Assembly (NCBI GenBank): GCA_009392915.1
Contig: CP045477.1
Location: 128,001 to 192,000, forward strand
From: Candidatus Forterrea multitransposorum CG_2015-17_Forterrea_25_41
GTDB taxonomy: Archaea; Iainarchaeota; Iainarchaeia; Iainarchaeales; CSSED10-239
Length of the DNA: 64,000 nt
Direction: 5' to 3'
Shown here: positions 1 through 64,000 of the stretch, one piece after another
Layout: every line of letters starts with the position of its first letter
Numbering within the stretch: the first letter of the stretch is position 1
Translations under genes and position numbers: made by a program
The notes under the pieces: generated by a model
Database searches by the model: none
Seen by the model: only the letters and a program-made list of their open reading frames with translations
What the model was told of the DNA's origin: nothing

Positions 1-831
1 ACAAGTCAATTTATTCCTTTTGAAGCATATTTAGATTCTACTTATTCAATATATCTTGAAAAGATTAAAACAGTTCCAAGTCTTGTAGATTATTTTAATG
101 ATAATAATTATTCTTCTTTCTTTGTAGTTTCTTCAATTGAACAACCAGATATTGCAACTCCTTTTAATTGGACTGAAATTGTAACTTTAAAAGAAGATGT
201 TTATAATAGTAATAATTATTATTGTTCTTCACTTTTTACATATGAAACTTCTTGTGAAGATCTTTCTATTTTAGATGATGTGAAAAAAAAATTAATTTCT
301 GATGAAAATATATTTTTAGTTCAAGAGTTTATTTATGGTCATAGCTACAAACATATTATAGATACTAAAAAATCAAGAACTCAATATTATAATAATTATT
401 TTAATTCATTATATGATTTTTTAGAAAAAGAATCCTTGTTAAAAGATACTTTAATAATCATTACTTCAGATCATGGTTCTAGAGCTTACAATGAAATGGT
501 TTCTCCTGAAGGATATCATATTCCTTTTTTAGTAATTTCAAACAATTTAGATTATAAAGATGATGATTCTCTTTTATCTCATTTAAATTTTAAAGATATT
601 CTTTATAAATATATCTTAGGTATAGATTATATACCAAACAATAAATCTATAATGTTTACTGGTGGAACAAACAGTGATCTTTTAGGTTTTATTACAAATA
701 AAAATGATTTTGGAATAATTAATTCTTCTAAATCATTATTAATAAATTATAATAAAGAAGATTTATCTATTAAAGAGAAATCTCAAAATCATTATAGTTA
801 TTATAATTTTTTAAAAAATAATTTTAAATAA
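1..831 (+). CDS. Sulfatase / alkaline-phosphatase-superfamily protein, C-terminal part; partial, continues upstream of the window
   Basis: Frame 1 is open from nt 1 with no stop; the track ORF begins at an internal GTG at 280. The motif IIITSDHGSRAYNE (TSDHG) is typical of sulfatase/LtaS-like enzymes. Confidence 0.4.
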   Translation, partial: TSQFIPFEAYLDSTYSIYLEKIKTVPSLVDYFNDNNYSSFFVVSSIEQPDIATPFNWTEIVTLKEDVYNSNNYYCSSLFTYETSCEDLSILDDVKKKLISDENIFLVQEFIYGHSYKHIIDTKKSRTQYYNNYFNSLYDFLEKESLLKDTLIIITSDHGSRAYNEMVSPEGYHIPFLVISNNLDYKDDDSLLSHLNFKDILYKYILGIDYIPNNKSIMFTGGTNSDLLGFITNKNDFGIINSSKSLLINYNKEDLSIKEKSQNHYSYYNFLKNNFK

Positions 832-838
832 ATTTATC

Positions 839-2143
839 ATGGCCTTTAAATTATCAAAAAGAATGTTTTTTTTTATAATCTTTCTATTTATCTTTATTTT
901 TTATTATATTTCTATTAAAGGAAGTTTTGTAGTTTTTTTAATAATGTCTTTTATTTTTTTATATTTAATAGTTTTAATAATTATTTTATATGTTCTTTAT
1001 CCAAATATTGCAAAAGAGAGGGCTTTTCCTAAAAAAGCACCAACTGTTGCAGTAGTAACTTATGCTTTTAATAATTTTCAACCTGTAAAAAGAACTATTG
1101 AAGCTTTATTAAAATTAGAGTATCCTATCCCTTTTAAGGTTTATGTAATAACTGACGGAACTTGTATTTTTTTAAAAAACTTAAAAGGTGTAAAACAAAT
1201 TGTAATTGATAAAAAATATTTTAAAAAATCAAAAAATACTAAATCTATTGTGATGAATGAAGGTTTAAAATATATTAAAGATGAAAATATTTTTTGTGTT
1301 GATGGAGATACTATAGTTGATAGTAAGGCTTTAAAAAGAATGACTGGTTTTTTAGATGAAAAACAAGTAGTTGCTGTAAATGGAATTTTAGTTCCTGAAA
1401 ATAGAAGTAGTTTTTGGGAAAAAGTTCAAGTTATAGAATATAGTCTTAATTGGGGTATTTATCAAAGAATTTTATCTGCAATGGATTCTATTAATATTCC
1501 TATTGGTGCAATGTTTCTAATGAAAAAGAAAGTATTTGATCAATTAGGAGGCTATTCTACAAACAATTTTGTTGAAGATAAAGAATTAGGTTATAGAATT
1601 ATTAAAGCTGGTTATAAGATAAGATGTTGTGAAGTTGCATATGGTTTTACAGAAACTCCTAAAACATTAAATGGCTGGTATAAACAAAGGAAAAGATGGT
1701 CTAGAGGAGAGCTTGCAACTATATATGAGCATAGAGATGTTTTATTTAATTTTAAATATAGTGTATTTGGAATGTTTGTTTTACCTTTTACTTTTTTTGT
1801 TCAAACTGTAGGTGTTGCTTTTATTTTTACATATATTTTTATTTATTTAAGAAGATTTATTATTTTTATTTATTTTTTAATTTCTGAATTTTTAAAAAAC
1901 TCTATTTTATTATATCCTAATTTTAGTAGTATTGTGCTTCCATCTACAATTTATGTTATTTTCTTATCTTTAATAATTTTCTTGATATATGCTTTATTTG
2001 CATTTAAAATAACAAAATTTAACTTAAATTACAAATATATTCTTCCTTTTGCATTTTTTATATTTATATATACCTATTTATTAATTTCTGTATATTTAAT
2101 ATCTATAATACAAGAGTTTTTAGGTTTTGAAAACAAATGGTAG
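839..2143 (+). CDS. Family 2 glycosyltransferase, polytopic membrane protein
   Basis: DxD-like CVDGDT and a QRKRWSRGE (QxxRW) motif characteristic of processive GT2 enzymes; several C-terminal hydrophobic segments. Confidence 0.6.
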   Translation: MAFKLSKRMFFFIIFLFIFIFYYISIKGSFVVFLIMSFIFLYLIVLIIILYVLYPNIAKERAFPKKAPTVAVVTYAFNNFQPVKRTIEALLKLEYPIPFKVYVITDGTCIFLKNLKGVKQIVIDKKYFKKSKNTKSIVMNEGLKYIKDENIFCVDGDTIVDSKALKRMTGFLDEKQVVAVNGILVPENRSSFWEKVQVIEYSLNWGIYQRILSAMDSINIPIGAMFLMKKKVFDQLGGYSTNNFVEDKELGYRIIKAGYKIRCCEVAYGFTETPKTLNGWYKQRKRWSRGELATIYEHRDVLFNFKYSVFGMFVLPFTFFVQTVGVAFIFTYIFIYLRRFIIFIYFLISEFLKNSILLYPNFSSIVLPSTIYVIFLSLIIFLIYALFAFKITKFNLNYKYILPFAFFIFIYTYLLISVYLISIIQEFLGFENKW

Positions 2144-2153
2144 TTGAAATGAT

Positions 2154-2852
2154 ATGAATAAAAAAGATAAAAAATTTATTAAAAATAAAACTTTTAACAA
2201 TAATGTATTATTATTTGCATTCTTAATAATTGTGGTGTTATTTATTATTGTCTTTTCTGCAATTAATTTTTATGATAGTCATAAAAGAAAAGTAATTGAA
2301 GACGATTATAATATTTTACAACAACAGATTATTTTAAATGATCTTTATAAAAAATATTTAGATGAAACTAATTCTGAAAAATGTACTGTTTTAAAAAATC
2401 AATTAGATTCTTATCTTAATATTAATAGTGAACTTTACTTAAGACTTAAAAAAATAAATAGAAATGCAATTGTTGAATCAGATGATAGAACTAAACTTTT
2501 ATTTGTTTTAACAAATATTAATCTTTGGCTTCATTATAACTCTATTGAAAAAGAGTGTGGATATAATAAAGAAAGAGCAATTTTATATTTTTATCCTGAG
2601 TTTCAAGATTTTAGTGTCGAAAAAGCAGAATCTGATGCTAGAACTTTATTTTTTGCAGAAAAATTAGAAAGATTAACTAAAGAGTGTAATTTAAATTCAA
2701 TTGCTCTTCCTTATGTTGATTATATTCCTATTTTAAATCAAATAATTTCTGATTATAATATTAATTCATCTCCATCAGTATATATTAATGGAAAAGTATA
2801 TTATGATGTAAATTTAGATGAATCTTTCTTAAAAGAGATTGGATGTAGATAA
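2154..2852 (+). CDS. Hypothetical membrane-anchored protein
   Basis: Single N-terminal TM helix (LLFAFLIIVVLFIIVFSAINF) followed by a soluble domain; no motif I recognise. Confidence 0.3.
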   Translation: MNKKDKKFIKNKTFNNNVLLFAFLIIVVLFIIVFSAINFYDSHKRKVIEDDYNILQQQIILNDLYKKYLDETNSEKCTVLKNQLDSYLNINSELYLRLKKINRNAIVESDDRTKLLFVLTNINLWLHYNSIEKECGYNKERAILYFYPEFQDFSVEKAESDARTLFFAEKLERLTKECNLNSIALPYVDYIPILNQIISDYNINSSPSVYINGKVYYDVNLDESFLKEIGCR

Positions 2853-2864
2853 AAGGGATAACTT

Positions 2865-3605
2865 TTGGCTTTACAGCAAACACATGTTATTTTTTTAAAA
2901 GAAATTATAGAGCTACATCCTAATCTTTTAAAAAACTATAATAAAAAATCGCTTTATTATGGAGCTGTTTATCCAGATATTTTTTATATTAGGCTACTTA
3001 AAACTAGACCTAATTTTTCACTTTATCTTCATGAAAATAAAAATATTATAAAAATAGGTGAAGAACTTTATAATAATTCATCTAATATTTCTGAAAGATC
3101 TTTTTCAATTGGTTTTTTATCTCATTTTTTTCTAGATAAAAGAATACATGGTTATTTAGAGAAAATTGGATTTATAGATGGCCCTGAACATTTATCTCTT
3201 GAGTTTTATTTATATATGTTTTTAGATAAAAAAACAAAAGTTAGTGTTTCTAAAAATCCAAACAAATTATTAAAAAAAATATTTAAATTTTATTTTAATA
3301 AACAAAATTATTTTTTTATTCCAAACATATTAATTAAAAGATTATTTTTGTTTGTTTGTAATTATATAATTAAAGAGACTATTGATATTAAGTATAAAAA
3401 AATAAAAAAAGGTAATTTTTTTAAAAATAATTTACTTAAAATCTCTTATTATTTTGCTTTTAATTCTTATGGTTACAGTGTATCTAAATTATTTAATCCA
3501 GATTTTAAATTTTTAGAAAAACATTTGCCTTTTCTTTTAAAAGAATATAATCTGGCAAAAAAAGATTTTATTGATTTTTTAAATAATGGTAATTTTTATG
3601 GTTAA
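2865..3605 (+). CDS. Zinc-dependent phospholipase C-like family protein (tentative)
   Basis: N-terminus THVIFLKEI...GAVYPDIFYI resembles the conserved start of Zn-dependent PLC-like proteins (H...G..PD). Confidence 0.3.
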   Translation: MALQQTHVIFLKEIIELHPNLLKNYNKKSLYYGAVYPDIFYIRLLKTRPNFSLYLHENKNIIKIGEELYNNSSNISERSFSIGFLSHFFLDKRIHGYLEKIGFIDGPEHLSLEFYLYMFLDKKTKVSVSKNPNKLLKKIFKFYFNKQNYFFIPNILIKRLFLFVCNYIIKETIDIKYKKIKKGNFFKNNLLKISYYFAFNSYGYSVSKLFNPDFKFLEKHLPFLLKEYNLAKKDFIDFLNNGNFYG

Positions 3606-4077
3606 AATATTATTTGTTTGTAGTGGGAATGTTTTTAGAAGTATGTGTGCTAAATATTGTTTAGAATATTTTTTAGCTAAAAATAATATTAAAAATATTT
3701 CTGTAGATTCTGCAGGTATTTCTGTAACTTCTAAAAAACCACAAAATATTGCTTTAGAAGTTAAAGAGTTACTTTTTAAAAAAGGAATAGATGTTTCAAA
3801 GCATTTATCTAAGAATGTTTCAAAAGTTGATTTAAAATCTTTTGATTTAGTAATCTCTATGGGTTATAATCATAAAAAATATTTAAAAGAAAAATATGGT
3901 ATTTCTTCTGTTTTATTTAATAAAGTGTGTTACGGTGTTAATTATCCTGTTTATGATAATAATGAAATTTTAAAAGAATATAAAGGTTTTAGAGGTAAGA
4001 TTTATAATATAGAAGTTGTTAAAAAAATTTATTCAGATATTAAATTTTTTCACAAAAATTATAAAAAATTCATTTAA
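3586..4077 (+). CDS. Low-molecular-weight protein tyrosine phosphatase / arsenate-reductase-like
   Basis: ILFVCSGNVFRS is the CX5R P-loop of LMW-PTPs; size is about 160 aa. Confidence 0.6.
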   Translation: MVIFMVKILFVCSGNVFRSMCAKYCLEYFLAKNNIKNISVDSAGISVTSKKPQNIALEVKELLFKKGIDVSKHLSKNVSKVDLKSFDLVISMGYNHKKYLKEKYGISSVLFNKVCYGVNYPVYDNNEILKEYKGFRGKIYNIEVVKKIYSDIKFFHKNYKKFI

Positions 4078-4705
4078 TTTTTTTTAAACAAATTTTGTTT
4101 ATTGGGCATTTTTCACAATTAGGATTTCTTGGAAAACAAATGTTTTGTCCTAAGATAACAAATAAATAGTTTGTATCTATCCAAAATTTTTTAGGAAGTT
4201 TATTTCTTAAAACCATTTCTGTTTCTAAAGGGTTTTTTGTTTCAATATAGCCTATTCTATTAAATATTCTGTGTACATGTGTATCTACACAAATAGCTGG
4301 TATTTTATATGATACTGCAATTACTAGATTTGCAGTTTTTCTTCCTACACCTGGAAGAGTAATTAATTCTTCTATGGTTCTTGGTACTTTATTATTAAAA
4401 TCTTCTTTTAATTTTTTTGCAAGTAACTTTAAGTTTTTAGCTTTAGTTTTATAAAATCCAACAGGATATAATAATTGTTCTAATTTTTCAATTTTAATTT
4501 TTATTAAGTCATCTGTATTCTTTATTTCTTTAAATAAATTATCACAAACTTTTGCAGTAATTTGATCTTTTGTTCTTGCTGAAAGCATTGTTCCAATTAA
4601 TACATAAAAAGAATTTTTACTTTTAATATCTATTTGTTCTGCAAGAGGAATTGTGTACTCTTTTAACTCTTTTTCAAGAATTTTATATATTTTTTCAATA
4701 TCCAT
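4070..4705 (-). CDS. nth: Endonuclease III (DNA glycosylase/AP lyase)
   Basis: HhH-GPD motifs LIGTMLSARTKDQ and LPGVGRKTANLV; C-terminal 4Fe-4S cluster C-x6-C-x2-C-x5-C. Confidence 0.8.
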   Translation of the reverse strand: MDIEKIYKILEKELKEYTIPLAEQIDIKSKNSFYVLIGTMLSARTKDQITAKVCDNLFKEIKNTDDLIKIKIEKLEQLLYPVGFYKTKAKNLKLLAKKLKEDFNNKVPRTIEELITLPGVGRKTANLVIAVSYKIPAICVDTHVHRIFNRIGYIETKNPLETEMVLRNKLPKKFWIDTNYLFVILGQNICFPRNPNCEKCPINKICLKKIK

Positions 4706-4791
4706 ATTAATTATTTTTGTTAAGAAAACATTTAAAAAGACATCTATAATATATATTAATATTTTAAATATATTTTAAAGAGATTATTAAT

Positions 4792-6186
4792 ATGAACAAA
4801 AATTTAACAAAATTATTTTTCTGGATATTTGGTATAATATTCAGTGGAATTTTTTATTTTTTCTCAAAAACATCTACTTCTTTATCATATATTAATGAAA
4901 TTAAGTTTCTTCCATACGTAATAATGTTAATAATTATTTTGTTATTTTTCTTAATTGGTATTTTATTTTCGAAAATACCTTTTTTTTGGTATTCAAAATT
5001 TAGAAAATCCAATCTTAATGAAGTTTTATCTGAAGTTGATGTAAAAAAAACTGAAGAAAATATTGATCAATTAATTGATAAATTAAAAGATGCTATAAAA
5101 AATATTAGTAAAAGTAATTATTCTCAAATATCTATAAATTATTTAATAAAGAATGTAGGTATTTCAAAAGAAAGTGCAGATGGAATTATTAAAAATATAA
5201 AGAGATTAAAAAGATTAAAAACTTTATCAATAGCTTTAGGAATTATAATTTCTTTAGGTTTATATTTTTTTGTAAGTAGTTTACCAGTATTTAATATTAT
5301 TCCAAATTATGTGTTTATAATATCTGCAGTAATTATTTTTCTTTTATTTGTTTTAGAAGGTTATTTAATTACAAGAATGCCTGATTCATTTTATTTAAAT
5401 TTAATTAATATAAATAAAGAAAAAATATTAGAAGTTAAAAGAGAATCTTTAGAAAAAGAAGAAAAGTTAAATAATTATAATCAAAAACAAAAAGGTTTGT
5501 TAGATAATATTCAAAAAGCAACTAAATTTCTTTTATCTCAAGATGTAAGTAAAGAAGCAATTTCTAATTTCTTTAGTAAATATGATGTTGATCAGTCTAC
5601 AATTTCAAAATTTATTGAACTTTCAGAAAAAGAATTAAATATTGAAAAGAATAATTCTGGAAAAGTTTTATTTAATGCAAAATCAGATTCTGCAATAAGA
5701 TTAACTCTTTCTAAAATACACGATAGTTTTGAACAAATTAATCAAATATATAATGAAGTTTCAAAACTTCAAAAAGAAGTAAGTGATATTTCTCAAAGAC
5801 AAGAAAAACTTGAAAAAATGTCAACTATTAGTGTTTCAAAAGAAGTTAAAAAACTTAAAAAAGAACCAATAATGTCAAACAAGTATAAGGATTTAAAAAA
5901 AGCAGATCCTAAAGAAATTAAAGAATTGTTAGATAAAAGAAATGAAGAATATGATAAACTTATAAGTTATTTATATCACTTGTTCTTACCATCTGTTGAA
6001 ACTTCTTCTCAAAATGATGTTTTTTCTACATTAGTTTATTATGGTTATCCTTATGAGATTGTAGAAGATGTTTTACAAAAGTTTAAAGATAAAAAAATTA
6101 ATTTCGGGAAAGATAAAAAAGTATCTTTCTCTGAAAAATTAGTAAATAAAATTAATGGTTTTTATGAATTATTTGCCTCTAAATAA
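4792..6186 (+). CDS. Membrane-anchored coiled-coil protein, paralog of 17583-18956
   Basis: Two hydrophobic segments then a long K/E-rich predicted coiled coil. Shares its N-terminus (LFFWI...), the motif PDSFYLNLININKEKI and the C-terminal KINGFYELF with the second copy. Confidence 0.4.
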   Translation: MNKNLTKLFFWIFGIIFSGIFYFFSKTSTSLSYINEIKFLPYVIMLIIILLFFLIGILFSKIPFFWYSKFRKSNLNEVLSEVDVKKTEENIDQLIDKLKDAIKNISKSNYSQISINYLIKNVGISKESADGIIKNIKRLKRLKTLSIALGIIISLGLYFFVSSLPVFNIIPNYVFIISAVIIFLLFVLEGYLITRMPDSFYLNLININKEKILEVKRESLEKEEKLNNYNQKQKGLLDNIQKATKFLLSQDVSKEAISNFFSKYDVDQSTISKFIELSEKELNIEKNNSGKVLFNAKSDSAIRLTLSKIHDSFEQINQIYNEVSKLQKEVSDISQRQEKLEKMSTISVSKEVKKLKKEPIMSNKYKDLKKADPKEIKELLDKRNEEYDKLISYLYHLFLPSVETSSQNDVFSTLVYYGYPYEIVEDVLQKFKDKKINFGKDKKVSFSEKLVNKINGFYELFASK

Positions 6187-6189
6187 AAA

Positions 6190-7479
6190 CTATATTAATT
6201 TTACTTTTTGTATTTTTGAAAAACTATAAAGTGAGCTTCCAAAGAACTTTTGTTCTTTTGAAAATTCTATTTCTTTAAATAGTTCTTTTAAATTACCTGT
6301 TAAATTTAAGTTTGTAATAGTTTCCTTAAAATTACCATCTTTAATAACCTTTCCAGAAGATATTGTTAATGAAAAGTCACCAGTTGTTATTTTGTTTGTG
6401 TGAAACCCTAAAATCTCATAAACTAAGATTCCTTTTTTAGTTTTTGATATCATATCTTCTATTTTTTTAGTACCTGCTTCTTGTATTAAGTTTGTATATT
6501 CTGGATTAAATCCATTTTCAAGGAATGCATTTCCAGTTGGTTTTTTATTATATTTTATACTTTCATAAAGATTATAGATTGGTTTTCTAAAAATACCTTT
6601 ATTAATTATATTTTTCTTAGAAGTCTTAAATCCTTCATCATCTATTCTTGAAGAATTTAAAAAATAATCAATAGTTGGATCTTCTTTTAGATTTATGTTT
6701 TCAGAAAATATTTTTTTTCCTAAAGAATCGTGTAAAAAACTATTTTTCTTTTCAATAGCTTCTCCTTTTGTTCCTGAAAGAATAAATTCAAAAAATTCTC
6801 TTGTAATTTCTGGAGTAAATATTAAAGTGTATTCTCCTTTTTCACCATTTACAGGATCCATTAAAGTATATGCATTATGTTTTGCTTGCATAAATGTTTG
6901 ATTAATGTCAATATCTTCTTTTTTTGTAAATATTGAAGAAAAATCACCAGATGATTTTTTTTTATTTTTTGTAATTACTAGAGATGATAGTGAAATAAAA
7001 TCAATTTTATTTTCTTTACTAAGATAAGGATTTATAAAAAAACTTTCTATATGGTTTTTTGAAACACCTCCAAGATATCCTTGAATATATTTATCTTTAG
7101 TTAAGTTTTCTTTAATTTTTTCTAAAGTTTTTGAAAAATCTATTTTTTCTATTTCTGAATCATATTTTATTTTCTTATTATTAATATCTTTTCCAAAATT
7201 TTCAAACTTAACTTCTGATTTTTTATTTCTGGCAATATCTTTTGCTTTCTTAACACCTTTTTCAATTTTTTCTTTTGTAATTCCTTGTATGCTGTAGGAA
7301 CCTATTTTTCCTTTATCTATAACTCTTATAAATAATCTATCTATGTTATTCATTCTATAATTTTCAATTGAGAAATTTCTAAATTCTCCTTTTTCACTTT
7401 CATTTTTTATATATTTAAAAGTAACTTCTTCTTTTTTACTTATTTTTTCACAATAATTAAATATTTCTTCTTTATTCAT
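6190..7479 (-). CDS. pmbA: PmbA/TldE-family metallopeptidase partner (peptidase U62)
   Basis: Length and domain order match the PmbA/TldD family; overlaps the tldD-like gene upstream by 8 nt, the typical pair arrangement. Confidence 0.55.
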   Translation of the reverse strand: MNKEEIFNYCEKISKKEEVTFKYIKNESEKGEFRNFSIENYRMNNIDRLFIRVIDKGKIGSYSIQGITKEKIEKGVKKAKDIARNKKSEVKFENFGKDINNKKIKYDSEIEKIDFSKTLEKIKENLTKDKYIQGYLGGVSKNHIESFFINPYLSKENKIDFISLSSLVITKNKKKSSGDFSSIFTKKEDIDINQTFMQAKHNAYTLMDPVNGEKGEYTLIFTPEITREFFEFILSGTKGEAIEKKNSFLHDSLGKKIFSENINLKEDPTIDYFLNSSRIDDEGFKTSKKNIINKGIFRKPIYNLYESIKYNKKPTGNAFLENGFNPEYTNLIQEAGTKKIEDMISKTKKGILVYEILGFHTNKITTGDFSLTISSGKVIKDGNFKETITNLNLTGNLKELFKEIEFSKEQKFFGSSLYSFSKIQKVKLI

Positions 7480-8860
7480 GTTTTGTACCCCCTACAATAA
7501 CATTTTCTATTTTAATTAAGGGGCTACTTCCACTTACAAAAGCTGTTTGCCCATTTTTTCCACAATACCCAAATTCAAAATTTCCAACCTTGTTTGAAAT
7601 TTCTGTTATTTTATTTAAATATTTTAAAATATCTCCAGATATTGATGCTTGTTTATATTTATTTATAATTTCTCCATGTTTATATTCATAAGCTTGTCTA
7701 ATTCCAAACATAAATGTTCCAATATTTGTATCTACTTCTCCACCTGAAAATCCTTTAAGTAAAAATCCAGTGTAATCTGATAACATATCTTTTACTTTAG
7801 TTGTTCCTTCTTTAAAATATGTGTTGCTCATTCTAACTATAGGAAGATAATTATAGTTTTCACTTCTTGCAGAACCATTTGAAACTTCATTTAATTTTGT
7901 TGCAGTTGTAATATCTGTCATAAACTCATTTACAACTCCATTTTTAATAAGATCTACTTTTTTTGATTTAATTCCTTCATCATCATATTTAAAATATCCA
8001 AAATCTTTTTTCTCTGGATTATCTATAATATTTACTTCTTTGTTATTTGAAACTTTTAATCCTTTTTTAAGAACTGTTGTTTTATCTATTAAAAAATCTC
8101 CTTCACAAGCATGACCTATTGCTTCATGTGCTAAAAGTTCACCAACATCTGGACTTAAAATAATATCTGTTGTAATTGCAGGACATGGTTTTGATTCTAA
8201 TAATTCTTGAAGTGTTCTTCTATTTTCAAGAACCGTTTTCATTTTATCTTCTTTGTTAAATATTTCAAGACCACCTAGATTTCCAAGTCTATCTACATTA
8301 GTTTCTATTTGGTTATTTCTTTTTCCTGTTATTTTTGAATAAAACACAGTATATGGTCTTTTTTGATGTATTTCTGAATCGTTTGTTAAAAAGTATTTTT
8401 CAATTTCTGTTTCTTTATAAATTATTTCTGAATTTAGTATGTTTATATCTCTATTACTTGTTTTTAATATTTCTTTATTAATTTCATTAAATTCTTTTAT
8501 TTTTTGAGAATTTGAAATACTTTCAAAATCTTTATATTTTAAAATATCTTTTCCTTTATTTGTGGAATAATTCTTAAATTCTGTTTTTTTATTTATTTTT
8601 TTTGTATTTTCAATAACTCTATCTATTTTTTCTTTATATTTTGAAAATTCATTTAATGCTAAGAAACCTACTTTTTTATCTACAATTATTCTAATTCCAA
8701 TTCCTTCAGTTTCTTTTTCAATAAGTTCTTTTGTAGAAGTATTTTCAACATCTATTATTCTATTTTTATGTTTTTCAAACCTTACTTCAAAATAATCAAG
8801 GTTTTTTGTATTTAGATATTTTTTAATATCATAAAGCATAGGTATTATTTTTTTATCCAT
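7472..8860 (-). CDS. tldD: TldD-family metallopeptidase
   Basis: HEAIGHACEGD is an HExxxH-like zinc site typical of TldD; C-terminal GxC-rich TldD tail (FEFGYCGKNGQ). Confidence 0.65.
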   Translation of the reverse strand: MDKKIIPMLYDIKKYLNTKNLDYFEVRFEKHKNRIIDVENTSTKELIEKETEGIGIRIIVDKKVGFLALNEFSKYKEKIDRVIENTKKINKKTEFKNYSTNKGKDILKYKDFESISNSQKIKEFNEINKEILKTSNRDINILNSEIIYKETEIEKYFLTNDSEIHQKRPYTVFYSKITGKRNNQIETNVDRLGNLGGLEIFNKEDKMKTVLENRRTLQELLESKPCPAITTDIILSPDVGELLAHEAIGHACEGDFLIDKTTVLKKGLKVSNNKEVNIIDNPEKKDFGYFKYDDEGIKSKKVDLIKNGVVNEFMTDITTATKLNEVSNGSARSENYNYLPIVRMSNTYFKEGTTKVKDMLSDYTGFLLKGFSGGEVDTNIGTFMFGIRQAYEYKHGEIINKYKQASISGDILKYLNKITEISNKVGNFEFGYCGKNGQTAFVSGSSPLIKIENVIVGGTKHE

Positions 8861-8934
8861 GTAATATTAGTGTATAGTTACTTTTTTAAAACAATATTTA
8901 GTATAATTATTTATATACAGTAATTTAAATTATA

Positions 8935-9489
8935 GTGTTATATGATACAAACATGAAACAAACAAAGCTATCTGACTTTAAGCTTAAAAAACCTAGTTTT
9001 TTTAATAGTTTAATAGTTTATAAGAAAACTTCTTTTATCTATAAAATCTATTATTGGTTAATGGACTTTAAGTTGTTCTATAAAAATAAAAAAACTCTTA
9101 AATATCTAGTCATAGGTCTTTCAGGAGAAATTATTGATTTTTCATTTTTACTTTTATTTACAGAAGTTTTTAATATTTTTTATCTATTATCAGCTGTTAT
9201 TGCATATTTTTTTGCTATAATAAATAATTTCTTTTTAAATGTGATATTTACTTTTAAATATAAACCTTTAAATAAATCTGAATTAATTGGTGCTTTATTT
9301 AATTATTTTCTAGTCTCTTTATTTGGTTTTATATTAAGTGTTTTATTGATATTTGTTTTTGTTGAAGTCTTAAATATTTATTATTTAATTGGTAAAGTCT
9401 TTTCTTCAATAATTGTTTTTATTATGATATATACTGGTCATAATTTTGTGTTTTCAAGAAAAAAATTATCAATTTGTAAATTCAATTAA
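8935..9489 (+). CDS. GtrA-family membrane protein (polysaccharide synthesis/translocation accessory)
   Basis: Four TM segments with a GtrA-like pattern (YLVIGLSGEIIDFSFLLLF...AYFFAIINNFFLN). Confidence 0.5.
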   Translation: MLYDTNMKQTKLSDFKLKKPSFFNSLIVYKKTSFIYKIYYWLMDFKLFYKNKKTLKYLVIGLSGEIIDFSFLLLFTEVFNIFYLLSAVIAYFFAIINNFFLNVIFTFKYKPLNKSELIGALFNYFLVSLFGFILSVLLIFVFVEVLNIYYLIGKVFSSIIVFIMIYTGHNFVFSRKKLSICKFN

Positions 9490-9538
9490 AAAGAACAATT
9501 ATATTTGTTTTGTTATAATATAATATATGTGATATATA

Positions 9539-10879
9539 ATGAAAAACTTAACAACTGACGATATTGGTAAAATCATAGAAATCAAAAGAAAAGTAAATAA
9601 TCAAGAGATAACTCATAAAGGTTATTTAGTTGAAATCTTAAATGATTCTTTAAAAGTTAAGCTTTTAGATAATGGTTATAATATAAGTATTTTTTCAAAA
9701 GAAATTTCTTCTTTTTCTTTAGATGAGTCTAAAGTTTCTTTAGGAAAAGTTAATTCTAAAGACTTTAAAGAAAATTCTTCTCTTCCAAATATTGTATATA
9801 TTGGAACAGGTGGAACTATTGGAACACATGTTGATTATGTTACTGGTGGAGTTACAATGTCAAGAACTCCTCAAGAAATAATTTCTACAACACCTGAACT
9901 TGAAAATATAATTAATATTAAAAAAATAGAATCTCCTTTTAGAAAAGCATCAGAAGACATTTATTATAAAGATTGGCTTGTTTTATCTGAAGTTGTTTTT
10001 AAATATTTAAATGATCCTTCAATTGACGGAATAATTATAACTCATGGAACAGATACTTTATCTTTTACAGGGAGTGCACTTTCTTTTTTAATTGAAAACA
10101 TAAATAAACCTGTTCTTTTAGTTGGTGCTCAAAGATCTCCTGATAGAGCAAGTTTTGATGGATCTTTAAATCTTATTTGTGCAGCTCGTTTTGTAAAGGA
10201 AAAAATACCTGGTGTTTTTACTGTTATGCATGGTTCTATTAATGATGATTTTTGTTCAGTTATTAAAGCTGTTAAATCTAGAAAAATGCATACTTCTAGA
10301 AGAGATGCTTTTATTCCAGTAAATGATATTGTTTATGCAAAAGTTTTTTCTGATGGTAAAATAGATTTTTTAAAAAAAGAAATTTTTTCAAAAGATAAAA
10401 TTCCTTTATTAAATAAAGAATATGAAGAAAAAGTAGCACTTATAAAAATACATCCAAATATTGATCCTTCAATAATTGATTGGTATATTGAAAAAGGTTA
10501 TAAAGGAATTATTTTTGAAGGAACTGGTTTAGGTCATGTTCCAACTGCAGAAAATAATGATTCTATTCTTCCTTTAAAATATCAGTTTATACCTTATATT
10601 AAAAAAGCAATTGAATCTAAATTAATTGTAGTTATGTCTTCCCAATGTCTTTTTGGAAGAGTAAATAATAAAGTTTATTCTAACCTTAGATATCTTTCTC
10701 AAGCAGGTGTTGAATATTTAGATTCTCATGACATTTTACCAGAAGTTTTACAAATAAAACTTTCAGTTGCTTTAAAAAAATTTAAACCAAAAGAAGAAAT
10801 AATTAAATATCTTAAGACCAATATTTCTGGCGAAATAACTTCTAAAGAAGTTCCTTCTTTTTATGATGAAGTTTTATAA
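9539..10879 (+). CDS. gatD: Glu-tRNA(Gln) amidotransferase subunit D (asparaginase-like)
   Basis: About 90-aa N-terminal extension then asparaginase motifs VYIGTGGTIG and ITHGTDTLSFTGSAL; immediately followed by gatE. Confidence 0.8.
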   Translation: MKNLTTDDIGKIIEIKRKVNNQEITHKGYLVEILNDSLKVKLLDNGYNISIFSKEISSFSLDESKVSLGKVNSKDFKENSSLPNIVYIGTGGTIGTHVDYVTGGVTMSRTPQEIISTTPELENIINIKKIESPFRKASEDIYYKDWLVLSEVVFKYLNDPSIDGIIITHGTDTLSFTGSALSFLIENINKPVLLVGAQRSPDRASFDGSLNLICAARFVKEKIPGVFTVMHGSINDDFCSVIKAVKSRKMHTSRRDAFIPVNDIVYAKVFSDGKIDFLKKEIFSKDKIPLLNKEYEEKVALIKIHPNIDPSIIDWYIEKGYKGIIFEGTGLGHVPTAENNDSILPLKYQFIPYIKKAIESKLIVVMSSQCLFGRVNNKVYSNLRYLSQAGVEYLDSHDILPEVLQIKLSVALKKFKPKEEIIKYLKTNISGEITSKEVPSFYDEVL

Positions 10880-10900
10880 TGTTTATTAATATGATTTATT

Positions 10901-12823
10901 ATGATTAAAATTGATATAAATAATTTAGATTATGAAAAACTAGGCCTTATGTGTGGTCTTGAATTACATCAACAGTTAAACACAAATAAACTTTTTTGTA
11001 ATTGTCCTTCAAAATTAATTAATGATGATTTAAAGCCAGATAAAGTAATCCATAGACAATTAAGAGCAGTTTCTTCAGAGACTGGAGATTTAGATGTTAC
11101 TGCAAAAGAAGAACAAGATAAAAATAAAATTTTTAAATATCTTTTTTATAATTCTTGTAATTGTTTAGTTGAAACAGATTCACAACCTCCTTTAAATATT
11201 AATAAAGATGCTTTAAATATTGCTTTAGTTGTTTCTTTTTTAACAAATTCAGTTGTTGTAAATACTTCTCATGTTATGAGAAAACAAGTAATTAATGGTT
11301 CTAATGTTTCTGGTTTTCAGAGAACTACAATGATTTCAACTGATGGTTATCTTGATTTTAGTTTTGGAAAAGTAAGAATTGATAAAATTCTTTTAGAAGA
11401 AGATGCTGCTAGAACAATTGAAAAAACTGATTCTATTGTAACTTATTCTTTAGATAGGCTTGGTATTCCTTTAATAGAATTAGTTGCATGGCATGATATG
11501 CACACTCCTGAACAAGTTAAAGAAGTTGCATTATATCTTGGACAAATGTTTCGAAGTACTGGTAAAACTAAAAGAGGTTTAGGTTCAATCAGACAAGACA
11601 TTAATATTTCTATTAAAGATGGTTCTAGAGTAGAGATTAAAGGTTGTCAAGATCTTGATTTAATTCCAGAGATTGTTAATAGAGAGATTGTTCGTCAATT
11701 AAATTTAATAGATATTAAAAAAGAAGTTATTGAAAAAAATCTTACTTCATTTTCTTTAAAACCTATTATGATTAATGATTATTTTAAGCAAACTGATTCT
11801 AAAGTTGTTTTAAAATCTTTTTCAGAAAATAAAAATGCTTATTTATTTTTACTTCCTGGATTTAAGGGTTTTTTAGGTAGAGAAATTCAACCAAACAGAA
11901 GACTTGGAACTGAAATTGCAAGTGTTTTAAAAATGAGAACTACTCTAAAAGGTCTTTTCCATTTAGATGAACTTCCAAATTATGGTATTACAGAAAAAGA
12001 AGTTAATTTAATTAAAAAAGATTTTTCTGTTAAAGAAAATGATTCCTTTATAATTATTTTTTCTTCTGAAAATGAAATTTCTTCAGTTAAAAATGTAATT
12101 GAAGATAGACTTAATAAACTTAAAGACGGGGTTTTAAAAGAAACTAGAGCTTCAACTGTTGAAGGAAATACAGAATATCAAAGACCTCTTTCAACTTCTT
12201 CAAGAATGTATCCTGAAACTGATCTTTCACCAATTGTTTTTAATGAAGAATTATTAGCTTTAGCTAAAAAAGAAGTTCCTTTATCTTTAGAAGATAGAAA
12301 AAAATTATATGTTGATACTTTTAAACTAAGTTCACAACTTGCAGATAAAATGAAACTTAATAATTTTGCACCAATTTTTGAAAAAATAGTTTCTGAATAT
12401 AAAATTAATCCTACAACTCTTTCAGTATTTTTACTTGAAGATTTAATTAAAGCTTCAAGAGAAGGAGTTTTAGATCTTGATGATGTTAATGATTCTTTAT
12501 TAATTAATTTTTTTAAAACAAAAGATTTGTTTAACAGAATTAATAAAAATAAACTTTTAGATGTCTTTATTGAATTTTTAAAAAATCCTCTTGATTTAGA
12601 AAGAATTATTCAAGAAAATAAAAAAGAGGATTTATCTTTTGATGTATTAACTAATATTATTGATCAAGTAATAGATGAAAATAAAGATTTTATTTTAAAA
12701 CAAAAAGAAAGATCTTTAGGTTTATTGATGGGAAGAGTAATGTCTAAAACTGAAAATAAATATGATGGGAAAATTATTTCTCAAACAATTAAAGAAAGAT
12801 TAAATCTTTTTTTAAAAAATTAA
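10901..12823 (+). CDS. gatE: Glu-tRNA(Gln) amidotransferase subunit E
   Basis: N-terminal GLELHQQLNT..KLFCNC signature of GatE/GatB; 640 aa; operon with gatD. Confidence 0.8.
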   Translation: MIKIDINNLDYEKLGLMCGLELHQQLNTNKLFCNCPSKLINDDLKPDKVIHRQLRAVSSETGDLDVTAKEEQDKNKIFKYLFYNSCNCLVETDSQPPLNINKDALNIALVVSFLTNSVVVNTSHVMRKQVINGSNVSGFQRTTMISTDGYLDFSFGKVRIDKILLEEDAARTIEKTDSIVTYSLDRLGIPLIELVAWHDMHTPEQVKEVALYLGQMFRSTGKTKRGLGSIRQDINISIKDGSRVEIKGCQDLDLIPEIVNREIVRQLNLIDIKKEVIEKNLTSFSLKPIMINDYFKQTDSKVVLKSFSENKNAYLFLLPGFKGFLGREIQPNRRLGTEIASVLKMRTTLKGLFHLDELPNYGITEKEVNLIKKDFSVKENDSFIIIFSSENEISSVKNVIEDRLNKLKDGVLKETRASTVEGNTEYQRPLSTSSRMYPETDLSPIVFNEELLALAKKEVPLSLEDRKKLYVDTFKLSSQLADKMKLNNFAPIFEKIVSEYKINPTTLSVFLLEDLIKASREGVLDLDDVNDSLLINFFKTKDLFNRINKNKLLDVFIEFLKNPLDLERIIQENKKEDLSFDVLTNIIDQVIDENKDFILKQKERSLGLLMGRVMSKTENKYDGKIISQTIKERLNLFLKN

Positions 12824-12838
12824 AAATGTGAATTATTT

Positions 12839-13348
12839 ATGGCTAAACATGATATTCTTTATGCTCCTTGGAGAAAAAAATATGTAACTTCAAATACTAA
12901 AAAAGAAAGTAAAAATCCTAAAACTTGTATTTTTTGTAAAGCTCCAAAAGAAGAGGTAATATTTTCAAGTAAAAAAATATTTCTTCAAGCAAATAAATAT
13001 CCTTATGGGGAAGGTCATCTTTTAGTAATTCCAAAAAGACATGTAAATCAAGTTATAGATCTAACTTCTAAAGAAAGAGAAGAATTATTTAATATGATTG
13101 ATCTTTCAGTTTATGCTTTAAATATTTTTATGAAACCTGAAGGTTATAATATTGGTTGTAGTATAGGTGATGTTGCTGGAGAAAGTATTAAACATTTGCA
13201 TTTTCATATCTTACCAAGATATAAAGGAGATGTTGCATGGTCAAGACTTTGTGATTTTGAAGTTGTTTCATTATCTCCAAATGAATTAGCTATTAGTCTT
13301 AAAGAAATTATTGAAAAAAATAAACTTGCAAAAAAATTTAATCTTTAA
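12839..13348 (+). CDS. HIT-family nucleotide hydrolase/transferase
   Basis: Histidine-triad motif HLHFHILPR. Confidence 0.6.
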   Translation: MAKHDILYAPWRKKYVTSNTKKESKNPKTCIFCKAPKEEVIFSSKKIFLQANKYPYGEGHLLVIPKRHVNQVIDLTSKEREELFNMIDLSVYALNIFMKPEGYNIGCSIGDVAGESIKHLHFHILPRYKGDVAWSRLCDFEVVSLSPNELAISLKEIIEKNKLAKKFNL

Positions 13349-13475
13349 GTAAAATAGTTTGTTTTTTTATCTTTTTTTAAGTTTTTCTAAGGTTTATATG
13401 TAACCATTAGTTTTTAAATATATTTATACATTATATATATAAATTTTATATTTATGCTTTTTTGGTGATTAAGAT

Positions 13476-13961
13476 ATGTTTAAACTATTTAAGAAGACAA
13501 GAGTTACAGAAGTTGTTGAAATTGATGAGTCTACTATTTCTGAAATTAAAAGACCTAAAGTTGTTCAAGTAGAACAAAAGAACTATAGAGTTAAATCTAT
13601 TGATTGGTTAGAACAACATTATATAGTTGTTTCAGAAGTTGCATCTGGTAAAAAAACTGGTGCAAGACAACAAGGAAAATTTACTTTTGAAGGAAGACAG
13701 ATCTATAAGGATGATGTTACAAGAAAACTTTATAGTGATCTTTTAGATAATTATAGTTATTATGCTATGACTGTTAAAAGATATATTGTTGTTAGAAAAG
13801 AACTTGAGATTATTGATAAACAAAAAGATGAAGAATACTTAATTGCAGGTAGAGCGAAAGAATTTAATTTAGAAGCTTCAAGACTTGAGAATGCATTAAA
13901 TGTTTATCTAACAAATATTAATGTTATTAAAAATAAGATTAAGGATTATTTATATTCTTAA
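13476..13961 (+). CDS. Hypothetical protein
   Basis: Clean ORF with ATG and an upstream AT-rich promoter-like region; no recognisable motif. Confidence 0.3.
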   Translation: MFKLFKKTRVTEVVEIDESTISEIKRPKVVQVEQKNYRVKSIDWLEQHYIVVSEVASGKKTGARQQGKFTFEGRQIYKDDVTRKLYSDLLDNYSYYAMTVKRYIVVRKELEIIDKQKDEEYLIAGRAKEFNLEASRLENALNVYLTNINVIKNKIKDYLYS

Positions 13962-14008
13962 ATCTTTTTTCTATTTTCTTATAAAATTAGTTTTTTTTAA
14001 AAAATATT

Positions 14009-14203
14009 TTAAATCATTCCTTTTGCCATACCTTTGGTTGATCTTAAACATTTTTTATGCCAATACTGTCCACCCCATTTTTTATCACAACCTTTTTGGT
14101 TGCAAAGGGCGCATGTTTCATCAGGATATTTAGATTTTGAGAAATCTATTCTTTTTTCATTATCTTCTTTATTTTCTTTTTTTTTAAATAATCCAAATAC
14201 CAT
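14009..14203 (-). CDS. Small Cys-rich zinc-ribbon-like protein (hypothetical)
   Basis: C-x2-C ... C ... H-x2-C arrangement (CALCNQKGCDKKWGGQYWHKKC). Competes with two overlapping plus-strand ORFs of similar length. Confidence 0.25.
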   Translation of the reverse strand: MVFGLFKKKENKEDNEKRIDFSKSKYPDETCALCNQKGCDKKWGGQYWHKKCLRSTKGMAKGMI

Positions 14204-14237
14204 TTTTTTTCACAATTAGTTTTTTTTTAAAAAATTA

Positions 14238-14310
14238 TAGTCCGGAGGAGATTCGAACTCCTGTCGCCAGGTTCAAAGCCTGACATGCTTGGCCACTACA
14301 CTACCGGACT
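14238..14310 (-). tRNA. tRNA-Gln (anticodon UUG)
   Basis: Reverse complement folds as a cloverleaf: acceptor AGTCCGG/CCGGACT, anticodon stem TCAGG/CCTGG, loop CUUUGAA, T-loop TTCGAAT, discriminator A. Confidence 0.8.
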
Positions 14311-14443
14311 ATTTTATTTAGCAAAGAAATATTTTCTTTTCTATTAATATCTAAAAAAGGAAGGGTTTTTATTTCTTTATTAAGTTAAATATTTAATAAT
14401 AGAAATATTTTTATATACTATTCTTTATAAATTAATATATAAA

Positions 14444-14518
14444 GGGAGTGTAGCTTAGTCTGGTTGGAGCACTCGACTGATAATCGAGAGGCCGCAGGTT
14501 CGAATCCTGCCATTCCCA
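14444..14518 (+). tRNA. tRNA-Ile (anticodon GAU)
   Basis: Acceptor GGGAGTG/CATTCCC, anticodon stem CTCGA/TCGAG, loop CUGAUAA, T-arm GCAGG-TTCGAAT-CCTGC. Confidence 0.8.
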
Positions 14519-14559
14519 CTTTCTATTTTTATATAGATTTTAAAAAAAGAGGATAATTT

Positions 14560-14733
14560 ATGAGAAATATACAAGATGTATTAAAATCAGATTCCGATTA
14601 TGATTTTTCTGAATTTGATTATGATGAAGATCCTAAAAAGAAAAAACAAGACCAATTAGATTCACAAGAAGAAGAAATTCGTGTTGATGATGAATGGGAT
14701 GATGAGTCAGATGATAGTGATTCTGACTATTAA
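14560..14733 (+). CDS. Small, extremely acidic protein (58 aa, hypothetical)
   Basis: ATG at 14560 preceded by AAGAGGA; translation MRNIQDVLKSDSDYDFSEFDYDEDPKKKKQDQLDSQEEEIRVDDEWDDESDDSDSDY. Below the ORF-track length cut-off. Confidence 0.3.
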   Translation: MRNIQDVLKSDSDYDFSEFDYDEDPKKKKQDQLDSQEEEIRVDDEWDDESDDSDSDY

Positions 14734-14853
14734 TTTTTTTTATTTTTTTACTTAATTTTAGTGCTATTTTTTAGTTAATAATAATCTATTTAAATACTTT
14801 GTACCATATATTATTATAGTGTTTTTAATAATTAATGAAAGGGGTATTTAAAT

Positions 14854-15267
14854 ATGAGTGAAGTTGAAAAACAAATAAATGATCAAGAAGTTTTAGAAAA
14901 AAAAGAAGAAGCTTTAGTTGATGATGAAGATGAAGCTTTAGAAGAAGATGATGAAAAACTTCCTTTCCCTAATGCTAGAGTTGTAAGACTTATGAGAGAA
15001 AGTTTAGATCAAAATAAACAAATCAAATCTGTTGTTAAAAAAGAAATGAATATTTTCTTAGGAAGAATAGTTGAAACTATTTGTAAGAAAATGAACGAAT
15101 TTGATTATAGTTATGTTGATTATGGTATGTTTAAGCAAGCAATAGAAACTTTTGAAAATATTCAAACAATTGAACTTGAAAAAATAAGAATCATAAAAGC
15201 TTTAGAAAAAATAAAAGCAGATTGTGATGTCTTAGTAAATGATGTTGAAAGAAAATTCCATGAATAG
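14854..15267 (+). CDS. Histone-fold protein (archaeal histone / NF-YB-like) with an acidic N-terminal tail
   Basis: Core LPFPNARVVRLMRESL...IKSVVKKEMNIFLGRIVETICKK...VDYGMFKQAIE fits a helix-strand-helix histone fold; about 35 aa of E/D-rich N-tail; GGGG RBS upstream. Confidence 0.45.
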   Translation: MSEVEKQINDQEVLEKKEEALVDDEDEALEEDDEKLPFPNARVVRLMRESLDQNKQIKSVVKKEMNIFLGRIVETICKKMNEFDYSYVDYGMFKQAIETFENIQTIELEKIRIIKALEKIKADCDVLVNDVERKFHE

Positions 15268-15357
15268 ATGGAATTTTTTATTTTTATTTTTTTTAAAATA
15301 TTTTTTTTTTAACTTTAAAAAAAAACAAAAAACCTATTTAAAAAGAAGGTGATTTTT

Positions 15358-16980
15358 ATGACTGATTCTCAAACACAAAATAACGCCATGTTTGGTGAAG
15401 GAACTAGACGTGAGAGGGGCAAAGATGCTCAAAAAATAAACATACTTGTTGCAAAAGCAGTTGCTAATGCGGTAAAGTCTACTTTAGGTCCAAGAGGGAT
15501 GGACAAGATGCTTGTTGATGAACTTGGAGATGTAACTATTAGTAATGATGGTGCTACAATTTTAAAAGAAATGTCAATAGAACACCCTATAGGTAAGATG
15601 TTTGTTGAACTTGCAAAAACACAAGATGATGAAGTTGGAGATGGTACTACTTCAAGTGTTATTATTGCAGGTGAGTTAGTTTCTAAAGCTGAAAACTTAC
15701 TTGATGAAAATATACATTCTTCAATAATTATTAGAGGATATAAAATGGCTTCTGAGAAAGCAATTTCTTTTTATCAAGAAATTTCAGAAGATATTTCTTT
15801 AAGTGATAAAGATCTTTTATTAAATATTGCAAAAACTTCAATGACAGGAAAAGCTTCAGACTATAGTGATTATCTTTCAAAAGCTGTTGTTGATTCTATA
15901 TTGATGATTTTAAATGAAACAAATTATAAAGAAATTGATAGAGATAAAATAAGACTTGAAAAAAAGATTGGATCTTCAATTTCTGAAACAAAAATAATTG
16001 ATGGTATTGTTCTTGATAAAGAGATTGTGCATCCTGAAATGCCAAAATCTTTAGAAAATTGTAAAGTTGCAATTTTAAATACTGCTCTTGAGATTAGAGA
16101 ACCTGAAAATGATACTAAAATACAAATCAATTCTCCTGAACAACTTCAAATGTTTATTGAACAAGAAGAAAGTCAATTAAGAAAAATGGTTGATAAATTA
16201 ATTGAAACTAAAACAAATATTGTTTTTTGTCAAAAAGGAATTGATGATCTTGCAGAACATTATCTTTCAAAAGCTGGTATTTCTGCAATTAAAAGAGTTA
16301 AACAATCAGATATTGAAATTTTAGCAAAATCTTCAGGCGCAAAGATTATTACAAGAATAAATGATATGTCACAAGAAGATTTAGGTTTCTTTGGAAAAGT
16401 TTATGAAAAGAGAATTTCTGGAGAAAATATGTTGTTTATTGAAAATCCTAAACAAAAAGGAATTGTTACAATTCTTTTAAGAGGTTCTTCAGAACAAGTT
16501 TTATCTGAAACAGAAAGAACAATTACAGATGCTATTGGTGCTGTACTTTCTTCACTTAGATCAGGAAAATATGTTTCTGGTGGGGGTTCTTGTGAAATTG
16601 AAGTTTCTTTAAGACTTAAAAACTATGCTAAAACAATTGGAGGAAGAGAACAACTTGCAATTGAAGCATTTGCAGATGTTTTAGAATCTATTCCTAAAAT
16701 TTTAGCTGAAAGTTCTGGACTTGATGCAATTGATACTTTAGTTTCTTTAAGAAGTATACATCAAGATATAAATAATAAAAGTTATGGGGTAGATGTAATT
16801 AATAGTAAAATAGAAGATATGAAAAAATTACATGTTATTGAACCATTAAACCTTAAAACCCAAATTATTAATTCTTCTTTTGAAGTAGTTGAAATGATTC
16901 TTAGAATAGATGATATTATTGCAGCTTCTTCAAAGAATAAAGGGCAAGGTTTTCAAGGAATGCCAAATAATTTAATGTAG
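15358..16980 (+). CDS. ths: Thermosome (group II chaperonin) subunit
   Basis: [12 protein letters not shown]-binding GDGTTS, and the TCP-1/thermosome family pattern throughout. True ATG at 15358 with GAAGGTGA upstream; the track start at 15349 is a GTG. Confidence 0.9.
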
Positions 16981-17076
16981 ATTTTAAAAAAGAAAAATAT
17001 ATAAACTCTTACCTTCTATAAATATTTATAACTTGTAAATTTTAACAAGTTATTATTTTATAAATTTGATAAATAT

Positions 17077-17415
17077 ATGAAAGTAAAAGATATAAAACCT
17101 TTCCAAAAAAAAATAAGTCTTTTATGTAAAGTAATTTCAAAGACTGAAATAAGAAAAGTAGTTTCAAGATTAGATGAAATTGAACATAAAGTTTGTGAAG
17201 CTTTAATTGGTGATGATACTGGTGTTGTTTATCTTACTTTATGGGATTTATCTATAGAAAATTTACAAGAAGGTAAGGTTTATTCTTTTGAAAATCTTTA
17301 TTCTTCAGAGTTTAAAAAATCTTTAAGACTTAATCTTGGAAGATTTGGAGAATTTAAAGAAGTTTCTCAAGAAATTGAAGTAAACAAAGAAAATAATCTT
17401 TCAAAAGAAGTTTAA
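17077..17415 (+). CDS. Single OB-fold ssDNA-binding protein (SSB/RPA-like, tentative)
   Basis: Pattern ..IGDDTGVVYLTLWD..ENLQEGKVY.FENLY..EFKKSLRLNLG matches the archaeal short-RPA OB fold. Confidence 0.4.
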   Translation: MKVKDIKPFQKKISLLCKVISKTEIRKVVSRLDEIEHKVCEALIGDDTGVVYLTLWDLSIENLQEGKVYSFENLYSSEFKKSLRLNLGRFGEFKEVSQEIEVNKENNLSKEV

Positions 17416-17450
17416 TTTTTTTCTTTTTAAAAAAGTATTATTATTATTTT

Positions 17451-17525
17451 GGAAGTGTAGCTTAGTCTGGTTAGAGCATTGGTCTTATACACCAAAGGTC
17501 GCAGGTTCGAATCCTGCCATTTCCA
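17451..17525 (+). tRNA. tRNA-Ile (genomically encoded anticodon UAU)
   Basis: Body nearly identical to tRNA-Ile(GAU) at 14444. Acceptor GGAAGTG/CATTTCC with a compensatory change, anticodon stem TTGGT/ACCAA, loop CUUAUAC. Confidence 0.75.
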
Positions 17526-17582
17526 CTTTTTTTTAAAAATAAAGCTTTATAAATCTAATTAACTACTATATATTAGATAATT

Positions 17583-18956
17583 ATGGGTTATTCTTTTAAA
17601 AAAGAAAGTAGATTATTTTTTTGGATATTAAGTATTTTACTTTCTTCATTAATATTTTCTATATTATATTTCTTCCAAGTGTTTGGAAGTTCTCAAAATA
17701 ATTCTCTTTCATTTATCTTTTCATTAATTATTTTAATTGTTTTATTTATTGTTGGTATGTTTAATTATAAACTTACAACAAAGCTATATGGTTTTATTTC
17801 TTCACAAAGAGATTTATCTAAACTTATAAGTAGAATTAATCTAGATGATTCTGAAGAAAATATTCAAAAAATGATTAGTAGATTTAAAGAAGTTTTTTAT
17901 AATCTTGATCTTTCAGATAAAGAAGGTTCAATTTTAATTATTAGAAAAACTGTTGGCTTAGATTCTGATGCTGCTTTCAAAGTATATAAGATTCTAAAAA
18001 ATATTAGTTTTACAAAAAATGTTTTAACTATTTCTGGTTTTTTAATATCTGTAATTGTTTATTTTATAATTACAAAAATTAATTTTTTTAATATTATTAC
18101 TGAAACTAAGTTTTTCCCACTTGCAATTTCTTTATTATTATTTTTTATATTTTTATTTGAAAGTAGATTGTCTTCTAAAATACCTTCTAGTTTTTATATT
18201 AACCTTGTAATTATTAATAAAAAAGCATTAACAAATAGTAAAAAGGATGTAATTGATAGTGAAAATCAATTAAATAATATTTTTAAAAAAAGAGATGAAA
18301 TTAGAGAAAAAATAAAAGATATTGTTTTTAATTTAACAAAACAAGGTTTTAAAAAAAAAGATGTTGTTGAAATAATTAATTCTAGAAAAAAAGATTCTTA
18401 TGGTCTAAAAGATTTAATTATGCAATCAAATGAAGATTTTAATTCAGAAGCAAAAAAAGCTTCTTTTAAAGATGTTTCTTTAGATATTGAGAATATTTTA
18501 AAATTTTATGAAGATGTTAAAAATAAAGAAAAAGAAGTGCTTTCTTTAAAAGAGAAAATAAACCAAATTAGAGAAATTCAAGAAACTGTTGAAAAAATAA
18601 ATTCTAATGATTGGGATTATTATAAAAATATTAAATTTAATTTAAATAAATCTAAAGAATTTGAAAGAAACATAACTGATGAAATTTCAAGTAAATTACA
18701 TCATAGATCTGAACTTAAGGAAGATAAAGAAGTTATAATTAAAAATTTATATAATTTATTCATAAATTATAAAGACTCAATTACAAAAGATCAAGTTTAT
18801 TCTTTTTTAATTTCTAAAGGTTATTGTTATGAAACTATTATGGATCTTTTTGATGAATTTAAGAAAAATAATATTGATTTAACTAAAAATAAAAAAACTT
18901 TTCAAGACAAAATTATTTCAAAGATTAATAATGTTTATGAAAGTTTTAAAGATTAG
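17583..18956 (+). CDS. Membrane-anchored coiled-coil protein, paralog of 4792-6186
   Basis: Same architecture and shared motifs (PSSFYINLVIINKKAL; C-terminal KINNVYESF). Confidence 0.4.
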   Translation: MGYSFKKESRLFFWILSILLSSLIFSILYFFQVFGSSQNNSLSFIFSLIILIVLFIVGMFNYKLTTKLYGFISSQRDLSKLISRINLDDSEENIQKMISRFKEVFYNLDLSDKEGSILIIRKTVGLDSDAAFKVYKILKNISFTKNVLTISGFLISVIVYFIITKINFFNIITETKFFPLAISLLLFFIFLFESRLSSKIPSSFYINLVIINKKALTNSKKDVIDSENQLNNIFKKRDEIREKIKDIVFNLTKQGFKKKDVVEIINSRKKDSYGLKDLIMQSNEDFNSEAKKASFKDVSLDIENILKFYEDVKNKEKEVLSLKEKINQIREIQETVEKINSNDWDYYKNIKFNLNKSKEFERNITDEISSKLHHRSELKEDKEVIIKNLYNLFINYKDSITKDQVYSFLISKGYCYETIMDLFDEFKKNNIDLTKNKKTFQDKIISKINNVYESFKD

Positions 18957-19061
18957 TTTTTAGATAAATTTAAAAATCTGTTTATAAATATAATAAATAA
19001 AAGAGATATATTTAAATTTAAAAGAGATAATAAAAATAGATAATAAAAGAGATAATAAAAC

Positions 19062-20408
19062 ATGATTGAACCAAACACATTTTTTTTAATATTTTCAGCA
19101 ATTTTTTTAATTGCTTTTTTTGGAAATCTTTTTTTTAAAAAGACAAGATTTTCAGATATTTCTATTCTTTTAATCATCGGTTTTTTAATTGGTTCTGTGT
19201 TTAACATTATTACCAATTCTCAACTTGAAATTTTAAAAAGTATGTCTTCTTTATTTGGTTCTTTAGCTTTAATTATTATTCTTTTTGAAGGTGGACTTCA
19301 TCTTAATTTTTATAAAGTTTTAAGAGAGATTGGAAAAGCTACAATGTTTACAATTGCAGTTTTCTTTTTTACAGTTCTTTTCTCTGGAGTTTTACTTCAT
19401 TATATTTTTTCAATACCTGCAATTTATGCACTTTTAATTGGTTCTGCAATTGGAGGTGTAAGTTCTGCTGTGGTAATTCCTTTAGTTATGAACTCTAAAT
19501 CTAAAGAAGAAACTAAAACTTTAATTACTTTAGAGTCTGCAATTACTGATGTTTTGTGTATTATTGTCTTTATAACTCTTTTTGAAATAATTGTGACTCA
19601 AAAATCAAGTATTCAGTTTGTTACTCAAAATATAATTTCTGCATTTGCAATTGCAACTGTTATAGGTGCAGTTTCAGGAATTGTTTGGACAAAGGTTTTA
19701 AGAGATTTTAATGTTATTAGAAAATTTAATTATCTTTTAACTCTTTCTTTTTTATTTTTAATTTATGTTTTAATTGAATATGCAAAAGGAAATGGAGCTT
19801 TTGGAGTTTTAATCTTTGGTTTAGTTTTAGGTAATTCTAATGAAATTTTAAAAATATTTAAAATGAAAACTTTAAGTCTTGATAATGTTGTTAGTTTAAA
19901 TGAAGTTTATAAGTTTCAAGCAGAAATTAGTTTATTTATTAAAGCATTTTTCTTTATTTATTTAGGACTTATAATTGATCTTTCTTCTGTAACTTTAAAT
20001 ATTATTTTAATTTCTGCAGTTTTAATTTTTGTATCAATTGCTTCTAGGTATTTATCCATTTATATATTTTCTGGAGATAAGACAATTAAGCAAGATACAA
20101 GATATATTTTATCTCTTCATGCAAGAGGACTTGCTGCTGCTGTTTTAGGTACTTATCCAATTGCTATGGGTCTTGTAAACAATTATACTTTAATCCTTTT
20201 ACCAATAACTTTCCTTGTAATCTTTTTAACAAATATTACAACTACTTTTATGTTTTTCTTTACAGAAAGAAATAAACTTAAGGAAGAGTCTTTAAATGAA
20301 GAATCTTCAGAAAAAGATTCTTCTCAGGAAGAAGAAACTAATCCTTATAGTTTAATTAAAAAATCTAATAAAAATAAAGATTCTAAAGAAAAAATAGATG
20401 ATAATTAA
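19062..20408 (+). CDS. Na+/H+ antiporter, CPA1/NhaP family
   Basis: About 11-12 TM helices and a general Na_H_exchanger pattern; acidic C-terminal tail. Confidence 0.55.
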   Translation: MIEPNTFFLIFSAIFLIAFFGNLFFKKTRFSDISILLIIGFLIGSVFNIITNSQLEILKSMSSLFGSLALIIILFEGGLHLNFYKVLREIGKATMFTIAVFFFTVLFSGVLLHYIFSIPAIYALLIGSAIGGVSSAVVIPLVMNSKSKEETKTLITLESAITDVLCIIVFITLFEIIVTQKSSIQFVTQNIISAFAIATVIGAVSGIVWTKVLRDFNVIRKFNYLLTLSFLFLIYVLIEYAKGNGAFGVLIFGLVLGNSNEILKIFKMKTLSLDNVVSLNEVYKFQAEISLFIKAFFFIYLGLIIDLSSVTLNIILISAVLIFVSIASRYLSIYIFSGDKTIKQDTRYILSLHARGLAAAVLGTYPIAMGLVNNYTLILLPITFLVIFLTNITTTFMFFFTERNKLKEESLNEESSEKDSSQEEETNPYSLIKKSNKNKDSKEKIDDN

Positions 20409-20602
20409 AAATCTATTCCTTTATAAATATTTTGTATCTATAAAATATTTATGACTTACAATAATACTTTAAGTTTTTATAAAGATAACTTAATTTCTAT
20501 AATTATAAGTATTATTATATATTGATAGGCAAAGATTAACCTTCATTCTAATTTTAATCTTTTGCCAAAATTTTAAGCTTTAAAGGTAGGTGGGCAAAAA
20601 TT

Positions 20603-23443
20603 ATGTTTTCAAATCAAAATGAAAAAGAAATAAAAGAGTTTTGGGAAAAAAATAATATTCCTAAAAAAGTAAGAGAAAAAGAGTCTGATAAACATTATTA
20701 TTTTATAGACGGACCTCCATATGCAACAGGTTCTATTCATTTAGGAACTGCAATGAACAGGATCTTAAAAGATATTCTTTATAGGTTTAAAAGACAAGAA
20801 GGTTTTAAGGTTTTAGACATTCCTGGTTTTGATACTCATGGTGTGCCAATAGAACGTAAGGTGCAAAAAAAATATGATTTAAAATCAAAAGAAGATATTG
20901 AAGCTTTTGGTATTGAAAAATTTTCAAAAGAATGTCATGCATTTGCAACTAAACACATCTCTGAAATGTCAAAAGATATTTATGATTTAGGACAATGGAT
21001 GGATTGGGAAAATCCATATAGAACTTTAGATCAAACCTATATGCAATCTGCTTGGTGGACTTTTAAAAAAGCTTTTGATAAAGGTCTTTTATTTCATGAC
21101 AAATATCCTATCCATGTCTGTCCTGATTGTGAAACTTCAGTTTCTTTTAATGAAATTGAATATCAAGATTTAACTGATCTTTCAATTTTTGTTTCCTTAC
21201 AATCAAAAGAAGATTCTTCTCTTTTCTTTGTTATTTGGACAACAACTCCATGGACTCTACCTGCAAACATGGCAATCATGGTTCACCCTAAATATACATA
21301 TGTTGAGCTTATCTCAAACAATAAAAAATATATTGTTGCAAAAGATTTATCTGAAAAATTAATAAAAGAATTTAATTTTGAAAACTATACTTTAGGTAAA
21401 GAATATTTAGGAGAAGAACTTGTAGGTAAAGAATATCTTCCTGTTCTAGGAGAATGGTTAAATCTTCCTGAAGATTATACAAAAAATGCATATAAAATAA
21501 TCTCTTCAGCAAGACATGTAAACCTAGAAGACGGTTCTGGTTTAGTTCATTGTGCTCCAGGACATGGTAAAGAAGATTATCAAGTTGGAAGAGAATTTAA
21601 TATTCCTATATTTTCTCCGGTTACAATGTCAGGTGAGTATGATGATTCTGTTTCTTTTGGAAAAGGAAAAAAAGTTAAAGAACTTGATTTAGATATAATG
21701 AAATATTTACATGAAAAAGAATGTATCTTAGCTAAAAGAAAAGTAAAACATAGTTACCCTACATGTTGGAGATGTCATAATCCTTTAATAATGGTATCTT
21801 TACCTCAGTGGTTTTTAAGAATTGAAGATTTAAAACCAAGACTTGTAGAACTTAATGAAAGTGAAGTTTCTTGGCATCCTTCTTGGGGAAAAGATAGATT
21901 TTCAAACTGGCTTAAAAATTTATCTGATTGGCCAATTTCAAGAGCAAGATATTGGGGAACTCCTGTTCCTATTTGGAAATGTGATAACTGTGAAAAAATA
22001 CATGTCTTTGAGTCTTTAGAAGATTTAAAGAAAAAAGCTCCTGAAGTAGATTTAAATATGGATATTCATAAACCATTTATTGACAAAATAGAAATTACTT
22101 GTGATTGTGGAACAAAGGTGAAAAGAATTCCAGAAGTATTTGATGTTTGGTTTGATTCTGGTGTTGCATCATGGGCATCTTTAGGTTATCCTTTCAAAAA
22201 AGAATTATTTGATAAATATTGGCCAGCAGATGCTAATTTAGAAGGTCCTGATCAAATAAGAGGTTGGTGGAATTCTCAAATAATTGCTTCTGTAATTGCT
22301 TTTGATAAAGTTCCATTTAAACAAATTTCTATGCATGGTATGGTTCTTGCTGGAGATAAAAGAAAGCTTTCTAAATCTGAAGGAAATGATATTCCTTTAA
22401 TTGAAAGATTTTCACAAACTTCAATTGATTACTATAGATATTATTTTGCAAAAGAATTTTCAGGAGAAGACATTGTTTTAGATTCTAAAAAATTTGATGA
22501 AGTTAGAAGAACTTTAAATCTTTTAGAAAATCTTTATAATTTCATTTCTCTTTATGATGAAAAACAAACATTTGTAACTTCTTTAGATGTTTCAAAAGAA
22601 ACTTTACTTGTTGAAGATAAATGGATTCTTTCAAGATTTAATAATCTTTTAAAAAATAGTTATGCAAACTTTTCAACAACTAACTATTCAAAAGTTATAA
22701 ATGATTTTGAAAAATTTTTGCTTGAAGATTTTAGTAGAATATATGTTAAACTTTTAAGAAAAAGAAAAGATGAAAATCATGTTCTTTCATATGTCTTTTC
22801 CTCAAGTTTAATATTGATCTCACCAATAGTTCCTCATTTTACAGAATTCATGTATCAAAAGTTTTCTGTAAAAGAAAAAGAATCTGTGCATTTCTACCAT
22901 AATCCTTTAATCAATGAAAGTTTAATTGATTTAGATCTTGAAAAGAACTTTGACCTTTCTCAAGAAGTTGTAAAAACAGCTCTTTCTTTAAGAGAGGACT
23001 TAAAGAAAAGATTAAGATGGATCTTACCTGAAATGCATGTTGTTTTAAAAGACTTTGAAAAAATATCTATCTTTAAGGAAATTATAGAAGATATGGCAAA
23101 TATTGAAAATGTAAGTTTTTCAAATAATGCTCCTGATAACATGCCTTCAAAAGAAGTTTTAAAAGATGTTTTTGTATACATTAATGAAAACATTGATTCT
23201 TCTTATAAAGAAGTTTGGGAAGTATCAGAGCTTACAAGGCTTATACAGTCTGAGAGAAAGAAACAAAAGTTAAATCCAAATGATAAAGTTTCTTTGAAGA
23301 TATCTTGTAGTGAAAAAGATTTCCTTGTAAAAAATAAACCTAAAATTGAAGATGCAACAAACACTATTCTTGATATCTTGGACGATTTAAGTGAAGACAA
23401 TAAACAAAAGTTAATAGAGAGAGAAGTTTCTTTCTCTTTTTAA
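20603..23443 (+). CDS. ileS: Isoleucyl-tRNA synthetase (class Ia)
   Basis: GPPYATGSIHLGTAMN (HIGH region), WPISRARYWGTPVPIW (IleRS-type), and KLSKS in place of KMSKS; 946 aa. Confidence 0.7.
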   Translation: MFSNQNEKEIKEFWEKNNIPKKVREKESDKHYYFIDGPPYATGSIHLGTAMNRILKDILYRFKRQEGFKVLDIPGFDTHGVPIERKVQKKYDLKSKEDIEAFGIEKFSKECHAFATKHISEMSKDIYDLGQWMDWENPYRTLDQTYMQSAWWTFKKAFDKGLLFHDKYPIHVCPDCETSVSFNEIEYQDLTDLSIFVSLQSKEDSSLFFVIWTTTPWTLPANMAIMVHPKYTYVELISNNKKYIVAKDLSEKLIKEFNFENYTLGKEYLGEELVGKEYLPVLGEWLNLPEDYTKNAYKIISSARHVNLEDGSGLVHCAPGHGKEDYQVGREFNIPIFSPVTMSGEYDDSVSFGKGKKVKELDLDIMKYLHEKECILAKRKVKHSYPTCWRCHNPLIMVSLPQWFLRIEDLKPRLVELNESEVSWHPSWGKDRFSNWLKNLSDWPISRARYWGTPVPIWKCDNCEKIHVFESLEDLKKKAPEVDLNMDIHKPFIDKIEITCDCGTKVKRIPEVFDVWFDSGVASWASLGYPFKKELFDKYWPADANLEGPDQIRGWWNSQIIASVIAFDKVPFKQISMHGMVLAGDKRKLSKSEGNDIPLIERFSQTSIDYYRYYFAKEFSGEDIVLDSKKFDEVRRTLNLLENLYNFISLYDEKQTFVTSLDVSKETLLVEDKWILSRFNNLLKNSYANFSTTNYSKVINDFEKFLLEDFSRIYVKLLRKRKDENHVLSYVFSSSLILISPIVPHFTEFMYQKFSVKEKESVHFYHNPLINESLIDLDLEKNFDLSQEVVKTALSLREDLKKRLRWILPEMHVVLKDFEKISIFKEIIEDMANIENVSFSNNAPDNMPSKEVLKDVFVYINENIDSSYKEVWEVSELTRLIQSERKKQKLNPNDKVSLKISCSEKDFLVKNKPKIEDATNTILDILDDLSEDNKQKLIEREVSFSF

Positions 23444-23461
23444 TTTTTTAAGTGATATTTT

Positions 23462-23647
23462 ATGAAATTAATTATAGATTCTAAATTAGATATATCTTTA
23501 AAAGAATGGTCTGAAGGAAAAAAATCTTTAGGAGATGTTTCTAAAGAAAATAATTTATCTATATGTCAAACAATGGAAGAAGCTAAAAAAAGAGGTCTTT
23601 CTTCAAGCATATCTTTAGAAGATATAAAAGATGATTTCAACTTATAA
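23462..23647 (+). CDS. Small hypothetical protein (61 aa)
   Basis: ATG-initiated ORF immediately after ileS; no motif. Confidence 0.2.
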   Translation: MKLIIDSKLDISLKEWSEGKKSLGDVSKENNLSICQTMEEAKKRGLSSSISLEDIKDDFNL

Positions 23648-23982
23648 AGGTTATTTATAGTTTTTTCTTATATTTTATTTTTAATAATCTTTTTTTAAAT
23701 TAATTTTTATAATTAATAAATATCTTTAAAAGGTTATTTTCAATTCCTTTATAAATATTTTGCTTCTTATTAATATTTATGTATTTCAAAATACTTTTAT
23801 CAAAAACAAGATTTTTACAAATCTACTTATTTTCTGTAGTTAACTTTAATCTCCTTTAGAGGGAGAGAATTTAATATTTATCGGTTTATATAATATTTAT
23901 AGTACTTTATTAAAATAAAGTCTAAACATATTTATAGTAATTTTTAAAAAAAATATATTTATAAAAAAGGAGTTAATAATTT

Positions 23983-25287
23983 ATGGAAAAAAAATATTTA
24001 TCAATAAAAGAAGTTTTAGAAAAGAAAGAAGGAGAGGTATCTTTAAGAGGATGGGTACACAGGTTTAGAGACCAAAAGACAACAATCTTTATAACCTTAA
24101 GAGATGTTACAGGGGTAATACAACTTGTGTGTGATCAAGATAAAGTATCTCCAGAGCTTTTTGAAAAAATAAAACAAACAACTATAGAATCATCAATAGT
24201 TGTTTCTGGAACTGTAAGAAAAGAAGAAAGATCTCCTCAAGGTTATGAAATTGATATAAAAGATTATGAGATTGCAGGTCTTGCAGAAACTTATCCAATA
24301 TCAAAAGATTTTTCTGAAGAATTTCTTTTAGATGTAAGACACTTATGGTTAAGATCAAGAAAAATGCAAGCAATCTTAAAAATAAGATCAACTGTCTTTA
24401 GAGCTATTCATGATTATTTTAGAAGTCAAGATTATTATGAATATCAATCTCCAGTTCTTCAGTCAGTTCAATGTGAAGGAGGATCAAGTTTATTTAAGGT
24501 TGATTACTTTGAAAAGAAAGGTGTCTTTTTAGCACAGACATGGCAATTGTATGCAGAGCCAGCTATCTTTTCTTTAGAAAGAATATATACAATCTCTCCA
24601 TCTTTTAGAGCGGAAAAGTCAAAGACAACAAGACATTTAGCTGAATATTGGCATGCAGAGATGGAAGGAGCTTGGGTTTCTTTTGAAGAGTTACAAGAGC
24701 ATGCAGAAGGTTTAATAAAAAAAGTAATCTCTGATGTTTTAAAACACCATAGAGATGATCTTGAAACTTTAAAGAGAGATGTTAAAGTTTTAGAAACTGC
24801 AATTTCAAAACCTTTTGTAAAAATGACATACACCGAAGCTTTAGAGATTTTAAAAAAAGAGCATGACATGCATGTTGAATGGGGAAAAGACCTAAGAACT
24901 GTTGAAGAGGATCTTTTATCTAAAATGTATGATACTTTTATTATTATTACAAGATATCCAAAAGAAGTAAAAGCTTTTTATATGAAAGAAGATCCACAAG
25001 ACCCTAGAGTAGTTTTAGGTTTTGATTGTATCGGTCCTGAAGGTTATGGTGAGATTATAGGTGCAAGTGAAAGAGAGGATGATATTAAAAAAATAGTTGA
25101 AAGACTTGAAAAAGACGGAGAAGATGTCTCACAATATGATTTCTATCTTGACACTAGAAAATATGGTTCTGTCCCTCATTCTGGTTTTGGAATGGGTGTT
25201 GAAAGAATAATCTCTTATATCATAAAAGCTGATACAATAAAGGATGCTATTGCTTTCCCTAGAACAATGGTAAGGTATAGACCTTAA
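23983..25287 (+). CDS. Aspartyl/asparaginyl-tRNA synthetase (class IIb; Asp vs Asn not resolvable by eye)
   Basis: N-terminal OB anticodon-binding domain, motif 2 FRAEKSKTTRHLAEYWHAE, motif 3 GFGMGVERII; GGAG RBS upstream. Confidence 0.75.
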   Translation: MEKKYLSIKEVLEKKEGEVSLRGWVHRFRDQKTTIFITLRDVTGVIQLVCDQDKVSPELFEKIKQTTIESSIVVSGTVRKEERSPQGYEIDIKDYEIAGLAETYPISKDFSEEFLLDVRHLWLRSRKMQAILKIRSTVFRAIHDYFRSQDYYEYQSPVLQSVQCEGGSSLFKVDYFEKKGVFLAQTWQLYAEPAIFSLERIYTISPSFRAEKSKTTRHLAEYWHAEMEGAWVSFEELQEHAEGLIKKVISDVLKHHRDDLETLKRDVKVLETAISKPFVKMTYTEALEILKKEHDMHVEWGKDLRTVEEDLLSKMYDTFIIITRYPKEVKAFYMKEDPQDPRVVLGFDCIGPEGYGEIIGASEREDDIKKIVERLEKDGEDVSQYDFYLDTRKYGSVPHSGFGMGVERIISYIIKADTIKDAIAFPRTMVRYRP

Positions 25288-25595
25288 TTTTTTAAAAGAT
25301 AAAAGTATTATACTTTTTATAATACTTTTTCTTATATTATTTTAGATAATTTTATTTTGGGAATATATGATTAAAAATAAATCTAAGATTGTTTTAGAAG
25401 TAATTAAAGAAGTTGAAAAATTAAAAAAACAAAAGATTAAACCAATGTCAAAGAATGATTTAAATGATTTCTTTGAAAATGCTAAAAATTAATTTTTTAT
25501 ATTTAAATATTTTTTATATTCAATTTATTTGTCTAATTTTGTTTTTGTAATACAAATAGATTGTTTTTTAAACTTTTTGTATTACATAAATATAT

Positions 25596-26099
25596 ATGTT
25601 AAATAATAAAGTTAATGCTGTAATTGACTCTTCATTTTGGATAAACTTGAGTAGAGTTGATCTTACAAAATATTTATTAGATTATTTTACTATTTATTCT
25701 ACCATAAAAGTAAAAGAAGAACTTTTTGATTTTTACGAAAGAAGAGGTTATTTTTCAAAAGATTCTTATCTTTTTAAGTTATATTTAGAAGCAGATTTTA
25801 TTATTTTAAAAGACCTTAAAGAAATTACTTTAAAAATAAAGCAAGAATTGTCAAAAGATTCTGGAGAGTTATATTCTGCTGCTCTTTTAAAGGAAATTGG
25901 AGGTGTTTTTTTAACAGATGATAAGGGGGCACTTAATTTTTGCAAAAATAATAATCTTTTTGCAATTACTTCTGTTTATTTAATAGTTAGACTTTATAAG
26001 GATAATTTAATATCAAAAGAAAAAGCTAAATTTTCAATTATGCGATTAAAAGGAAAAATAAGTAATATACATATACAATCTGCTTTAAAGGATTTATAG
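25596..26099 (+). CDS. DUF3368-type PIN-like nuclease domain protein
   Basis: N-terminus AVIDSSFWINL and ..GELYSAALLKEIGGVFLTDDKGALNFCKNNNLFAITSVYLIV match the DUF3368/PIN pattern. Confidence 0.5.
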   Translation: MLNNKVNAVIDSSFWINLSRVDLTKYLLDYFTIYSTIKVKEELFDFYERRGYFSKDSYLFKLYLEADFIILKDLKEITLKIKQELSKDSGELYSAALLKEIGGVFLTDDKGALNFCKNNNLFAITSVYLIVRLYKDNLISKEKAKFSIMRLKGKISNIHIQSALKDL

Positions 26100-26119
26100 T
26101 ATAAAAGGAGGTTTTTAAC

Positions 26120-26476
26120 ATGGTTAAAAAAGATTATAAATTGAAATCTTATAGATTATCTGATAGTTCCTTAAAATTAATATATAATGTTTCTAAAGAA
26201 AAAGATTTGAGTGAATCTGAAGCTTTAAGAATGTTAGTTGACAAAGGGCTTTATGAATATAAGTTAGAGTCAGCAATAAAAACATATTATGATAAAAATT
26301 TAGATTTAACTGCTGGAGCAAAACTTGCTGGTATTTCCAAAAGAGAGTTTATGGAAGAACTTTCAAGAAAAGGGGAAGGTATTAATCTTTCAAAAGAAGA
26401 TTATGATTATTCTAAAAAATCTTTTGAAAAATTATTTGGAAAAACAAAAAAGAAAACTACTCAAAAGCCCAAGTAG
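26120..26476 (+). CDS. UPF0175-family protein (predicted HTH antitoxin-like partner of DUF3368)
   Basis: SESEALRMLVDKGLYEYKLESAI..GAKLAGISKREFMEELSRKGEG fits UPF0175; AGGAGG RBS; adjacent to the PIN-like gene. Confidence 0.5.
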   Translation: MVKKDYKLKSYRLSDSSLKLIYNVSKEKDLSESEALRMLVDKGLYEYKLESAIKTYYDKNLDLTAGAKLAGISKREFMEELSRKGEGINLSKEDYDYSKKSFEKLFGKTKKKTTQKPK

Positions 26477-27905
26477 TTTTTTCTTTAGAATCAAAAAGAA
26501 TAACTCCTTTTTTCTTAAGGTTTATTCTTATGATGTCTGCTTCTTCCCATTTCTTAGAATCTCTTAATTCTTGTCTTTTTAAAATTAATTTTTCAATTTC
26601 TTCAACAGGCATTTTATTTTTTGCTTTATTTTCACTATTACTTTCAAAATTTAAAACTTTAAAAACAAGATTTACTTTTTTCAAAAATTCTAAAATCTGT
26701 GATGCTTCTTCTCTGGTTAATTTTTCTTGATCCATTAGTTTGTTTGTTTCTTTTACAAGGAAAAAGATTTGCGCCCATGCATTTGGTGTGTTAAGATCAT
26801 CATCCATGGCTTTTTCAAAATTAAAGATTGATGTTTCAATAATTTCTTTTGCATAAAACATTTCTTTTTCTTGTTTAACTTCTTGAAGTCTTCTTATATA
26901 GTTGTTTAGGTTTTGTAAAGTTTTTTTAGCATCTAAAATAGATTGTTCTGTATAGTTTTGTGGTTTTCTATAATGTCCTGTTGAGAAAACATATCTAAGT
27001 TCTTCAGCTGTATTTTTCTTTAAAAAGTCTTCAATGGTTATAAAGTTTCCTAAGGATTTTCCCATTTTCTTTCCATCAATTGAAAGCATTGCTGTATGTA
27101 CCCAGTAGTTTACCATCTTATGATTTAAACAACCAAAGTTTTGTGCAATTTCATTTTCATGATGAGGGAAAACATGTTCTATTCCTCCGCCATGAATATC
27201 AAAATTATCTCCAAGATATTTATTACCCATAACTGAACATTCCATGTGCCAACCAGGATAGCCAAGACCCCATGGAGAATTCCATTTCAAGATATGCTCT
27301 GATTTTGCTTTTATCCAAACTGCAAAGTCTGCTGGGTTTTTCTTTTCTTCATCATTTTTAAATCTTGTATCTTTTAAAAGATCTTCAATCTTTCTGTTTG
27401 AAAAAGAACCATATTCTGAATATTTTGAAACATCAAAATAAATTCCATTTTTAGTTTCATATGCAAAACCATTTTCAAGAAGTTTTTTAACCCATTCTAT
27501 TATTTCTGGAACATGTGCTGAGGCTTGTGGTTCTATGTTTGGTCTTGATATTTTTAAATCATCAAAAGCTTTCCACATTCTATGTGAATATTTATAAGCA
27601 AGTTCCATTGGGTGTACTTTTCTTTCTTTTGCTCTTTTTGTCATTTTGTCTTCTCCAGAATCTCCTAAGCCATCATCTGTTAGATGACCAACATCTGTAA
27701 TGTTTCTAACATAGAAAATCTGGTAGTTATGAAAAATTTTAAAATAATTGATTAAAAGATCATAGTAGATATATGACATTGCATGCCCTAAATGAACATC
27801 ATCATAAACAGTTACTCCACACACATATATTTTAAGTAAACCTTTTTCAACAGGTTTAAAGGCTTCTTTTTTTCTTGTAAGTGTGTTGTAGAGTTTTATT
27901 GTCAT
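26457..27905 (-). CDS. cysS: Cysteinyl-tRNA synthetase
   Basis: YVCGVTVYDDVHLGHAMSY (HIGH region) and KMGKSLGN (KMSKS); 482 aa. Confidence 0.85.
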   Translation of the reverse strand: MTIKLYNTLTRKKEAFKPVEKGLLKIYVCGVTVYDDVHLGHAMSYIYYDLLINYFKIFHNYQIFYVRNITDVGHLTDDGLGDSGEDKMTKRAKERKVHPMELAYKYSHRMWKAFDDLKISRPNIEPQASAHVPEIIEWVKKLLENGFAYETKNGIYFDVSKYSEYGSFSNRKIEDLLKDTRFKNDEEKKNPADFAVWIKAKSEHILKWNSPWGLGYPGWHMECSVMGNKYLGDNFDIHGGGIEHVFPHHENEIAQNFGCLNHKMVNYWVHTAMLSIDGKKMGKSLGNFITIEDFLKKNTAEELRYVFSTGHYRKPQNYTEQSILDAKKTLQNLNNYIRRLQEVKQEKEMFYAKEIIETSIFNFEKAMDDDLNTPNAWAQIFFLVKETNKLMDQEKLTREEASQILEFLKKVNLVFKVLNFESNSENKAKNKMPVEEIEKLILKRQELRDSKKWEEADIIRINLKKKGVILFDSKEKTTWAFE

Positions 27906-28141
27906 ATATTTTTCACCTTTTTATAATATATTTATAATTAATATTATAGTATAAAAAGTTTATAAAATGCTTCTTTTGTTTTATTTTTGTAATTTTTAAT
28001 ATTTTAAGAATATATATAAATATATTGTTTCTTATATAATATATAGTTTAGATAGTTATTGTTAACTTAAAAACTATATTTAATTAATTTAAATTTATGA
28101 AATAATAATTATGGAACATTTATAAAAGAGGTTTTATTAAT

Positions 28142-30544
28142 ATGCAAAAGAGATTAGGTATTTTAGGTATTTTTTTAATAGTTTTAATGTTTGTTTTTTC
28201 ATCAGGCTTTGTTTTTGCTGAAAATTCATTTGTAAGTTATAGTTCTACTTCAAAAGTAGGTTGGGAAATAACTTCTGCTGAAATTACAAATGATAATATT
28301 GAAATTAATTACATGAATAATCTTGAAGCAAGAGATTCTTGTAAAACAAATGAAAGAACTTTTATGTGGGTTCCTTTTGCAACAGAATATAGAGGTTTGT
28401 TTTTAGTAACTCTTTTTGTTCCTAATAATTTTAATAATGAATCTGGATTTGATTCATTTTTGTATGATAATTTGTCTGACAGAGGAAAAAGTGAAAATGA
28501 AACAGAAGATACTCTTAAAAAATATGAACGATATTTAAAAAGTAATGATCCTACTTTTATGAATTATTTAAATAGTTATGTTAGTGAAGATAAATATTTT
28601 TATATAGTTAAAATTGAAGATGATTTTAAACAAAATAAAAATTATACTCATAATATTGATTTAAGTATGATTAATGAATTAGATAAATTTGGAAAAGTTT
28701 ATATTTATTTATATGATCATTGTGGAAGTTTATCTTCATTTTATCATAATGACTATAAAATTTCTAAAAATCTTGCGAAAGCAGTTTATAATTTTAGTGA
28801 TGGTCAAGAAGAAACTTCTAAAAAAGAAAATGCTACTTCAATAAAATTATCTTCTTCTATTGAAGATAATAAAATAAAATTAGATTCAAATGTTACTGAT
28901 AATGTTAATATTTATTATACATTAGATGATTTTAATTTAGAAAACCATTTTAAATCAAAATTTGTTGAATTTAATTATAATAAAGAAAAAATAAATACTT
29001 ATCTTAAAAGTAATTCTTGGAATATTAATCAATTTGGGGTAAATTTTAAAGTGACTAAATATACTGCACCTGTATCTTTATCTTCTGGACAAAAACTAAA
29101 TGCAATTGCAGTTAATTATGATAATTTTACTTTAAGTAATTATCTTGAAGGAATTACTCTTTCATCTTCTGAAAATTATTCTTCATCTTCTCAAAGCAAT
29201 AATTTTTCAATTAACTTTAAAGAAGATAAAAAAACAGATAATGTGATTTGTGAAAAGGAAACAAAAATTTGTTATGTTAAATTTAATCAAAACATTGATT
29301 TAGATTTAATTGCAAATAAAGTAAATGATGGAAATGTTTATTTTTATATTAATGATATAGAAGGAGATATTGAAAATATTGTAAAAAGCTTATCTTCTCC
29401 TCTTTTAAATATTACACCACCTGCTAAATTAAATGATAATAAACTAAGTTTAGGAAGTAATTTATTCAAATATTCAGATTTAGAAAATTATACTCTAAAT
29501 CTTAATCAAAATGAATCAAAGTTTTTTACTATTAGTGCTTTCCAATTAAATACAAATGTTGATAAGTTATATTTTGTATTTTTACCTGACGAAAACTTTG
29601 AAGATTTAGTAAAATATAAAACTTTACAAAAAATAATAAATTCTGTATATTGTGATGGTTGTAAAATTCCAGATTGGATGCCAAATGGATTAATAATTGA
29701 TAATCAAAATTTATCTACTAGTGATCCTGATCCTTCTACTAGTGATCCTGATCCTTCTACTAGTGATCCAAATTGTAAATATACTGGTGATTTTGAAATT
29801 TTATGTGATTTTCATATCTTTAATTTAGATAAAGATATTGGAAGTAGTTCTATTGATAGTTCAGCAGGAACATTTAGCCCTAAAGAAACATATTATTTAG
29901 AAATTGAATATTTTTATAATGATAAAAAAAATAATTTTAATAAAAATTTAGAAGCTTATAAATTATTTGAATCTGAAAAAAATAATTTTAATCTTACTGA
30001 AAATGAAATTACAATATTTTTTTCAATAATTGGAGGAGAATCCTCTTTTTTAAATGATCAAGCTGGTGATCAAGGAGAATCTATAGGTTTAACTCAAATA
30101 AATAAACCTATATGGAGAACAGAAAGTGGTTTTAATGATCTAAAAGTATATCTTCCAAGTGAAGTTAATACAGTTGAAAAATATTATAAATATTTTGATG
30201 ATTCTAAAAATGATTTAAATAAATCTTTATATTTAGGTCTTGCAGTTTTTAAATATAATTTAAATTATGCTAAAAATAATATTTCTAACTTTAATTCAAA
30301 GTATTCAGATATTGATAGAGCATTTATAATGTTTTACGCACACCAGTTTAATATAAGAGATACAAAAACATTCTTTAATACTGTAAATATTCCTACAGAT
30401 AAAGAAAATGTAATTATTAATTGTGCAGGAACTGGTAATGATTTATTCCAAAATTCTTCTTTAAAGAAACTTGGTTGTGTTGCGACTGTAGGTTCTGTAA
30501 GAAAAATTGGATGGTATCTTAATTACATAAATAATTTAAATTAA
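28142..30544 (+). CDS. Large secreted protein with a C-terminal lytic-transglycosylase (SLT)-like domain
   Basis: Signal peptide MQKRLGILGIFLIVLMFVFSSGFVFA. C-terminal GGESSFLNDQAGDQGESIGLTQI aligns with the SLT catalytic signature E-S-x(13)-G-L-M-Q. Also an (STSDPDP)x2.5 linker. Confidence 0.45.
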   Translation: MQKRLGILGIFLIVLMFVFSSGFVFAENSFVSYSSTSKVGWEITSAEITNDNIEINYMNNLEARDSCKTNERTFMWVPFATEYRGLFLVTLFVPNNFNNESGFDSFLYDNLSDRGKSENETEDTLKKYERYLKSNDPTFMNYLNSYVSEDKYFYIVKIEDDFKQNKNYTHNIDLSMINELDKFGKVYIYLYDHCGSLSSFYHNDYKISKNLAKAVYNFSDGQEETSKKENATSIKLSSSIEDNKIKLDSNVTDNVNIYYTLDDFNLENHFKSKFVEFNYNKEKINTYLKSNSWNINQFGVNFKVTKYTAPVSLSSGQKLNAIAVNYDNFTLSNYLEGITLSSSENYSSSSQSNNFSINFKEDKKTDNVICEKETKICYVKFNQNIDLDLIANKVNDGNVYFYINDIEGDIENIVKSLSSPLLNITPPAKLNDNKLSLGSNLFKYSDLENYTLNLNQNESKFFTISAFQLNTNVDKLYFVFLPDENFEDLVKYKTLQKIINSVYCDGCKIPDWMPNGLIIDNQNLSTSDPDPSTSDPDPSTSDPNCKYTGDFEILCDFHIFNLDKDIGSSSIDSSAGTFSPKETYYLEIEYFYNDKKNNFNKNLEAYKLFESEKNNFNLTENEITIFFSIIGGESSFLNDQAGDQGESIGLTQINKPIWRTESGFNDLKVYLPSEVNTVEKYYKYFDDSKNDLNKSLYLGLAVFKYNLNYAKNNISNFNSKYSDIDRAFIMFYAHQFNIRDTKTFFNTVNIPTDKENVIINCAGTGNDLFQNSSLKKLGCVATVGSVRKIGWYLNYINNLN

Positions 30545-30610
30545 ATATTTTTACTTTAATTAAAAGAGAAACAATTCTCTTTTTATTTCTTTATTTACTA
30601 TATATTATAT

Positions 30611-33600
30611 ATGAGTAAAAGATATTTTACAATAATTTTCTTTATATTTCTAATAATAGGTTTATCTGTTCCTATTTTTTCTGCAGAAATAAACCTAAAT
30701 CCTTCTAAAACTTATTACTACAACCAAGAAATTAATCTAGGAACAACTTCTCTTCCAGAAGAAACTTTCTATGTAAACCTAAAAATAACTTCTGAAAACA
30801 GAACTTTATTTGAAAGAGATTTTTTAAAAGAAGAAGCTTTTAACATCCCTTTTATCTTTCAAGACTTCTACCCTTCTTCTTTAACTTTAACTTATAATTA
30901 TTTTTCAGTTTCTAAAGATTTACTTGAAACAAAAGAAGCTAATTTACTTTTAACAAAACTAAACCAAGAGATTGAATATTTTTTCTGTAATGAAATTGAA
31001 TGTGAAAAAGAACTTTTTGATGTTATTGAAGAAAATAAAGATTTCTATCTTTCCTCTTCTCTAAAAAACATGTCTTTTACAGTAAAGATAACTTCACAAG
31101 ATTATTTAAAAGACTACAAAGAAGTATCTTTACCTTTAAAACTTAATTTAAAAGAAGGAGTTTATTCTTTAGAGATTTCAACACTTCTTGATGATTCAAT
31201 ATTTTCAAAGACTTTAGATATTATTGTAGTCTCACAAGATCAGATTTCTTCTCCTGAAAACAATCCTTCAGGTCTTGAAGGTTTAGGTTCTGGTGTTCAA
31301 GGTGTTCCTTCTCAAAATATTTTTCAAAAAATAAAAAGTAACAGCTTACAAGATAATTTAAGAAGCTATTGGTATATTCTTTTAATAATTATTATTTTAT
31401 TATTTTTAATATTTAAAAAAAGAAAAAAAGAACCTATGCAAGAAAATATTAAAAAAGAAAGTTCTCTTTCAAGAAGAGAAGCAAGAAAAATACATTTATT
31501 TATATTATTAATAATTATTTCTTTATTTTCACAAATTACTTTTGCAAACTTTGTTGATAAAGAATACGAGTTTAGTTACTTTACAGATGATTATAAACTT
31601 TTAGAAAAAAACTTTCCTCAAGAAAACGAAATTTCTTTATATCTTACAAATTTAAAGCAAACTAATTCTTATTTTTTACCTTTAATAAACCATACAAACC
31701 AATCTTTAGTTTATTCTCAGAAAAAAGAACTTTATCAAGGAACACTAGAATACATTCCAATATATTCTTTATTTGCAATTGATATAAATAAATCACAAGG
31801 AAATTATGCTCCTTTCTTGCCAAATGAACAATATTCTCAATATTGTAAACCAGTTTTAGATTATTTTAAAAATCATCCTGTTAGTACAAAAGTAGATTTA
31901 ATAAACAGAAATAAATTTTATTTAACAAATTATATTGGTTTTTCAAAAGAATGTATAGATGAGCTTATCTCTAAAAGATGGCTTCAAGAAAAATATGTTT
32001 TAGCAGAAATTAAATATTCTCCTAAAGATTTTGATAATCAATCAAAAATTATTCAAGAAGAATTATTTTTTGAAAGTGATTTATTTTCAGATTCATTAAC
32101 TCTTCCAATAAACATTATTAAAACAGATTCTGCAATTGTCTACACTTATCCAGATCCAAAAAACTATAATAGCATAAGACTTGAAGTTGAGGAAAATGGT
32201 TGGATCTTAAGTAATAGAGTAAATTATCCTTATAGTTTTACAGAAATGGAAGAAGTTTTTACTTTTAATTTAACTGAAGGTGCTTTTGGGTCCTTTAGAT
32301 ATACTCTTAATAATTATAATGAAAATTTTGCAGATGTTACTGTTAATTATTTAGATAAAGAAGAATCTTTATCTTTTAGTAATTTTTTACCATCAAGTTA
32401 TTTTTCTATAAATGATGGTAATTTTAATACAGATGTTATAAGTAAATTAAATAGAAATAATGGTCATTTAATATTTAACAATTATCAATTATATAATGTT
32501 GTGGAAAACAGAAGAAAAAGAAGATTATCAATAAATGATAATTATCAAGATTCTTTAAATGTTTTATCAAGAAAAGAATATTCTTTAGTATATACTCCTT
32601 CTTTTTATAATGAAAATAATTTTTATCTTCATTTAAATTCAGGAAAATACTTAAACCCAATAATTAAAGGTAACATGCATTTATTTTATGATGTTGATCC
32701 TTTACTTTTCAAAACCATTGATTTGTTTATGATAAATAATGATAATGGTAAATTTTATTTTTCAGAAAACATGGCAAACTATAATTATAGTACAACAAGT
32801 TTTCTTCTAGAAAACGATACTCTTAAAATCAATGAAATATATTCTTCAAAAGACTATACTTCTTTCCATATTCTTTTTAAAGATGAAAATGTTCCTATAG
32901 TAATTTCAACAGATAGAAAAAATATTCTTTCAACAAACGATCCTTATTTTTATATTTATAAAGATTATTTTATAATGACTTTAAATGGTACTTTAAGAGT
33001 TTATAAAAATAAAAATATAAATATTACAGAAAAAGTAAACACTTATAGTAATTATGATGATAAATTTTTAACATTAACAGGCAGAAATCCTAATTTTGAT
33101 AAAAATCAAAACATTTATTTTACAAATAATCTAAAATTATTTAATGACTATATATATGATGTCTCAACAGCACAAGACCTATCTTTAATTGAACAAAAAG
33201 TATTTTGGGCAAATTCTTTTAAAAAAGCAGACTTAGAAGTTGATGATTGGTTCTCTGAAAATAGTTTTTGTGATTCTAATCTTTTAATGGAAGATTTTAA
33301 TAAAGTTTCAGAAAATCTAAAAAGACTAAATTTTACAATTCTTAAGTACCCTAATCTTAATTTAACTCCTTTTAGTAATGTTTTAGAAAATACTAAAAAC
33401 TATATTATTCCAAGAAACACTTTTACAAAAGAAAATTATGATTTTTTATGTAATTATACAAAAGAAGATTCTTTTAGAAACTATTCTAATATTATTTTAA
33501 ATTCTTCAGAATATTTAAATGATCAAAATAGTTTTATTGAACAACTTTCTTTTTTCCAAACTCCAATCTCTCAAATCTATCCTGGTCCTGATAATTATAA

Positions 33601-34480
33601 AGCTAAATATTTATCTGATTATTTTACTTCTTATAAAGAAGGTATTATTTTTATAGATGAAAATAATATTATTAAGGGTGCTTCTTCTCTTAATTTTAAG
33701 GATGATTATTCTTCAGTAATTGATTTCTTTTCAAATTATTTAGTGTTTGACAGATTATCTATCTTTTATCCTGATAATTTAGTTTTTAGTTTTGAAACTT
33801 CTGAAAATTTAGCAACTAGAAATTATATTAGAAATAATTTTTTAAAAGATAAAGAAAAATTATCTCTAAAATTTAAACTTCCAAAAAGAAGTGATGAGTT
33901 AGATGAAGATTATATTTATGAAAGATTTATTTTTCAAGATAGAGTAAATAATTATGTTGGTAATTGTACAAGGTTAAGTTTAGATGTTGCAAGAAAATAT
34001 ATCTATAACAATGTACGTAATTTTTCAGAAGATAACTCTTGGTGGGGTTCAGATTATAGAAGAGAAGATGCTTGGTTTCTTGCAAAAGAAAATCAAGTTA
34101 TTTGGAATCATGAAAATGATCTTCCTTTAAATCAAGAAAATGTTTTTGAAGGTGTTGTTTTAGGGGTCTATATTGGTTCAACAGAATACACTTATAGTCC
34201 TGATTCAACAGTTCTTATTAGAGCTGGAAAAACTTTTAAAGATCTAGAATACACACATACTATGCCATATCTTGATAATTATAAAAATAAAACAGGAATT
34301 ACTCTTAATGCAGGTTCAAGAAGTGTTAGTGTTGAAAACGCTTTTGAGTATACTTCTTCTTATGGAAGAGAATTAAGAGAGATAATTGTTCCTAGAAATT
34401 TTTATGATAATAAAATAAAAGATAAGTATGGTAAAACAGAACTTGATTATGTTAAAGAATATTTAACTTCTTTTGACTAA
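30611..34480 (+). CDS. Giant secreted/membrane-associated protein (1289 aa), hypothetical
   Basis: N-terminal signal peptide and two internal hydrophobic segments (about aa 250-270 and 300-320); N-glycosylation sequon-rich; no catalytic motif recognised. Confidence 0.4.
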   Translation: MSKRYFTIIFFIFLIIGLSVPIFSAEINLNPSKTYYYNQEINLGTTSLPEETFYVNLKITSENRTLFERDFLKEEAFNIPFIFQDFYPSSLTLTYNYFSVSKDLLETKEANLLLTKLNQEIEYFFCNEIECEKELFDVIEENKDFYLSSSLKNMSFTVKITSQDYLKDYKEVSLPLKLNLKEGVYSLEISTLLDDSIFSKTLDIIVVSQDQISSPENNPSGLEGLGSGVQGVPSQNIFQKIKSNSLQDNLRSYWYILLIIIILLFLIFKKRKKEPMQENIKKESSLSRREARKIHLFILLIIISLFSQITFANFVDKEYEFSYFTDDYKLLEKNFPQENEISLYLTNLKQTNSYFLPLINHTNQSLVYSQKKELYQGTLEYIPIYSLFAIDINKSQGNYAPFLPNEQYSQYCKPVLDYFKNHPVSTKVDLINRNKFYLTNYIGFSKECIDELISKRWLQEKYVLAEIKYSPKDFDNQSKIIQEELFFESDLFSDSLTLPINIIKTDSAIVYTYPDPKNYNSIRLEVEENGWILSNRVNYPYSFTEMEEVFTFNLTEGAFGSFRYTLNNYNENFADVTVNYLDKEESLSFSNFLPSSYFSINDGNFNTDVISKLNRNNGHLIFNNYQLYNVVENRRKRRLSINDNYQDSLNVLSRKEYSLVYTPSFYNENNFYLHLNSGKYLNPIIKGNMHLFYDVDPLLFKTIDLFMINNDNGKFYFSENMANYNYSTTSFLLENDTLKINEIYSSKDYTSFHILFKDENVPIVISTDRKNILSTNDPYFYIYKDYFIMTLNGTLRVYKNKNINITEKVNTYSNYDDKFLTLTGRNPNFDKNQNIYFTNNLKLFNDYIYDVSTAQDLSLIEQKVFWANSFKKADLEVDDWFSENSFCDSNLLMEDFNKVSENLKRLNFTILKYPNLNLTPFSNVLENTKNYIIPRNTFTKENYDFLCNYTKEDSFRNYSNIILNSSEYLNDQNSFIEQLSFFQTPISQIYPGPDNYKAKYLSDYFTSYKEGIIFIDENNIIKGASSLNFKDDYSSVIDFFSNYLVFDRLSIFYPDNLVFSFETSENLATRNYIRNNFLKDKEKLSLKFKLPKRSDELDEDYIYERFIFQDRVNNYVGNCTRLSLDVARKYIYNNVRNFSEDNSWWGSDYRREDAWFLAKENQVIWNHENDLPLNQENVFEGVVLGVYIGSTEYTYSPDSTVLIRAGKTFKDLEYTHTMPYLDNYKNKTGITLNAGSRSVSVENAFEYTSSYGRELREIIVPRNFYDNKIKDKYGKTELDYVKEYLTSFD

Positions 34481-34494
34481 ATATGTGATTTATA

Positions 34495-35484
34495 ATGAAA
34501 AAAATAATATCTTTAGGAATTGAATCAACTGCACATACTTTTGGTGTAGGGATTATTGATAATTCAGGAAAGATTTATGCAAATGTTAAAAAACAGTATA
34601 CTGCTGAGACAAAAGGAGAAGGTATTAGACCTTATGATGCATCTGTTTTTCACTTTCAAAACGCAATAGATGTTCTAAAACAAGCCTTAAGTGAATCAAA
34701 TTTAACTATTGATGATATTAATGTAATTTCTTTTGCAAGAAGTCCAGGTCTAGGACCTTGTTTGTCTGTAGGAGCAACTTTTGCAAGAAGTTTATCCTTA
34801 AAATACAATAAACCAATAGTTGGTGTAAACCACTGTGTTGCTCATTTAGAGATTGGAAAAACTTTAATGAAAGCAAAAGATCCTCTTTTCATATACACTT
34901 CTGGTGCAAACACACAAATAATTGCAAAAGACAATAAAAGATATAAGATATTAGGTGAAACTTTAGATATTGGTCTTGGAAATCTTTTTGATTCTTTTGC
35001 AAGAGATTTAGGTTTTGGTTTTCCAGGAGGACCTATTTTAGATAAAATGTATTTTCAGTCAAATAATTATATTCTTCTTCCATATTCTGTTAAAGGCATG
35101 GATATTGTTTTTTCTGGTCTTTTAACTTCTTCAAGAAAATTAATTGGAAAAGTAAAAACTGAAGATTTAGTTTATTCATTTATGCATACTGCTTATGCTA
35201 TGGTTTTAGAAGTTTGTGAAAGAGCATTATCTTATACAAATAAAAAAGAGATTATGGTTATTGGTGGTGTTGCAGCTTCAAAGGCTTTAAAAGAAATGCT
35301 TGAAAGTTTTTCAAAACAAAGAAATATTAAATTATTTATTCCTCCTGTTTCAGTTTGTCTTGATAATGGTGCTATGATTGCAGACTTAGGTTTAAAGCAT
35401 TTTATTTATGATAAAAAACAAAAAATGAAAGATACAGTTATTAATCCAGAAGAAAGAACTGATCAAATAATTATTAATTGGTGA
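34495..35484 (+). CDS. kae1: tRNA N6-adenosine threonylcarbamoyltransferase Kae1
   Basis: LGIESTAHTFGVGIID and the HCVAHLE metal site typical of Kae1/TsaD; stand-alone with no Bud32 fusion. Confidence 0.8.
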   Translation: MKKIISLGIESTAHTFGVGIIDNSGKIYANVKKQYTAETKGEGIRPYDASVFHFQNAIDVLKQALSESNLTIDDINVISFARSPGLGPCLSVGATFARSLSLKYNKPIVGVNHCVAHLEIGKTLMKAKDPLFIYTSGANTQIIAKDNKRYKILGETLDIGLGNLFDSFARDLGFGFPGGPILDKMYFQSNNYILLPYSVKGMDIVFSGLLTSSRKLIGKVKTEDLVYSFMHTAYAMVLEVCERALSYTNKKEIMVIGGVAASKALKEMLESFSKQRNIKLFIPPVSVCLDNGAMIADLGLKHFIYDKKQKMKDTVINPEERTDQIIINW

Positions 35485-35637
35485 ATATTAAATATGTTTA
35501 AAAGAATTAAATTTAAAACAAAAGATTTTTTTAATAACACTTCTTTAGGAGTTTCTTTAAGAGAGAGAAAACTTAAAAAAATTAGAGAAGAAAGATTAAA
35601 GGAAGAAAAATTAAAAAGAGATTTAAAGAAATAATAT

Positions 35638-36396
35638 TTATTTTTTTTTACTTTTAAAAATAATTGTAGGTCCAATTAATCTTACTAATTTTAATGGATA
35701 TACTTTTTTCCAGAAGTTTTTTGTCCATCCTTTTTCTATTTTTTCATCAAATGGTTCAATTATTTCTTCAACAATAAAGTTATTATCTACAAGGCATTTA
35801 TAAGTCTCACTAATTTTATGTGTGTACGCTATAAATTCTATTTTACTTCCATCTGGTCTAATTGTTTCTTGACTACATATTTTTAGTTTGTTGTAGTTTA
35901 AAACTAGTTTAGATGTTTTAGGATCTAAGCTTGAATAGAAAGGATGATCAAAACTAAAAACAAATAATCCATTTTTTTTTAAAACTCTGTTAACTTCTTT
36001 AAAACATTTTTTTAAATTAGGTATATACTGAAGTGCAAAAGCAGAAAAAACTATATCGTAACTATTTGATTTTATACCTTCAAGGTTTTGGATATTTTTT
36101 GTTGAAAAATCAACATTTACTTTTTCTTTTTTTGCAAGTTCTTTTGCATATTTTATTTGTTCTACACAAATATCTAATCCTTTACAAACTGCACCTCTTT
36201 TTGCAAAAGCAATTGAACATTGTCCTCCTCCACACCCAATTTCTAGAATCTTTTTGTTTTTTATATTTCCTAGTAATTTAAGTTTATCTTCGTGAGGCGC
36301 ATATGGTCCATAATGAGCATAGCTTGTACTTATTGTTGATTTTTCTTGATATTTTTTAGAAGATGCTTCCCAATATTTTTTAATTTTTTTAATCAT
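35638..36396 (-). CDS. Class I SAM-dependent methyltransferase
   Basis: Motif I ILEIGCGGGQCSIAFAKRGA and a downstream acidic motif LDICVEQ. Confidence 0.6.
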   Translation of the reverse strand: MIKKIKKYWEASSKKYQEKSTISTSYAHYGPYAPHEDKLKLLGNIKNKKILEIGCGGGQCSIAFAKRGAVCKGLDICVEQIKYAKELAKKEKVNVDFSTKNIQNLEGIKSNSYDIVFSAFALQYIPNLKKCFKEVNRVLKKNGLFVFSFDHPFYSSLDPKTSKLVLNYNKLKICSQETIRPDGSKIEFIAYTHKISETYKCLVDNNFIVEEIIEPFDEKIEKGWTKNFWKKVYPLKLVRLIGPTIIFKSKKK

Positions 36397-36403
36397 ATTA
36401 ATT

Positions 36404-36970
36404 CTATTCTTTATAAGTCTCTTTATATCTTTTTAATGCTCTTAAAATTTCTTTTTGAGCCTCTTTTCTACCTTTTATTCCCATAATTGTGGATTTTTTT
36501 CCTTGAAGTTCTTTATATGTTTCAAAGAAATGTCTAATCTCTAAAATAACATGATCACTAAAGTCTTTAATATCCATTCTCTTATCCATTCTAGGGTCTG
36601 TTGAATGAACTGCAATTATTTTTTCATCTTTTTCATTATTGTCAACCATAAACATTACACCTATAGGTTTTGCTTTAACAATAACTCCTGGTGCTACAGG
36701 ATAATTTGAGATAATAATAATATCAAGTGGATCATTATCTTCAGATAAAGTTTGTGGAATAAAACCATAGTCTCCAGGATAATGTACTGCAGAATAAAGT
36801 ACTCTATCAAGTTTTATATGTCCTGAATCTTTATCAAGTTCGTATTTTAAGATACTACTTTTTGGAACTTCAATAAAAGCTGTTACTTCTTCAGGTATAT
36901 TTTCTCCAGGGCTAAGTTCATGCCATGGGTGTTGTACATGTTTTATTTTCTTATTCATTTTTTCTCGCAT
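36404..36970 (-). CDS. ppa: Inorganic pyrophosphatase
   Basis: DNDPLDII and the YPGDYGFIP family signature. Confidence 0.85.
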   Translation of the reverse strand: MREKMNKKIKHVQHPWHELSPGENIPEEVTAFIEVPKSSILKYELDKDSGHIKLDRVLYSAVHYPGDYGFIPQTLSEDNDPLDIIIISNYPVAPGVIVKAKPIGVMFMVDNNEKDEKIIAVHSTDPRMDKRMDIKDFSDHVILEIRHFFETYKELQGKKSTIMGIKGRKEAQKEILRALKRYKETYKE

Positions 36971-37119
36971 TTTTTATTTATTTTAGTAATATATAATATA
37001 TATCTATAATTTTATAAACAAATAGTTTTTTTAAAGAAAAAATCTGTTTTTAAACTTATTTGTCTTTACATATTATATTTAAGAATATTTATTTTAATTA
37101 TAAAAGGGAGAGATATAAT

Positions 37120-37455
37120 ATGGAATATGTCTTTAAGATTGAAAAAAAAGTAACACATATGGAAAGTCCTTCTAGAAATACTTTAGAAGAAAACACAATA
37201 GCTGTAGAAATTAATGATTCTTTTGAAGAAGATGGTAATGATGGTCATGTTTTTAAATTATTGTCTGCAAATGGAAAAGATGCATGCTTAGAGTATGATA
37301 GACATTATTTAGTTAAAAATGAACATAAAGGTTATGAGTTTAATACAGACTTAATAATTAACCAACCAAAACAAATAACTTCAATGTGGGGTCCTAAACA
37401 AATAACTTATACTTTAACTTATTTAGGAATCTACGGTGAACATTTTAAAGAATAA
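37120..37455 (+). CDS. Hypothetical protein (111 aa)
   Basis: ATG at 37120 preceded by AAGGGAGAG; the track start at 37060 lacks an RBS. Confidence 0.3.
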   Translation: MEYVFKIEKKVTHMESPSRNTLEENTIAVEINDSFEEDGNDGHVFKLLSANGKDACLEYDRHYLVKNEHKGYEFNTDLIINQPKQITSMWGPKQITYTLTYLGIYGEHFKE

Positions 37456-37457
37456 AT

Positions 37458-37805
37458 ATGTATAAACAAATAATTCTTGTAAGAAATGATTTAAAGCTTG
37501 GAAAAGGCAAGATTGCTGCCCAAGCTTCTCATGCATCTTTAGAAAGTTATCTTTTAACTTCAAGAAAAACTCCTTCTATTGCAGAAAATTGGCTTTCTGA
37601 AGGTCAAAAGAAAGTTGTTTTAAAAGTTGAAAGTAGAGAAGAACTTTTAAAAGTCTTTCAAGAAGTAAAATCTTATTTTCCTGCAGTCTTAATTAAAGAT
37701 GCAGCTCATACACAATTAAAGGAACCTGATTTTACTTGTGTTGGTGTTGGTCCTATTAAGGAATTTGAAATTGATAAGTTTACAAAAAGATATAAGTTAT
37801 TATGA
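37458..37805 (+). CDS. pth: Peptidyl-tRNA hydrolase, archaeal PTH2 type
   Basis: KQIILVRNDLKLGKGKIAAQASHAS is the PTH2 signature. Confidence 0.8.
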   Translation: MYKQIILVRNDLKLGKGKIAAQASHASLESYLLTSRKTPSIAENWLSEGQKKVVLKVESREELLKVFQEVKSYFPAVLIKDAAHTQLKEPDFTCVGVGPIKEFEIDKFTKRYKLL

Positions 37806-38320
37806 ATGAAATAAAATATAAACTAATAGATTATAATAATTTTTCAGAACTTACAAAAGAAACTTTAATACAAGTACATGATATTTTAAAAAAAGAAGCT
37901 TCCTGGAACGATACTTTTTCTGAATTTAAAAAAAGATATACAAAAAGTAATTTTAAGAATACTAAGTTATTTTTAGTTTTTGAAAGTACAAAACTTGCAG
38001 GCTTTATTGAAGGTTATTCTATAGGGGATAAAGAGTTTTATGCAAGATCTTTTTATGTTTCTTCAGAGTTTAGAAATAAAAATATTGGAACAAAGTTAAA
38101 GGGTAGAGTTTTAGCTCATTTAAAAAAATTAGGTTATAAAAAATATTCAGATGGTTTAGTTGTAAATCCTTTAGTTTCAAAAATAAGTGATAATCTTATT
38201 AAAAGAAGAAAAAAAGATTCTTTAAAAAAACAACCTAAATTAACTTTTCCTTATGGTTTTAAAGATAAGGGAAGTATTTTGTTTAAAAATATTAAAAAAA
38301 GAAAGCCTGGTAAAAAATAA
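37802..38320 (+). CDS. GNAT-family N-acetyltransferase (tentative) with a basic C-terminal tail
   Basis: ..FYVSSEFRNKNIGTKLKGRVLAHLKKLGY resembles the GNAT motif A (Q/R-x-x-G-x-G/A). Confidence 0.35.
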   Translation: MNEIKYKLIDYNNFSELTKETLIQVHDILKKEASWNDTFSEFKKRYTKSNFKNTKLFLVFESTKLAGFIEGYSIGDKEFYARSFYVSSEFRNKNIGTKLKGRVLAHLKKLGYKKYSDGLVVNPLVSKISDNLIKRRKKDSLKKQPKLTFPYGFKDKGSILFKNIKKRKPGKK

Positions 38321-38464
38321 AATTTATATTGCATCTTTTCTATTTTTAAGTTCTGATAAGGCTTTTATTGCATTTTCATAAAGAATTCTATTTTTTAATC
38401 CTTTTTCTTTTAACATATCTCTTTTAAGGCTTGCAATTACTTCTTCAAGTTCTAAAAACATAGT

Positions 38465-38869
38465 TTATCTATCCTCTTTTTTTTGTTTAATAAAATCATT
38501 AAAAATTAATCCTTTTTGAATAATTTCTTCTTTTTTTATAGAAAATGCTTTTTTTGTTTTATTTAGTTTACTAAAATGGACAAAATACCATTTTTTACCA
38601 GTTAGTCTCCAAGCAATATATGCTTTATGTCCTGATATTTTTTCCCAAGTCTCAAGCTCTTTTATCTGTTCTTCTCTAATATTTAGATATTCCCCTGATT
38701 TTGTCTTACATTCAATTGCAAAACCTATATTGTCTTTAATAACAATAATATCAGGTGTAGGAAGAGTAGAAGATCCTGAGCCTGCAACTCTTGCAGCCAT
38801 AAAACCAATGTCAAAGAACATAAAAAGAAGCTCTCTTTCTGCGTTTGACCCTTTTTTCTTATGCTGCAT
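38465..38869 (-). CDS. hjc: Holliday junction resolvase Hjc
   Basis: GSNAERELLFMFFDIGFMAARVAGSGSS...PDIIVIK..AIECK corresponds to Hjc catalytic motifs E..D..EVK. Confidence 0.7.
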   Translation of the reverse strand: MQHKKKGSNAERELLFMFFDIGFMAARVAGSGSSTLPTPDIIVIKDNIGFAIECKTKSGEYLNIREEQIKELETWEKISGHKAYIAWRLTGKKWYFVHFSKLNKTKKAFSIKKEEIIQKGLIFNDFIKQKKEDR

Positions 38870-39128
38870 GTATGTTTTTCACATTTAATCTATTATATAA
38901 ATATAATATAGAACAATAATGTTTATATATAGTTTGATACTATATATTTTATAGTAGAGAATATATTTGTTTTTAGATATAAGATGTTCTACAGTTTATT
39001 ATTAAATTATAAATTAAACATAAATTATTAAAAAGAAGAAAAGTACTTTTAAAAAAATAAAAGAACTTTTTTATAAAAAAACTTAAACAATTAAATTAAT
39101 CTTTTAAAAGTTATTTAAAATAAATAGT

Positions 39129-39362
39129 ATGACTAAAAATTTACAGTTAAAAGCAGGCGAAATTATTGAAGTTACTGTGGTATGTAATTCAAAGTTTCAA
39201 GAGATTCAGAAGTTATCAGAAATTTACAAAATAAGGCTTAAATCACAAGCTATTAAAGGAAAAGCCAATAAAGAGTTAAAGGAATATTTTAAGTCTTTAG
39301 GGTATTTAGTAGAAATAGTTAAAGGAGAAAGGTCAAACCATAAGTATATTAAAATTTTATAG
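39129..39362 (+). CDS. DUF167/UPF0235 (YggU-like) protein
   Basis: ..LKSQAIKGKANKELKEYFKSLGYLVEIVKGERSNHKYIKI matches the DUF167 consensus (GkAN...l...v.iv.G..sr.K.i.i). Confidence 0.5.
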   Translation: MTKNLQLKAGEIIEVTVVCNSKFQEIQKLSEIYKIRLKSQAIKGKANKELKEYFKSLGYLVEIVKGERSNHKYIKIL

Positions 39363-39515
39363 TTTGGTTTTTTATTTAAGTATTTCATAGTTTTTTTATA
39401 AAAAAATATTTGTTTTTTTAAAATCATTTGTTTTCTTTAAAAGATTTTTATTTCTTTTAACAAAAATCTTCTTTTTTTTAGTTTATAGAGAAAATACATT
39501 ACAGGTGATTTTAAA

Positions 39516-41327
39516 ATGGGTAAAACTTATTTAGAAACAATTAAATATTTAATTGTTGCAGATTTTCAAGTAGATGGTTTAGTTGAAAAACCAGATGTTA
39601 TTGGTGCTATTTTTGGACAATCTGAAGGTCTTTTAGGTTCACAACTTGATATTAAAGAACTTCAACAGAATGGAAAAATAGGAAGAATAGAAATTACAAC
39701 TAGTCATAATAACAATAAAACTTTTGGAACTTTAAAACTTCCATGTTCTCTTTCAATGGTTGAAACTGTAATCATAGGTGCATCTATTGAATCTATTGAT
39801 AAAGTTGGTCCATGTGACACTAGATTTACTATTAAGAAAGTAGAAGATACAAGAGGACTTAAAAGAAAACAAATTAAAGATAGAGCAATTGATCTTTTAG
39901 GAAAATTAATGCAAGAAGAAATTCCTGACACAAAAGAGCTTATGGAAGAAATTGTTGATACTTTTAAAACAAAAGAAATTGTTTTTTATGGTCCAGATAA
40001 ACTTCCAGCAGGCCCAACAATTGATGCAAATAAAGAAATTATTATTGTTGAAGGAAGAGCAGATGTAATAACTATGTTAAAATATGGATTTACAAATGTT
40101 ATTTCAACTGGTGGTGCTAGAGTTCCAGCTTCTCTTGCAAATATTTGTAAAGATAAAATGGTAACTTTATTTTTAGATGGAGATAGAGGTGCTGATATTC
40201 AACAAAATCAACTTGTAAGAGCAATTAAAGTTGATTATATTGCAAGAGCTCCAGATGGAAAAGAAGTTGAAGAATTAACACAAAAAGAAATTAATCAAGC
40301 ACTTAGAAGAAGAATTAAATCAACTTTTGTTTTAGATTTAAAAGATAAAAGTAAAGATGATAGAAATTCTAAAAGTTTTTCAACTCAACCAAATATTGTT
40401 AAAAATACTAAATTTTCAACAACAAATGATCATAAAGTAATTTCTTCAAGACCAAGCTTTGATTCAAGACCTAAGTTTGATGGAAATAGAAGAGATGATA
40501 GAAGAGATGATAGAAGAGATGATAGGTTTAAAGAAAAACCTGTAAATGATTTTTCAAGTATGCTTTCAAATATTCCTGATGTTGAAAGAATTGATGTTTC
40601 TAATGAAAGATCTAACTTTAGAGATAATAATAGAAATAAACATAATTCATTTCAAAAAGAAAGACCAAACTATGATAGAAACTCTAAATTTGATTCTTCT
40701 AAAAAGACTTTTGATTCTAAAAAGACTTTTGATTCAAGAAAACCTTTTGACTCAAAAAATAATTTAGAGGCTGATAAAGCATTAAATAAACCTTCTCAAA
40801 CTAAAATAACTTTAAAAGATAGACTTGAGAGTGCTTTAAAAGAATTTGATAGTAAATCACAAGGAGATAAGTCTTTAAAAGAAAGTGTTTCTGAATCTAT
40901 TGATAAAAAAATAAATACTTCTCTAAAAACTGAAGCTTCTTATCCTGTAAAAGCAGCTGAAGCTTTAAATAAACCAAAAGAAGAAGTTAAAGTAGAGGTT
41001 AAAAAGAAAAAACCTCTTGCAAAGATTACAGAAAAAAGTAAAAAGAATTTTTTAAAGATTCTAGAAGAAGTTGATGGTAAAGGACAATCTAGAATTTTAA
41101 ATGAAAAATTAAGAAGGATAGGAAGTTCAAAGAGTAGTGAACTTTTATCTAAAATAAAATCTTTTAAAACTGGTAAGATTTTTGCAGTTGTAACTGATCT
41201 TGAAGTTGATGTTGAGATTTTAAAACTTTTAAAAGAAAAAGATGCTTCTTTTATTGTTTCTCCAAAATCTAAAATTAAAGAAGATCAAGAGATAAACATT
41301 GTAACTTACAATGAATTAAAGAAATAG
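39516..41327 (+). CDS. dnaG: Archaeal DNA primase DnaG (Toprim) with a long low-complexity C-terminal extension
   Basis: N-terminal KYLIVADFQVDGLVEKPDVIGAIFGQSEGLLG and the Toprim IIVEGRADV..DGDRGAD. The C-terminal about 280 aa is R/D/K/S-rich with (RRDD)x3 and (KKTFDS)x3 repeats. Confidence 0.75.
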   Translation: MGKTYLETIKYLIVADFQVDGLVEKPDVIGAIFGQSEGLLGSQLDIKELQQNGKIGRIEITTSHNNNKTFGTLKLPCSLSMVETVIIGASIESIDKVGPCDTRFTIKKVEDTRGLKRKQIKDRAIDLLGKLMQEEIPDTKELMEEIVDTFKTKEIVFYGPDKLPAGPTIDANKEIIIVEGRADVITMLKYGFTNVISTGGARVPASLANICKDKMVTLFLDGDRGADIQQNQLVRAIKVDYIARAPDGKEVEELTQKEINQALRRRIKSTFVLDLKDKSKDDRNSKSFSTQPNIVKNTKFSTTNDHKVISSRPSFDSRPKFDGNRRDDRRDDRRDDRFKEKPVNDFSSMLSNIPDVERIDVSNERSNFRDNNRNKHNSFQKERPNYDRNSKFDSSKKTFDSKKTFDSRKPFDSKNNLEADKALNKPSQTKITLKDRLESALKEFDSKSQGDKSLKESVSESIDKKINTSLKTEASYPVKAAEALNKPKEEVKVEVKKKKPLAKITEKSKKNFLKILEEVDGKGQSRILNEKLRRIGSSKSSELLSKIKSFKTGKIFAVVTDLEVDVEILKLLKEKDASFIVSPKSKIKEDQEINIVTYNELKK

Positions 41328-41360
41328 TTTTTTTTAAAAAAATAAAAAAAAAGAAAGAAA

Positions 41361-41789
41361 TTATTTCTTTTTCTTTCTTACTACTTTTTTCTTTTTAGTA
41401 GTTGGTTTTACAATTGCTTTAACTTTTGTTTCTTTTACTTTTTTTGTTTCTGTTTTATTTCTTTTACTTGAGATATATAAAAAGTCTCCAAGTATTATTA
41501 AAAGAACAGCAAGTAAAACATTAATTATTTGTCTTATATAGATTTTAAGGTATTGTCCTGTTGTAAACTCTACTTGGTTTGTTCTAATTGCAATTCCAAG
41601 TCCTTCAGATACATTTTCTTTACAGATATCTAATACTTCTGGTTGATATTTTGAAACTTCAATACAGTTACTATATTGGTCCATAAAGTCTATATCGTTA
41701 AAAATATTAGTAATTGATAAAAGTAAGAAAAATATACCAAAAACAAATATAAAAGCTCCAATTACTTTTAAAATATTATTTTTTTCCAT
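41361..41789 (-). CDS. Small membrane protein with a lysine-rich C-terminal tail (hypothetical)
   Basis: Two TM segments; the tail is TKKKKVVRKKKK. Confidence 0.3.
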   Translation of the reverse strand: MEKNNILKVIGAFIFVFGIFFLLLSITNIFNDIDFMDQYSNCIEVSKYQPEVLDICKENVSEGLGIAIRTNQVEFTTGQYLKIYIRQIINVLLAVLLIILGDFLYISSKRNKTETKKVKETKVKAIVKPTTKKKKVVRKKKK

Positions 41790-41968
41790 TTTTAAATCAC
41801 CTTTTTATTATAAACTATAATAATACATAAGATTATAGTTTATTTAAATCTTTTGTTTTTGTATAGATCTTTTGTGTATAATAAAAAGAAATACCTTTTT
41901 ATATCTTTTCTATATTAAATATATTACTTAAAATCTTTTTTTAAAAAGCAAAAGATTAAATCAAAAAA

Positions 41969-42041
41969 GGTTCTGTGGTCTAGTGGTTATGATATCGCCC
42001 TTACAAGGCGAGGATCGGCGGTTCGAATCCGCCCAGAACCA
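41969..42041 (+). tRNA. tRNA-Val (anticodon UAC)
   Basis: Acceptor GGTTCTG/CAGAACC, anticodon stem TCGCC/GGCGA, loop CUUACAA, T-arm GGCGG-TTCGAAT-CCGCC. Confidence 0.8.
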
Positions 42042-42115
42042 CTTTTTAAAATCTCTTTTTATTAAAAATATAATATTAATTTATTTTATAAATATTATGG
42101 TATACTATTTTTCTT

Positions 42116-43897
42116 ATGAAATTTAAAATTATTTTACTTATATTTTTATTATTAATTACTCCTTTAGGATATCTTGAAGAAACAGATAGTCAATCTTTAG
42201 ATTTTGATGTAATAAAAACAAAATTTATGGATGTTAATGTTTCAATTGAAATTCCAATATATCTTGATCAATATTCTCAAGAATCTTCTTTTGTCTTAAC
42301 TACTCCTGTTTTTGTAACAACTAATTCTCAATCAGTAGACTTAGAGGCTTATTATTTAGAAAATGGACAAAAAGTTTATGCAGATTACAGTGAAGATGAA
42401 TATGGTAATAAATTTGCAATTTTTGATATTAAAAAAATAACTAAAGCTCAATATTCTTTTTTTGTAGATGCAAGAATAGTTTCTGAAAATAAAATTATTT
42501 TTGCAGAAGATGTTTTTTCTCTTGAAAATGAAATTACTGATTTTAAGGAATATAAAGCTTCAACAAGATATATTAATTCAGATAGTAGTGAAATTATTTC
42601 AATGGCAAATTATTTAAAAAAATCAGATAATGCTTTAAAAGAACTTACAAATATTATTGATTGGACTTATAATTTTGTCGAATATGATTTAAGTTATTCA
42701 GATAAAACTGTTGAAGCAGTAAATGTTTTATCAGAAAGAAAAGGAGTTTGTTCAGAGTTTGCAATTCTTGCAGCTGCTATCTTAAGAGAAAGAGGTTTTC
42801 CTACAAGATATGTGACAGGTTATGCAAATAGTACTCTTGATTGGCAAGCCCATGCATGGCTTGAAGTATACATCCCTGGACAAGGTTGGGTTCTTGCAGA
42901 TCCTACTTTTGGAGAAGTTGGTCTTGTTGATGCAAGTCATCTTTTAATTTCAAGATCTTTTGATCCTTCAGAAATTAAAGATAGAATAACTTCTTTTGGA
43001 AATGTATCTTTAAGATTTGGAGAAAAAAAAGCAAGCTTTAAGATTAATGATCATAAAAGTTTTTCAGATCTTGGATATTCAAATGCAATTTCTGTAAATT
43101 TTGATTTTCCTGAAAAAATAAAAGAAAATTCTGCTTTTTTTATAAAAGCAAATATTACAAATACAACCTCAAGAGCAATGTCTGTTTTTTTTATGTTAAA
43201 TACACATCAGGATTTTGAATTAATCTATCCTGAAAATACAGATAAAATAATATATCTTGAACCATTTAAAGAAGAAGTTTTAACTTTTTATTTAAAATCA
43301 AATGTTGATGTTCCAAATAATTATTATAAAACTTATAGTTTTAATCTTAAGTCACAAGTAACAGACTATAGTGGTTCTTTAAATATTTATAATGATGAAG
43401 GTTATTTTCAAGAAGCTTTTTTTGTAACAGCGCCTTTATTGTATGTTGATAAAGATGTTTTAAAATATAGTTTAGAAATTATTAATTTTACTGATGAAAA
43501 AAAAGTTTTAAATTTTGATTTTAATAACAATAATGTTTTAAGTTCTGAAATTATAGAGGTTCCAATTAATTCTACGTATGTTTTTGAAAAAGAATTTGGT
43601 GTTTTAAAAGATACTTCTTTTAGTTATTTAATTTCACAAGATTATGATCTTTCAAATAATTTTTTTATTTTTGATGATTCTATTGAAGAAAAAGAAGTTG
43701 TTGTAATTGATGGTAATGTTCAAGATCAAGTTAAGCCTTCTGAAAAAGATAATAATTTAGTTGTTTGGGAAGATGAAAAATTTCCTAAAGAAGAAACTTC
43801 TTCAAATAACTTAATTGGTATAATTATTGTGATTGTTTTTATTATTTTTACAATAGTTATTTTTGTTTCAAATAAGAAAAATAAAGAAGGTTTATAG
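42116..43897 (+). CDS. Transglutaminase-like cysteine-protease-domain protein, secreted with a C-terminal membrane anchor
   Basis: GVCSEFAILAAAILRERGFPTRYVTGY ... HAWLEVYIPGQGWVLADPT is the Cys-His-Asp transglutaminase core; N-terminal signal peptide and C-terminal TM helix GIIIVIVFIIFTIVIFV. Confidence 0.6.
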   Translation: MKFKIILLIFLLLITPLGYLEETDSQSLDFDVIKTKFMDVNVSIEIPIYLDQYSQESSFVLTTPVFVTTNSQSVDLEAYYLENGQKVYADYSEDEYGNKFAIFDIKKITKAQYSFFVDARIVSENKIIFAEDVFSLENEITDFKEYKASTRYINSDSSEIISMANYLKKSDNALKELTNIIDWTYNFVEYDLSYSDKTVEAVNVLSERKGVCSEFAILAAAILRERGFPTRYVTGYANSTLDWQAHAWLEVYIPGQGWVLADPTFGEVGLVDASHLLISRSFDPSEIKDRITSFGNVSLRFGEKKASFKINDHKSFSDLGYSNAISVNFDFPEKIKENSAFFIKANITNTTSRAMSVFFMLNTHQDFELIYPENTDKIIYLEPFKEEVLTFYLKSNVDVPNNYYKTYSFNLKSQVTDYSGSLNIYNDEGYFQEAFFVTAPLLYVDKDVLKYSLEIINFTDEKKVLNFDFNNNNVLSSEIIEVPINSTYVFEKEFGVLKDTSFSYLISQDYDLSNNFFIFDDSIEEKEVVVIDGNVQDQVKPSEKDNNLVVWEDEKFPKEETSSNNLIGIIIVIVFIIFTIVIFVSNKKNKEGL

Positions 43898-43965
43898 ATT
43901 ATTATATTTATAAAAATAGATATCAAATCTATTTATAAATATTTATCTTCTTAATTATAGTATAG

Positions 43966-44037
43966 GCACTCGTAGTATAGTGGTTAGTATGGGAGCTTGC
44001 CAAGCTTTCGGCCCGGGTTCGACCCCCGGCGAGTGCA
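43966..44037 (+). tRNA. tRNA-Gly (anticodon GCC)
   Basis: Acceptor GCACTCG/CGAGTGC, anticodon stem GGAGC/GCUUU (two G-U pairs), loop UUGCCAA, T-arm CCGGG-TTCGACC-CCCGG. Confidence 0.6.
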
Positions 44038-44128
44038 TCAACTGGTTATGCTCAGTTGACACGCAAAAATATCCAAGCTTGCAGGCGTTGTTGTCATGCA
44101 AAACTTGCTAAGCTTTAAGGCGTTTTTT
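44038..44128 (+). other. GC-rich structured trailer after tRNA-Gly; possible small RNA or integration scar
   Basis: Perfect 7-bp hairpin TCAACTG-N8-CAGTTGA. A second segment (CTTGCTAAGCTTTAAGGC) resembles the tRNA-Gly anticodon arm (CTTGCCAAGCTTTCGGC). The element ends in a T6 run. Confidence 0.25.
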
Positions 44129-44132
44129 ATAT

Positions 44133-44438
44133 ATGGTTAAAGATAAAAAAAAAGTTATTGAAAAAATAAATTTTTTAATCGATTTTGCAATTTCTCAAAA
44201 ACAAGAAAGTAATCCTTATATTTATGATTATATTAATATTTCTTTTAATTTAGCAAAAAAAATAAACTACAGGATGCCAAAAGAGATACATAGAAAAGTT
44301 TGCAAAAATTGTTTTTCTATAAGATCTTTAGAAAACACAAAGATTAGAACTTTAAGAGATAAGAAAAATGGTGTTATTGTAAAATCTATAAAGCTTCACT
44401 GTCTTTCCTGCAACCATATTAAAAAAATAAGAGTTTAA
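44133..44438 (+). CDS. rnp4: RNase P protein component Rpp21 (Rnp4)
   Basis: ..KINYRMPKEIHRKVCKNCFSIRSL...VIVKSIKLHCLSCNHIKKI is the Rpp21 zinc ribbon C-x2-C ... C-x2-C with the conserved basic stretch. Confidence 0.6.
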   Translation: MVKDKKKVIEKINFLIDFAISQKQESNPYIYDYINISFNLAKKINYRMPKEIHRKVCKNCFSIRSLENTKIRTLRDKKNGVIVKSIKLHCLSCNHIKKIRV

Positions 44439-44481
44439 TCTTCTTTATATGTTTAACACTCTTATATTTATTTTAAAATCT

Positions 44482-44590
44482 ATTTTTTTACAAAATCCTT
44501 ATATTTATAAATATTATGCCTAACATATAAGTATAATATATTTTAATAAATGATAGCTGATGTTTATAGATAGAATAAAAATTCAAAGAA
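44482..44590 (+). repeat. About 110-bp promoter/leader repeat, copy 1; identical copy at 47411-47519
   Basis: An identical string (AAAATCCTTATATTTATAAATATTATGCCTAACATATAAGTATAATATATTTTAATAAATGATAGCTGATGTTTATAGATAGAATAAAAATTCAAAGAAA) includes a TTTATAAA TATA box and the first 10 codons of the downstream gene. Confidence 0.85.
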
Positions 44591-46044
44591 AGGTACAACC
44601 TTTTTTTGAAAAAAATGTTAACGAAAAAAGAAAAGCTATTAGTCCACTTATAGCAACCATTCTTTTAGTGGTTGTTGCCATAGCTATAATCGGTATTGTT
44701 CTTTCCTGGGGTAAAGGTTTTACAAACACAACTCTTTCTTCTGCAGATAATATTAATACCAAAAATTCTTTCACAGGTCTTGTTTGGTCTTTTGAAACTT
44801 TTGGAAATAATGTCTTGGTTGAAAATAAATCAAAACAAGATTTAAACATTACTGGTTATACTATTAACTCTCTTGATCATAATGGTTTTTGGATAAACTC
44901 ATATCATCCTTTAGAAACTACTTTATCAATTTCTCCTGGAACTTCAAACAATGTTCCTTTGATCTGTATGCCTGAGGGAAAATTTATTTTAACTCTAAAG
45001 ACATCCTCAAATGAAAATATACCTCTTAACATCTCTCCTTCGAAAACACTTTTAGGAGGAACTTGTGAAGAATATAATGTTTCTCTTTGGGAATTTGCAG
45101 CAGAAACTGGAAGTTATGAGATTAATGAGATTGCTTTAGAGCAGGGTAATAATTATAGTAATTATAATTTTTTATTTAGTTGGACTGAAGTAAGTGCTAC
45201 TATAAATGATTCTAATACATTTAGTTCAACAAGTGTTGGTGGAATCACTAAGCAAACTACATGGATGGAGGTAGGTAAGAGATATAAATTAAAAATTTCA
45301 GGGACAACAACCGCTTCAGGAATAGTTATATTTTCTGGAAACAACGGAACATATATAGGTTCTTTAACTACTGGCAATTTTAGTCAAACATTTAAAAAAA
45401 CAATACTTGCTGTAAATCCTGGTTTAGACTTATATATAAGGAATTCATCAGCAGGAGTTACAACAATTACTGAATTGTCAGTAATAGAAATTCCTCCCCT
45501 TCCTGATTTTAACACAGGCACAAAATATTTACAAAATACTACTTCAGGAACAACTGCTATTGAAAGTAAACAAGCTTATGGTGAATGGGAGTTTGATGTT
45601 TATAAAGGTAGTACATTAACCAATTCATTTGTAAAAATAATCTCAGATGCCATAATAGGCAGCGTAGGTGGAAATTCTTATACTATTCAATTTAATGTAG
45701 ATGAAGCATTAAAGTTATGGAGAGGTGGCACTGCCATTATGAGTACAGCAAATTCCTACATCTCCAAAAACACTTGGTACAGAATAAAAGTAGCAAGACT
45801 TCAAAGTTCTGGAACATTTGCAATTATAGTTCCTTCGATGACCACAACCTATCCAAAAGACACATTTGCAGTTTTCATAAAAGGTGGGGAGTTTGGAGAT
45901 GATTGGACTTTAGTAGATACAACAGGTGGAAGTGGAACAAACCCTGTCACAGACTCTACATACACTACAAGCAATTATTTTGTTGCAGACCTTGATGTTG
46001 GAGATAGAATAGCAAATATTAAAATGAAGGAGAGTGTTGACTAA
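44560..46044 (+). CDS. Class-III-signal-peptide (archaeal type-IV-pilin-like) surface protein, paralog 1
   Basis: Leader ...EKRKA|ISPLIATILLVVVAIAIIGIVL is the prepilin-peptidase substrate motif (K/R-A/G then a hydrophobic helix); about 460-aa extracellular domain rich in Thr/Ser/Asn. Confidence 0.6.
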   Translation: MFIDRIKIQRKVQPFFEKNVNEKRKAISPLIATILLVVVAIAIIGIVLSWGKGFTNTTLSSADNINTKNSFTGLVWSFETFGNNVLVENKSKQDLNITGYTINSLDHNGFWINSYHPLETTLSISPGTSNNVPLICMPEGKFILTLKTSSNENIPLNISPSKTLLGGTCEEYNVSLWEFAAETGSYEINEIALEQGNNYSNYNFLFSWTEVSATINDSNTFSSTSVGGITKQTTWMEVGKRYKLKISGTTTASGIVIFSGNNGTYIGSLTTGNFSQTFKKTILAVNPGLDLYIRNSSAGVTTITELSVIEIPPLPDFNTGTKYLQNTTSGTTAIESKQAYGEWEFDVYKGSTLTNSFVKIISDAIIGSVGGNSYTIQFNVDEALKLWRGGTAIMSTANSYISKNTWYRIKVARLQSSGTFAIIVPSMTTTYPKDTFAVFIKGGEFGDDWTLVDTTGGSGTNPVTDSTYTTSNYFVADLDVGDRIANIKMKESVD

Positions 46045-46045
46045 A

Positions 46046-47383
46046 ATGTTTTCAAAAGTAAATAAAAAAGCTATTAGTCCACTTATAGCAACCATCCTTT
46101 TAGTGGTTGTTGCCGTAGCTATCATCGGTATTGTTCTTTCTTGGGGAAAAGGCTTTACAAACACAACTCTTTCAAAAGCTTCAAGTATTGAAGTTTATTC
46201 AGAATCAGAAATTGGTTTTTATTTAAATCTTCAAAACTCAATAAACGGAAGAACCACAGTTTCTTATAACCCTCCACAAAATACTACTTATAATAATCTA
46301 ACAATAGTTGGTTATGGCCTTTTAGGATATACAACAAACATAGTTCCTTTAGAACCTCCAATAACTATTTCAAAATCACAAACTGCAAATATTGATCATG
46401 GTATAATTTTACCTGAATTTGATTTAGTTTTATATTTAGATAACAATACTATGATAACTAAATTTAATTTAAAACAAGAAATTAAACAACCTTCTTCTTG
46501 TCCTGAAGGTTTTATTCCAGTTCCTGGAAATCATTTATATGGAACCATGAATGAAAGAGGTGGTTTTTGTGTAATGAAATATCATGCAAAAAATGACACT
46601 GGCTCAAAAATAAATTCAACTTGTATAACAGGTCTAGAAGGTTCTGATAGTAATCTAACAGTTAAATCAGTTCCAGAAATTGCTCCTTCAGTAAATATAA
46701 ATTATTGTGCTGCAAAAAAATCTTGTGAAAATTCAGGATATATTTTAATGAATAATTCTCATTGGATGACTATTGCAAGAAATATTGAACTAAATGAATT
46801 AAATTATGTTTCTGGAAATCTAGGTGAAGGCTTTATTTTTAGAGGGCATTATAATAATAATCCATCTTTAATTATTGAAGCAAATTCAGATGATTCAAAT
46901 AATTTTTATTTAATAAACAGTCCAAACTCAGATCAAAGAAGAACTTTATATTTATCTAATGGAGAAATAATTTGGGATTTTACTGGAAATGCATGGAATA
47001 TATTAGAAGATTTAGTTTTAATAAAGGATCATGCAGATGGTTTTTATACTTCTGATGATACTGAGTTTAATTCTGGTAATGATAATTTATTTCTAACGGA
47101 TTATTATAAAGGTAGTAATAATTATTATTTAAAATTTAATCAATTAGGTAATACTATTTTTAATTATAAAGATATTTATTTATTAAATTCAAAATACAAT
47201 GCTGTAAATAATGGTATTGGTATTTACCATGGAAATAGTAATAGAGGAAGTGTTTCTGAAACTATTACTTTTATGATGAGAGGTGGAGATAAACAAAATG
47301 GTCAATATTCTGGTTTAATGGAATTAACATTCCCTAATTTAAGTTCTAATGGAAATACAGTTGGATTTAGATGTGTGAAATAA
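46046..47383 (+). CDS. Class-III-signal-peptide surface protein, paralog 2 (short leader)
   Basis: MFSKVNKKA|ISPLIATILLVVVAVAIIGIVLSWGKGFTNTTLS is identical to the pilin module of paralogs 1 and 3. The remainder is unrelated and Cys-rich. ATG lies 2 nt after the paralog 1 stop; the track start at 46034 is a GTG. Confidence 0.55.
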   Translation: MFSKVNKKAISPLIATILLVVVAVAIIGIVLSWGKGFTNTTLSKASSIEVYSESEIGFYLNLQNSINGRTTVSYNPPQNTTYNNLTIVGYGLLGYTTNIVPLEPPITISKSQTANIDHGIILPEFDLVLYLDNNTMITKFNLKQEIKQPSSCPEGFIPVPGNHLYGTMNERGGFCVMKYHAKNDTGSKINSTCITGLEGSDSNLTVKSVPEIAPSVNINYCAAKKSCENSGYILMNNSHWMTIARNIELNELNYVSGNLGEGFIFRGHYNNNPSLIIEANSDDSNNFYLINSPNSDQRRTLYLSNGEIIWDFTGNAWNILEDLVLIKDHADGFYTSDDTEFNSGNDNLFLTDYYKGSNNYYLKFNQLGNTIFNYKDIYLLNSKYNAVNNGIGIYHGNSNRGSVSETITFMMRGGDKQNGQYSGLMELTFPNLSSNGNTVGFRCVK

Positions 47384-47410
47384 ATATATCTCTTTTTTTA
47401 AAAAATTATT

Positions 47411-47519
47411 AAAAATCCTTATATTTATAAATATTATGCCTAACATATAAGTATAATATATTTTAATAAATGATAGCTGATGTTTATAGATAGAATAAAA
47501 ATTCAAAGAAAAGAAAAAA
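47411..47519 (+). repeat. About 110-bp promoter/leader repeat, copy 2
   Basis: Identical to 44482-44590. Confidence 0.85.
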
Positions 47520-49333
47520 CTTTTTTTGAAAAAAATGTTGACAAAAAAAGAAAAGCTATTAGTCCACTTATAGCAACCATCCTTCTTGTAGTTGTTGCTG
47601 TTGCCATCATCGGTATTGTTCTTTCTTGGGGAAAAGGTTTTACAAACACAACTCTTTCTTCTGCAGATAATGTTAATACCAAAAATTCTTTCACAGGTCT
47701 TATTTGGTCTTTTGAAACTTTTGGAAATAATGTTTTAGTTGAGAATAAATCAAAACAAGATTTAAATATTACTGGTTATACTATTAATTCTCTTGATCAT
47801 AATGGTTTTTGGATAAACTCTTATCATCCTTTAGAAACCACTCTTTCAATATCTCCTGGAACTTCAGATAATGTGTCTTTGATTTGTATGCCAGAGGGTA
47901 AATTTATTTTAACTTTAAAAACCTCAACAAATGAAAACATACCTCTTAACATCTCTCCTTCAAAAACAAGTAGAGGTTCTACTTGTGAGGAGTATAATGT
48001 TTCTCTTTGGGAGTTTGTAGCAGAAACTGGAAGTTATTCTATTAATACTTTTACAATGCAGGAAGGAGAACTTGTAACTAACGGTGGGTTTGAGACTGAT
48101 TTATCTGGTTGGTTAAGAACAAGTCATATTATTCAAAATAATGATGTTGCAGATGTTAATCTTATTGGCTCTGATTATATTTTAGAACAACAAAATGTTG
48201 TAGAAATGGGTAAAAGTTACTTAGTTACTTTTGAAATTAAAAACTATTATTCAGGTGCAGTTTATTTTTATAATGTTAATTTGCCAGGGGTAGGTAGTGG
48301 TTATACTGCAACTTCAAATGGGGTTTATGCACTAACATTTACATCTAGTGGAAATAACATCTTATTTCGAACTGTAACTAATTTTGTAGGATCTATTGAT
48401 AATATCTCAATAGTAGAAATCCCTCCTCTTGAAACAATAACCACAGGCACAAAATACTTAGAGAACACAACAGCAGGAACAACTGCTATTGAAAATAAAC
48501 AAGCTTATGGTACTTGGGAATTTGATGTTTATAAAGAAAATGCAAATTATCATTATACATATTTTATAAATTCTACCACAAATACAATGGATAATAGTTA
48601 TAGAATTACTTTAAAAAATTTTAATGCTTTAGATTTAAGAAAACAAGGTGATTCAACTTTAACATTATTATTAACTTCTGATAATTATATTCAAGATAAT
48701 ACTTGGTATAGAATAAAAGTTGCAAGACTTCAAAGCGAAGGTGTGTTTAACGACATACCTACTTTGCAGACTAGTGATATGGTGAATAGTGCAACACAAC
48801 CTTACCAATCATTTACAAGTAAGGGGAGATATGGATTCAGTGCTATTGCAAATGGAACTACAATTACTCATGCTAATACAGCAGATGAAATAGACCTTGT
48901 AAATACAGGAAAATACCTTGTAGAATTTGATTTAAAATTAAACAGCGGGATAGCCCCAGATGTAGCATTAGCAGCAAGTGTAACAAGTGGGTTGTATTCT
49001 AATTCAGTTCAATCTATTGTAGGGAGAAATAGTTTTATACTTACTGCAAGTAATTCAATTACAGGGATATTAAGGTTTTATAACAGTTCTACTGAGTCTG
49101 CAGACTACGAAGTTTCAAACTTAACAATCAGAAGAATCTACCCAAAAGACACATTTGCAGTATTTATTAAAGGTGGAGAGTTTGGAGATGATTGGACTTT
49201 AGTAGATACAACAGGTGGAAGTGGAACAAACCCTGTCACAGACTCTACATATACAACAAGCAATTACTTTGTAGCTGACCTTGATGCTGGAGATAGAATA
49301 GCTAATGTTAAAATAAAACCAAATATTGAATAA
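47480..49333 (+). CDS. Class-III-signal-peptide surface protein, paralog 3, with a central CBM4/9-like carbohydrate-binding-type module
   Basis: First about 190 aa and last about 65 aa are nearly identical to paralog 1. The central region begins NGGFETDLSGWL, reminiscent of CBM_4_9 N-termini. Confidence 0.6.
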   Translation: MFIDRIKIQRKEKTFFEKNVDKKRKAISPLIATILLVVVAVAIIGIVLSWGKGFTNTTLSSADNVNTKNSFTGLIWSFETFGNNVLVENKSKQDLNITGYTINSLDHNGFWINSYHPLETTLSISPGTSDNVSLICMPEGKFILTLKTSTNENIPLNISPSKTSRGSTCEEYNVSLWEFVAETGSYSINTFTMQEGELVTNGGFETDLSGWLRTSHIIQNNDVADVNLIGSDYILEQQNVVEMGKSYLVTFEIKNYYSGAVYFYNVNLPGVGSGYTATSNGVYALTFTSSGNNILFRTVTNFVGSIDNISIVEIPPLETITTGTKYLENTTAGTTAIENKQAYGTWEFDVYKENANYHYTYFINSTTNTMDNSYRITLKNFNALDLRKQGDSTLTLLLTSDNYIQDNTWYRIKVARLQSEGVFNDIPTLQTSDMVNSATQPYQSFTSKGRYGFSAIANGTTITHANTADEIDLVNTGKYLVEFDLKLNSGIAPDVALAASVTSGLYSNSVQSIVGRNSFILTASNSITGILRFYNSSTESADYEVSNLTIRRIYPKDTFAVFIKGGEFGDDWTLVDTTGGSGTNPVTDSTYTTSNYFVADLDAGDRIANVKIKPNIE

Positions 49334-49543
49334 AAACCAAATATTTAGTAACTTTTAATTTTTTTAAACTATTTTTAACCATAAAGAAACATATTTAAAT
49401 AGAACTCTACCTATATTATATATTATTAGACTTTTTTATATTAGTTGTTTAAACAATAACTTTTTAAAAAAAAAGAATCTATAAAGATGAGAATATATTC
49501 TTATATAAAAGATATATTTGATATAAACATGAGGTGAGAACTC

Positions 49544-50047
49544 TTGACAAGTGTTAAAGATGTAAATCCACACGCCCTTATCAATATGGTCGCAAAGGAC
49601 CTTAAAGAAACAAAGGGTGTCAAGATGCCAGAGTTTGCCGCATTTGTAAAAACCGGCTCTCATAGAGAAAGAACCCCAGATAATCCAGACTGGTGGTTTG
49701 TAAGAATGGCATCTATTTTAAGAAAAGTATACATTTCTGGAAGCGTTGACGTAAATTCTTTAAGGAATTATTATGGTGGACGTAAGAATAGAGGTGTTAG
49801 ACCAGAGATTTTTAGAAAAGCTGGTGGAAAAATAATTAGAGTTTGTCTACAAGATTTAGAAAAATTAGGTTTTGTTAAAATTTCAGATAATAAGACTGGA
49901 AGAATTTTAACATCTAAAGGACAAAAATATCTTGATTTAATGGCAAGTAATTTATCTAAAGTTTCTCCTAAAGAAATCAAAAAAGAACCTCTTGAAAAGA
50001 AAATTAAACAAGAAAAGCCAAAAGTAGAGGTTGAAGAAAAACAATAA
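49544..50047 (+). CDS. rps19e: Ribosomal protein S19e
   Basis: VKDVNPHALINMVAKDLKE..PDWWFVRMASILRKVY is the S19e signature; TTG start with GAGGTGA upstream. Confidence 0.85.
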   Translation: MTSVKDVNPHALINMVAKDLKETKGVKMPEFAAFVKTGSHRERTPDNPDWWFVRMASILRKVYISGSVDVNSLRNYYGGRKNRGVRPEIFRKAGGKIIRVCLQDLEKLGFVKISDNKTGRILTSKGQKYLDLMASNLSKVSPKEIKKEPLEKKIKQEKPKVEVEEKQ

Positions 50048-50071
50048 AATGTTTTTAGGAGTTGAATATTT

Positions 50072-50392
50072 ATGGCAAGAAATAAAGATAAAGAATTTAA
50101 AGAGTTTTTAATAGCTCAAAGGAAAAAAGTTGGTCCAGGTTATATGAATACTCCTGTTTGGATTATTCAAAAAGCAGGAAAAAGAATCTGGAATAGAAGA
50201 CAAAAAAGAAATTGGAAAGAAACCGAATTTGGTGCCCAATATAAACAATTAAAAGAAGATCAAGAAAAAGCTAAAGCAAAAACTTATTTTAAGAGTGGAA
50301 AAAGAGTAAAATCTTCTAAGTCTTCTACAAGAAAGGTAAGAAATAGGAATACTACTATTGTACCTAAAAAAATAAAAGGTAAAAAAAGGTGA
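50072..50392 (+). CDS. rpl39e: Ribosomal protein L39e with a basic C-terminal extension
   Basis: MARNK..FKEFLIAQRKK..P.WII.KAGKRIWNRRQKRNWKET parallels eukaryotic/archaeal L39e (..[36 protein letters not shown]), plus about 50 extra K-rich residues. Confidence 0.55.
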   Translation: MARNKDKEFKEFLIAQRKKVGPGYMNTPVWIIQKAGKRIWNRRQKRNWKETEFGAQYKQLKEDQEKAKAKTYFKSGKRVKSSKSSTRKVRNRNTTIVPKKIKGKKR

Positions 50393-50399
50393 ATAGATT

Positions 50400-50897
50400 A
50401 TGCCTGCAGAAAGTTATATAGTACCATTACAAAGAGCTTATGATAAGCCTAGAACTAGAAGATCAAATGTTGCTGTTAAAGAAGTTTTTGATTTTTTATT
50501 TAAACATACAAGAAAGAAAAAAGAAAACATTATTATTTCAAAGGAAGTTAATGAATATATCTGGAGTAGAGGTATTCAAAAACCACCTAGAAAAGTTGCA
50601 ATTTCTATTAAAGAAAAAGACAACAATGTTTATGTTTTTTTAAAAGATTCAAAAGAAATTGAAAAATTCTTAAACAAAGATAAAGAAGTTAAAGAAAAAA
50701 AATCAATTAAACAAACAGTAACTGAAATTAAGGAAAACATACAAAATCCTACAGCAACAAAAAAGACTTCTGTTAAAAAAGAAGAAAAAGCTCCTGTTAA
50801 AAAAGAAGTTGCTTCTTCTCCAAAAACAGAAGAAAAATCTTCAGTTAAAAAAGAAGAAAAAACTAAAGATGATTCTTTAGATAAAAAGGAAGAATAG
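50400..50897 (+). CDS. rpl31e: Ribosomal protein L31e with a K/E-rich C-terminal extension
   Basis: YIVPLQRAYDKPRTRRSNVAVKEV.DF..KH......IIISKEVNEYIWSRGIQKPPRKV matches L31e. Confidence 0.7.
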   Translation: MPAESYIVPLQRAYDKPRTRRSNVAVKEVFDFLFKHTRKKKENIIISKEVNEYIWSRGIQKPPRKVAISIKEKDNNVYVFLKDSKEIEKFLNKDKEVKEKKSIKQTVTEIKENIQNPTATKKTSVKKEEKAPVKKEVASSPKTEEKSSVKKEEKTKDDSLDKKEE

Positions 50898-50901
50898 TTT
50901 T

Positions 50902-51579
50902 ATGAGACTTTCAAGAACAAAAATAAATAATACACCTTATTTAGGTGTATATTCTGTGTGTACAGATGATTTTTGTATTGTTCCAAACAATATCTTAAAA
51001 AAAGAAGAAGCTGTTTTAGAAAAGTTTCTTCAAACAAAAATCATTAAGACATCTATAAATGATTCTCCATTGATAGGTGTTTATCTTTTAGCACATAGAA
51101 ATAAAGTTGTTGCTTGTAAAAATTCTATTAAAAAATATGAAATTGATTTACTTGAAAAGAATGGTATTGAAGTTAAATTAATTAAAGAAGAACATAATGC
51201 TTTAGGAAATTTAGTTTCATTTAATTCAAATTATGGTTTTGCAAGTCCAATTCTTTCAGATAAAACAGTTTCAGAGATTTCTTCTTTTTTTGATATAAAA
51301 ATTGAAAAAAAAGAATTATTATCTTTAGATATTCTAGGAAGTATTCTTTATGCTAATGATTATCTTTTTATTATAAATCCAACTATTGATGAAAAAGATT
51401 TTTTAGCAATTAAGAAAAAACTAAAAGTTGAAGGTATTGCAACAACTCTTAATTATGGTGGTTTATTTGTTGGTAATGATATTATTGCAAATAAAAATGC
51501 TGTTTTAGTTGGAGCTAATACAAGTAACATTGAAATAATGAAAGTTGATGATGTTGTTTTAATGCATGATAAATTATAA
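50902..51579 (+). CDS. eif6: Translation initiation factor 6 (aIF6)
   Basis: Pentameric-repeat pattern ..NNTPYLGVYSVCTDDFCIVP.. typical of eIF6; conserved position after L31e. Confidence 0.8.
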   Translation: MRLSRTKINNTPYLGVYSVCTDDFCIVPNNILKKEEAVLEKFLQTKIIKTSINDSPLIGVYLLAHRNKVVACKNSIKKYEIDLLEKNGIEVKLIKEEHNALGNLVSFNSNYGFASPILSDKTVSEISSFFDIKIEKKELLSLDILGSILYANDYLFIINPTIDEKDFLAIKKKLKVEGIATTLNYGGLFVGNDIIANKNAVLVGANTSNIEIMKVDDVVLMHDKL

Positions 51580-51593
51580 AGGAGTGAAATAAA

Positions 51594-52055
51594 ATGCCAG
51601 GAAATGAAAAAAAGACTATTAAACTTAATAAAGATCAAACAATTTCACTTTATAAAGCTAAAGAAAATGAAATTAATGGTATTTCTAAAAGACTTCAAGA
51701 AATTAATAATCTTTTTACAGAAATATCAAAAGCAGAAAATACATTAAATGAAATAAAAAATGTAAAATCTTCTGAAAGTATTTTAATGAATATTGGTGCT
51801 GGAGTATTAGTTGAATGTAAAGTTAATAATACAAAAGAAGTTAAAATTTCTCTTCCAGGAACAATAATTGTTTCAAAAGATATTGATTCTGTTATTAAAG
51901 ATATTGAAAACAGAAAACAAGAGTTATTAGATATTAGAAAAAAATTATCTGATGCTTATAATAATAATGTTAAGACATTACAACAAATTTCAAAAGCAAT
52001 TCAAGTAATGCAAAAACAAAACAATAAAGAAGCTGACTCAAATAACGTGAGTTAG
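51594..52055 (+). CDS. pfdA: Prefoldin alpha subunit (tentative)
   Basis: Coiled coil, beta-hairpin region (NIGAGVLVECKV..KISLPGTIIVSK), coiled coil; position between aIF6 and ftsY as in other archaea. Confidence 0.5.
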   Translation: MPGNEKKTIKLNKDQTISLYKAKENEINGISKRLQEINNLFTEISKAENTLNEIKNVKSSESILMNIGAGVLVECKVNNTKEVKISLPGTIIVSKDIDSVIKDIENRKQELLDIRKKLSDAYNNNVKTLQQISKAIQVMQKQNNKEADSNNVS

Positions 52056-52098
52056 ATTTTCTTTTATCTTTTTTTAATTAATAGAGGTTTTTTAAAAT

Positions 52099-53391
52099 AT
52101 GTTTGGTCTTTTAAAAAAGAAATTCAAAGATTTGTCAGATAAAATATTAGGTAAATCTAAAGAAAAAATTGATTCTGAAGATCAAAGTCAAGAAGAAACT
52201 TCTTCTGATACTTCTAAGACTTTAGATGTTCCTGAAGAAAAATCTCCTGTTTCTAAAGAGCCAATATCTAATTCTGAAGAACTTTCTGTTCCTAAAGTTG
52301 AAGATGCTAAAGAAGAAATCCCTGTTCCTAAGGTTGAAGATGTTAAAGAAGAAAAATCTACTCCTAAGGTTGAAGATGTTAAAGAAGAAATCCCTATTCC
52401 TAAAGTTGAAGAAATTAAAGAAGAAAAACCTATTTTAAAAGAAGAAATAAAAGAAGATAAACAACCTTCAAAAGCATATACAGATTTAGAATCTAAAAAA
52501 GTTGAAGACGTAAAAAAAACAACTTTTACAAAAATAAAAAGTTTATTTTCATCAAAAATAAAATTATCTGAAAAAGAAATATCTGAATTTTTAGATGATT
52601 TTGAAATTTCTTTACTTGAAGCAGATGTTTCTATTGATTCTTCAACAGCAATTATTGAAGATTTAAAAAAAAGATTAGTTAATGCTTCTTTTTCAAAAAC
52701 AAATATCTTAGAAGATATTAAAAAAAATATTAAAGAAACTTTAAAAGAACAATTAAATATTGATTGTGATATTAATAATTATATTTCTCAAAAACAAAAT
52801 GAACCTTTAATAATTTTAATAATTGGACCTAATGGTGCTGGAAAAACAACAACTATTTCTAAATTTGCAAATCTTTATAAAAATCAAGGTAAATCTGTGG
52901 TTCTAGCTTCTTCAGATACTTTCAGAGCAGGAAGTATTGATCAATTAGAAGTGCATGCAAAGAGATTAGGTGTAAAAGTTGTAAAACAAAATTATGGTTC
53001 AGATCCTGCTGCAGTTGCTTTTGATGCAGTTGCTTCTGCTAAAGCAAATAAAAACGATGTTGTTTTAATTGATACTGCTGGTAGACAAGATACAAATATT
53101 AATCTAATGCAAGAACTCTCAAAAATAAAAAGAGTAGTAAAACCAGATCTTACAATTTATATTGGAGAATCTCAATCTGGACAAACAATTGTTGAACAAA
53201 TACAAAAGTTTGATAAAGAAATAGGTGTTACTGGAGTAATTTTAACAAAGATTGATACTGACCCAAAAGGTGGAGTTGCAATTTCTATTCTTAATGAAAT
53301 TAAAAAACCTATTTTCTATATTGGTACAGGTCAAGAGTATAATGATATAGAAAAATTTTCTCCAGAATATATTATTGAAAGAATTGTTTAG
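52099..53391 (+). CDS. ftsY: Signal recognition particle receptor FtsY with an acidic repeat N-domain
   Basis: NG domain LIIGPNGAGKTTTISKFA, DTAGR, TKIDTD; N-terminal (PKVEDVKEE)n repeats. Confidence 0.85.
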   Translation: MFGLLKKKFKDLSDKILGKSKEKIDSEDQSQEETSSDTSKTLDVPEEKSPVSKEPISNSEELSVPKVEDAKEEIPVPKVEDVKEEKSTPKVEDVKEEIPIPKVEEIKEEKPILKEEIKEDKQPSKAYTDLESKKVEDVKKTTFTKIKSLFSSKIKLSEKEISEFLDDFEISLLEADVSIDSSTAIIEDLKKRLVNASFSKTNILEDIKKNIKETLKEQLNIDCDINNYISQKQNEPLIILIIGPNGAGKTTTISKFANLYKNQGKSVVLASSDTFRAGSIDQLEVHAKRLGVKVVKQNYGSDPAAVAFDAVASAKANKNDVVLIDTAGRQDTNINLMQELSKIKRVVKPDLTIYIGESQSGQTIVEQIQKFDKEIGVTGVILTKIDTDPKGGVAISILNEIKKPIFYIGTGQEYNDIEKFSPEYIIERIV

Positions 53392-53394
53392 ATT

Positions 53395-53685
53395 TTATTT
53401 TCTAAAAGCTTTTTTAACATTTTCTTTAAATCTTTTAATTTCTGGTGTTTCTGGTGTTTTACTATTACTTAATTTTTCTTGAATAGTTTTTATATTTTTT
53501 CTAAGTATTTTTAAAGCAAGTTCTTTTTGAGCTGGTGTTGCAGTTTTATTTTCTTTAATAATTTCCATTTTTTTTCTAATGGTATTTATAGCTTCTCTTG
53601 GATTTTCTATTTTACTTTTTTCTTTAATTACAAATTTAGCATTTCCTGTTCTTAGTTTATGTGCTCTTGGATTTGGTTTTGGCAT
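53395..53685 (-). CDS. Small lysine-rich protein (hypothetical)
   Basis: 96-aa basic ORF with an ATG start; no motif. Confidence 0.3.
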   Translation of the reverse strand: MPKPNPRAHKLRTGNAKFVIKEKSKIENPREAINTIRKKMEIIKENKTATPAQKELALKILRKNIKTIQEKLSNSKTPETPEIKRFKENVKKAFRK

Positions 53686-53701
53686 TTTTAATCAACCTCT
53701 T

Positions 53702-54088
53702 TTATTTTTTCATTTCTTTAAGATAAGTTTTTTTAACACTTTCAAGTTGTTTTTCTAAAATATTTAAAAAAAGCTCTTTTTGTTTCTGGTCTATTGTTTT
53801 ATCAAGTCTTATTTTTCTAATATTTTCTTTAATTTTTGAATATCTTTCTTTACTAATTTCTAAAACATTTTTTTTAACATTTAATGATTTCTTTGCAGCA
53901 ATTCTATTTATATTATTTTCAAGAGATTTTTTTCCTGTTCCTGTTTTTGAAGAAATTAATTTTAAGGCTTTATTTCTCTTTTCAGCATTTTCTTTTTCAG
54001 CAAGAAATCTATTCTTAGTAGGACTAGATGTTTTTGTAATTTCTCTATTTCTTTTATTTTTAATTATAGGCATATTTTCTAACTCCAC
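53702..54088 (-). CDS. Small lysine-rich protein (hypothetical)
   Basis: 128-aa basic ORF, same strand and style as 53395-53685. Confidence 0.3.
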   Translation of the reverse strand: MELENMPIIKNKRNREITKTSSPTKNRFLAEKENAEKRNKALKLISSKTGTGKKSLENNINRIAAKKSLNVKKNVLEISKERYSKIKENIRKIRLDKTIDQKQKELFLNILEKQLESVKKTYLKEMKK

Positions 54089-54208
54089 AAATAATTAACT
54101 AATTAACTATTGTTTATAAATATATTACTTTTAAATCAATTTATATTTATATCTTTTGATATATTATATATAATATACACTTAAAAAACCACACAAATGT
54201 TTTAAAAT

Positions 54209-55612
54209 ATGGGCTTTGGAGAAAAATTAAAAAGTGCAATTGATAAAATTAAAAATTCAATGCATGTTGATAAAGATTTAATTAAAGAAGTTATTAAAGA
54301 TATTCAAAGAGCATTGATCTCTTCAGATGTAAATGTACAACTAGTTTTAAAAATTTCAAAAGAAATAGAAACTGAAGCTTTTGAAAAAATCCCTGAAGGT
54401 CTTTCAAGAAAAGAACATTTAGTTAAAACTTGTTATGATGTTATTTTAAAATATATTGGTGGAAGAGAACAAAAAAAGCTTCCTGAAAATCCAGAAACAA
54501 TTCTTCTTTGTGGTCTTTTTGGTTCTGGTAAAACAACAACTACTGCAAAACTTGCAAAATTCTATAAAAAAAGAGGTTTTAAAGTTGGAGTTATTGCTGC
54601 AGATGTTTACAGGCCAGCAGCTTATGAACAACTTGAACAATTATCAAAGCAAGTAGATTGTATTTTTTATGGTGAAAAAGAAAATAAAGTTGCAGGAGAA
54701 GTTGTTAAAAATGGTCTTTCTATTTTAAAGAAAAAAGGAGCTAATCTTATAATTGTTGATTCTGCTGGTAGATCTGCTTTAGACCAAGAGCTTACCAAAG
54801 AGCTTAAAGAAATACACTTACAATTAAATCCTAAATTTTCATTTTTAGTTCTTTCTGCAGATATTGGACAGGCTGCAAAAGATCAAGCTGAAAACTTTAA
54901 TCAAGCAGTTGGAGTTAATGGTGTAATAATAACTAAGCTTGATGGTTCTGCAAAAGGTGGTGGAGCTTTAACTGCTTGTTATATTACAAATTCTCCAATA
55001 TATTTTATTGGAACTGGAGAAAAAGTTGATGATTTAGAAATTTTTGATGCAAATAGATATCTTTCAAGAATCTTAGGTTTTGGGGATTTAGAAGGTCTTT
55101 TAGAAAAAGTTAAAGAACTTCAAGAAACTGAAGATTTACAAGATGTTAATCCTGATGATATTTTAAAAGGAGATTTTTCATTTTATCTTTTTAAAAAACA
55201 AATTTCAGCTGCTAAAAAATTAGGTCCTTTTAATAAGATTATAGGTATGCTTGGTATTGGTGGTAACATTTCAAAAGATCAAATGAATTTAGGTCAAGAA
55301 AAAATGAAAAAATATAAAGTTATGCTTGATTCTTTTACAAAAAAAGAACTTTATTTTGAACCTCAAGAAATAAATAAAAGCAGAATTAAAAGAATTTCAA
55401 ATGGTTCTGGAACAAAAGAAGAAGAAGTAAAAGAACTTGTTTCTCATGTTAAAAAAATGAAAAAAATGTTTAAACAATTTTCATCAAAAGGTGGAGGTTC
55501 TGCTGGAATGATGAAAAAGATGTTTGGTGGAAAAATGCCTGACATGTCAAAATTTAATGACATGGATCCTAAACAAATGGAAGATATGGCAAAGCAGTTT
55601 AAACTAAAATAA
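54209..55612 (+). CDS. srp54: Signal recognition particle protein SRP54
   Basis: N domain, G domain LCGLFGSGKTTTTAKLA, DSAGR, TKLDGSAKGG, and a Met-rich M domain (MMKKMFGGKMPDM). Confidence 0.9.
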   Translation: MGFGEKLKSAIDKIKNSMHVDKDLIKEVIKDIQRALISSDVNVQLVLKISKEIETEAFEKIPEGLSRKEHLVKTCYDVILKYIGGREQKKLPENPETILLCGLFGSGKTTTTAKLAKFYKKRGFKVGVIAADVYRPAAYEQLEQLSKQVDCIFYGEKENKVAGEVVKNGLSILKKKGANLIIVDSAGRSALDQELTKELKEIHLQLNPKFSFLVLSADIGQAAKDQAENFNQAVGVNGVIITKLDGSAKGGGALTACYITNSPIYFIGTGEKVDDLEIFDANRYLSRILGFGDLEGLLEKVKELQETEDLQDVNPDDILKGDFSFYLFKKQISAAKKLGPFNKIIGMLGIGGNISKDQMNLGQEKMKKYKVMLDSFTKKELYFEPQEINKSRIKRISNGSGTKEEEVKELVSHVKKMKKMFKQFSSKGGGSAGMMKKMFGGKMPDMSKFNDMDPKQMEDMAKQFKLK

Positions 55613-55619
55613 AAAGGAT

Positions 55620-56483
55620 TTGTGTATTTTAATGATTGAAATAATTTTATTTATTAAACTTTTTATAATATTAATTGCCACAAGTATAGGTGCTTGGACA
55701 GACTATAAAACAGGGTATATCTATAACTGGATAACTTTTCCTTTAATTATCTTAGGTTTATTATTATTAATTTTAGAATCTTTTGTTTTATTTAATCTTG
55801 GTTGGTTTTATTTTTTAAAAGTGTTTATAATTGGTTTATTAATATATGGTATTGGTTATTTATTTTATTATTTTGGAAAATTAGGAGGAGGAGATGTAAA
55901 ATTATTTTTAGGAATTCATCTTTTAGTTCCTTATGTAAATGGTCAACTTTTAATTTTATGGGTTTTAATTTTATCTTCTCTATTATCTGTCTTAATTGTT
56001 TCAATTAAATATTTATTTATTCTTTTTAGAAAAATTACATTTACTGAATTTAAAAAAATTATAAAAACAAGAACCTCTAAAATGATTATTTATTTATTAA
56101 TGTTTATTTTTTTTGTTTTTCTCTTATATTCTGCAATCTATAATGTTGGTTTTTCAAAATATTATTACTTATTATTAATTCCTATATTTATAGGTCTTTT
56201 AACAGTTTTATTTGAAGAAGAAATTAAGAAATATATTTATCTTAAAAGAAAAGTTTTAAGGAAAATAGAAGAAGGAGATGTTTTAGCAATTGAGTTTTTA
56301 TCAAAAGAACTTCTTAATAAACTAAATATGGGAAATAGACAAGTTATTGAAGAAAAAGATTTATTGATTATTAAAAATTTAGATGTTAAATCTTTACCTA
56401 TATATGATAATCTTCCAAGATTTGGACCTTATATACTTTTAGGTTTTATTTTTTCTTTTTTATATTTATTTTTCTTATTTTAA
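55620..56483 (+). CDS. Archaeal prepilin/preflagellin peptidase (A24 family, PibD/FlaK-like)
   Basis: Polytopic; first catalytic Asp in IGAWTDYKTGYI, second in GGGDVKLFLG (GxGDxK). Confidence 0.6.
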   Translation: MCILMIEIILFIKLFIILIATSIGAWTDYKTGYIYNWITFPLIILGLLLLILESFVLFNLGWFYFLKVFIIGLLIYGIGYLFYYFGKLGGGDVKLFLGIHLLVPYVNGQLLILWVLILSSLLSVLIVSIKYLFILFRKITFTEFKKIIKTRTSKMIIYLLMFIFFVFLLYSAIYNVGFSKYYYLLLIPIFIGLLTVLFEEEIKKYIYLKRKVLRKIEEGDVLAIEFLSKELLNKLNMGNRQVIEEKDLLIIKNLDVKSLPIYDNLPRFGPYILLGFIFSFLYLFFLF

Positions 56484-56505
56484 GGAATAATTAAAAAAAG
56501 GTTAC

Positions 56506-57702
56506 TTGAAAAATATGTATTTTAATCTTCATTCTGGAAAAAAGATTTTTATTCAAGATAAATCTTTTCAATTTATTTTTGTAGTTTTTTTAATTAGTTT
56601 AGGAATTGGTATATTTGATGCTATTTTTTCAATTTATTTAGAAAATATTTTAAAAGATCCTTCTCTTGTTGGTTTTGTAAGTGCAATCATTACAATGATT
56701 ATGTTTTTTACATATCTTTTTTTAACACAAATGTATTCTAAATATCCAGTAACTCATGTTTGGCTTGTAAGTACTTTGCTTATGGGTTTTTGTTTATTTT
56801 TACTTTATTTTTTTTCACAAATAGTTATCTTTGCAATACTTATTGGTTTAGTTGTAATTTCTATGACTCTTCATTTTAATACTACAGCAATTATTTTAAG
56901 GCATTCCAGTACTCTAGAAAATATTGGTAAAATTCAAGGTTATTATTATACTTTTAGAAATATTGGTTGGGTTATAGGTCCATTAATCTCAAGTTTTATT
57001 TTATATAAGTTTGGACTTTTAAATAATTTTCTTGCAATTGGTTTATTTATATTTTCTGGTTGGCTTTTATTCTTATATTATCAAATTAAGGCTTATGAAG
57101 AAAATAAACCTCAAACAATTAGTTTAAAGTCAATAAGACAAAATATTGTTGATTATTTTAGAAATAAAGAATTATTTAAATTATATTTTCTAAGAGGTGC
57201 ACTTTCTCTATATTGGTCTGTATTTTATATATTTACTCCATTATATATTTTGTATAATGGACTTTCAATAAGTTTTATTGGAATTTTTTTAGGAGTTGCA
57301 ACAATTCCTGTTGTTGTTATTGAATATTTTATTGCAAAGAAAATTGATGTTATTTTAAAAAAAGAATTATTTATTACAGGAAGCTTTTTAATTTCTTTAT
57401 TTTTAATTTTAGCTTTTGTTTTTAGTGGATATATTTATTTAAGTTTAATTTTTATATTACTTTCAATAATTGGTGCTGGTTTTTTAGAACCAACTTGTGA
57501 AACTTATTTCTTTAATAATGTAAATCAGTTTATTGCAGATAGATATTATGGTGTTTATAGAACTTCAGATTCTTTATTTAGTTTAACTTCTAGACTTTTC
57601 TTTGGTTTTATTTTATTATTTTTAAAGATTAAGTTTATATATTTATTTACAGGTATATTCTTTATACTTATATATTTTATTTCAAAAAACATAAAAAATT
57701 AG
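56506..57702 (+). CDS. MFS-type transporter
   Basis: About 12 TM helices in two six-helix halves. Confidence 0.5.
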   Translation: MKNMYFNLHSGKKIFIQDKSFQFIFVVFLISLGIGIFDAIFSIYLENILKDPSLVGFVSAIITMIMFFTYLFLTQMYSKYPVTHVWLVSTLLMGFCLFLLYFFSQIVIFAILIGLVVISMTLHFNTTAIILRHSSTLENIGKIQGYYYTFRNIGWVIGPLISSFILYKFGLLNNFLAIGLFIFSGWLLFLYYQIKAYEENKPQTISLKSIRQNIVDYFRNKELFKLYFLRGALSLYWSVFYIFTPLYILYNGLSISFIGIFLGVATIPVVVIEYFIAKKIDVILKKELFITGSFLISLFLILAFVFSGYIYLSLIFILLSIIGAGFLEPTCETYFFNNVNQFIADRYYGVYRTSDSLFSLTSRLFFGFILLFLKIKFIYLFTGIFFILIYFISKNIKN

Positions 57703-57711
57703 GTTTTATTT

Positions 57712-58821
57712 ATGAGTTTTACAATTACAAAAAAAGATAAAAAAACAAATGCAAGAATTGGTATTTTTAAAACTAATCATGGAACCATAAAGACTCCTTT
57801 TTTTATGCCAGTTGTAACTAAAGGAATTGCAAAGTTTATAACTTTAGATATTTTAGATGATATTAAAACACAATGTTTTATTTCAAATTGTTATTTATTA
57901 TACTTAAAACCAGGAAAAGAACTTTTAGAAAAAACAAAAGGTTATCATAATTTTATAAATTGGAAAAAACCTATTTTTACAGATTCTGGTGGGTTTCAAC
58001 TTAAAAATCCAAGTTTTTTTATATCAATGAATGATAAAGGAGTTTGGTTTAAATCTCCTTTTGATGGATCTAAACATTTTATGTCTCCTGAAAAAGTAAT
58101 TGAGATGCAGAATGTTATTGGTTCTGATATTGCAATGATATTAGATGATATGCAAGATGCTAATCTTTCAAGAGAAGCTTATGAAATTGCAACTGATAGA
58201 ACTATAGCTTGGGCAAAAAGAGCTATCCTTGCACATAAAAATAAGAAGCAAATGCTTTTTGGAATAGTTCAAGGTGGTGTATATAAGGATTTAAGAGAAA
58301 AATGTGCAAAAGAAATAAATAAACTTCCATTTGATGGTCTTGCAATTGGTGGACTTGCTTTAGGTGAGCCTAAAGAATCCATGCATAAAGCAATTGATTA
58401 TTCTTTAAAACATTTAGATGAAGAGAAAATAAAATATTTAATGGGTTTAGGATCTCCAGAAGACATTATTGTTTCAATTGGTAAAGGAGTTGATTGTTTT
58501 GATTCTATATATCCTACAAAAATGGCAAGACATGGTTTTATTTTTACAAGAAAAGGTCCTATTTTTTTAAAGAAAGCAAAATATAAAGATGTTTTTGAGC
58601 CTATTGAAAAAGATTGTGATTGCCCTACTTGTAAAAGGCATACACTTGCATACCTTCATCATCTTTTAAGACTTGATGAGCCAGGTGTTAAGATTCTTTT
58701 ATCTATTCATAATATTAGATTTTTACATAGGCTTTTAGAAGATTCTAGAAAAGAAATAGAAAAAGGAACTTTTGAGAGTTTTCAAAAGAAATTTTTAAAA
58801 GAATTTAAAAAAAGAGATTAA
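57712..58821 (+). CDS. tgt: tRNA-guanine transglycosylase family protein (catalytic domain only)
   Basis: FTDSGGFQL, LGLGSPED, and zinc site CDCPTC..H; 369 aa with no PUA-type C-terminal domain. Confidence 0.7.
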   Translation: MSFTITKKDKKTNARIGIFKTNHGTIKTPFFMPVVTKGIAKFITLDILDDIKTQCFISNCYLLYLKPGKELLEKTKGYHNFINWKKPIFTDSGGFQLKNPSFFISMNDKGVWFKSPFDGSKHFMSPEKVIEMQNVIGSDIAMILDDMQDANLSREAYEIATDRTIAWAKRAILAHKNKKQMLFGIVQGGVYKDLREKCAKEINKLPFDGLAIGGLALGEPKESMHKAIDYSLKHLDEEKIKYLMGLGSPEDIIVSIGKGVDCFDSIYPTKMARHGFIFTRKGPIFLKKAKYKDVFEPIEKDCDCPTCKRHTLAYLHHLLRLDEPGVKILLSIHNIRFLHRLLEDSRKEIEKGTFESFQKKFLKEFKKRD

Positions 58822-58846
58822 AGAATAGTTTTTAAAAAAATAAAAA

Positions 58847-59299
58847 CTATCTTAAAAATAATTTAGCAATCTTATATTTAATAGATCTAAAAAAACCTTT
58901 AGTCTTAATCTCAAGTTCTTTTGTTTTAAAAGCTTGATTAATTTCTGTCATTGGATCTTCTGCTTCTAAGATTCTATTTATTACTTCTTCTTTTCCTGTA
59001 ATCCAAACATTTACGTTTTCAATATTTTCTTTTGTAACTTTATATTCTTTATTTTCAAGTCTTTCAATAAAAATTTCTAAAGGTTCTTCAGTTGTTTGAA
59101 TCTCAATTTTCATTTTATCATTTTTAATTGCATTTTGTGCAATTTTTGGTAATTGTTCAATGTTGTTTACAAAGTCTATTTTTACTTCGTCTATATTTTC
59201 ATAATAATATCTAATATCTTTTGATTCTGCAAAAACCATTGTGCTATTAAATATTAATAATGCTAAAGTTATTCCAAATAATATATTTTTATAGTTCAT
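58847..59299 (-). CDS. Small secreted protein (hypothetical)
   Basis: Signal peptide MNYKNILFGITLALLIFNSTMVFA. Confidence 0.3.
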   Translation of the reverse strand: MNYKNILFGITLALLIFNSTMVFAESKDIRYYYENIDEVKIDFVNNIEQLPKIAQNAIKNDKMKIEIQTTEEPLEIFIERLENKEYKVTKENIENVNVWITGKEEVINRILEAEDPMTEINQAFKTKELEIKTKGFFRSIKYKIAKLFLR

Positions 59300-59325
59300 A
59301 AAGTATTTAAAGCTTCAAAATATTT

Positions 59326-59994
59326 TTAAATAAGATTGTTTTCTTTAAATGAGAAATATTTTTGATTTGTAATTATTAAATGATCTAAAAAAGTTATCTC
59401 TAAAAGCTTGCAAGCTTCTTTTATTTTTGTCGTAGCTATTTTATCTTCTCTTGAAGGATAACATTCTCCTGAAGGGTGATTGTGTGCTATGATTATTGCT
59501 TGAGCATTTTCTTTTAAAGCTTCTTTTAATATTTCTTTTTCAGAAACTAAGGTTTGGTTATCTGTTCCAATAGTTATTATTTTTTTTGAAATAACTTCGT
59601 TTCCTTTTAGAAATAGTGTGATTAAATGTTCTTGTTCTTTATTTTCAATATCATGTCTTAATATTTCATATGCTGTTTTTGGAGAATAAATTTTTTCTGA
59701 AGTTTTTATATTTTTTATAGATATCCTTTTGTAAAGTTCTATGATTGCTTTTATTTGAGAGGCTTTTACAATACCAATACCTTTTATCTTAAGAAGTTGA
59801 TTAATTGATATATTTTCAAGATCTTGAAAGGTATATCTTGAAAGAATCTGGTTTGATATATCTAGAACATTATATTCTTTTGTTCCTGTCTTTAGAATGA
59901 TTGCTAGAAGTTCGCTATTTGATAGACTTTTTTCTCCATCTCTTGAAAGTCTTTCAAGAGGTCTGTTTTCTGGTGCTATATCTTTTAGTCTCAT
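59326..59994 (-). CDS. radC: RadC-like JAB/MPN-domain protein
   Basis: HhH-like N-terminus and the JAMM motif IIIAHNHPSGECYPSREDKIATTKI. Confidence 0.7.
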   Translation of the reverse strand: MRLKDIAPENRPLERLSRDGEKSLSNSELLAIILKTGTKEYNVLDISNQILSRYTFQDLENISINQLLKIKGIGIVKASQIKAIIELYKRISIKNIKTSEKIYSPKTAYEILRHDIENKEQEHLITLFLKGNEVISKKIITIGTDNQTLVSEKEILKEALKENAQAIIIAHNHPSGECYPSREDKIATTKIKEACKLLEITFLDHLIITNQKYFSFKENNLI

Positions 59995-60140
59995 TTTATT
60001 TAAAAAAGAAAATAAATATTTCTCTCCACTAATAAATATACTTAATCCTTTATTTAAGGGAGGGGAAAAAAAGGTCTTTCCATAAAAGAAAGTACCTTTC
60101 TAATAGATGCATATTTCTAAATAATATATATCCTTTAACA

Positions 60141-60190
60141 AATATATCTCTTTTCAAGCAGGGGGTAGCTGGCCGAGTAAATTAATTTAG
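60141..60190. repeat. GC-rich island repeat, copy R1
   Basis: AATATATCTCTTTTCAAGCAGGGGGTAGCTGGCCGAGTAAATTAATTTAG; also present at 60856-60905 and, slightly diverged, at 61942-61986. Confidence 0.9.
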
Positions 60191-60513
60191 TATTTAAATC
60201 TCTTTTCATAACTTTTATGATTAAACCATTCTATAATAATAGATATAATTTTAATTTGATCACTTTTAATTGTGTATACTAATCTCCATCCATTAAATAG
60301 ATTATATTTCCAAAGGTTTGTAATTTTATATTTTTTAATATATTCTTTTGGCCATAATTTTTTTGAAATTTTAATTCCAGAAGTAGGATCTTTTTTAAGA
60401 GTTTCAATTGCTTTTAGAATATTTTTATACAAATCATGATTTTCTTTAAGGTTTTCAAAATTAATTTCTAATTCTCTTGAAACAAATACAACATAATTTT
60501 CTTTATCAATCAT
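60187..60513 (-). CDS. RelE/ParE-superfamily toxin-like protein
   Basis: ..NILKAIETLKKDPTSG...LWKYNLFNGWRLVYTIKSDQIKIISIIIEWFNHKSY fits the RelE/ParE fold; 4-nt overlap with the upstream small gene. Confidence 0.5.
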   Translation of the reverse strand: MIDKENYVVFVSRELEINFENLKENHDLYKNILKAIETLKKDPTSGIKISKKLWPKEYIKKYKITNLWKYNLFNGWRLVYTIKSDQIKIISIIIEWFNHKSYEKRFKY

Positions 60514-60779
60514 CTTAATTTAACACCTAAAGATAATATTTTTGAAATATTTTTTTTATCATATATCCAAATTACAATATTATCTTTATCAATAATAATC
60601 TTACTAGATTCTTCTAGATATTCAAGAATTATTTTGTATGTCTGATACATCATTTTTTTAGGTATTTTTTTCCATAATTGATAGATAGTATACTGAGAAC
60701 TATATTTTTTAATAGTATTTTCAACCATTAAGATACTCTCAAGCTTTGGACTATGATATTTTATTTTTTCTTTAGGCAT
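60510..60779 (-). CDS. Putative antitoxin/partner of the RelE-like gene (89 aa)
   Basis: Translationally coupled upstream ORF. I place the start at the internal ATG (MPKEKIKY...) because the track start is a TTG lying inside repeat R2. Confidence 0.35.
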   Translation of the reverse strand: MPKEKIKYHSPKLESILMVENTIKKYSSQYTIYQLWKKIPKKMMYQTYKIILEYLEESSKIIIDKDNIVIWIYDKKNISKILSLGVKLR

Positions 60780-60855
60780 ATTATATAACTTTATATAAGT
60801 TAAATTTTTAAATATTTTTATTTGCCTAAAGTATATATTAATATGTGTTTTAAAA

Positions 60856-60905
60856 AATATATCTCTTTTCAAGCAGGGGGTAGCTGGCCGAGTAAATTAA
60901 TTTAG
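60856..60905. repeat. GC-rich island repeat, copy R2
   Basis: Identical to R1 over about 50 nt. Confidence 0.9.
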
Positions 60906-61904
60906 AACTTTTTTTAATTCTTTTTCATTTGGTAAAAATGTACTTAATTTTTTAGGAATTTTAGATAATTTGTATTCTGCTATTCCTAATGGATATTTAT
61001 TATTTAATAAAGAATATTCTACTATTGTCTTATTCTTAGATTTACATATTAATAATCCAATAGTTTCTTTATCTTCTTTTCTTTTCATATCTTTATTTAT
61101 TACATTAATATAAAACCCTATTTGGCCAAGATATTCTGGTTTGAATTCAGTAATTTTTAATTCAATTACTATAAATCTTTTTAAAATATAATTATAAAAT
61201 AATAAATCTATATAAAAATCTTTATTTCCAACATTAATTTTAAATTGTTTTCCAATAAATGCAAATCCTTTTCCTAATTCTATTAAAAATTTAGATATAT
61301 TTGAAACAATAGATTCTTCTAATTCTTTTTCATTAAATTCTTCTTTTAAATGTAAAAAATCTAATATATAATTTTCTTTAAAATAATTTAAAATAAATTT
61401 TGAATCTTTTTTTGGAAGTGTGTTTAAAAAATTAATGTTTATGTTTTTTTTTCTTGCATATAAATTTAATTCTATTTGATGTTCTAATAATACTTTAGAC
61501 CATAAATTATTAATTGATTCTTGAATATAGAAAAGTGCTTCTTCTTTATTTTTAATTTTATCTAGAATTAATCTTATTTGATTCCAAGGTAATTGTGCCA
61601 CAACTTGTGGCACATTTTCTGTTTTAAAAAATAAATAGAATTTTCTCATATAAAATAAATTTCTTCTCGAAAAACCTTTTACATTAGGGAATTCTTTTCT
61701 TAAATCTTTTTCTATTTGCCCAATTAAATTTATTCCCCAATTACTTTCTTTTTGTTTAAAATAAATTTCTTTTCCAAGAGTGTAATAAAGATTAATTAAT
61801 TCTGAATTTACTTTTAATATTGCATTTTGTCTTGATTTAATAATGTTTTCTTTAATTTTAGAAATAAATTCTATATATTCTTTATTAAATATATTTTTTT
61901 CCAT
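60897..61904 (-). CDS. DUF1016/YhcG-family PD-(D/E)XK nuclease
   Basis: ..VAQLPWNQIRLIL ... GKGFAFIGKQ ... FYIDLLFYNYILKRFIVIELKITEF.PEYLGQIGFYIN has the YhcG-family layout (D...ELK core). Confidence 0.55.
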   Translation of the reverse strand: MEKNIFNKEYIEFISKIKENIIKSRQNAILKVNSELINLYYTLGKEIYFKQKESNWGINLIGQIEKDLRKEFPNVKGFSRRNLFYMRKFYLFFKTENVPQVVAQLPWNQIRLILDKIKNKEEALFYIQESINNLWSKVLLEHQIELNLYARKKNININFLNTLPKKDSKFILNYFKENYILDFLHLKEEFNEKELEESIVSNISKFLIELGKGFAFIGKQFKINVGNKDFYIDLLFYNYILKRFIVIELKITEFKPEYLGQIGFYINVINKDMKRKEDKETIGLLICKSKNKTIVEYSLLNNKYPLGIAEYKLSKIPKKLSTFLPNEKELKKVLN

Positions 61905-61941
61905 ATCTTATCTATTCTAGATATATTTTATATTTTTACAA

Positions 61942-61986
61942 AAATATATCTCTTTTCAAGCAGGGGGTAGCTAGCTGAGTAAAAAA
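61942..61986. repeat. GC-rich island repeat, copy R3 (3' part diverged)
   Basis: AAATATATCTCTTTTCAAGCAGGGGGTAGCTAGCTGAGTAAAAAAG, in the divergent intergenic region between 60897-61904 (-) and 62084-63298 (+). Confidence 0.85.
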
Positions 61987-62083
61987 GATTAAATTTTAAT
62001 TTCTATAGCCAATAACCTACATTAACATTATAAACTCTTTCTCTCTTAAATATATTATTAAATATAAAAAATAAGATTATATT

Positions 62084-63298
62084 ATGAGATATTCACATTC
62101 TTCCATGGAGACTTTTAGAAATTGTCCTCTTCAATTTAAATATAAGTATATTGAAAAAGTAGATATACCTATTAAAAATAATATAGAAGCATTCATGGGT
62201 TCAATGGTCCATAATACTTTAGAAAAATTATATACAGATCTAAAATATAATAAATTATTATCTTTAGATGAAGTATTAGATTATTACAATAAATCTTGGA
62301 CAGATAATTTTTCATTTGATAAAGTAGAAATTATAAGAGAAGGTTATACTGAAGAAAACTACAAGTCTTTAGGTCAAGATTACCTAAAAAATTATTATAA
62401 TACTTATAAACCTTTCAATCAAGGAAAAACTATTGGCCTTGAAATGCAAGTAAATATTTCTTTATATGATAAAGAAAGACAAAAAACTTATGATCTTATA
62501 GGTTATATTGATAGACTTTCTTTAGTTTCAGATAATCATATAGAAATTATAGATTATAAAACAAATAATTCTGCAAAAACTCAACAAGAGGTAGATGTTG
62601 ATAAACAACTTGCTCTTTATTCTATAGCAATTAAAGAAAAATTTCCTTTTGTTGAAAAAATAGATCTTTGTTGGTTTTTTTTGTCAGCTGGTATAAAACA
62701 AGTTTCAACAAGAACTGTAGATGATTTAGAAAAATTAAAACAAGAAACAATAGAAATTATAAGGGAGATCGAAGATTCTAAGCAAAAAAATAATTTTCCA
62801 GGTAAACCTTCTGCTCTTTGTGATTGGTGTGCTTTTAGGTCAATTTGTCCTTTTAAAGCACACGATGTTATTACTAAAAATCTTTCAGAAAATGAATATT
62901 TAAAAGAAGAGGGTGTTTTCTTAGTTGATAAGTATCAAGAATTTACTGAAAAAAAGAAAGCTTTACTTGATGAAATTGATCCAGAGATTGAAAAGGTAAA
63001 AGAAGCAATAATTAATTATTCTAAAAAGAATAATTTAGAAAAGCTTTTTGGAAAAGAAAAATCTTTAATTGTAAAAGAATATTCTTCTTTTAAAATACCT
63101 GAAAAAAAATCAAAAGAAAGAGAAGAACTTGAAGCTCTTTTAAAGGAAAATAATTTTTGGCCTTTTGTTTCTGATCTTTCATATATAGAAATTTCAAATC
63201 TTATAAAAAATGGTTTTTTTGAAAGTTCTTTTAAAGAAAAACTTTTAAAATATTTAAAAGAAGAAAAAATAAATAGACTTTATTTAAATAAAAAATAA
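62084..63298 (+). CDS. PD-(D/E)XK nuclease-family protein (PDDEXK_1 / Cas4-RecB-like) with a C-terminal Cys cluster
   Basis: N-terminal YSHSSMETFRNCPLQFKYKYI; IDYKT (D-x-K) core; C-x2-C-x5-C (CDWCAFRSICP). Confidence 0.55.
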   Translation: MRYSHSSMETFRNCPLQFKYKYIEKVDIPIKNNIEAFMGSMVHNTLEKLYTDLKYNKLLSLDEVLDYYNKSWTDNFSFDKVEIIREGYTEENYKSLGQDYLKNYYNTYKPFNQGKTIGLEMQVNISLYDKERQKTYDLIGYIDRLSLVSDNHIEIIDYKTNNSAKTQQEVDVDKQLALYSIAIKEKFPFVEKIDLCWFFLSAGIKQVSTRTVDDLEKLKQETIEIIREIEDSKQKNNFPGKPSALCDWCAFRSICPFKAHDVITKNLSENEYLKEEGVFLVDKYQEFTEKKKALLDEIDPEIEKVKEAIINYSKKNNLEKLFGKEKSLIVKEYSSFKIPEKKSKEREELEALLKENNFWPFVSDLSYIEISNLIKNGFFESSFKEKLLKYLKEEKINRLYLNKK

Positions 63299-63300
63299 TT

Positions 63301-63564
63301 TTATTTATTTCTCATAAAAAACTCTAAAACTTCTTGTTTAGTTTTACCTGTTTTTTCTGCAACTTCTTTAATAATAATTTCTACAAATTTAGAAGATACT
63401 ACTTTATTTCCTTTTTTTAAAATTATTTCTCTACCATGACTATCTCTAAAAACAATATGTCTATGGTTTCCTTTTTCCTTTTCAAAACCAAGTTTATTGT
63501 ATATTCTTTCAAGTTGTTCTGGTCTTAATGTTGAAGGTTTTTTTCCATTAAAAGGTTTTGCCAT
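63301..63564 (-). CDS. HicA-like toxin (YcfA family), tentative
   Basis: ..LERIYNKLGFEKEKGNHRHIVFRDSHGREIILKKG..VSSKFVEIIIKEVAEKTG follows the HicA pattern (GSH...h.....p.h...k.i..g.l..il). Confidence 0.4.
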   Translation of the reverse strand: MAKPFNGKKPSTLRPEQLERIYNKLGFEKEKGNHRHIVFRDSHGREIILKKGNKVVSSKFVEIIIKEVAEKTGKTKQEVLEFFMRNK

Positions 63565-63578
63565 TTTTAATCTTTCCT

Positions 63579-64000
63579 TTATTTAAAATCCATATTTATT
63601 TTAATTTCTTCTAAAACAGCAGTAATAAATTCATTTAAGGGTATATTTAGTTTAGTTTCACATAATCTTATTTCTTCTCTTGAAACAGCTGCTGCAAATG
63701 TTTTGTCTTTAAATTTTTTAATAATAGATTTTGTTTCTGCATTTTTAATTTCTTTATCTGGTCTCATTAAAACATATGCTCTAATAATTCCAGTTAAGCC
63801 ATCTACAGAAAAGAGAGCATTTTCTACAGTTTCTTTTCTTTCTATTTTCAAAGCATCGTTATGTGATTTAATAATATCTATTATCTCTTGAGAGATTCCT
63901 TCTTCTTGTAATATTTTTTCTCCAACTAAACAATGCACATTAATATCTCCATTATATTTTTCAATATCAATGTCATGGAGTGCACCAATCAAAAACCATT
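63579..64000 (-). CDS. HD-domain phosphohydrolase, C-terminal part; partial, continues beyond the window end
   Basis: ..WFLIGALHDIDIEKY...H..GEKILQEEG.SQEIIDIIKSHND is the HD/HDIG signature. The track 'M' is a TTG and the frame stays open to nt 64000. Confidence 0.5.
   Translation of the reverse strand, partial: WFLIGALHDIDIEKYNGDINVHCLVGEKILQEEGISQEIIDIIKSHNDALKIERKETVENALFSVDGLTGIIRAYVLMRPDKEIKNAETKSIIKKFKDKTFAAAVSREEIRLCETKLNIPLNEFITAVLEEIKINMDFK

Follow-up and report, generated by a model that had tools for sequence, protein, structure and literature searches.

Most archaea read the isoleucine codon AUA with a CAU tRNA that is modified to agmatidine by TiaS. A different arrangement has been described in Nanoarchaeum and Korarchaeum, which carry a tRNA-Ile(UAU) and are without TiaS (PMC3919564, PMC8450103, PMC6000648), and in the DPANN archaea ARMAN-2, ARMAN-4 and ARMAN-5, for which the presence of tRNA-Ile(UAU) and the absence of both tRNA-Ile(CAU) and TiaS were reported in 2011 (PMC3239211). 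Bacterial tRNA-Ile(UAU) genes are known from Mycoplasma mobile, Bifidobacterium and Neorickettsia, along with 371 distinct TAT tDNAs in metagenomes (PMC3575796). Here, we analysed a 64,000-nucleotide stretch of DNA (the window) that adds a fresh example of this decoding solution, already known from other small archaea. From its sequence, the tRNA gene at 17451–17525 is very probably a functional minor tRNA-Ile3(UAU), to use the name in the tRNAscan-SE 2.0 paper, that reads abundant AUA codons by a direct U34–A pair. The features on which this reading draws are collected in Table 1.

Table 1. Features of the window bearing on tRNA-Ile(UAU) and its neighbourhood.
Feature	Coordinates	Strand	Evidence and remarks
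tRNA-Ile(GAU), paralogue reading AUU and AUC	14444..14518	+	ARAGORN, Rfam, direct comparison
Thermosome	15349-16980	+	Pfam PF00118; upstream neighbour of tRNA-Ile(UAU)
SSB-like OB-fold protein	17077-17415	+	Pfam PF21473; upstream neighbour of tRNA-Ile(UAU)
tRNA-Ile(UAU) gene	17451..17525	+	75 nt, intron-free, CCA not encoded; ARAGORN and Rfam RF00005
Anticodon arm of tRNA-Ile(UAU), TTGGT-CTTATAC-ACCAA	17479..17495	+	
Anticodon loop of tRNA-Ile(UAU)	C32 17484 to C38 17490; T34-A35-T36 17486-17488; A37 17489	+	
Discriminator A73 of tRNA-Ile(UAU)	17525	+	
Run of eight T, two bases past A73	17527..17534	+	Sequence read
Two genes between tRNA and ileS (457-aa membrane ORF without family match; Na+/H+ exchanger)	17583..20408	+	
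ileS, isoleucyl-tRNA synthetase, archaeal/eukaryote-like type 2	20603..23443	+	946 aa; TIGR00392 763.7 bits, cutoff 621.4
Kae1, KEOPS t6A37 synthase; presumed A37 modifier of both Ile tRNAs	34495..35484	+	TIGR03722 409 bits, cutoff 375
RNase P Rpr2 subunit	44133-44438		

ARAGORN, run on the window, calls five tRNA genes, among them tRNA-Ile(tat) at 17451–17526(+) and tRNA-Ile(gat) at 14444–14519(+). Rfam RF00005 agrees, with 75.5 bits (E 9.7e-15) for tRNA-Ile(UAU), the top tRNA score of the window, and 72.9 bits for tRNA-Ile(GAU). The two programs thus bear out the sequence-only reading, which had placed a tRNA-Ile with an encoded UAU anticodon at this position. Both Ile tRNAs align with RF00005 over their full length (model positions 1–71), with a 7-nt anticodon loop and zero flagged non-canonical pairs, and the anticodon arm of tRNA-Ile(UAU) is aligned with high posterior probability in the covariance model. 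No intron is present at 37/38, the 75 nt matching the tRNA model continuously. Another register of the anticodon loop, a 9-nt loop or an intron, named in that reading as what would undo the assignment, are therefore excluded. Position 34 (17486) is T, so the gene does not have the C34 of an agmatidine-type tRNA-Ile2(CAU).

The gene is housed in a 167-nt intergenic gap and is overlapped by no ORF of at least 30 aa. Archaeal RNA polymerase terminates at oligo-T, and the run of eight T just beyond the discriminator base is likely the transcription stop of tRNA-Ile(UAU). No TATA box near the tRNAs could be assigned with confidence at 24% GC, and a scan for sigma-70 sites and intrinsic terminators in the same places, a bacterial model and the wrong one for an archaeon, returned no terminators and 21 sites where 20.2 were expected.

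Direct comparison of the UAU and GAU genes shows identity at 63 of 75 positions, with 8 of the 12 differences falling in the anticodon arm, which reads CTCGA-CTGATAA-TCGAG in the GAU gene. No difference falls in the D-stem, the T-arm or A73, and the remaining ones are one each in the D-loop, the variable loop and the two acceptor strands, the acceptor pair being a compensatory change from G3-C70 (GAU) to A3-U70 (UAU). Both anticodon-arm sequences given in the sequence-only reading are exact, as is its description of a body shared with tRNA-Ile(GAU) apart from one compensatory acceptor change, which lies at pair 3:70. Taken as a proxy for Ile identity, these are four differences outside the anticodon arm, two of which form the compensatory pair.

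Syntenic orthologues of tRNA-Ile(UAU) were found in L122–L127, L129, L139, L155 and L160. In L122–L127 the IleRS is 62–67% identical to that of the window, and tRNA-Ile(UAU) follows the thermosome and SSB-like OB-fold genes. The UAU orthologues are 90–96% identical to one another, compared with 79–84% to the GAU paralogues. Across 17 archaeal tRNA(UAU) copies, a single cloverleaf is kept, with compensatory changes on both sides in 11 of 21 stem pairs, and all 12 clade copies from metagenomes have the anticodon arm of the window gene without a change. The same arm recurs in three distant DPANN loci (L037, L073 and L098), where acceptor or T stems differ and the adjacent IleRS fragments are 49–54% identical to the window enzyme; its features G30-C40, U31-A39, C32 and C38 are invariant across DPANN lineages with IleRS identities below 50%. 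The retained synteny, the identical arm and the compensatory pairs together argue that tRNA-Ile(UAU) is maintained by selection and is functional.

To place the gene more widely, we searched GTDB genomes, one for each species, using a degenerate pattern for tRNA(UAU) in which C32 was fixed. The scan yielded at least 21 archaeal tRNA(UAU) genes, mostly DPANN-labelled, and at least 99 bacterial ones, mostly from Patescibacteria/CPR. The archaeal matches listed come from Woesearchaeota, Iainarchaeota/Diapherotrites, Micrarchaeota, Aenigmatarchaeota, one Thermoplasmata and several MAGs labelled only 'archaeon'. Copies from Woesearchaeota, Micrarchaeota and Aenigmatarchaeota carry an intron after position 37 (L011, L031, L042, L081, L094, L107 and L110 are the intron-bearing loci); the Iainarchaeota-type copies are intron-free. 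Given these numbers, and with the ARMAN cases already published (PMC3239211), the earlier remark that a UAU tRNA-Ile occurs in only a few lineages was an overstatement, one that reflects older literature on cultured organisms and complete genomes.

The arrangement of the genes around tRNA-Ile(UAU) is also conserved. Among the matches listed, ileS follows tRNA-Ile(UAU) on the same strand in 11 of 14 intron-free archaeal loci, and the linkage is found in 0 of 99 bacterial loci. The spacing between tRNA and ileS is 36–373 nt in nine archaeal loci, 961 nt in L098 and 2.9 kb in L093; the spacers of L088, L038, L027 and L113 measure 36–60 nt. In the window it is 3.08 kb, as in L122 and L124, where the same two intervening genes are found; L126 and L127 lack them and have a spacing of 312 nt. 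In this sub-lineage, represented by the window, L122 and L124, the membrane ORF and the Na+/H+ exchanger gene have been inserted between tRNA-Ile(UAU) and ileS. Upstream, tblastn detects the thermosome and SSB-like block beside tRNA(UAU) in L037, L073 and L098, the thermosome gene in L038, L082 and L088, and the SSB-like gene in L089 and L116. Conservation extends to the whole block of thermosome, SSB-like gene, tRNA-Ile(UAU) and ileS, and the linkage may accordingly reflect inherited synteny, co-transcription or co-adaptation; in Iainarchaeota-related DPANN archaea, tRNA-Ile(UAU) and IleRS might be a co-adapted, possibly co-transcribed pair.

The IleRS encoded near the tRNA belongs to one of two types of the enzyme, which have different C-terminal domains (PMC3575796). 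Its best solved relative is the 1032-aa chain 8c9d_A, about 85 residues longer than the window enzyme, and it matches 8c9d_A, three related entries and the Thermus thermophilus structure 1ile_A better than the bacterial-type Staphylococcus aureus structure 1ffy_A. Judging from sequence, this type-2 IleRS is plausibly the charging enzyme of tRNA-Ile(UAU), since this tRNA shares A73 and its acceptor, D and T arms with tRNA-Ile(GAU). It is not an IleRS of the bacterial M. mobile type with a Trp-to-Arg substitution at the wobble-contacting residue, and that substitution has no counterpart here because the position lies in the bacterial-type C-terminal domain, which is absent from type-2 IleRS. The sequence-only reading had proposed looking in IleRS for adaptation to U34; neither the structure matches nor the comparison with DPANN homologues demonstrated any. 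A UAU-specific truncation of the IleRS C-terminus was considered and rejected, as the longer DPANN homologues differ at the N-terminus or by internal insertions, with the C-terminal domain common to all. As a separate observation on tRNA modification enzymes, one gene of the window specifies a tRNA guanosine(34) transglycosylase of the bacterial type rather than the archaeal G15 enzyme, and the bacterial type is also found in an Iainarchaeum relative.

The host of this gene is, as far as its protein relatives indicate, an Iainarchaeota-related DPANN archaeon, since the nearest named relatives of its IleRS come from Ca. Iainarchaeum sp. (64%) and Ca. Diapherotrites (45–56%). The window has a GC content of ~24% and contains a series of archaeal markers, namely GatD/GatE, thermosome, Hjc, PTH2, S19e, L31e, eIF6, RNase P Rpr2, Kae1 and archaeal DnaG. 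An identical IleRS protein is encoded in dozens of metagenome samples, and the A-U-rich tRNA stems suggest a mesophilic host. The heavy AUA usage remarked on earlier is confirmed by counting: in the 58 window ORFs of at least 100 aa, AUA makes up 607 of 1880 Ile codons (32%), or 32 per 1000 codons.

To ask what AUA means in this organism, we compared the window IleRS with 60 homologues (43–49% identity) at the 21 ATA codons of its gene. The homologues have I at 32%, L at 19%, V at 17% and M at 10% of these positions. The columns of ATT and ATC codons look similar, with M outside the six most frequent residues listed for either; ATG columns differ, with M at 35%. The resemblance of ATA columns to ATT and ATC columns, and not to ATG columns, argues on these 21 codons of one protein that AUA is in use as a sense codon for Ile. 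Together, the encoded UAU anticodon, the Ile body, the conservation of the gene and its stems, and AUA behaving as Ile uphold the original description of an AUA-decoding tRNA-Ile as the right one.

We also looked for the components of the agmatidine pathway, whose TiaS family includes Haloferax volcanii HVO_0339. No TiaS-family Pfam match was found in window ORFs of at least 100 aa or in the called genes of the 10-kb flanks (together ~84 of 664 kb), nor among the called genes of the relatives' loci. The same 84 kb contain seven tRNAs, for Gln(UUG), Gln(CUG), Ile(GAU), Ile(UAU), Val(UAC), Gly(GCC) and His(GUG), and none with a CAU anticodon. In the metagenome collection, the clade-specific Ile body was found with a CAT anticodon 0 times, although a tRNA-Ile2 need not share the body of tRNA-Ile1; as a control, allowing any base at position 34 with the same body returned 55 genes, 43 GAU and 12 UAU. 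For the parts covered, these negatives are compatible with the absence of tiaS predicted in the sequence-only reading.

These data fit a simple decoding scheme. tRNA-Ile(UAU) would be transcribed alone from an AT-rich spacer, stopping at the T8 run, trimmed by RNase P and completed by addition of CCA after transcription. The t6A37 modification is universal on tRNAs that read ANN codons, and A37 would accordingly be converted to t6A by KEOPS/Kae1. IleRS would then charge the tRNA through the body it has in common with tRNA-Ile(GAU), and U34 would pair with the A of AUA. Misreading of AUG might be held down by competition from tRNA-Met together with either modification of U34 or the context of the anticodon loop; ribosome features like those of M. 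mobile are a further option. The genome would have neither tiaS nor tRNA-Ile2(CAU), a combination already published for Nanoarchaeum, Korarchaeum and ARMAN.

One alternative explanation is redundancy, in which tiaS and a tRNA-Ile2(CAU) are encoded elsewhere in the genome and the UAU tRNA is an extra AUA reader. Some bacteria have been reported with both tilS and a TAT gene, and the sequence inspected here amounts to ~13% of the 664-kb contig. We nevertheless consider redundancy unlikely: those 84 kb hold neither a TiaS-family domain nor a CAU tRNA, the clade Ile body in the metagenome collection is never CAU against 55 GAU or UAU genes, and the published archaeal UAU cases are all without TiaS and a CAU tRNA-Ile (PMC3239211, PMC3919564, PMC8450103). 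Another alternative is altered or ambiguous decoding, with the UAU tRNA reading both AUA and AUG by U–G wobble, or with AUA not meaning Ile at all. It draws on the binding of M. mobile tRNA-Ile(UAU) to AUG on E. coli ribosomes (PMC3575796) and on the M content of the ATA columns, where M reaches 10% and is absent from the top six residues at ATT and ATC. Those columns are, however, mostly I, L and V, as for ATT and ATC, with the far higher M share confined to ATG; the tRNA bears an Ile body with A73, and the same tRNA is widespread in DPANN archaea, all of which makes such decoding very improbable. Least probable of all, to the point of being negligible, is that the sequence is a pseudogene or a chance resemblance to a tRNA, given an Rfam score above those of all other tRNAs in the window, the compensatory 3:70 change, and a syntenic position and anticodon arm kept in many genomes; conservation rules the pseudogene reading out.

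The origin of the gene allows a further alternative, in which tRNA-Ile(UAU) is a recent in-lineage duplicate of tRNA-Ile(GAU) whose anticodon arm was rewritten. The genes are separated by 3 kb, and outside that arm they agree at all but 4 of 58 positions; GAU and UAU bodies are near-identical in every relative (0–3 differences in 42 compared positions within one genome, across seven genomes), and a comparable origin has been proposed for Korarchaeum (PMC6000648). A recent event is nonetheless hard to reconcile with an arm identical in L037, L073 and L098 despite differing bodies and divergent IleRS fragments, with orthologues that cluster by anticodon and not by genome, and with the tRNA(UAU)–ileS linkage common to these lineages, so we regard it as quite improbable. 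On the same grounds the split looks old, and the best reading of the sequences is of an old DPANN tRNA-Ile(UAU) lineage whose body has been kept matched to its GAU isoacceptor. This likeness could come from identity constraints of the shared IleRS or from gene conversion. As for concerted evolution of the two bodies, distances within and between genomes are not clearly separated at 0–3 differences per 42 nt, and a derived T-stem state shared by the GAU and UAU bodies is seen in L139 only.

The anticodon arm of tRNA-Ile(UAU) has a signature, common to DPANN and CPR copies, of C32 with C38, U31-A/G39 and G30-C40. With C32 fixed by the search pattern and shared ancestry uncorrected, C32/C38 is present in 17 of 19 archaeal tRNA(UAU) genes among the matches listed, as against 1 of 14 other tRNAs in the same loci; the bacterial counts, likewise among the matches listed and uncorrected for ancestry, are 54 of 99 and 6 of 123. 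The other four tRNAs of the window all have A38. By weakening or shaping the loop, this arm could restrict U34 to pairing with A and not with G. Our literature search found no published discussion of C38 in tRNA-Ile(UAU), and neither the arm signature nor the tRNA–ileS linkage was found discussed in the literature examined; any novelty in this account would be confined to the C38 association and the linkage. That the two together form a modification-independent module for AUA decoding is a speculative suggestion, which we think has a modest chance of being right.

With this gene, an Iainarchaeota-related lineage would join the archaea that read AUA by an encoded UAU, and UAU decoding emerges as common among DPANN archaea and CPR bacteria rather than an oddity confined to two or three genomes. 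Handles on how U34 avoids AUG are offered by the unvarying anticodon arm, by the association of C38 with UAU and by the tRNA–ileS linkage. The near-complete 664-kb genome, found in dozens of samples, would serve well as a reference. Annotation should not mark genomes of this kind as lacking a tRNA-Ile2.

Compared with canonical archaeal tRNA-Ile2(CAU), the window gene would have an equivalent task, that of decoding AUA as Ile while leaving AUG unread; the canonical tRNA does so by conversion of C34 to agm2C34, which needs TiaS and agmatine, and the window gene with T34. Nanoarchaeum equitans and Korarchaeum cryptofilum likewise have an archaeal tRNA-Ile with an encoded UAU, which in them stands in for the agmatidine tRNA-Ile2(CAU); the host here differs in being Iainarchaeota-related and at ~24% GC. 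In Korarchaeum, as in the window, the UAU gene is most closely related to the genome's own GAU gene, although the Korarchaeum UAU gene has an intron (PMC6000648) and the window gene does not. The ARMAN-2, -4 and -5 archaea (Micrarchaeota, Parvarchaeota) belong to the same superphylum and also have a UAU tRNA (PMC3239211), with the difference that the ARMAN-2 gene is interrupted at 37/38 by an intron of 25 nt, which an epsilon2 endonuclease cuts.

Outside the archaea, Mycoplasma mobile tRNA-Ile2(UAU) also reads AUA through UAU and needs no modified cytidine; its genome, too, is AT-rich and reduced, and the problem of misreading AUG arises in both systems (PMC3575796). Its bacterial-type IleRS, with Arg865 in the Zn-binding domain, sets it apart from the type-2 system here, and its U34 is proven to be unmodified. 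The eukaryotic tRNA-Ile(UAU), with the anticodon psi-A-psi, is similarly a minor tRNA with an encoded UAU that is served by a eukaryote/archaeal-type IleRS, but its genes contain an intron, unlike the window gene. That intron is needed for formation of psi34 and psi36 by Pus1. The gene order has a parallel in pylT-pylS, where tRNA and synthetase genes are linked; in many DPANN loci tRNA-Ile(UAU) likewise adjoins its presumed cognate synthetase gene, with the difference that the tRNA-Ile(UAU)–ileS pair involves no new amino acid and no dedicated synthetase.

In many DPANN genomes, ileS lies directly downstream of tRNA-Ile(UAU) on the same strand. Among the tRNA(UAU) loci listed from a scan of one genome per GTDB species, and those of relatives, the archaeal loci with this linkage are L027, L037, L038, L073, L088, L089, L093, L098, L105, L113, L116 and L126, and the spacers between the two genes go down to 36-58 nt. 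The linkage was found at 0 of the 99 bacterial tRNA(UAU) loci among the matches listed. In the window (17451-23443), two genes are inserted between tRNA-Ile(UAU) and ileS. At L126, a locus from a relative, an SSB-like gene and tRNA-Ile(UAU) stand just downstream of a retroelement-like cassette comprising a reverse transcriptase (RVT_1), an AAA ATPase and two 23S_rRNA_IVP/bAvd-like genes.

Further tRNA genes were also observed near their cognate enzymes (window 9539-14518; 14226-15638 in L122 and 9235-11290 in L126, both from relatives). The gatD-gatE pair is located ~1.4 kb upstream of tRNA-Gln(UUG) (14238-14310), and in relatives asnS is followed closely downstream by tRNA-Asn(GUU); tRNA-Asn is absent from the window, although asnS is present.

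We also observed that the window encodes a queuosine-type wobble enzyme, Tgt, which is unexpected for an archaeon. The protein scores 401 bits against TIGR00430 (cutoff 306.75), whereas its 167 bits against the model of the archaeal G15 enzyme, TgtA, fall short of the 350 required; NCBI annotation also names it Tgt, both in the host organism and in a MAG of Ca. Iainarchaeum sp. Codon usage is extremely biased towards NAU over NAC (for example, TAT 810 versus TAC 78), and this bias and the bacterial-type Tgt could be related. Adjoining Tgt and an MFS transporter is a RadC/toxin/nuclease cluster, which may be a horizontally acquired island. Elsewhere in the window, two very large ORFs gave zero Pfam or NCBIfam matches; their positional counterpart in L124, from another relative, has LRR matches, ranging from faint ones up to one not so marked (LRR_4), and the two ORFs are probably surface proteins.

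Features of the window and of loci compared with it
Feature	Location	Strand	Remarks
C38 of tRNA-Ile(UAU)	window 17490
asnS	window 23983-25287
Large ORF, 800 aa	window 28142-30544	+
Large ORF, 1289 aa	window 30611-34480	+
Tgt, bacterial-type tRNA guanosine(34) transglycosylase, 369 aa	window 57712-58821	+	TIGR00430
YoeB/ParE-like toxin, RadC, YhcG PD-(D/E)XK nuclease, second PD-(D/E)XK nuclease	window 59326-63298		clustered
RuBisCO large-subunit gene	L180 18657-20105		same genome, ~7.5 kb past window's right end
Diversity-generating-retroelement-like cassette	L126 405-4201
tRNA-Ile(UAU), intron-free, A38	L014 3929-4004	-	MAG labelled Thermoplasmata

Across the 120 GTDB tRNA(UAU) loci listed plus the window, C38 together with C32, the latter built into the scan's pattern, shows a strong association with a UAU anticodon, occurring in 17/19 archaeal tRNA(UAU) genes (matches listed plus window) and in 54/99 bacterial ones among the matches listed. 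The same pair is rare in other tRNAs at these loci (1/14 archaeal, 6/123 bacterial).

In Woesearchaeota, Micrarchaeota and Aenigmatarchaeota, tRNA(UAU) genes are interrupted immediately 3' of position 37 by an intron of 15-30 nt (intron-bearing loci: L011, L031, L042, L081, L094, L107 and L110). Run in its bacterial mode, ARAGORN overlooked most of these archaeal genes or gave them a wrong call, reporting that of L110 as 'tRNA-Stop(tta)'. The sole archaeal match, among those listed, with a label outside DPANN is L014. Bacterial tRNA(UAU) genes among the 120 matches listed (L001-L120) belong mostly to Patescibacteria/CPR (Saccharibacteria, Paceibacterota, Microgenomates and others), and at least 20 bacterial genes share the arm CAGAG-CTTATAC-CTCTG; AUA decoding via UAU looks common in CPR too.

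Follow-up and report, generated by a model that had tools for sequence, protein, structure and literature searches.

A predicted, highly divergent GH23-type domain in a putatively exported DPANN protein with replaced alleles

A modular protein encoded between cysS and kae1

The window analysed here, a 64,000-nt stretch of DNA, is AT-rich (GC ~24%, 20-30% throughout) and carries the gene for an 800-aa protein between cysS, on the minus strand, and kae1. The archaeal origin proposed in a first-pass annotation is borne out by matches to arch_KAE1 (Kae1 at 34495-35484; TIGR03722, 409 bits) and to archaeal DnaG primase, and the other genes of the window include several aminoacyl-tRNA synthetases, thermosome, GatE/GatD, SRP54 and FtsY. 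The locus comprises the following features.

28142-30544, plus strand: complete gene of the 800-aa secreted multidomain protein (ORF list)
28142-28219, plus strand: signal peptide, aa 1-26, MQKRLGILGIFLIVLMFVFSSGFVFA, the sole hydrophobic stretch, with predicted cleavage after VFA
28220-29713, plus strand: three beta-rich modules, aa 27-524 (model, pLDDT 72), presumed binding or spacer modules
28841-29170, plus strand: middle module, aa ~234-343, Fn3_assoc/CHB_HEX_C-like
28222-30555, plus strand: hypervariable "cassette" that encodes the mature protein (window compared with L010 and L001 by blastn)
29714-29770, plus strand: Ser/Thr/Asp/Pro linker with a 21-nt (STSDPDP) tandem unit, preceding the catalytic domain
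29807-30541, plus strand: predicted GH23-type (SLT/goose-lysozyme-like) catalytic domain, aa 556-800, 245 residues
30032-30100, plus strand: active-site motif GGES...GLTQI, GGESSFLNDQAGDQGESIGLTQI, aa 631-653, with Glu633 (nt 30038-30040) as the predicted general acid
30212-30262, plus strand: DLNKSLYLGLAVFKYNL, aa 691-707
30320-30352, plus strand: AFIMFYAHQFN, conserved F728/Y732/Q735 block, possible counterpart of SLT motif III (AYNxG)
30563-30588, plus strand: AT-rich hairpin AAAGAGAA-ACAA-TTCTCTTT into a T-run (read from the sequence)
30611-34480, plus strand: gene of the downstream 1289-aa protein; signal peptide and TM segments inside the protein (ORF list)

A Shine-Dalgarno-like GAGG lies 9-12 nt 5' of the ATG of the 800-aa protein gene, and the two segments that the first-pass annotation had quoted from 30010-30420, aa 631-653 and aa 691-707, are both encoded there. 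Because the hydrophobic segment of the protein is aa 1-26 alone, with a K/R n-region and VFA at its C-terminal end, the protein is most likely exported, in agreement with the initial suggestion of secretion; a second TM-like segment is absent from the protein. An exact-sequence look-up placed the identical 800-aa sequence on 43 contigs. The 663,621-bp JGI contig of sample 3300007985 carries it, as do dozens of other assemblies, and the organism is present in 60-80 sample blocks. Its NCBI entries, NCP72321.1 and others, are named "hypothetical protein [archaeon]"; all sources give it as "hypothetical protein", and precomputed Pfam matches are absent.

The N-terminal modules gave generic Ig/FnIII-like matches only. 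Scanned alone, the middle module reached 25.3 against a threshold of 23 for Pfam Fn3_assoc and came near the threshold for CHB_HEX_C_1, and in the third module Cys370, Cys377, Cys504 and Cys507 are invariant (CxGCxIPDW). The copy number of the STSDPDP unit in the linker differs between samples: in L009, whose 11.9-kb locus is 99.8% identical, loss of one unit, S525-P531, is the sole difference in the locus and in the protein (793 vs 800 aa). Several homologues carry an extra Lcl_C/DUF1566 domain (PF07603, E 1e-7 to 6e-14), which is placed C-terminally in some and internally in others.

The hairpin and T-run between the 800-aa and 1289-aa protein genes form a possible terminator. Segment-wise searches of Pfam and PDB with the 1289-aa protein returned nothing above threshold (the best match, GH130, scored 19 bits against a cut-off of 26), and a papain-like Cys/His arrangement in its C-terminus (GNCTRL...YTHT) was a guess that found no support. 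The first-pass annotation had described the two genes as paired. The order cysS(-), 800-aa gene, 1289-aa gene, kae1 is indeed kept in L009, L010, L012 and L008, of which L008 is the contig that the window comes from, and the 5.9-kb contig L001 has the same pair. In L013 and L014, the lytic-transglycosylase-like (LT-like) gene (P0007, with Lcl_C) still adjoins cysS, and a 77-aa ORF, AbiEii and a 191-aa ORF stand in place of the giant gene. Because the 1289-aa gene is absent there, the pair is not obligatory, and the 1289-aa protein is best regarded as a neighbour.

Conservation and predicted fold of the C-terminal domain

We assembled a family by exhaustive phmmer with aa 560-800 against 1.84 billion representatives, which returned 12 relatives (E 4e-124 to 3e-6), all of them proteins of 481-1092 aa in which the domain is C-terminally placed. 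Exhaustive phmmer alone succeeded: word-indexed homologue searches with the domain or its family profile found nothing, although the collection contains the protein, and Pfam, NCBIfam and PDB phmmer searches with the single protein or its C-terminus were empty or returned noise. No second copy of the domain was found elsewhere in the window by hmmsearch.

Alignment of the window domain with its 12 relatives, which are 25-80% identical to it, revealed nine invariant residues (E633, S634, G649, Q652, Y684, A701, F728, Y732 and L777) and five that are nearly invariant (S647, Q735, K788, W791 and Y792). The alignment offers no continuous block of 7-10 conserved columns. The predicted catalytic Glu is thus conserved in 13/13 sequences, as are its neighbouring Ser and the Gly and Gln of GLTQ 649-652, while the middle positions of the latter vary (L/F/P/I, then T/A/G/V/P). 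The candidate motif III block reads (A/L)F-x-x-F-Y-x-H-Q, with F728 and Y732 invariant and Asn not conserved. Because E633, S634, G649 and Q652 persist in all members at such low identities, the alignment argues that ES...GLTQ is no low-complexity accident, the outcome that the first-pass annotation had named as refuting its proposal. Among the 27,858 aa of the window's 165 six-frame ORFs, the pattern ES-x(10-20)-GL[MT]Q occurs a single time, at the aa 633 site. The SLT family 1 signature, originally described as Glu-Ser followed by GLTQ exactly 15 residues later, stands as regards its residues and needs correction as regards its spacing, which is 15 counted from Ser634 to Gly649 and 16 from Glu633, against 15 from Glu to Gly in Slt70. 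Since the length of the loop between ES and GxxQ differs among homologues, the spacing as such is not conserved. The 13 sequences share neither an invariant Asp nor a second invariant Glu; the alignment points to a single catalytic carboxylate in the domain and no Asp52-type nucleophile.

The AlphaFold2 model of the domain computed from the 13-sequence alignment (pLDDT 90, pTM 0.90) agrees with the lysozyme-like fold that had been anticipated. A 15-residue helix (65-79 in the model) ends with Glu633-Ser634, and a short beta-hairpin with G649 and Q652 follows. A Glu at a helix end followed by a beta-hairpin is the textbook arrangement in lysozymes and SLTs. Structure comparison of the model matched GH23 structures, listed here with the two values obtained for each.

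C. jejuni Slt Cj0843c: 12.7; 162
E. coli Slt70: 12.3; 160
P. aeruginosa Slt: 11.7; 158
MltC: 11.6; 156
Salmon goose-type lysozyme: 11.0; 150
MltE: 10.9; 162
MltF: 10.7; 171
phiKZ gp144: 9.9; 155
Tse3: 9.2; 161
MltD: 9.2; 154

Foldseek with the same model returned the same GH23 set, with weak E-values (0.07-1) and probabilities of 0.9-1.0. The register of the Glu was examined against a reference alignment of the SLT domains of E. coli slt, emtA (mltE), mltC and mltD. Using hhalign, the family profile matched this alignment with P = 0.0013 and IIGGESSF...GLTQIN was paired with ARQESAWNP...GLMQI, placing the Glu on Slt70 E505 (precursor numbering), and hmmsearch paired ES with MltE E64, MltD E125 and the ES of the MltC TESSF motif. 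Past the hairpin (beyond domain position 100), the column confidence of hhalign is ~0, which covers both the pairing of DLNKSLYLGLAVFKYNL with "Ni..G..YL", a likeness noted in the first-pass annotation, and that of F-Y-x-H-Q with AYNxG.

Neither the window protein nor its domain matches Pfam SLT at E <= 10. Among the 13 members, SLT is matched by 4/13, SLT_3 by 2/13 and C-type Lys by 2/13 (the latter at E >= 0.08). P0008, the sister-genome allele at the same locus, scores 24.0 bits in a match that spans positions 10-107 of the 117 in the SLT model and exceeds the PF01464 gathering threshold of 21.3 bits; P0007 and P0003 reach 20.0 and 14.2 bits. SLT membership of the window domain, which lies below the PF01464 threshold, therefore rests on transitive homology and fold. 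Taken together, sequence and model indicate that aa 556-800 are a real, very divergent lytic-transglycosylase/goose-lysozyme-type (GH23) domain.

The domain shares with family-1 lytic transglycosylases a mainly alpha-helical GH23 fold, the Glu-Ser at a helix end and the hairpin G..Q, yet it is only 7-14% identical to Slt70, MltC, MltE, MltD and Cj0843c over the structural alignment. It differs from them in an N-terminal addition of ~75 residues, made up of two helices and two short strands, and in a helical segment inserted after the hairpin, which together bring the total to 245 aa, and in having F-Y-x-H-Q at the possible position of their motif III AYNxG. Also unlike these enzymes, it belongs to an archaeal host and follows N-terminal modules that resemble neither the Slt70 superhelix nor lipoprotein anchors.

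In profile-HMM searches of PDB, the best matches were C-type lysozymes (GH22; shrimp 6ukc, E 0.007; Musca 3cb7, E 0.014; HEWL, E ~0.5). E-S-x-F...(S/D)-Y/F-G-I/L-x-Q-I-N-x-x-W (ES...SFGxxQINxxW) pairs, residue by residue, with Glu35-Ser36...Asp52-Tyr-Gly-Ile-Leu-Gln-Ile-Asn. However, only the Glu35 half of the C-type (PF00062) catalytic pair has a counterpart, the Asp52 column being occupied by Ser647, and the domain lacks the compact ~120-130-aa GH22 fold. By sequence and model, the local motif is thus intermediate between the two families, GH22 and GH23, whereas the domain as a whole has the GH23 fold.

Replacement of the mature part between near-identical genomes

Comparison of the window with L010 (JGI 3300042275) localised the variation within the locus. 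The two are 96.6% identical in nucleotides as far as 28221, where the signal-peptide codons end, and 96.9-97.9% identical from 30556 onward, 12 nt past the stop codon. Across the intervening cassette, blastn of L010 and L001 against the window gave ~70-74% over part of the gene and no alignment elsewhere, with 96.9-97.6% from 30556 onward for the two together. The signal peptide is 100% kept in the L010 allele, the rest of that protein being replaced, and L001 has the same replacement pattern. In these replacement alleles the catalytic domain is 36-42% identical and the other domains are different ones, whereas the flanks are ~97% identical. Protein identities (% vs the window protein) are as follows.

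L010: CysRS 99.6; LT-like N-terminal domain unrelated; LT domain 42; 1289-aa protein 96.7; Kae1 98.2; PPase 99.5
L001 ("Ca. ainarchaeum sp." MAG): LT-like 48; LT domain 36; 1289-aa protein 97.2; CysRS, Kae1 and PPase not on the contig
L012: CysRS 92; LT-like 60; LT domain 81; 1289-aa protein 60; Kae1 89; PPase 82
L013: CysRS 83; LT-like 35; LT domain 39; 1289-aa protein absent; Kae1 85; PPase 71

L012 is more distant; there each of the two surface proteins is only 60% identical, against 82-92% for the flanks. The variability looks like whole-allele replacement, judging from these alignments. A diversity-generating retroelement was considered as its source and rejected: L001 holds no template-repeat copy, and no reverse transcriptase was found among the 20 Pfam-scanned ORFs of the window. 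Exchange of the mature part is compatible with diversifying or host-range selection acting on a surface protein, and allele replacement together with the adhesin-type add-ons suggests an outward-facing, partner-specific function. The replacement makes it likely that the protein helps to determine partner specificity, a practical starting point for assigning hosts to uncultured DPANN populations.

Proposed function and its alternatives

Our working model is that the protein is probably a Sec-exported modular enzyme of a DPANN archaeon that cleaves bacterial peptidoglycan strands via Glu633. After Sec export, the three beta-sandwich modules and the flexible STSDPDP linker would present the C-terminal GH23-fold domain (aa 556-800), in which Glu633, at the helix end with Ser634 next to it, would serve as the single general acid on the beta-1,4 MurNAc-GlcNAc bond, and the glycan strand would lie across the (S)(F/Y)G-x-x-Q-I-N beta-hairpin, which is conserved. 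With a single conserved carboxylate, the domain is expected to use lytic-transglycosylase or goose-type-lysozyme chemistry, yielding 1,6-anhydroMurNAc in the first case and a hydrolytic product in the second. Goose-type lysozymes (GH23) are eukaryotic enzymes, and their auxiliary Asp residues, unlike the Glu, have no invariant counterpart in the alignment. The enzyme would probably serve to break through, or to salvage, bacterial walls, be they those of a host, of prey or of dead cells.

Bacterial peptidoglycan is the most likely substrate. The same fold and Glu might act on another beta-linked N-acetylhexosamine polymer, such as chitin or chito-oligomers, an archaeal envelope glycan or the pseudomurein of a methanogen host, which we consider unlikely; the pseudomurein target, entertained in the first-pass annotation, found no support. 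It appears improbable that the locus is a strain-level host-range cassette in which the GH23 head is recombined with adhesin modules behind a fixed signal peptide and some alleles target an archaeal-host glycan (e.g. pseudomurein). If true, those alleles would represent the first glycan-strand-cleaving enzyme for such a wall.

The domain could also serve the archaeon's own envelope or surface apparatus, like VirB1, EtgA or FlgJ, or remodel its own glycan layer. This is quite improbable, as the gene lies between cysS and kae1, outside any pilus or secretion cluster, and both the strain-level allele replacement and the added adhesin-type Lcl_C point to an outward-facing interaction; moreover, archaea are not known to have murein to remodel. 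An apparent degeneracy of motif III and the adhesin-like build, with its beta-sandwich arrays and with Lcl_C in some alleles, would suit a catalytically dead glycan-binding or adhesion module that retains the lysozyme fold, but invariance of Glu-Ser and of the hairpin G..Q down to 25% identity is unexpected once catalysis is lost and makes such a module very unlikely. A chance match of ES...GLTQ in an Asn-rich region, for which the 13% Asn of the protein and the empty single-sequence searches might speak, is contradicted by the family conservation, the AlphaFold2 model, the GH23 structural matches and the SLT score of P0008 and can be dismissed.

The preferred reading, cleavage of bacterial peptidoglycan, can be set beside known systems. 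In contrast to the GH23-like effectors and phage enzymes T6SS Tse3, phiKZ gp144 and phi6 P5, the domain has no phage or viral-contig relatives here, and its gene stands in a housekeeping chromosomal context with no secretion-system linkage. A phage or mobile-element origin was rejected on the same grounds (no relatives in phage or IMG/VR sequences; housekeeping neighbours). The first-pass annotation had called a murein-cleaving enzyme unexpected in archaea; murein transglycosylases in DPANN are, however, already known as a kind, because they have been reported in PMC8204110 and PMC9723730. Castelle et al. 2021 (PMC8204110) described extracellular murein-like lytic-transglycosylase proteins of up to 3,000 aa in Pacearchaeota and Woesearchaeota, and noted that such proteins had been seen before in three DPANN genomes (Rinke 2013; Castelle 2015). 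Vigneron et al. 2022 (PMC9723730) found GH23 enzymes in five Woesearchaeota MAGs and proposed predation on bacteria, and PMC10936187 and PMC11537232 repeat the point.

Like these published proteins (fam00969 in PMC8204110; PMC9723730), the window protein is a large secreted GH23-type protein of a DPANN genome, and the proposed role, binding and degradation of bacterial cell walls, is the same. Its likeness to fam00969 is one of DPANN genome, size, export signal and fold. Whereas the published proteins were found by standard HMMs or CAZy, the window protein is "hypothetical" and belongs to a family of 12 representatives. The general idea of DPANN murein transglycosylases is not new; new are the divergent, unannotated GH23 subfamily and the cassette hypervariability at one locus between near-identical genomes. 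If active on peptidoglycan, the protein would add an unannotated, highly divergent branch to the DPANN wall-degrading enzymes, which may let these genome-reduced archaea attach to bacteria, feed on them or kill them. The case also shows that screens with standard HMMs or CAZy (Pfam SLT, GH23) give too low a count of such enzymes, this one being named "hypothetical" in every database. The single named relative carries the label "Candidatus ainarchaeum sp." and neither Pace- nor Woesearchaeota, and the lineage possibly lies outside these two groups if that label is right.

Allele replacement at the LT-like gene

The variable features of the lytic-transglycosylase-like (LT-like) locus are these.

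Window 28142-30544, plus strand: LT-like gene, encoding a secreted 800-aa protein with a C-terminal GH23-type catalytic domain
Window 29714-29770: 21-nt tandem repeat encoding STSDPDP units within the LT-like gene, differing in copy number between samples
C-termini of P0002, P0005, P0007 and P0008, L010 about 3200-3644 and L001 about 1900-2312: Lcl_C/DUF1566 domain closing the alleles

We found that the LT-like gene is occupied by different alleles in two related loci from other assemblies. In a nucleotide comparison, window 28222-30555 and L010 1073-3947 showed sharp identity breaks at both edges, and L001, over its stretch preceding position 2598, likewise breaks sharply against the same window interval, while the flanks around the gene are 96.6-97.9% identical to the window in these two loci. 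The catalytic domains of the replacing alleles are 36-42% identical to that of the window. The mature-protein part has been exchanged in L010 and L001, with differing N-terminal modules and the gain of an Lcl_C domain. The signal peptide is 100% conserved. Judged from these comparisons, the LT-like gene has the appearance of a hypervariable locus for a surface protein, exchanged in the manner of a cassette.

Variation on a smaller scale was observed between samples that are 99.8% identical across the 11.9-kb locus, where the sole protein difference is the STSDPDP repeat copy number, resulting in LT-like proteins of 800 versus 793 aa.

The final ~40 residues of the allele Lcl_C/DUF1566 domains are N/Y/S-rich and terminate in ...VRCVRD; we take these ends to resemble the variable regions of diversity-generating-retroelement targets. 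A template repeat of such an element was not found in L001, and a Pfam scan of 20 window ORFs revealed no reverse transcriptase.

Relatives of the LT-like family were recovered by exhaustive HMMER search only. A word-indexed protein search returned zero matches, even though the collection behind it contains both the query protein and its relatives. Word-indexed searching may systematically miss families of very AT-rich DPANN genomes.

The downstream 1289-aa protein

Window 30611-34480, plus strand: 1289-aa protein that carries a signal peptide, a TM segment at about aa 253-275 with KKRKK after it, and another signal-like stretch at about aa 297-316

This neighbour is fast-evolving, with 60% identity in the related locus L012 compared to about 90% for the flanks. 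In L013 and L014 the gene is missing and its place is occupied by an AbiEii-containing trio. Pfam and PDB searches yielded no family assignment.

Other genes and tRNAs of the window

A class-I methyltransferase gene (252 aa, 35638-36396, minus strand) is shared with L009 and missing from L010, in which window 35647 is joined directly to 36402, so that 35648-36401 is absent. Just upstream of cysS lies a gene pair encoding DUF3368 (PIN-like, 167 aa) and UPF0175 (118 aa) proteins (25596-26476). This pair, also conserved in L012, is similar to a toxin-antitoxin module. An isoleucine tRNA with the anticodon UAU (17451-17526) was observed next to a normal tRNA-Ile(GAU) (14444-14519); UAU isoleucine tRNAs are unusual in archaea and have been reported for a few reduced lineages.

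Three genes are possible further surface or interaction genes.

Window 42116-43897: transglutaminase-core protein, 593 aa (PF01841, E 2e-23)
Window 47480-49333: protein of 617 aa whose N-terminus is of the archaeal type IV pilin type
Window 55620-56483: prepilin peptidase

Follow-up and report, generated by a model that had tools for sequence, protein, structure and literature searches.

Bacterial modular pilins combine a small N-terminal pilin module, a short loop and a bulky module that is not pilus-specific. In Streptococcus sanguinis, PilB carries a vWA module and PilC a concanavalin-A-like (ConA-like) lectin module (Raynaud et al., 2021, PMC8179133). Lectin-type grafts (ConA-like/PF13385) are among the commonest architectures, and their proposed role is filament-tip adhesion; the survey of these proteins took the bacterial IPR012902 motif as its basis, without mention of archaea (PMC8179133). 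Three adjacent genes, par1, par2 and par3, located in a stretch of 64,000 nt from a tiny, very AT-rich archaeal genome (the window, 64 kb), encode proteins of the same plan that fall under the same definition. In contrast to the bacterial proteins, the carrier is of the archaeal TIGR02537/Pilin_N type, the leaders span 9-26 aa and the graft consists of two or three β domains. Furthermore, the closest relatives of the graft are viral proteins in tail-fibre position, and two copies of the same promoter and carrier are joined to different grafts. We consider it likely that the three genes form a small array encoding archaeal modular type IV pilin-like adhesins.

Other systems share parts of this arrangement. 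In the Sulfolobus bindosome, an archaeal class III signal peptide is likewise attached to a non-pilin binding domain and processed by an A24 peptidase of the PibD/EppA type. However, the bindosome consists of ABC-transporter solute-binding proteins, whereas the heads of par1-3 are of lectin or tail-fibre type, a full pilin-like β-sandwich lies between helix and cargo, and the genes occur in arrays with exchanged cargo. ConA-like and CBM-type β-sandwich folds are also found in tail-fibre and baseplate modules of tailed viruses (evolved Dit CBM2 of phage J-1, gp23 of mycobacteriophage Douge), and in sequence the heads of par1 and par3 are directly homologous, at 50-57%, to proteins in tail-fibre position from IMG/VR contigs on which capsid and virion genes are found too. 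Unlike such proteins, par1-3 lie outside any viral structural module and only the cargo is common to both. In common with Neisseria pilE/pilS, the array encodes pilins with a conserved N-terminus and a variable C-terminal part and bears signatures of gene conversion between neighbours, but it has no silent cassettes, dedicated recombination signals or population-level variation. Finally, par2 resembles the variable proteins of DGR systems (TaqVP 5VF4, TvpA, Mtd, archaeal AvpA) through a profile match to TaqVP and a weaker one to TvpA; unlike these, it has neither template repeat nor reverse transcriptase within 64 kb.

The host is probably an Iainarchaeota-like DPANN archaeon, and its nearest relatives are MAGs of the Iainarchaeota/Diapherotrites type (GC of these archaea, 27%). 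A search for further genes of this type, proposed in the first-pass annotation, finds many in the related MAGs, arranged in tandem. One of them (L012) has six consecutively, with one pair duplicated at 98-100% and another pair showing 76% identity in the N module and 22% in the head.

Array layout and the pilin-like carrier

The features of the locus, with domains as predicted, are the following.

44492-44559, + strand: putative promoter/5′ untranslated region, copy 1, upstream of par1; 100% identical to 47412-47479
44560-46044, + strand: par1, modular pilin-like protein, 494 aa, complete ORF
44560-44637, + strand: par1 leader, aa 1-26
44638-45117, + strand: par1 pilin module, aa 27-186
45118-45486, + strand: par1 CBM-like sandwich type B, aa 187-309
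45487-46041, + strand: par1 ConA-like jelly roll without insert, aa 310-494
46046-47383, + strand: par2, modular pilin-like protein, 445 aa from the ATG, complete ORF
46046-46072, + strand: par2 leader, aa 1-9
46073-46495, + strand: par2 pilin module, aa 10-150
46496-47380, + strand: par2 FGE-subtype C-type-lectin-like domain, aa 151-445
47412-47479, + strand: putative promoter/5′ untranslated region, copy 2, upstream of par3; 100% identical to 44492-44559
47480-49333, + strand: par3, modular pilin-like protein, 617 aa, complete ORF
47480-47557, + strand: par3 leader, aa 1-26
47558-48037, + strand: par3 pilin module, aa 27-186
48038-48415, + strand: par3 CBM-like sandwich type A, aa 187-312
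48416-48769, + strand: par3 ConA-like jelly roll, part a, aa 313-430
48770-49135, + strand: par3 inserted β domain, aa 431-552
49136-49330, + strand: par3 jelly roll, C-terminal strands, aa 553-617
55620-56483, + strand: A24-family (PibD/FlaK-type) prepilin peptidase; Pfam PF01478, E 2.4e-10, 41.2 bits vs. cut-off 26.5

The three adjacent paralogs are confirmed as first described, including the 26-aa leaders of par1 and par3 and the 9-aa leader of par2. The par2 ATG lies 2 nt beyond the last base of the par1 stop codon, and a Shine-Dalgarno-like stretch, AAGGAGAG, precedes it within the end of par1; par1 and par2 are therefore probably co-transcribed and would form one transcription unit. An alternative in-frame GTG for par2 is found at 46034. 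The duplicated 68-nt upstream region presumably acts as promoter, so that par3 would be driven by a duplicate of the par1 promoter. An A/T-rich, TATA-like element (TTATATTTATAAATA) lies within copy 1, whose upstream limit at 44491 is sharp, and a T7 run after the par2 stop precedes copy 2. The duplicated region has no Rfam match and no significant fold. An identical gene arrangement recurs in independent JGI, NCBI and ENA assemblies and is thus not an assembly artefact.

All three proteins carry the motif (K/R)KA-ISPLIATILLVVVA.AIIGIVLSWGKGFTNTTLS, which has no other copy within the window; the 119-nt core is 89-92% identical among the genes. The type IV pilin-like (class III) identity claimed at first pass is borne out by profile searches. 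Each protein exceeds the 20-bit cut-off of TIGR02537 (NCBIfam, archaellin/type IV pilin N-terminal domain; par1 22.3, par2 23.6, par3 23.0 bits); scores with Pfam Pilin_N (PF07790) are 15-17 bits, below the gathering score of 25.2. The N-module profile matches the solved archaeal filament subunit 8fk7 (E 3e-6) and also 8rey, Iho670 and a Pilin_N chain. The mature chain of 8rey begins VSPIIATILL, compatible with cleavage between KA and ISPL in par1-3. By analogy, the class III signal peptides are presumably cut after K-A by an A24 peptidase. The AF2 model places a helix at 21-51 and a β-sandwich at 74-158; the hydrophobic α1 helix and this small β-sandwich would together constitute the carrier ("pilin") module. 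The A24 prepilin peptidase annotated downstream is confirmed by Pfam, in agreement with its precomputed annotation, with a start at 55632 according to gene callers and candidate catalytic Asp residues in AWTDYK and GGGDVK. It lies 6.3 kb from the array, within a housekeeping block rather than a pilus operon, and is likely the processing enzyme for par1-3.

The helix would allow the proteins to enter, or to cap, a type IV filament encoded elsewhere in the genome and, at a minimum, may act as a membrane anchor. Across the 42 residues that begin at the predicted cleavage site, they share 69% identity with a short pilin (160 aa) from a related Iainarchaeum genome, encoded there directly downstream of two T2SSF platform genes, and similarity of this kind is needed for co-assembly. 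The N module also holds a pilin-sized β-sandwich, and bulky bacterial modular pilins are known in pili (PMC8179133). These features speak against surface display without a filament, in which class III signal and helix would serve only for export and anchoring in the membrane or S-layer, as in the Sulfolobus bindosome. That reading is unlikely, but several observations fit it. The genes surrounding par1-3 are cellular housekeeping genes, and the 64-kb window lacks genes for a filament ATPase, a platform protein or a short pilin. The relative's short pilin retrieved nothing from this genome in a word-limited search that missed par1-3 too. Moreover, a 2026 census places galactose-binding class III proteins and the bindosome in archaeal type IV filament systems.

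Predicted lectin-type heads

A short linker (WEF.AETGSY) connects pilin module and head, and from residue ~178 onward the AF2 domains and the homology of the cargo to non-pilin proteins delimit an extra, non-pilus module. In par1 and par3 this module is modelled as a CBM-like β-sandwich followed by a ConA-like jelly roll, with an extra β domain inserted into the jelly roll in par3. The fold assignment of the jelly roll is based on the AF2 model, which contains its two antiparallel sheets; neither par1 nor par3 is matched by a Pfam LamG or ConA model, even with E values of up to 1 allowed, and the PF13385 matches of homologs are probably located in their extra N-terminal domains. The motif NGGFETDLSGW, initially likened to CBM4/9, may be of the CBM4_9/CBM22 type: the family profile of par3 aa 187-312 matches the CBM chains 4d0q (E 0.0016), 4qpw and 4mgs (E ~0.03), but the region has no Pfam match. 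The CBM matches and the ConA-like fold support lectin-type modules as the binding moieties that had been proposed. These bulky heads would bind glycans on other cells or matrix.

The par2 head appears to be an FGE-subtype C-type-lectin-like domain. Its family profile matches TaqVP 5vf4 (E 1e-4), SUMF2 1y4j (0.015) and, more weakly, TvpA; relatives of par2 carry PF03781, par2 itself has no Pfam match, and GFRCVK forms its C-terminal end. AF2 models the C-terminal domain poorly (pLDDT 49). The window contains neither a second copy of the par2 3′ end (template repeat) nor a reverse transcriptase Pfam match, and the 3′ end is AT-rich with a degenerate RGG.W motif. In one relative with the same architecture as par2 (L027), a VR/TR pair shows 18 mismatches, all of them at adenines of the template, and an Avd-like ORF and an RT-like ORF are present as well; there, the par2-type architecture reads as a textbook DGR target. 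The putative DGR-type C-type lectin domain of par2 is absent from the first-pass annotation.

Mosaic divergence of par1 and par3

One stretch of perfect identity between par1 and par3 is a 100-nt run (44492-44591 = 47412-47511) comprising 68 nt upstream and the first 32 coding nt, with a chance P of at most ~1e-3. The promoter and leader had been described as identical over ~110 bp; the identity holds, over the shorter length. Strong purifying selection could contribute to this run. The N-terminal 186 aa, first given as a near-identical module of ~190 aa, are 92% identical to each other and at most 50% identical to any other protein. At the C-terminus, a block of ~65 identical aa had been reported; 54 of 55 aa are identical, followed by divergence across the last 9 aa. 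The ~70-nt identity within this block, taken as recent gene conversion, is indeed a perfect 74-nt run (45889-45962) but only marginally surprising (P about 0.05).

The centres, previously called unrelated, in fact align collinearly, with one 122-aa insertion in par3 (aa 431-552) relative to par1. Two conserved islands, at par1 aa 306-350 (~80%, IPPL..TGTKYL.NTT.GTTAIE.KQAYG.WEFDVYK) and aa 395-420 (~75%, NTWYRIKVARLQS), are separated by stretches of ~25-30% identity. Collinear centres with structurally the same kind of domains would also result if a simple duplication had been followed, without any recombination, by very rapid divergence of the centre under positive selection, and adhesin binding surfaces often evolve quickly. 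However, synonymous divergence differs as well: dS is 0.355 in the N module and 0.366 at the C-terminus, whereas the centre is at ~1 or saturation (p = 2e-7, Fisher). In addition, the CBM and jelly roll of par3 are closer to other genomes and viruses than to par1. The par3 CBM has no BLAST match to that of par1 and is 38% identical to the viral-type protein P0004, and jelly-roll part a shows 50% identity between par1 and par3 vs. 57% to P0010 and P0004. The 122-aa insert is common to viral forms (45-58% identity). The type-B CBM of par1, which does not match the par3 CBM, is 33-37% identical to P0022, P0015, P0030 and P0019, and this subtype also occurs at other positions in viral proteins. 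Because flank dS is ~0.36 against a saturated centre, and the par3 centre is closer to other genomes, recombination or gene conversion is indicated, not fast evolution alone, and the duplication-only explanation is highly improbable. The centres are homologous, as merely fast-evolving regions would be, but module boundaries are present; together with the phylogenetic incongruence, they mark the identity pattern, as judged from sequence comparison, as a true mosaic.

The two genes are probably a duplicated pair in which promoter, pilin module and last ~55 aa would have been homogenised by gene conversion, leaving the centres old; alternatively, the centres may have been replaced by recombination. 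The outcome would be two adhesins with one anchor type and different binding surfaces, and no programmed switch.

The first-pass annotation had read the layout as a cassette system that varies the binding moiety. In a programmed antigenic-variation system like Neisseria pilE/pilS, binding centres would be swapped at high frequency between expressed and donor copies, and such systems use divergent centres with identical flanks as their substrate; the 100-nt perfect run suggests recent conversion, and tandem arrays recur in relatives. Nevertheless, such switching is very doubtful here. Every copy is complete with its start codon, without silent or promoterless cassettes, par1 and par3 each have the duplicated promoter, and par2 follows directly after par1. 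Neither recombinase, invertase nor reverse transcriptase is found among the Pfam-annotated genes of the window, and the array has no meaningful inverted repeats. The flank dS of ~0.36 implies that the last homogenisation of most flanks is old. A population-level comparison, as suggested at first pass, likewise gave almost no variation in the sampled population: on 43 contigs from many samples, only one par1 sequence occurs, and the 3 variants of par3 carry a single substitution each.

Viral relatives of the par1 and par3 heads

Relatives of the par1/par3 cargo occur on 44 IMG/VR viral contigs as tail-fibre-position proteins with 50-57% identity, and in the longest viral matches homology begins at par3 residue 177-183. 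P0004 (51% identity) adjoins a LamG_3 gene in a structural block; its IMG/VR contig, 39.6 kb long, encodes YqaJ, Dam and NinG as well as a replication initiator. The contig that encodes P0010 also has Phage_capsid_4 and Phage_cement_2, and identity to P0010 is 57% in the jelly roll and reaches 78% at the C-terminus. Locus L061 includes a gene for a virion structural protein (phrog_28748, E 1e-136). Most viral relatives have N-terminal LamG_3 domains in place of the pilin module, and the pilin motif is absent from every viral locus examined. Cultured or GenBank phages gave no match to the cargo. The viral contigs have a median GC of 36%, ~9-10 points above these archaea (27%). The viral relationship of the cargo is absent from the first-pass annotation.

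By homology, two of the three heads are thus closely related to tail-fibre tips from uncultivated viruses. The head family occurs overwhelmingly in tail-fibre-position proteins of uncultivated tailed viruses that have no pilin part, and few of its members are pilin fusions: a pilin N-terminus is found in 1 of 130 among the best new representatives of the 1048-member family. In a rough NJ tree, par1, par3 and P0003 are nested in an otherwise non-pilin, insert-bearing clade. Family composition and this tree, from which the direction is derived, indicate that the par1/par3 head was most likely captured from the viral tail-fibre pool.

The same homology might suggest that par1 and par3 are themselves tail-fibre genes, left beside tRNA-Gly by an integrated virus. 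A tRNA-Gly and a tRNA-Val do lie just upstream, and GC3 of par1 and par3 is 0.15-0.20 vs. 0.06-0.10 in most neighbours. Yet GC3 is raised over the pilin module as well, and high expression could explain this. Moreover, the Pfam-annotated neighbourhood contains no viral gene, be it for an integrase, a capsid, a terminase or another viral protein; the pilin module of the proteins is the lineage's own and is missing from all viral loci; and several related genomes have kept the same architecture. A viral remnant is therefore the least credible of the explanations considered, with a negligible chance of being correct; capture of the heads by cellular pilin-like genes is preferred.

Modular pilins are a known design, found here in archaea and with parts that appear to be borrowed from viruses. 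More speculatively, the pilin N-module of this DPANN lineage might serve as a general-purpose platform that displays ligand-binding heads, exchangeable or hypervariable, which are either captured from receptor-binding tips of tailed viruses (par1, par3) or diversified by a retroelement (the par2 type in relatives). If so, the archaeon would recognise its partner or host cells with the viruses' own recognition tools, possibly on the same target cells, and the exchange of receptor-binding modules between viruses and cells would shape which cells can be attached to.

The par1-par3 locus and its pilin-type carrier

The window has a G+C content of ~24% and carries archaeal housekeeping genes (ribosomal proteins S19e and L31e, eIF6, prefoldin, FtsY, SRP54 and the RNase P subunit Rpr2). 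Three adjacent genes, each encoding a pilin-like N module followed by a head (the cargo), are flanked by Rpr2/tRNA-Gly and rpS19e. The prepilin peptidase that the first-pass annotation had placed downstream is confirmed by a family A24 match (PF01478):

44560-46044, + strand, par1 ORF
46046-47383, + strand, par2 ORF
47480-49333, + strand, par3 ORF
55620-56483, A24 prepilin peptidase ORF

The arrangement of the array is real, since it is repeated in independent JGI, NCBI and ENA assemblies; the window sequence is also found on contigs of up to 839,632 bp, across many samples. As first described, the ATG of par2 lies 2 nt beyond the last base of the par1 stop and opens a leader of 9 aa; it is preceded by a AAGGAGAG stretch.

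The motif (K/R)KA-ISPLIATILL occurs three times in the window, each time in one of these genes. All three proteins exceed the curated cut-off of TIGR02537 (NCBIfam, archaellin/type IV pilin N-terminal domain), which bears out the class III, pilin-like signal proposed for them, and they match Pfam Pilin_N at sub-threshold level. A profile built from 18 N modules matches solved archaeal filament subunits, namely 8fk7 (E 3e-6), 8rey, Iho670 and a Pilin_N chain. As deposited, mature 8rey starts with VSPIIATILL, consistent with cleavage at KA|ISPL. AlphaFold2 (32-sequence alignment, mean pLDDT 82.7) predicts a helix (21-51) and then a beta-sandwich (74-158). Judged by sequence, the N-terminus of the three proteins belongs to the archaeal pilin family.

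The leaders of par1 and par3 are 26 aa long (44560-44637 and 47480-47557), and their motif QPF[FL]EKNV.EKRKA recurs in relatives with different heads (P0032, P0039, P0040). Because this motif is kept and no alternative canonical in-frame start exists, the long leader, already remarked on in the first reading, is not a start-codon artefact. Its conservation suggests either a functional pro-peptide or a recombination footprint at the codons of the cleavage site. In P0039, KRKAIS is present twice (KKRKAISQPFLEKNVDEKRKAISPL).

Several other features of the window were recorded. Just upstream of the array lie three ORFs without a Pfam match (28142-30544, 800 aa; 30611-34480, 1289 aa; 39516-41327, 603 aa) and a 593-aa transglutaminase-core protein with a hydrophobic C-terminal tail (42116-43897), all of which may be additional surface proteins. 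The GC3 of par1 and par3, pilin module included, is 0.15-0.20, about twice that of most neighbor genes (0.06-0.10); the only similar neighbor is the aspartyl-tRNA synthetase gene (23983-25287, GC3 0.16). High expression or foreign origin could account for the raised values. A repeat of ~70 nt occurs three times (60126-60195, 60841-60910, 61928-61997), apparently in intergenic positions, with a G+C-rich core (CAAGCAGGGGGTAGCTGGCCGAGTAAA) in very AT-rich surroundings; it might be either a small RNA or a regulatory element. In FtsY, tandem 36-nt repeats (52276-52455) in the N-terminal part of the gene code for repeated acidic EE.P.PKVEDVK units. An A/T-rich element of ~50 nt (TTCCTTTATAAATATTTTG...) precedes several genes (20412-20461, 23740-23789, 43904-43959) and may represent a promoter consensus; a pattern search for such a consensus gave no significant genome-wide motif and did not exceed chance.

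Mosaic structure of par1 and par3

The shared N-terminal module of par1 and par3 noted previously is 92% identical over the first 186 aa. The putative promoter and the start of the leader are also perfectly shared, over 100 nt rather than the ~110 bp initially given (44492-44591 = 47412-47511; 68 nt upstream and 32 coding nt), and the similarity starts abruptly at the upstream edge. The C-terminal module, once read as ~65 identical residues, comprises a block in which 54 of 55 residues are identical, followed by 9 diverging final residues. The centers had been considered unrelated; instead, they align collinearly, with conserved islands at par1 aa 306-350 (~80%) and 395-420 (~75%), an identity of ~25-30% between the islands and a single insertion of 122 aa in par3.

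For the N module and the C-terminal block, par1 and par3 are mutually nearest (92 and 89%, vs. at most 50 and 81% to all other sequences). The nearest relative of the carbohydrate-binding module (CBM) of par3 is P0004 (38%), and part a of the par3 jelly roll is 57% identical to P0010 and P0004 vs. 50% to par1. Synonymous divergence between the two genes is lowest in the leader (0.08), reaches 0.355 for the N module and 0.366 for the C-terminal block, and rises to ~1 or saturation across the CBM and variable parts (Fisher p = 2e-7). The ancestor of the center is thus much older than that of the flanks, which excludes plain fast evolution. Together, the sequence comparisons indicate a mosaic that would have arisen either by gene conversion in the flanks or by replacement of the center through recombination.

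Homogenization of the flanks is mostly not recent. Given the divergence of the flanks, the 100-nt perfect run is unexpected (P <= ~1e-3) and points either to a short tract of recent conversion or to strong constraint. A structured RNA or riboswitch in this run was rejected, with no Rfam match and a fold z-score of only -1.7. The perfect run in the C-terminal block, on which the proposal of recent gene conversion was founded, does exist (74 nt, rather than ~70), but is only marginally unexpected (P ~0.05).

Cassette switching, as first envisaged for the array, finds no counterpart in the data. All three genes are complete, and the annotated genes of the window include no recombinase, invertase or reverse transcriptase. 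On 43 contigs, drawn from many samples, par1 does not vary at all, and par3 occurs in three variants, each differing by one residue. An invertible or shufflon-type switch was rejected, as the inverted repeats in the window are AT-rich chance matches only and no recombinase is annotated there. There is, therefore, no sign of a programmed switch in the array.

Predicted binding heads and their viral and retroelement-linked relatives

The center of par3 had been described as starting like a CBM4/9. Residues 185-314 do form a beta-sandwich, but the match of the family profile to carbohydrate-binding modules is weak. Residues 325-617 are modeled at pLDDT >90, and the predicted par3 head has a lectin-type fold, for which the CBM2 of phage J-1 Dit and the baseplate protein gp23 of phage Douge are the named comparators. 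The 122-aa insert (aa 431-552) breaks up the jelly roll; the homologous protein P0027 has a type-A CBM at the same position, so this site takes different modules. The CBM of par1 is of a different subtype, for which BLAST finds nothing in par3. Its matches are segments of P0022, P0015, P0030 and P0019 (33-37%), mostly elsewhere in these proteins, namely upstream, where they lie between or before the LamG domains.

Homologs of the par1/par3 cargo have no pilin part and occur in two forms, either ~450 aa long and beginning exactly at the module boundary (MSKIK.W.KGTGSYKI...), or 850-1050 aa long, with LamG_3 domains added at the N-terminus. In IMG/VR, an alignment-based scan detected relatives on 44 viral contigs, where a scan with the single par3 cargo sequence had no match. 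In the longest matches, homology starts at par3 residue 177-183, in the linker WEF.AETGSY, where the identity between par1 and par3 collapses. P0004 (51% identity over 71% of par3) comes after a LamG_3 gene, where a series of large structural-type genes ends; its IMG/VR contig (39.6 kb) also encodes YqaJ exonuclease, Dam, NinG and a replication initiator. The contig of P0010 carries genes for a major capsid protein (Phage_capsid_4) and a cement protein, locus L061 encodes a virion structural protein (phrog_28748, E 1e-136), and the 138-kb contig of P0016 encodes type II topoisomerase subunits and dCMP deaminase. Against predicted viral structures, Foldseek returned an uncultured marine virus protein (E 5e-21) and then many tail proteins.

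An exhaustive phmmer search of 1.84 billion proteins returned 1048 cluster representatives at E <=1e-3; a pilin N-terminus was present in 1 of the 130 newly returned top representatives of this family. No viral locus with the pilin motif was found. Searches of 50,697 GenBank phage records (tblastn with the cargo) and of PHROGs (par3 and most structural genes on the viral contigs) gave no match, and shared adhesins were not found in a preprint on nanohaloarchaea viruses. The viral contigs have a median GC of 36% vs. 27% for the archaeal loci; assigning hosts by GC content alone was rejected as not possible. In a rough neighbor-joining tree of the jelly roll and C-terminus, par1, par3 and the pilin-fused P0003 are nested in an insert-bearing, otherwise non-pilin clade; a second, insert-less clade contains most other pilin fusions. 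From these sequences we infer the direction of transfer: pilin genes probably captured the cargo module from a viral pool, and probably more than once.

The head of par2 falls in the FGE-sulfatase (C-type lectin) group, and its relatives carry PF03781. The family profile matches SUMF2 and TaqVP (5vf4, E 1e-4), a variable protein of a diversity-generating retroelement (DGR); the model of par2 itself is unreliable (pLDDT 49) and too poor for a fold search. In one assembly, a par2 copy (P0056; NCP72304.1, GW835_02845) differs only in its last 8 residues (TVGFRCVK to PYIYKYYA, window 47357-47380) and is without the conserved ...GFRCV end, which may reflect a frameshift or a local variant.

A par2-type gene of Candidatus ainarchaeum sp. 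STF1_257 (L027, JAQVRT010000074.1, region 171-3394) has a second copy of its last 118 nt 1.1 kb downstream. Between the variable region (1421-1538) and the template repeat (2633-2750), all 18 mismatches fall at template adenines. An Avd-like ORF lies between them (2203-2556, 118 aa) and an RT-like ORF starts at 3008, completing the signature of a DGR. By these sequence features, the L027 protein would be a retroelement-diversified archaeal pilin-like adhesin. For par2 in the window, DGR activity was rejected, since there is no second copy of its 3′ end as a template repeat and no reverse transcriptase in the window. The 3′ end is AT-rich and the RGG.W motif degenerate; par2 is probably not diversified at present.

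Modular pilins in the lineage and their possible role

When one genome per species was scanned, the N module turned up at 42 loci, nearly all in MAGs of Candidatus Iainarchaeum, ainarchaeum and Diapherotrites; several of these genomes carry 4-10 or more copies. The genes form two classes: short pilins of 147-170 aa in conserved triplets and long modular pilins (350-640 aa), frequently arranged in tandem. The N module also bears other heads, among them beta-propeller-like repeats, DUF285/BspA-like repeats and PKD with DUF1566. In locus L012 of a related MAG (JAQUVR010000013.1, 1531-9122), six modular pilins stand in one tight, operon-like row, 1-14 nt apart. A two-gene unit in this row has recently been duplicated in tandem (98-100% identity), an illustration of how arrays of this kind expand. 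In a different pair, both with LamG_3 heads, identity falls from 76% over the first 170 aa to 22% over the remainder; thus the par1/par3 pattern recurs in the lineage.

In a 671-kb Iainarchaeum genome, the short-pilin triplet is directly downstream of two T2SSF platform genes, and a 160-aa pilin is 69% identical to par3 across 42 residues at and after the cleavage site, the segment that would need to match for co-assembly. A word-limited search of the 839-kb contig with a relative's pilin as query retrieved no short pilins of this genome. In the proposed mechanism, a duplicated TATA-like promoter would drive one par1-par2 unit and one par3 unit, the leader would be cleaved at KA|I, and the proteins would enter the tip or the length of a type IV filament, where their heads may bind glycans. 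The cargo module would have been captured from viruses, with gene conversion as the presumed homogenizing process. The main rival, surface display without polymerization as in the bindosome (the Sulfolobus sugar-binding protein system), is judged less likely than entry into a filament.

In bacterial modular pilins, a functional module, often a ConA-like/PF13385 lectin, is grafted onto a pilin module, and the proteins are proposed to be located at the tip; the survey describing them rests on a bacterial motif and does not mention archaea (PMC8179133). par1-3 have the same design of carrier and grafted head. Archaeal censuses cover the bindosome and proteins in which a class III signal peptide is combined with a galactose-binding or adhesin-like domain; the passages of them that were searched do not describe pilin fusions to virus-type tail-fiber modules or arrays with shared carriers. 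With the viral link and the DGR-targeted relatives, the pilin module of this lineage resembles a general platform on which exchangeable binding heads are displayed, an idea put forward tentatively.

The array extends to archaea the modular pilin idea, documented so far in bacteria. Its products share a pilus-type anchor and differ in their lectin-type heads: two of the three heads tie to a large family of receptor-binding modules that is otherwise carried by viruses, and the third to proteins that are retroelement-diversified in relatives. This suggests a possible route to new attachment specificity, by capture of viral tail-fiber modules followed by duplication and gene conversion. As predicted, the heads are compact and, par2 excepted, confidently modeled, and should be testable on glycan arrays or environmental cells. 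par1-3 are concrete, testable candidates for how ultra-small archaea with reduced genomes recognize and hold other cells.

Follow-up and report, generated by a model that had tools for sequence, protein, structure and literature searches.

What is the short run of nucleases and toxin-like genes that follows tgt in the DPANN archaeon Candidatus Forterrea multitransposorum? The window analysed here was 64 kb of DNA from a genome of the Candidatus Iainarchaeum type (contig CP045477.1, positions 128,001-192,000), and an earlier note had described its stretch 59326-64000 as having the content of a defence island or a decayed mobile element. The open reading frames were found where that note had placed them, and its RadC, YhcG/DUF1016, Cys-cluster PDDEXK_1 and tgt annotations were confirmed, with Pfam E values in the range of 4e-34 to 2e-132 (the latter for TGT) and four cysteines in the PDDEXK_1 protein. 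Accessory genes with a locus-specific repeat are indeed present, but they do not extend over 4.7 kb. Only 60134-61990 (1.9 kb) is variable, and 59326-64000 is mostly conserved core genome, in which the variable part is a pair of small selfish or defence-type cassettes (Table 1). We consider it probable that these two cassettes form an array in a conserved intergenic hotspot and that recombination among copies of a short element, E, accounts for its turnover.

Table 1. Features in and around the variable slot (positions in the window)
Feature	Position	Strand	Remarks
RadC (UPF0758_N + RadC JAB)	59326-59994	-	Pfam E 1e-39; left slot boundary
E1	60134-60190	+	AT-rich part AAATATATCTCTTTTCAA, then GC box GCAGGGGGTAGCTGGCCGAG, then TAAATTAATTTAG
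YoeB/RelE-superfamily toxin, 108 aa	60187-60513	-	Weak profile matches
Partner A, antitoxin-like, 90 aa	60510-60782	-	4-nt overlap of A stop with toxin start
E2	60849-60905	+	Separates cassette 1 from cassette 2
YhcG/DUF1016 PD-(D/E)XK nuclease, 335 aa	60897-61904	-	Pfam YhcG_C + DUF1016_N
E3	61936-61988	+	Copy closest to PDDEXK_1
PDDEXK_1 nuclease (Cas4/RecB-like), 404 aa	62084-63298	+	Right slot boundary
HicA-like gene, 87 aa	63301-63564	-	HicA_toxin E 0.045, 14.3 bits, cut-off 27

The gene order tgt, a 150-aa gene, RadC, the slot and PDDEXK_1 was kept even in relatives whose proteins are only 59% identical. The slot occupies the divergent intergenic region that separates RadC from PDDEXK_1 and was flanked by these two genes in eight relatives with 59-84% identity; RadC, which exceeded the cut-off of NCBIfam PRK00024, was syntenic in the loci L011, L012, L013, L016, L020, L022, L025 and L027. 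The PDDEXK_1 domain was matched at 119 bits (E 4e-34, cut-off 22), and its cluster consists of Cys 14, 246, 249 and 255. The protein is not a bona fide Cas4, since it scored only 29.8 with TIGR00372 against a cut-off of 65, and PADLOC returned weak Cas4-like matches only. Homologues of about 400 aa were found in Iainarchaeota and other archaeal lineages at 99, 84, 78, 74, 68, 59, 50 and 41% identity, a smooth gradient as expected under vertical inheritance. On the far side of PDDEXK_1, the window copy of the HicA-like gene stayed below the cut-off, but orthologues matched HicA_toxin (an unmarked precomputed match in L025, a weak one in L013), and the assignment leans mainly on them. Its neighbour is an HD protein and not HicB, and the HD domain could be confirmed only when the whole 187-aa protein, which extends past the window edge, was used. 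Because this pair recurs nearby in three relatives, it belongs to the core.

The earlier note had also reported an abrupt change of gene content after tgt and units on alternating strands, and neither was borne out. The flanking genes are syntenic core, and the comparison of GC3 gave no compositional anomaly of the cassettes (0.07-0.15) against the adjacent genes (0.07-0.12). Across 59326-64000 PDDEXK_1 is on the plus strand and every other unit on the minus strand. Extending the contig by 8 kb (72 kb in all) revealed neither an integrase nor a tRNA/att boundary nor further repeats: no tyrosine or serine recombinase or integrase was matched by Pfam in window ORFs of at least 150 aa or among the genes called in the 8 kb beyond it, no tRNA (ARAGORN, Rfam) or att boundary lies at or adjoins the repeats, and the closest tRNA, a tRNA-His, is about 8.5 kb off.

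A single GC-rich repeat, present in three direct copies, separates the units, as the earlier note had seen, and the number of copies expected from shuffles was zero. E1 and E2 are identical over 57 nt with no mismatch; the toxin stop codon falls inside E1, and the YhcG stop codon with its final two codons falls inside E2. E3 carries two substitutions in the GC box and has a different right flank; by position it is orthologous to the lone E of cassette-free relatives. A single E in constant orientation was present in the RadC-PDDEXK_1 slot of L011, L012, L013, L016, L017, L020 and L025, from species that are 59-84% identical. Of 40 E matches in 304 kb of compared loci, 38 fell in the slot. The other two are one and the same E-like copy, in L025 and the near-identical locus L026, and this copy lies immediately 5' of a Bro-N gene that has been inserted elsewhere. 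No further copy was found in the window, in the 8 kb past its edge or elsewhere in the species-representative MAG. Judged by its sequence and distribution, E is a native orthologous intergenic element of 45-57 nt, locus-specific rather than the common genome-wide motif that the earlier note had allowed for.

The copy number of E tracked the number of cassettes. Cassette-free slots hold one E, the window holds three around two cassettes, L027 holds two around one composite unit, and in L022 two ORF6N cassettes are bounded by three copies of an E specific to that species. Since L011 and L013 carry cargo with a single recognisable E, duplication of E is not always tied to cargo. In L005, with 97-98% nucleotide identity, exactly the toxin-antitoxin unit and one E (715 bp) were missing, and the remaining E has its left flank from E1 and its right flank from E2. 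An assembler that skips a loop at the 57-nt repeat could also give this deletion. The order in the window, RadC-E-toxin-A-E-YhcG-E-PDDEXK_1, is swapped with respect to the cassettes of L027, which reads RadC-E-YhcG-(9-codon toxin remnant)-A-E-PDDEXK_1. The junctions between E and the YhcG stop and between the upstream region of A and E are homologous in both loci. YhcG and A are 82 and 74% identical between the cassettes, inside the core-gene range of 50-86%; this divergence fits cassettes that have been inherited vertically for a long time and may move only rarely. Slots of other species held, always on the minus strand, a KTSC gene (L011), AlbA_2/HATPase_c_4 (L013-15 and L022), two ORF6N genes (L022) or an orphan antitoxin (L018/19), and the distance from RadC to PDDEXK_1 was at most about 3.2 kb (L022). 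The ORF6N cassettes are paralogues whose N-terminal parts are about 50% identical, and the similarity extends from E into the coding sequence, suggesting that one E of L022 may stem from tandem duplication. Among the compared loci there was no direct case of cassette gain.

Cassette 1 had been read as a RelE/ParE-like toxin with a coupled upstream partner. The coupling stood, but the identity of the toxin is weak: it matched Pfam YoeB_toxin at E 1.7e-4 (22.0 bits, under the cut-off of 27), NCBIfam TIGR02116 at E 2.8e-4 (21 bits, under the cut-off of 51.8) and the PDB entry of YoeB, 7v6w, at E 1.4e-3 in an alignment that spans the full length of YoeB. This weak YoeB/ParE assignment agrees across the three libraries. 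Partner A has no Pfam domain; its family comprises about 121 proteins, and every named member comes from a DPANN archaeon. Its AlphaFold model (pLDDT 83.8) is arranged as H-H-H-beta-beta-H, and the best PDB fold matches were wHTH regulators with a probability of 0.9-0.99 but E values of at least 0.016; A is predicted from the model to be a winged helix-turn-helix protein. At the Woesearchaeota locus L028, an orthologous pair of A and toxin has the same 4-nt overlap, and the toxin orthologue there has an unmarked Pfam YoeB_toxin match. Cassette 1 probably encodes a toxin of the YoeB/RelE type together with an antitoxin that is predicted to be winged-helix, and its role may be addiction.

The YhcG protein of cassette 2 matched DUF1016_N with 135.6 bits (E 2e-39, gathering cut-off 32.8) and YhcG_C with 186.2 bits (E 5e-55, gathering cut-off 32.5), and it carries IDLL...IELK, a motif of the D...ExK type. 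It is also a full-length match to the PADLOC candidate defence gene PDC-S02 (E 3e-124). Homologue identities of 98, 97, 82 and 82% are followed by a fall to 65% or less, below which the named homologues are diverse Bacteria. YhcG has a patchy distribution among homologues, and most relatives lack it. Of five near-identical strains, three (L003, L005 and L008) have a disrupted YhcG but an intact PDDEXK_1. The cassette is a candidate single-gene defence, and we infer more generally that the cassettes function as addiction or defence genes.

The slot natively holds one E, and this species has three in direct orientation, with one cassette per interval. We propose that cassettes are lost, reordered and probably gained through recombination between E copies, in which excision would yield a circle with one E that could reintegrate at any E. 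As no recombinase was found in the 72 kb, general homologous recombination on identities of 45-57 nt is the most likely route. E may in addition supply or accompany a minus-strand promoter for each unit. Its conserved AT-rich part resembles a TATA/BRE promoter and is adjoined by the GC-rich box, and in L022 E adjoins the cassette ATGs, which a TATA-like box precedes by about 27 nt. The window cassettes also possess AT-rich stretches of their own, located between E and the ATG.

The strong conservation of the AT-rich part and the position of E directly before the L022 start codons would also fit a purely cis-regulatory element, for example a promoter-linked operator that the winged-helix antitoxin or some other transcription factor would bind. 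E would then have been multiplied by promoter duplication, and cassette turnover would be unrelated to it apart from accidental deletions between repeats. The copy before the Bro-N gene at another site and the predicted DNA binding of A point the same way. However, this leaves unexplained why unrelated genes gained the same element at one locus and how the order was swapped with conserved junctions; E is present in species without the antitoxin, and no other gene of the window has an E upstream. We regard a solely regulatory role as unlikely.

A dedicated integron-like platform for gene capture, with E as the attachment site of a site-specific recombinase, is likewise improbable. The recombinase would be encoded elsewhere or, speculatively, be PDDEXK_1 itself, in the position of intI. 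The locus is laid out as a cassette array whose repeats hardly differ inside one genome but do differ from species to species; the cassettes are co-oriented, their order is shuffled between species while the cassette-E junctions are conserved, and a divergently transcribed conserved gene stands at the array head in every species. Against this, E forms no hairpin on either strand (101-nt windows of -2.5 to -7.9 kcal/mol, z +1.1 to -0.7), its GC core has no complementary partner within the repeat, and no conserved GTTRRRY-type R'/R'' core was seen at the boundaries when the three copies were inspected together with their flanking sequence. The 64 kb plus 8 kb gave no Pfam match to a tyrosine or serine recombinase, and the arrays hold only one or two cassettes. 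The identity of E1 and E2 also covers the last 9 nt of YhcG, which favours target duplication or gene conversion over a fixed crossover core. PD-(D/E)XK nucleases are not known to perform conservative site-specific recombination. Also improbable is an undescribed, integron-like gene-capture site of Iainarchaeota, in which a non-palindromic E of 45-100 nt beside a Cas4/RecB-like nuclease would be a reusable attachment site and promoter with a dedicated recombination activity. If true, E would be the place where small cassettes with toxin-antitoxin, nuclease or DNA-binding genes enter, change order and leave.

It is very unlikely that 59326-64000 is, as originally proposed, a defence island or the decayed remains of a mobile element in which YhcG and PDDEXK_1 form a novel system around a shared repeat. 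The annotations of the nucleases, the toxin and the HD protein were largely borne out, and YhcG matched a PADLOC candidate. The core synteny of RadC and PDDEXK_1 in eight relatives and of the HicA-like and HD genes in three argues against the island, as do the lack of an integrase in 72 kb, of a tRNA beside the repeats and of a compositional shift. Nor is the divergent pair a system: the two nuclease genes are adjacent only in this species and separated in L027; YhcG is missing in most species with PDDEXK_1 and is a pseudogene in the three strains above. PADLOC matched YhcG and, weakly as Cas4-like, PDDEXK_1, and none of the other five proteins. That the repeats and structural variants are assembly artefacts has next to no likelihood: contigs do break at E (L024 begins inside it, and L006/L008 split there) and a 57-nt repeat may make an assembly-graph loop, but the three-copy layout was repeated in independent NCBI, JGI and Logan assemblies and E-free junctions such as A-remnant-YhcG in L027 are unique in sequence.

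The array turned over between E copies is laid out like an integron without being one. Shared with integrons and CALINs are the short one- or two-gene, co-oriented cassettes in tandem with related repeats between them (the window and L022), repeat copies that nearly match within one genome and have diverged from one species to the next, the loss and reordering of cassettes, the toxin-antitoxin and nuclease/defence cargo and the conserved divergent gene that heads the array. Such toxin-antitoxin and nuclease cargo is typical of integrons (PMC9668308), and the paper on archaeal integrons by Ghaly et al. (2022) does not mention Iainarchaeota (PMC9668308). In contrast to attC, an imperfect inverted repeat that folds as a single-stranded DNA hairpin, E is neither palindromic nor folding, and the R''/R' cores (RYYYAAC ... 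GTTRRRY) of cassette boundaries were absent from it by inspection. IntI adjoins integrons, although a CALIN needs none, and it was not found here in 64 kb plus 8 kb. Unlike integron repeats, E belongs natively to a chromosomal intergenic region and occurs once in relatives without cassettes, and unlike integrons, the arrays hold just one or two cassettes.

Tandem accretion of integrative elements at an att site (attL - element - att - element - attR) likewise gives direct repeats that bound units, with n+1 repeats for n units, but here no integrase and no tRNA target were found, and the units of 0.66 and 1.03 kb are without mobility genes. A defence island clusters several recognised systems, which by PADLOC is not the case here (a YhcG candidate and a weak Cas4-like PDDEXK_1). 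Cassette 1 recalls type II YefM/YoeB in its small upstream gene with a 4-nt overlap with a YoeB-like toxin, a pairing kept in another DPANN phylum, but its antitoxin is Pfam-less and predicted to be winged-helix rather than YefM/Phd, and the similarity of the toxin to YoeB is weak in this copy. Compared with PDC-S02, YhcG is a full-length match but sits in a decaying cassette of a DPANN archaeon, and its defence function is putative. Integration hotspots and defence islets hold accessory genes in slots between conserved core genes. The present slot differs from these in its very small scale and in being marked by a duplicated native element instead of tRNA/att sites and integrases; it resembles them in that toxin-antitoxin, YhcG/PDC-S02, AlbA_2-HATPase_c_4, ORF6N and KTSC genes share one slot between syntenic core genes.

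The earlier note held up in part, both in what it observed and in how it read it. The 4.7-kb defence island proposed for positions 59326-64000 was reduced by comparison to a 1.9-kb array of two cassettes, with four of its six gene units belonging to the core genome by conserved synteny. The open reading frames named in the earlier note were all present, and Pfam supported TGT, RadC, YhcG/DUF1016 and PDDEXK_1. The RelE/ParE-like toxin was matched to YoeB/ParE by all three libraries consulted, although each match was weak. The HD assignment was supported on the full 187-aa product, which extends beyond the window edge, and the HicA-like assignment was weak, at E 0.045. The units had also been described as sitting on alternating strands, but all of them except PDDEXK_1 lie on the minus strand.

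Coordinates of features in the window and in compared loci (L numbers).
Feature	Locus	Coordinates	Strand	Details
TGT	window	57712-58821		Pfam
RadC	window	59326-59994	-	Pfam
Hairpin between RadC and E1	window	~60044-60105		
Repeat E1	window	60134-60190		direct copy
YoeB/ParE-like toxin	window	60187-60513	-	108 aa; weak but consistent matches, three libraries
Antitoxin partner	window	60510-60782	-	90 aa; upstream of toxin gene, 4-nt overlap
Repeat E2	window	60849-60905		direct copy
YhcG/DUF1016 nuclease	window	60897-61904	-	two domains; Pfam
Repeat E3	window	61936-61988		direct copy
Inverted GC box	window	62003-62020		
Inverted GC box	L013	~6913-6935		
Inverted GC box	L025	~4930-4946		
Inverted GC box	L027	~2680-2697		
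PDDEXK_1 nuclease	window	62084-63298	+	Pfam; Cys at 14, 246, 249, 255
HicA-like gene	window	63301-63564	-	87 aa
HD gene	window	63579-64000	-	HD match on full product
HD gene, full	L001	11496-12059		
HATPase_c_4 ORF	L013-L015	6083-6832		
Bro-N insert	L025	6283-7443		also in L026
VapBC-like genes	L016	9-680		
VapBC-like genes	L020	198-431		
VapBC-like genes	L022	222-995		
VapBC-like genes	L027	5061-5720		
Antitoxin homologue and YoeB gene	L028	5001-5605		
Large Pfam-less ORFs (n = 8)	window	30611-34480, 28142-30544, 47480-49333, 39516-41327, 44560-46044, 46046-47383, 17583-18956, 4792-6186		445-1289 aa

Full-length PDDEXK_1 homologues (~400 aa) formed a smooth series of identities (99, 84, 78, 74, 68, 59, 50 and 41%) that continued beyond Iainarchaeota into other lineages of archaea, a series typical of vertical inheritance. 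The genomic context was examined for ten homologues, in a survey of about a dozen species, and the order tgt, 150-aa gene, RadC, slot (the region between RadC and PDDEXK_1) and PDDEXK_1 was kept among them. The HicA-like and HD pair, followed by Laminin_G genes, was likewise kept in relatives as distant as 59% identity (L013, L018 and L025). Because both arrangements are conserved, these genes are not an island. The 87-aa HicA-like gene and the adjacent HDIG/HD gene are separated by ~14 nt; the usual partner of HicA is HicB, and a HicA-HD module is therefore unusual. The identities of YhcG homologues were 98, 97, 82 and 82% and then fell to 65% or less, where the named homologues came from diverse Bacteria. 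YhcG was disrupted in three of five strains, all ~98% identical, and its neighbours were intact in the five with the sole exception of the 150-aa gene in L006. The divergent YhcG and PDDEXK_1 nucleases had been singled out as a possible undescribed system, but with YhcG broken in those three strains beside an intact PDDEXK_1, and separated from PDDEXK_1 in L027, the pairing is an accident of position.

The slot is a hotspot, and its cargo of accessory genes varied by species and was always on the minus strand. With the identity of PDDEXK_1 to the window copy in brackets, the slot was empty in L012 (72%), L016 (78%), L017 (74%), L020 (73%) and L025 (59%), and it held one KTSC gene in L011 (84%), a truncated HATPase_c_4 gene in L013-L015 (68%), an AlbA_2-HATPase_c_4 gene and two ORF6N genes in L022 (65%), the antitoxin partner as an orphan in L018 and L019 (72%), and YhcG plus the antitoxin partner in L027 (75%). 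The HATPase_c_4 ORF encoded 160, 223 and 219 aa in the near-identical L013-L015, against 468 aa for the L022 version, which includes an AlbA_2 domain. In L013-L015, too, the cargo appears to be decaying. A second variable slot was seen on the other side of RadC, where four relatives carried VapBC-like toxin-antitoxin genes, namely PIN_2 and RHH_12 in L016, L022 and L027 and RHH_12 alone in L020. The pair sits between RadC and the 150-aa gene in L022 and L027. The window lacks it, and RadC there directly adjoins the 150-aa gene.

The GC-rich repeat reported earlier, here called E, was present in three copies, where shuffled sequence would be expected to give none. E is not a genome-wide intergenic motif: a profile search found no further copy in the window or 8 kb beyond, and a scan of representative genomes matched the E core at this locus of a single Candidatus Iainarchaeum MAG and otherwise only by chance, in a GC-rich Myxococcota contig. 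Every slot species compared had an orthologous E in the identical place and orientation, made up of a GC-rich box, GGG.T.C.TG.CCGAG, preceded by an AT-rich part, (A/G)ATATATCT(C/T)TTTTCAA, that is strongly conserved. Across 304 kb of compared loci E matched 40 times, 38 of them in the slot, and the other two were one Bro-N-linked copy in L025 and the near-identical L026. The number of E copies followed the number of cassettes (one in empty slots, two in L027 and three in the window), and relatives free of cassettes have E once, as a native sequence of the chromosome. L022 had three copies of a species-specific version around two ORF6N cassettes, whose ATGs abut E, and one of these copies may derive from tandem duplication of the paralogous ORF6N genes. 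L011 and L013 contained cargo yet had a single recognisable E. Between PDDEXK_1 and SpoIIM, L025 and L026 carried a 52-aa gene, a Bro-N gene and the E-like copy; the L025 insert was bounded by its own 30-nt direct repeat, TCTTTTCTTAAATCAATTTATTTATATATTT, and is a second repeat-flanked insertion with an E-type module.

Read on the minus strand, E consists of the GC box and then a BRE/TATA-like sequence, and it may supply a promoter to each unit. In L022 the BRE/TATA-like part was ~27 nt from the cassette ATGs, a spacing that would suit leaderless transcripts. The stretch from RadC to E1 contained a hairpin of an A-run, a GC stem and a T-run, with CCCTCCC after it on the minus strand. This hairpin was seen in eight of eight aligned relatives, with weak folding energy and almost no covariation, and it looks like a bidirectional terminator.

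Other identities of E were rejected. Just upstream of the TATA box of PDDEXK_1 the GC box recurs as a diverged inverted copy, and a hairpin between the two GC boxes had perfect complementarity over 17 bp in L013 and significant complementarity in L025 and L027. In the window and six other species the complementarity equalled shuffles at best, the comparison of cognate with non-cognate pairing (p ~0.04) was driven by L013, and such a hairpin is not a general feature across species. A tRNA-fragment att site, the kind of boundary that the earlier note proposed to look for, was discarded: the GC core is only superficially like a tRNA 5′ end, E is an orthologous intergenic sequence in all relatives, and neither ARAGORN nor Rfam (gathering threshold; E <= 10 on 59950-62150) found a tRNA at or adjoining the repeats. 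Folding gave no attC-type hairpin on either strand of E, and Rfam returned no known RNA family for the repeats. A dif/Xer-type or origin-recognition-box-type site is unlikely: E has no dyad architecture, and no gene scanned had a Pfam match to orc1/cdc6. On inspection, a small ORF over the repeat had no start codon and its frame was broken by indels between species. A viral or plasmid source was dismissed, as the repeat core, YhcG and the antitoxin were all without relatives in IMG/VR.

The turnover of cassettes could be followed in two loci. L005, at 97-98% nucleotide identity, lacked exactly one cassette and one E (715 bp), and its remaining E was flanked on the left like E1 and on the right like E2. 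This deletion might be an assembly shortcut at the 57-nt repeat. In L027 the order was RadC-E-YhcG-(9-codon toxin remnant)-antitoxin-E-PDDEXK_1, opposite in cassette order to the window, and the boundary of E with the YhcG stop codon, like that of the antitoxin upstream region with E, was homologous between the two. The units act as discrete cassettes, each with E at its end. Recombination between copies of E in direct orientation explains the L005 deletion and, by way of a circular intermediate, the reordering as well. The window and L027 stood at 82% for YhcG and 74% for the antitoxin, a divergence within the core-gene range (50-86%), and the cassettes are therefore old residents that have changed order, have disappeared from other lineages and are undergoing decay. 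With no recombinase in 72 kb, no hairpin in E, and an E1/E2 identity block reaching 9 nt into the native YhcG 3′ end, we infer general homologous recombination on identities of 45-57 nt. The overlap of the block is more in line with gene conversion or a duplication of target sequence than with a crossover core at a fixed place.

The window is contained in a 547-kb contig of NCBI assembly GCA_009993835.1. Its remaining genes were archaeal housekeeping genes (thermosome, eIF-6, S19e, L31e, prefoldin, GatD/E-like and aminoacyl-tRNA synthetases), and past its edge the HD gene runs to its end and is followed by a pair of giant Laminin_G_3 proteins separated by a 176-aa gene, and then by tRNA-His and RuBisCO. 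Neither a transposase nor, by Pfam, an integrase was recognisable in the 64-kb window, and extending the search 8 kb past the edge, as had been suggested, again gave no integrase or additional E. A compositional island was also rejected, since the GC and GC3 of the cassette genes equalled host values with no shift against the rest. Among ORFs of at least 150 aa in the first 58.8 kb (1-58821), 35 of 39 were on the plus strand; the orientation switches from 58847 onward, and the cumulative GC skew has its maximum there, at 59-60 kb, probably reflecting gene orientation. Four of the Pfam-less ORFs were scanned at E <= 1e-6; ORFs 28142, 17583 and 4792 and the 232-aa ORF 2154 were also scanned at E <= 0.01, which gave sub-threshold Pfam matches only.

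The family of the antitoxin partner comprises ~121 proteins, which are 67-155 aa long and mostly 85-104 aa; it has no Pfam model, and every named member is from a DPANN archaeon. Identity was ~45-65% across named members from Woesearchaeota, Nanoarchaeota and Iainarchaeota, many of them on very short contigs. The structural model was a winged helix-turn-helix (pLDDT 83.8), and its fold matches were all wHTH regulators, at a statistically weak E >= 0.016. In the Woesearchaeota locus L028 the homologue was paired with a Pfam-positive YoeB gene and had no flanking repeats, so it is not a repeat-bounded toxin-antitoxin of another phylum. A predicted winged-helix antitoxin family without a Pfam model is thereby recognised, with YoeB-like toxins as partners and named so far in DPANN archaea alone.

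DPANN genomes are tiny, and the gain and loss of accessory genes in them is little understood. The locus is a concrete model of this turnover that can be traced by comparison, with a single conserved site between genes, a recognisable boundary element that varies in number with the cassettes, addiction- or defence-type cargo, and loss, reordering and decay visible over strains and species. If homologous recombination on 45-57-nt repeats drives the turnover, cassette arrays can form with no need of an integrase; were a dedicated enzyme at work, the locus would be a gene-capture platform of a new kind. A literature search on cassette arrays or hotspots in DPANN archaea found no description of this arrangement, and what the comparison adds is the documentation of a repeat-bounded cassette architecture that recurs at one conserved site in Iainarchaeota.

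Integron and CALIN arrays have been described in several archaeal phyla, DPANN groups included, in a paper that leaves Iainarchaeota unmentioned (PMC9668308). The layout of the array described here is like theirs; in contrast to an integron, it lacks an attC hairpin and R'/R'' cores, the 72 kb searched contained no IntI, and E is a native, single-copy element of the chromosome in cassette-free relatives. The array is integron-like in architecture, yet it is not an integron, and on these differences it is classed as an intergenic hotspot that holds a small array of cassettes.
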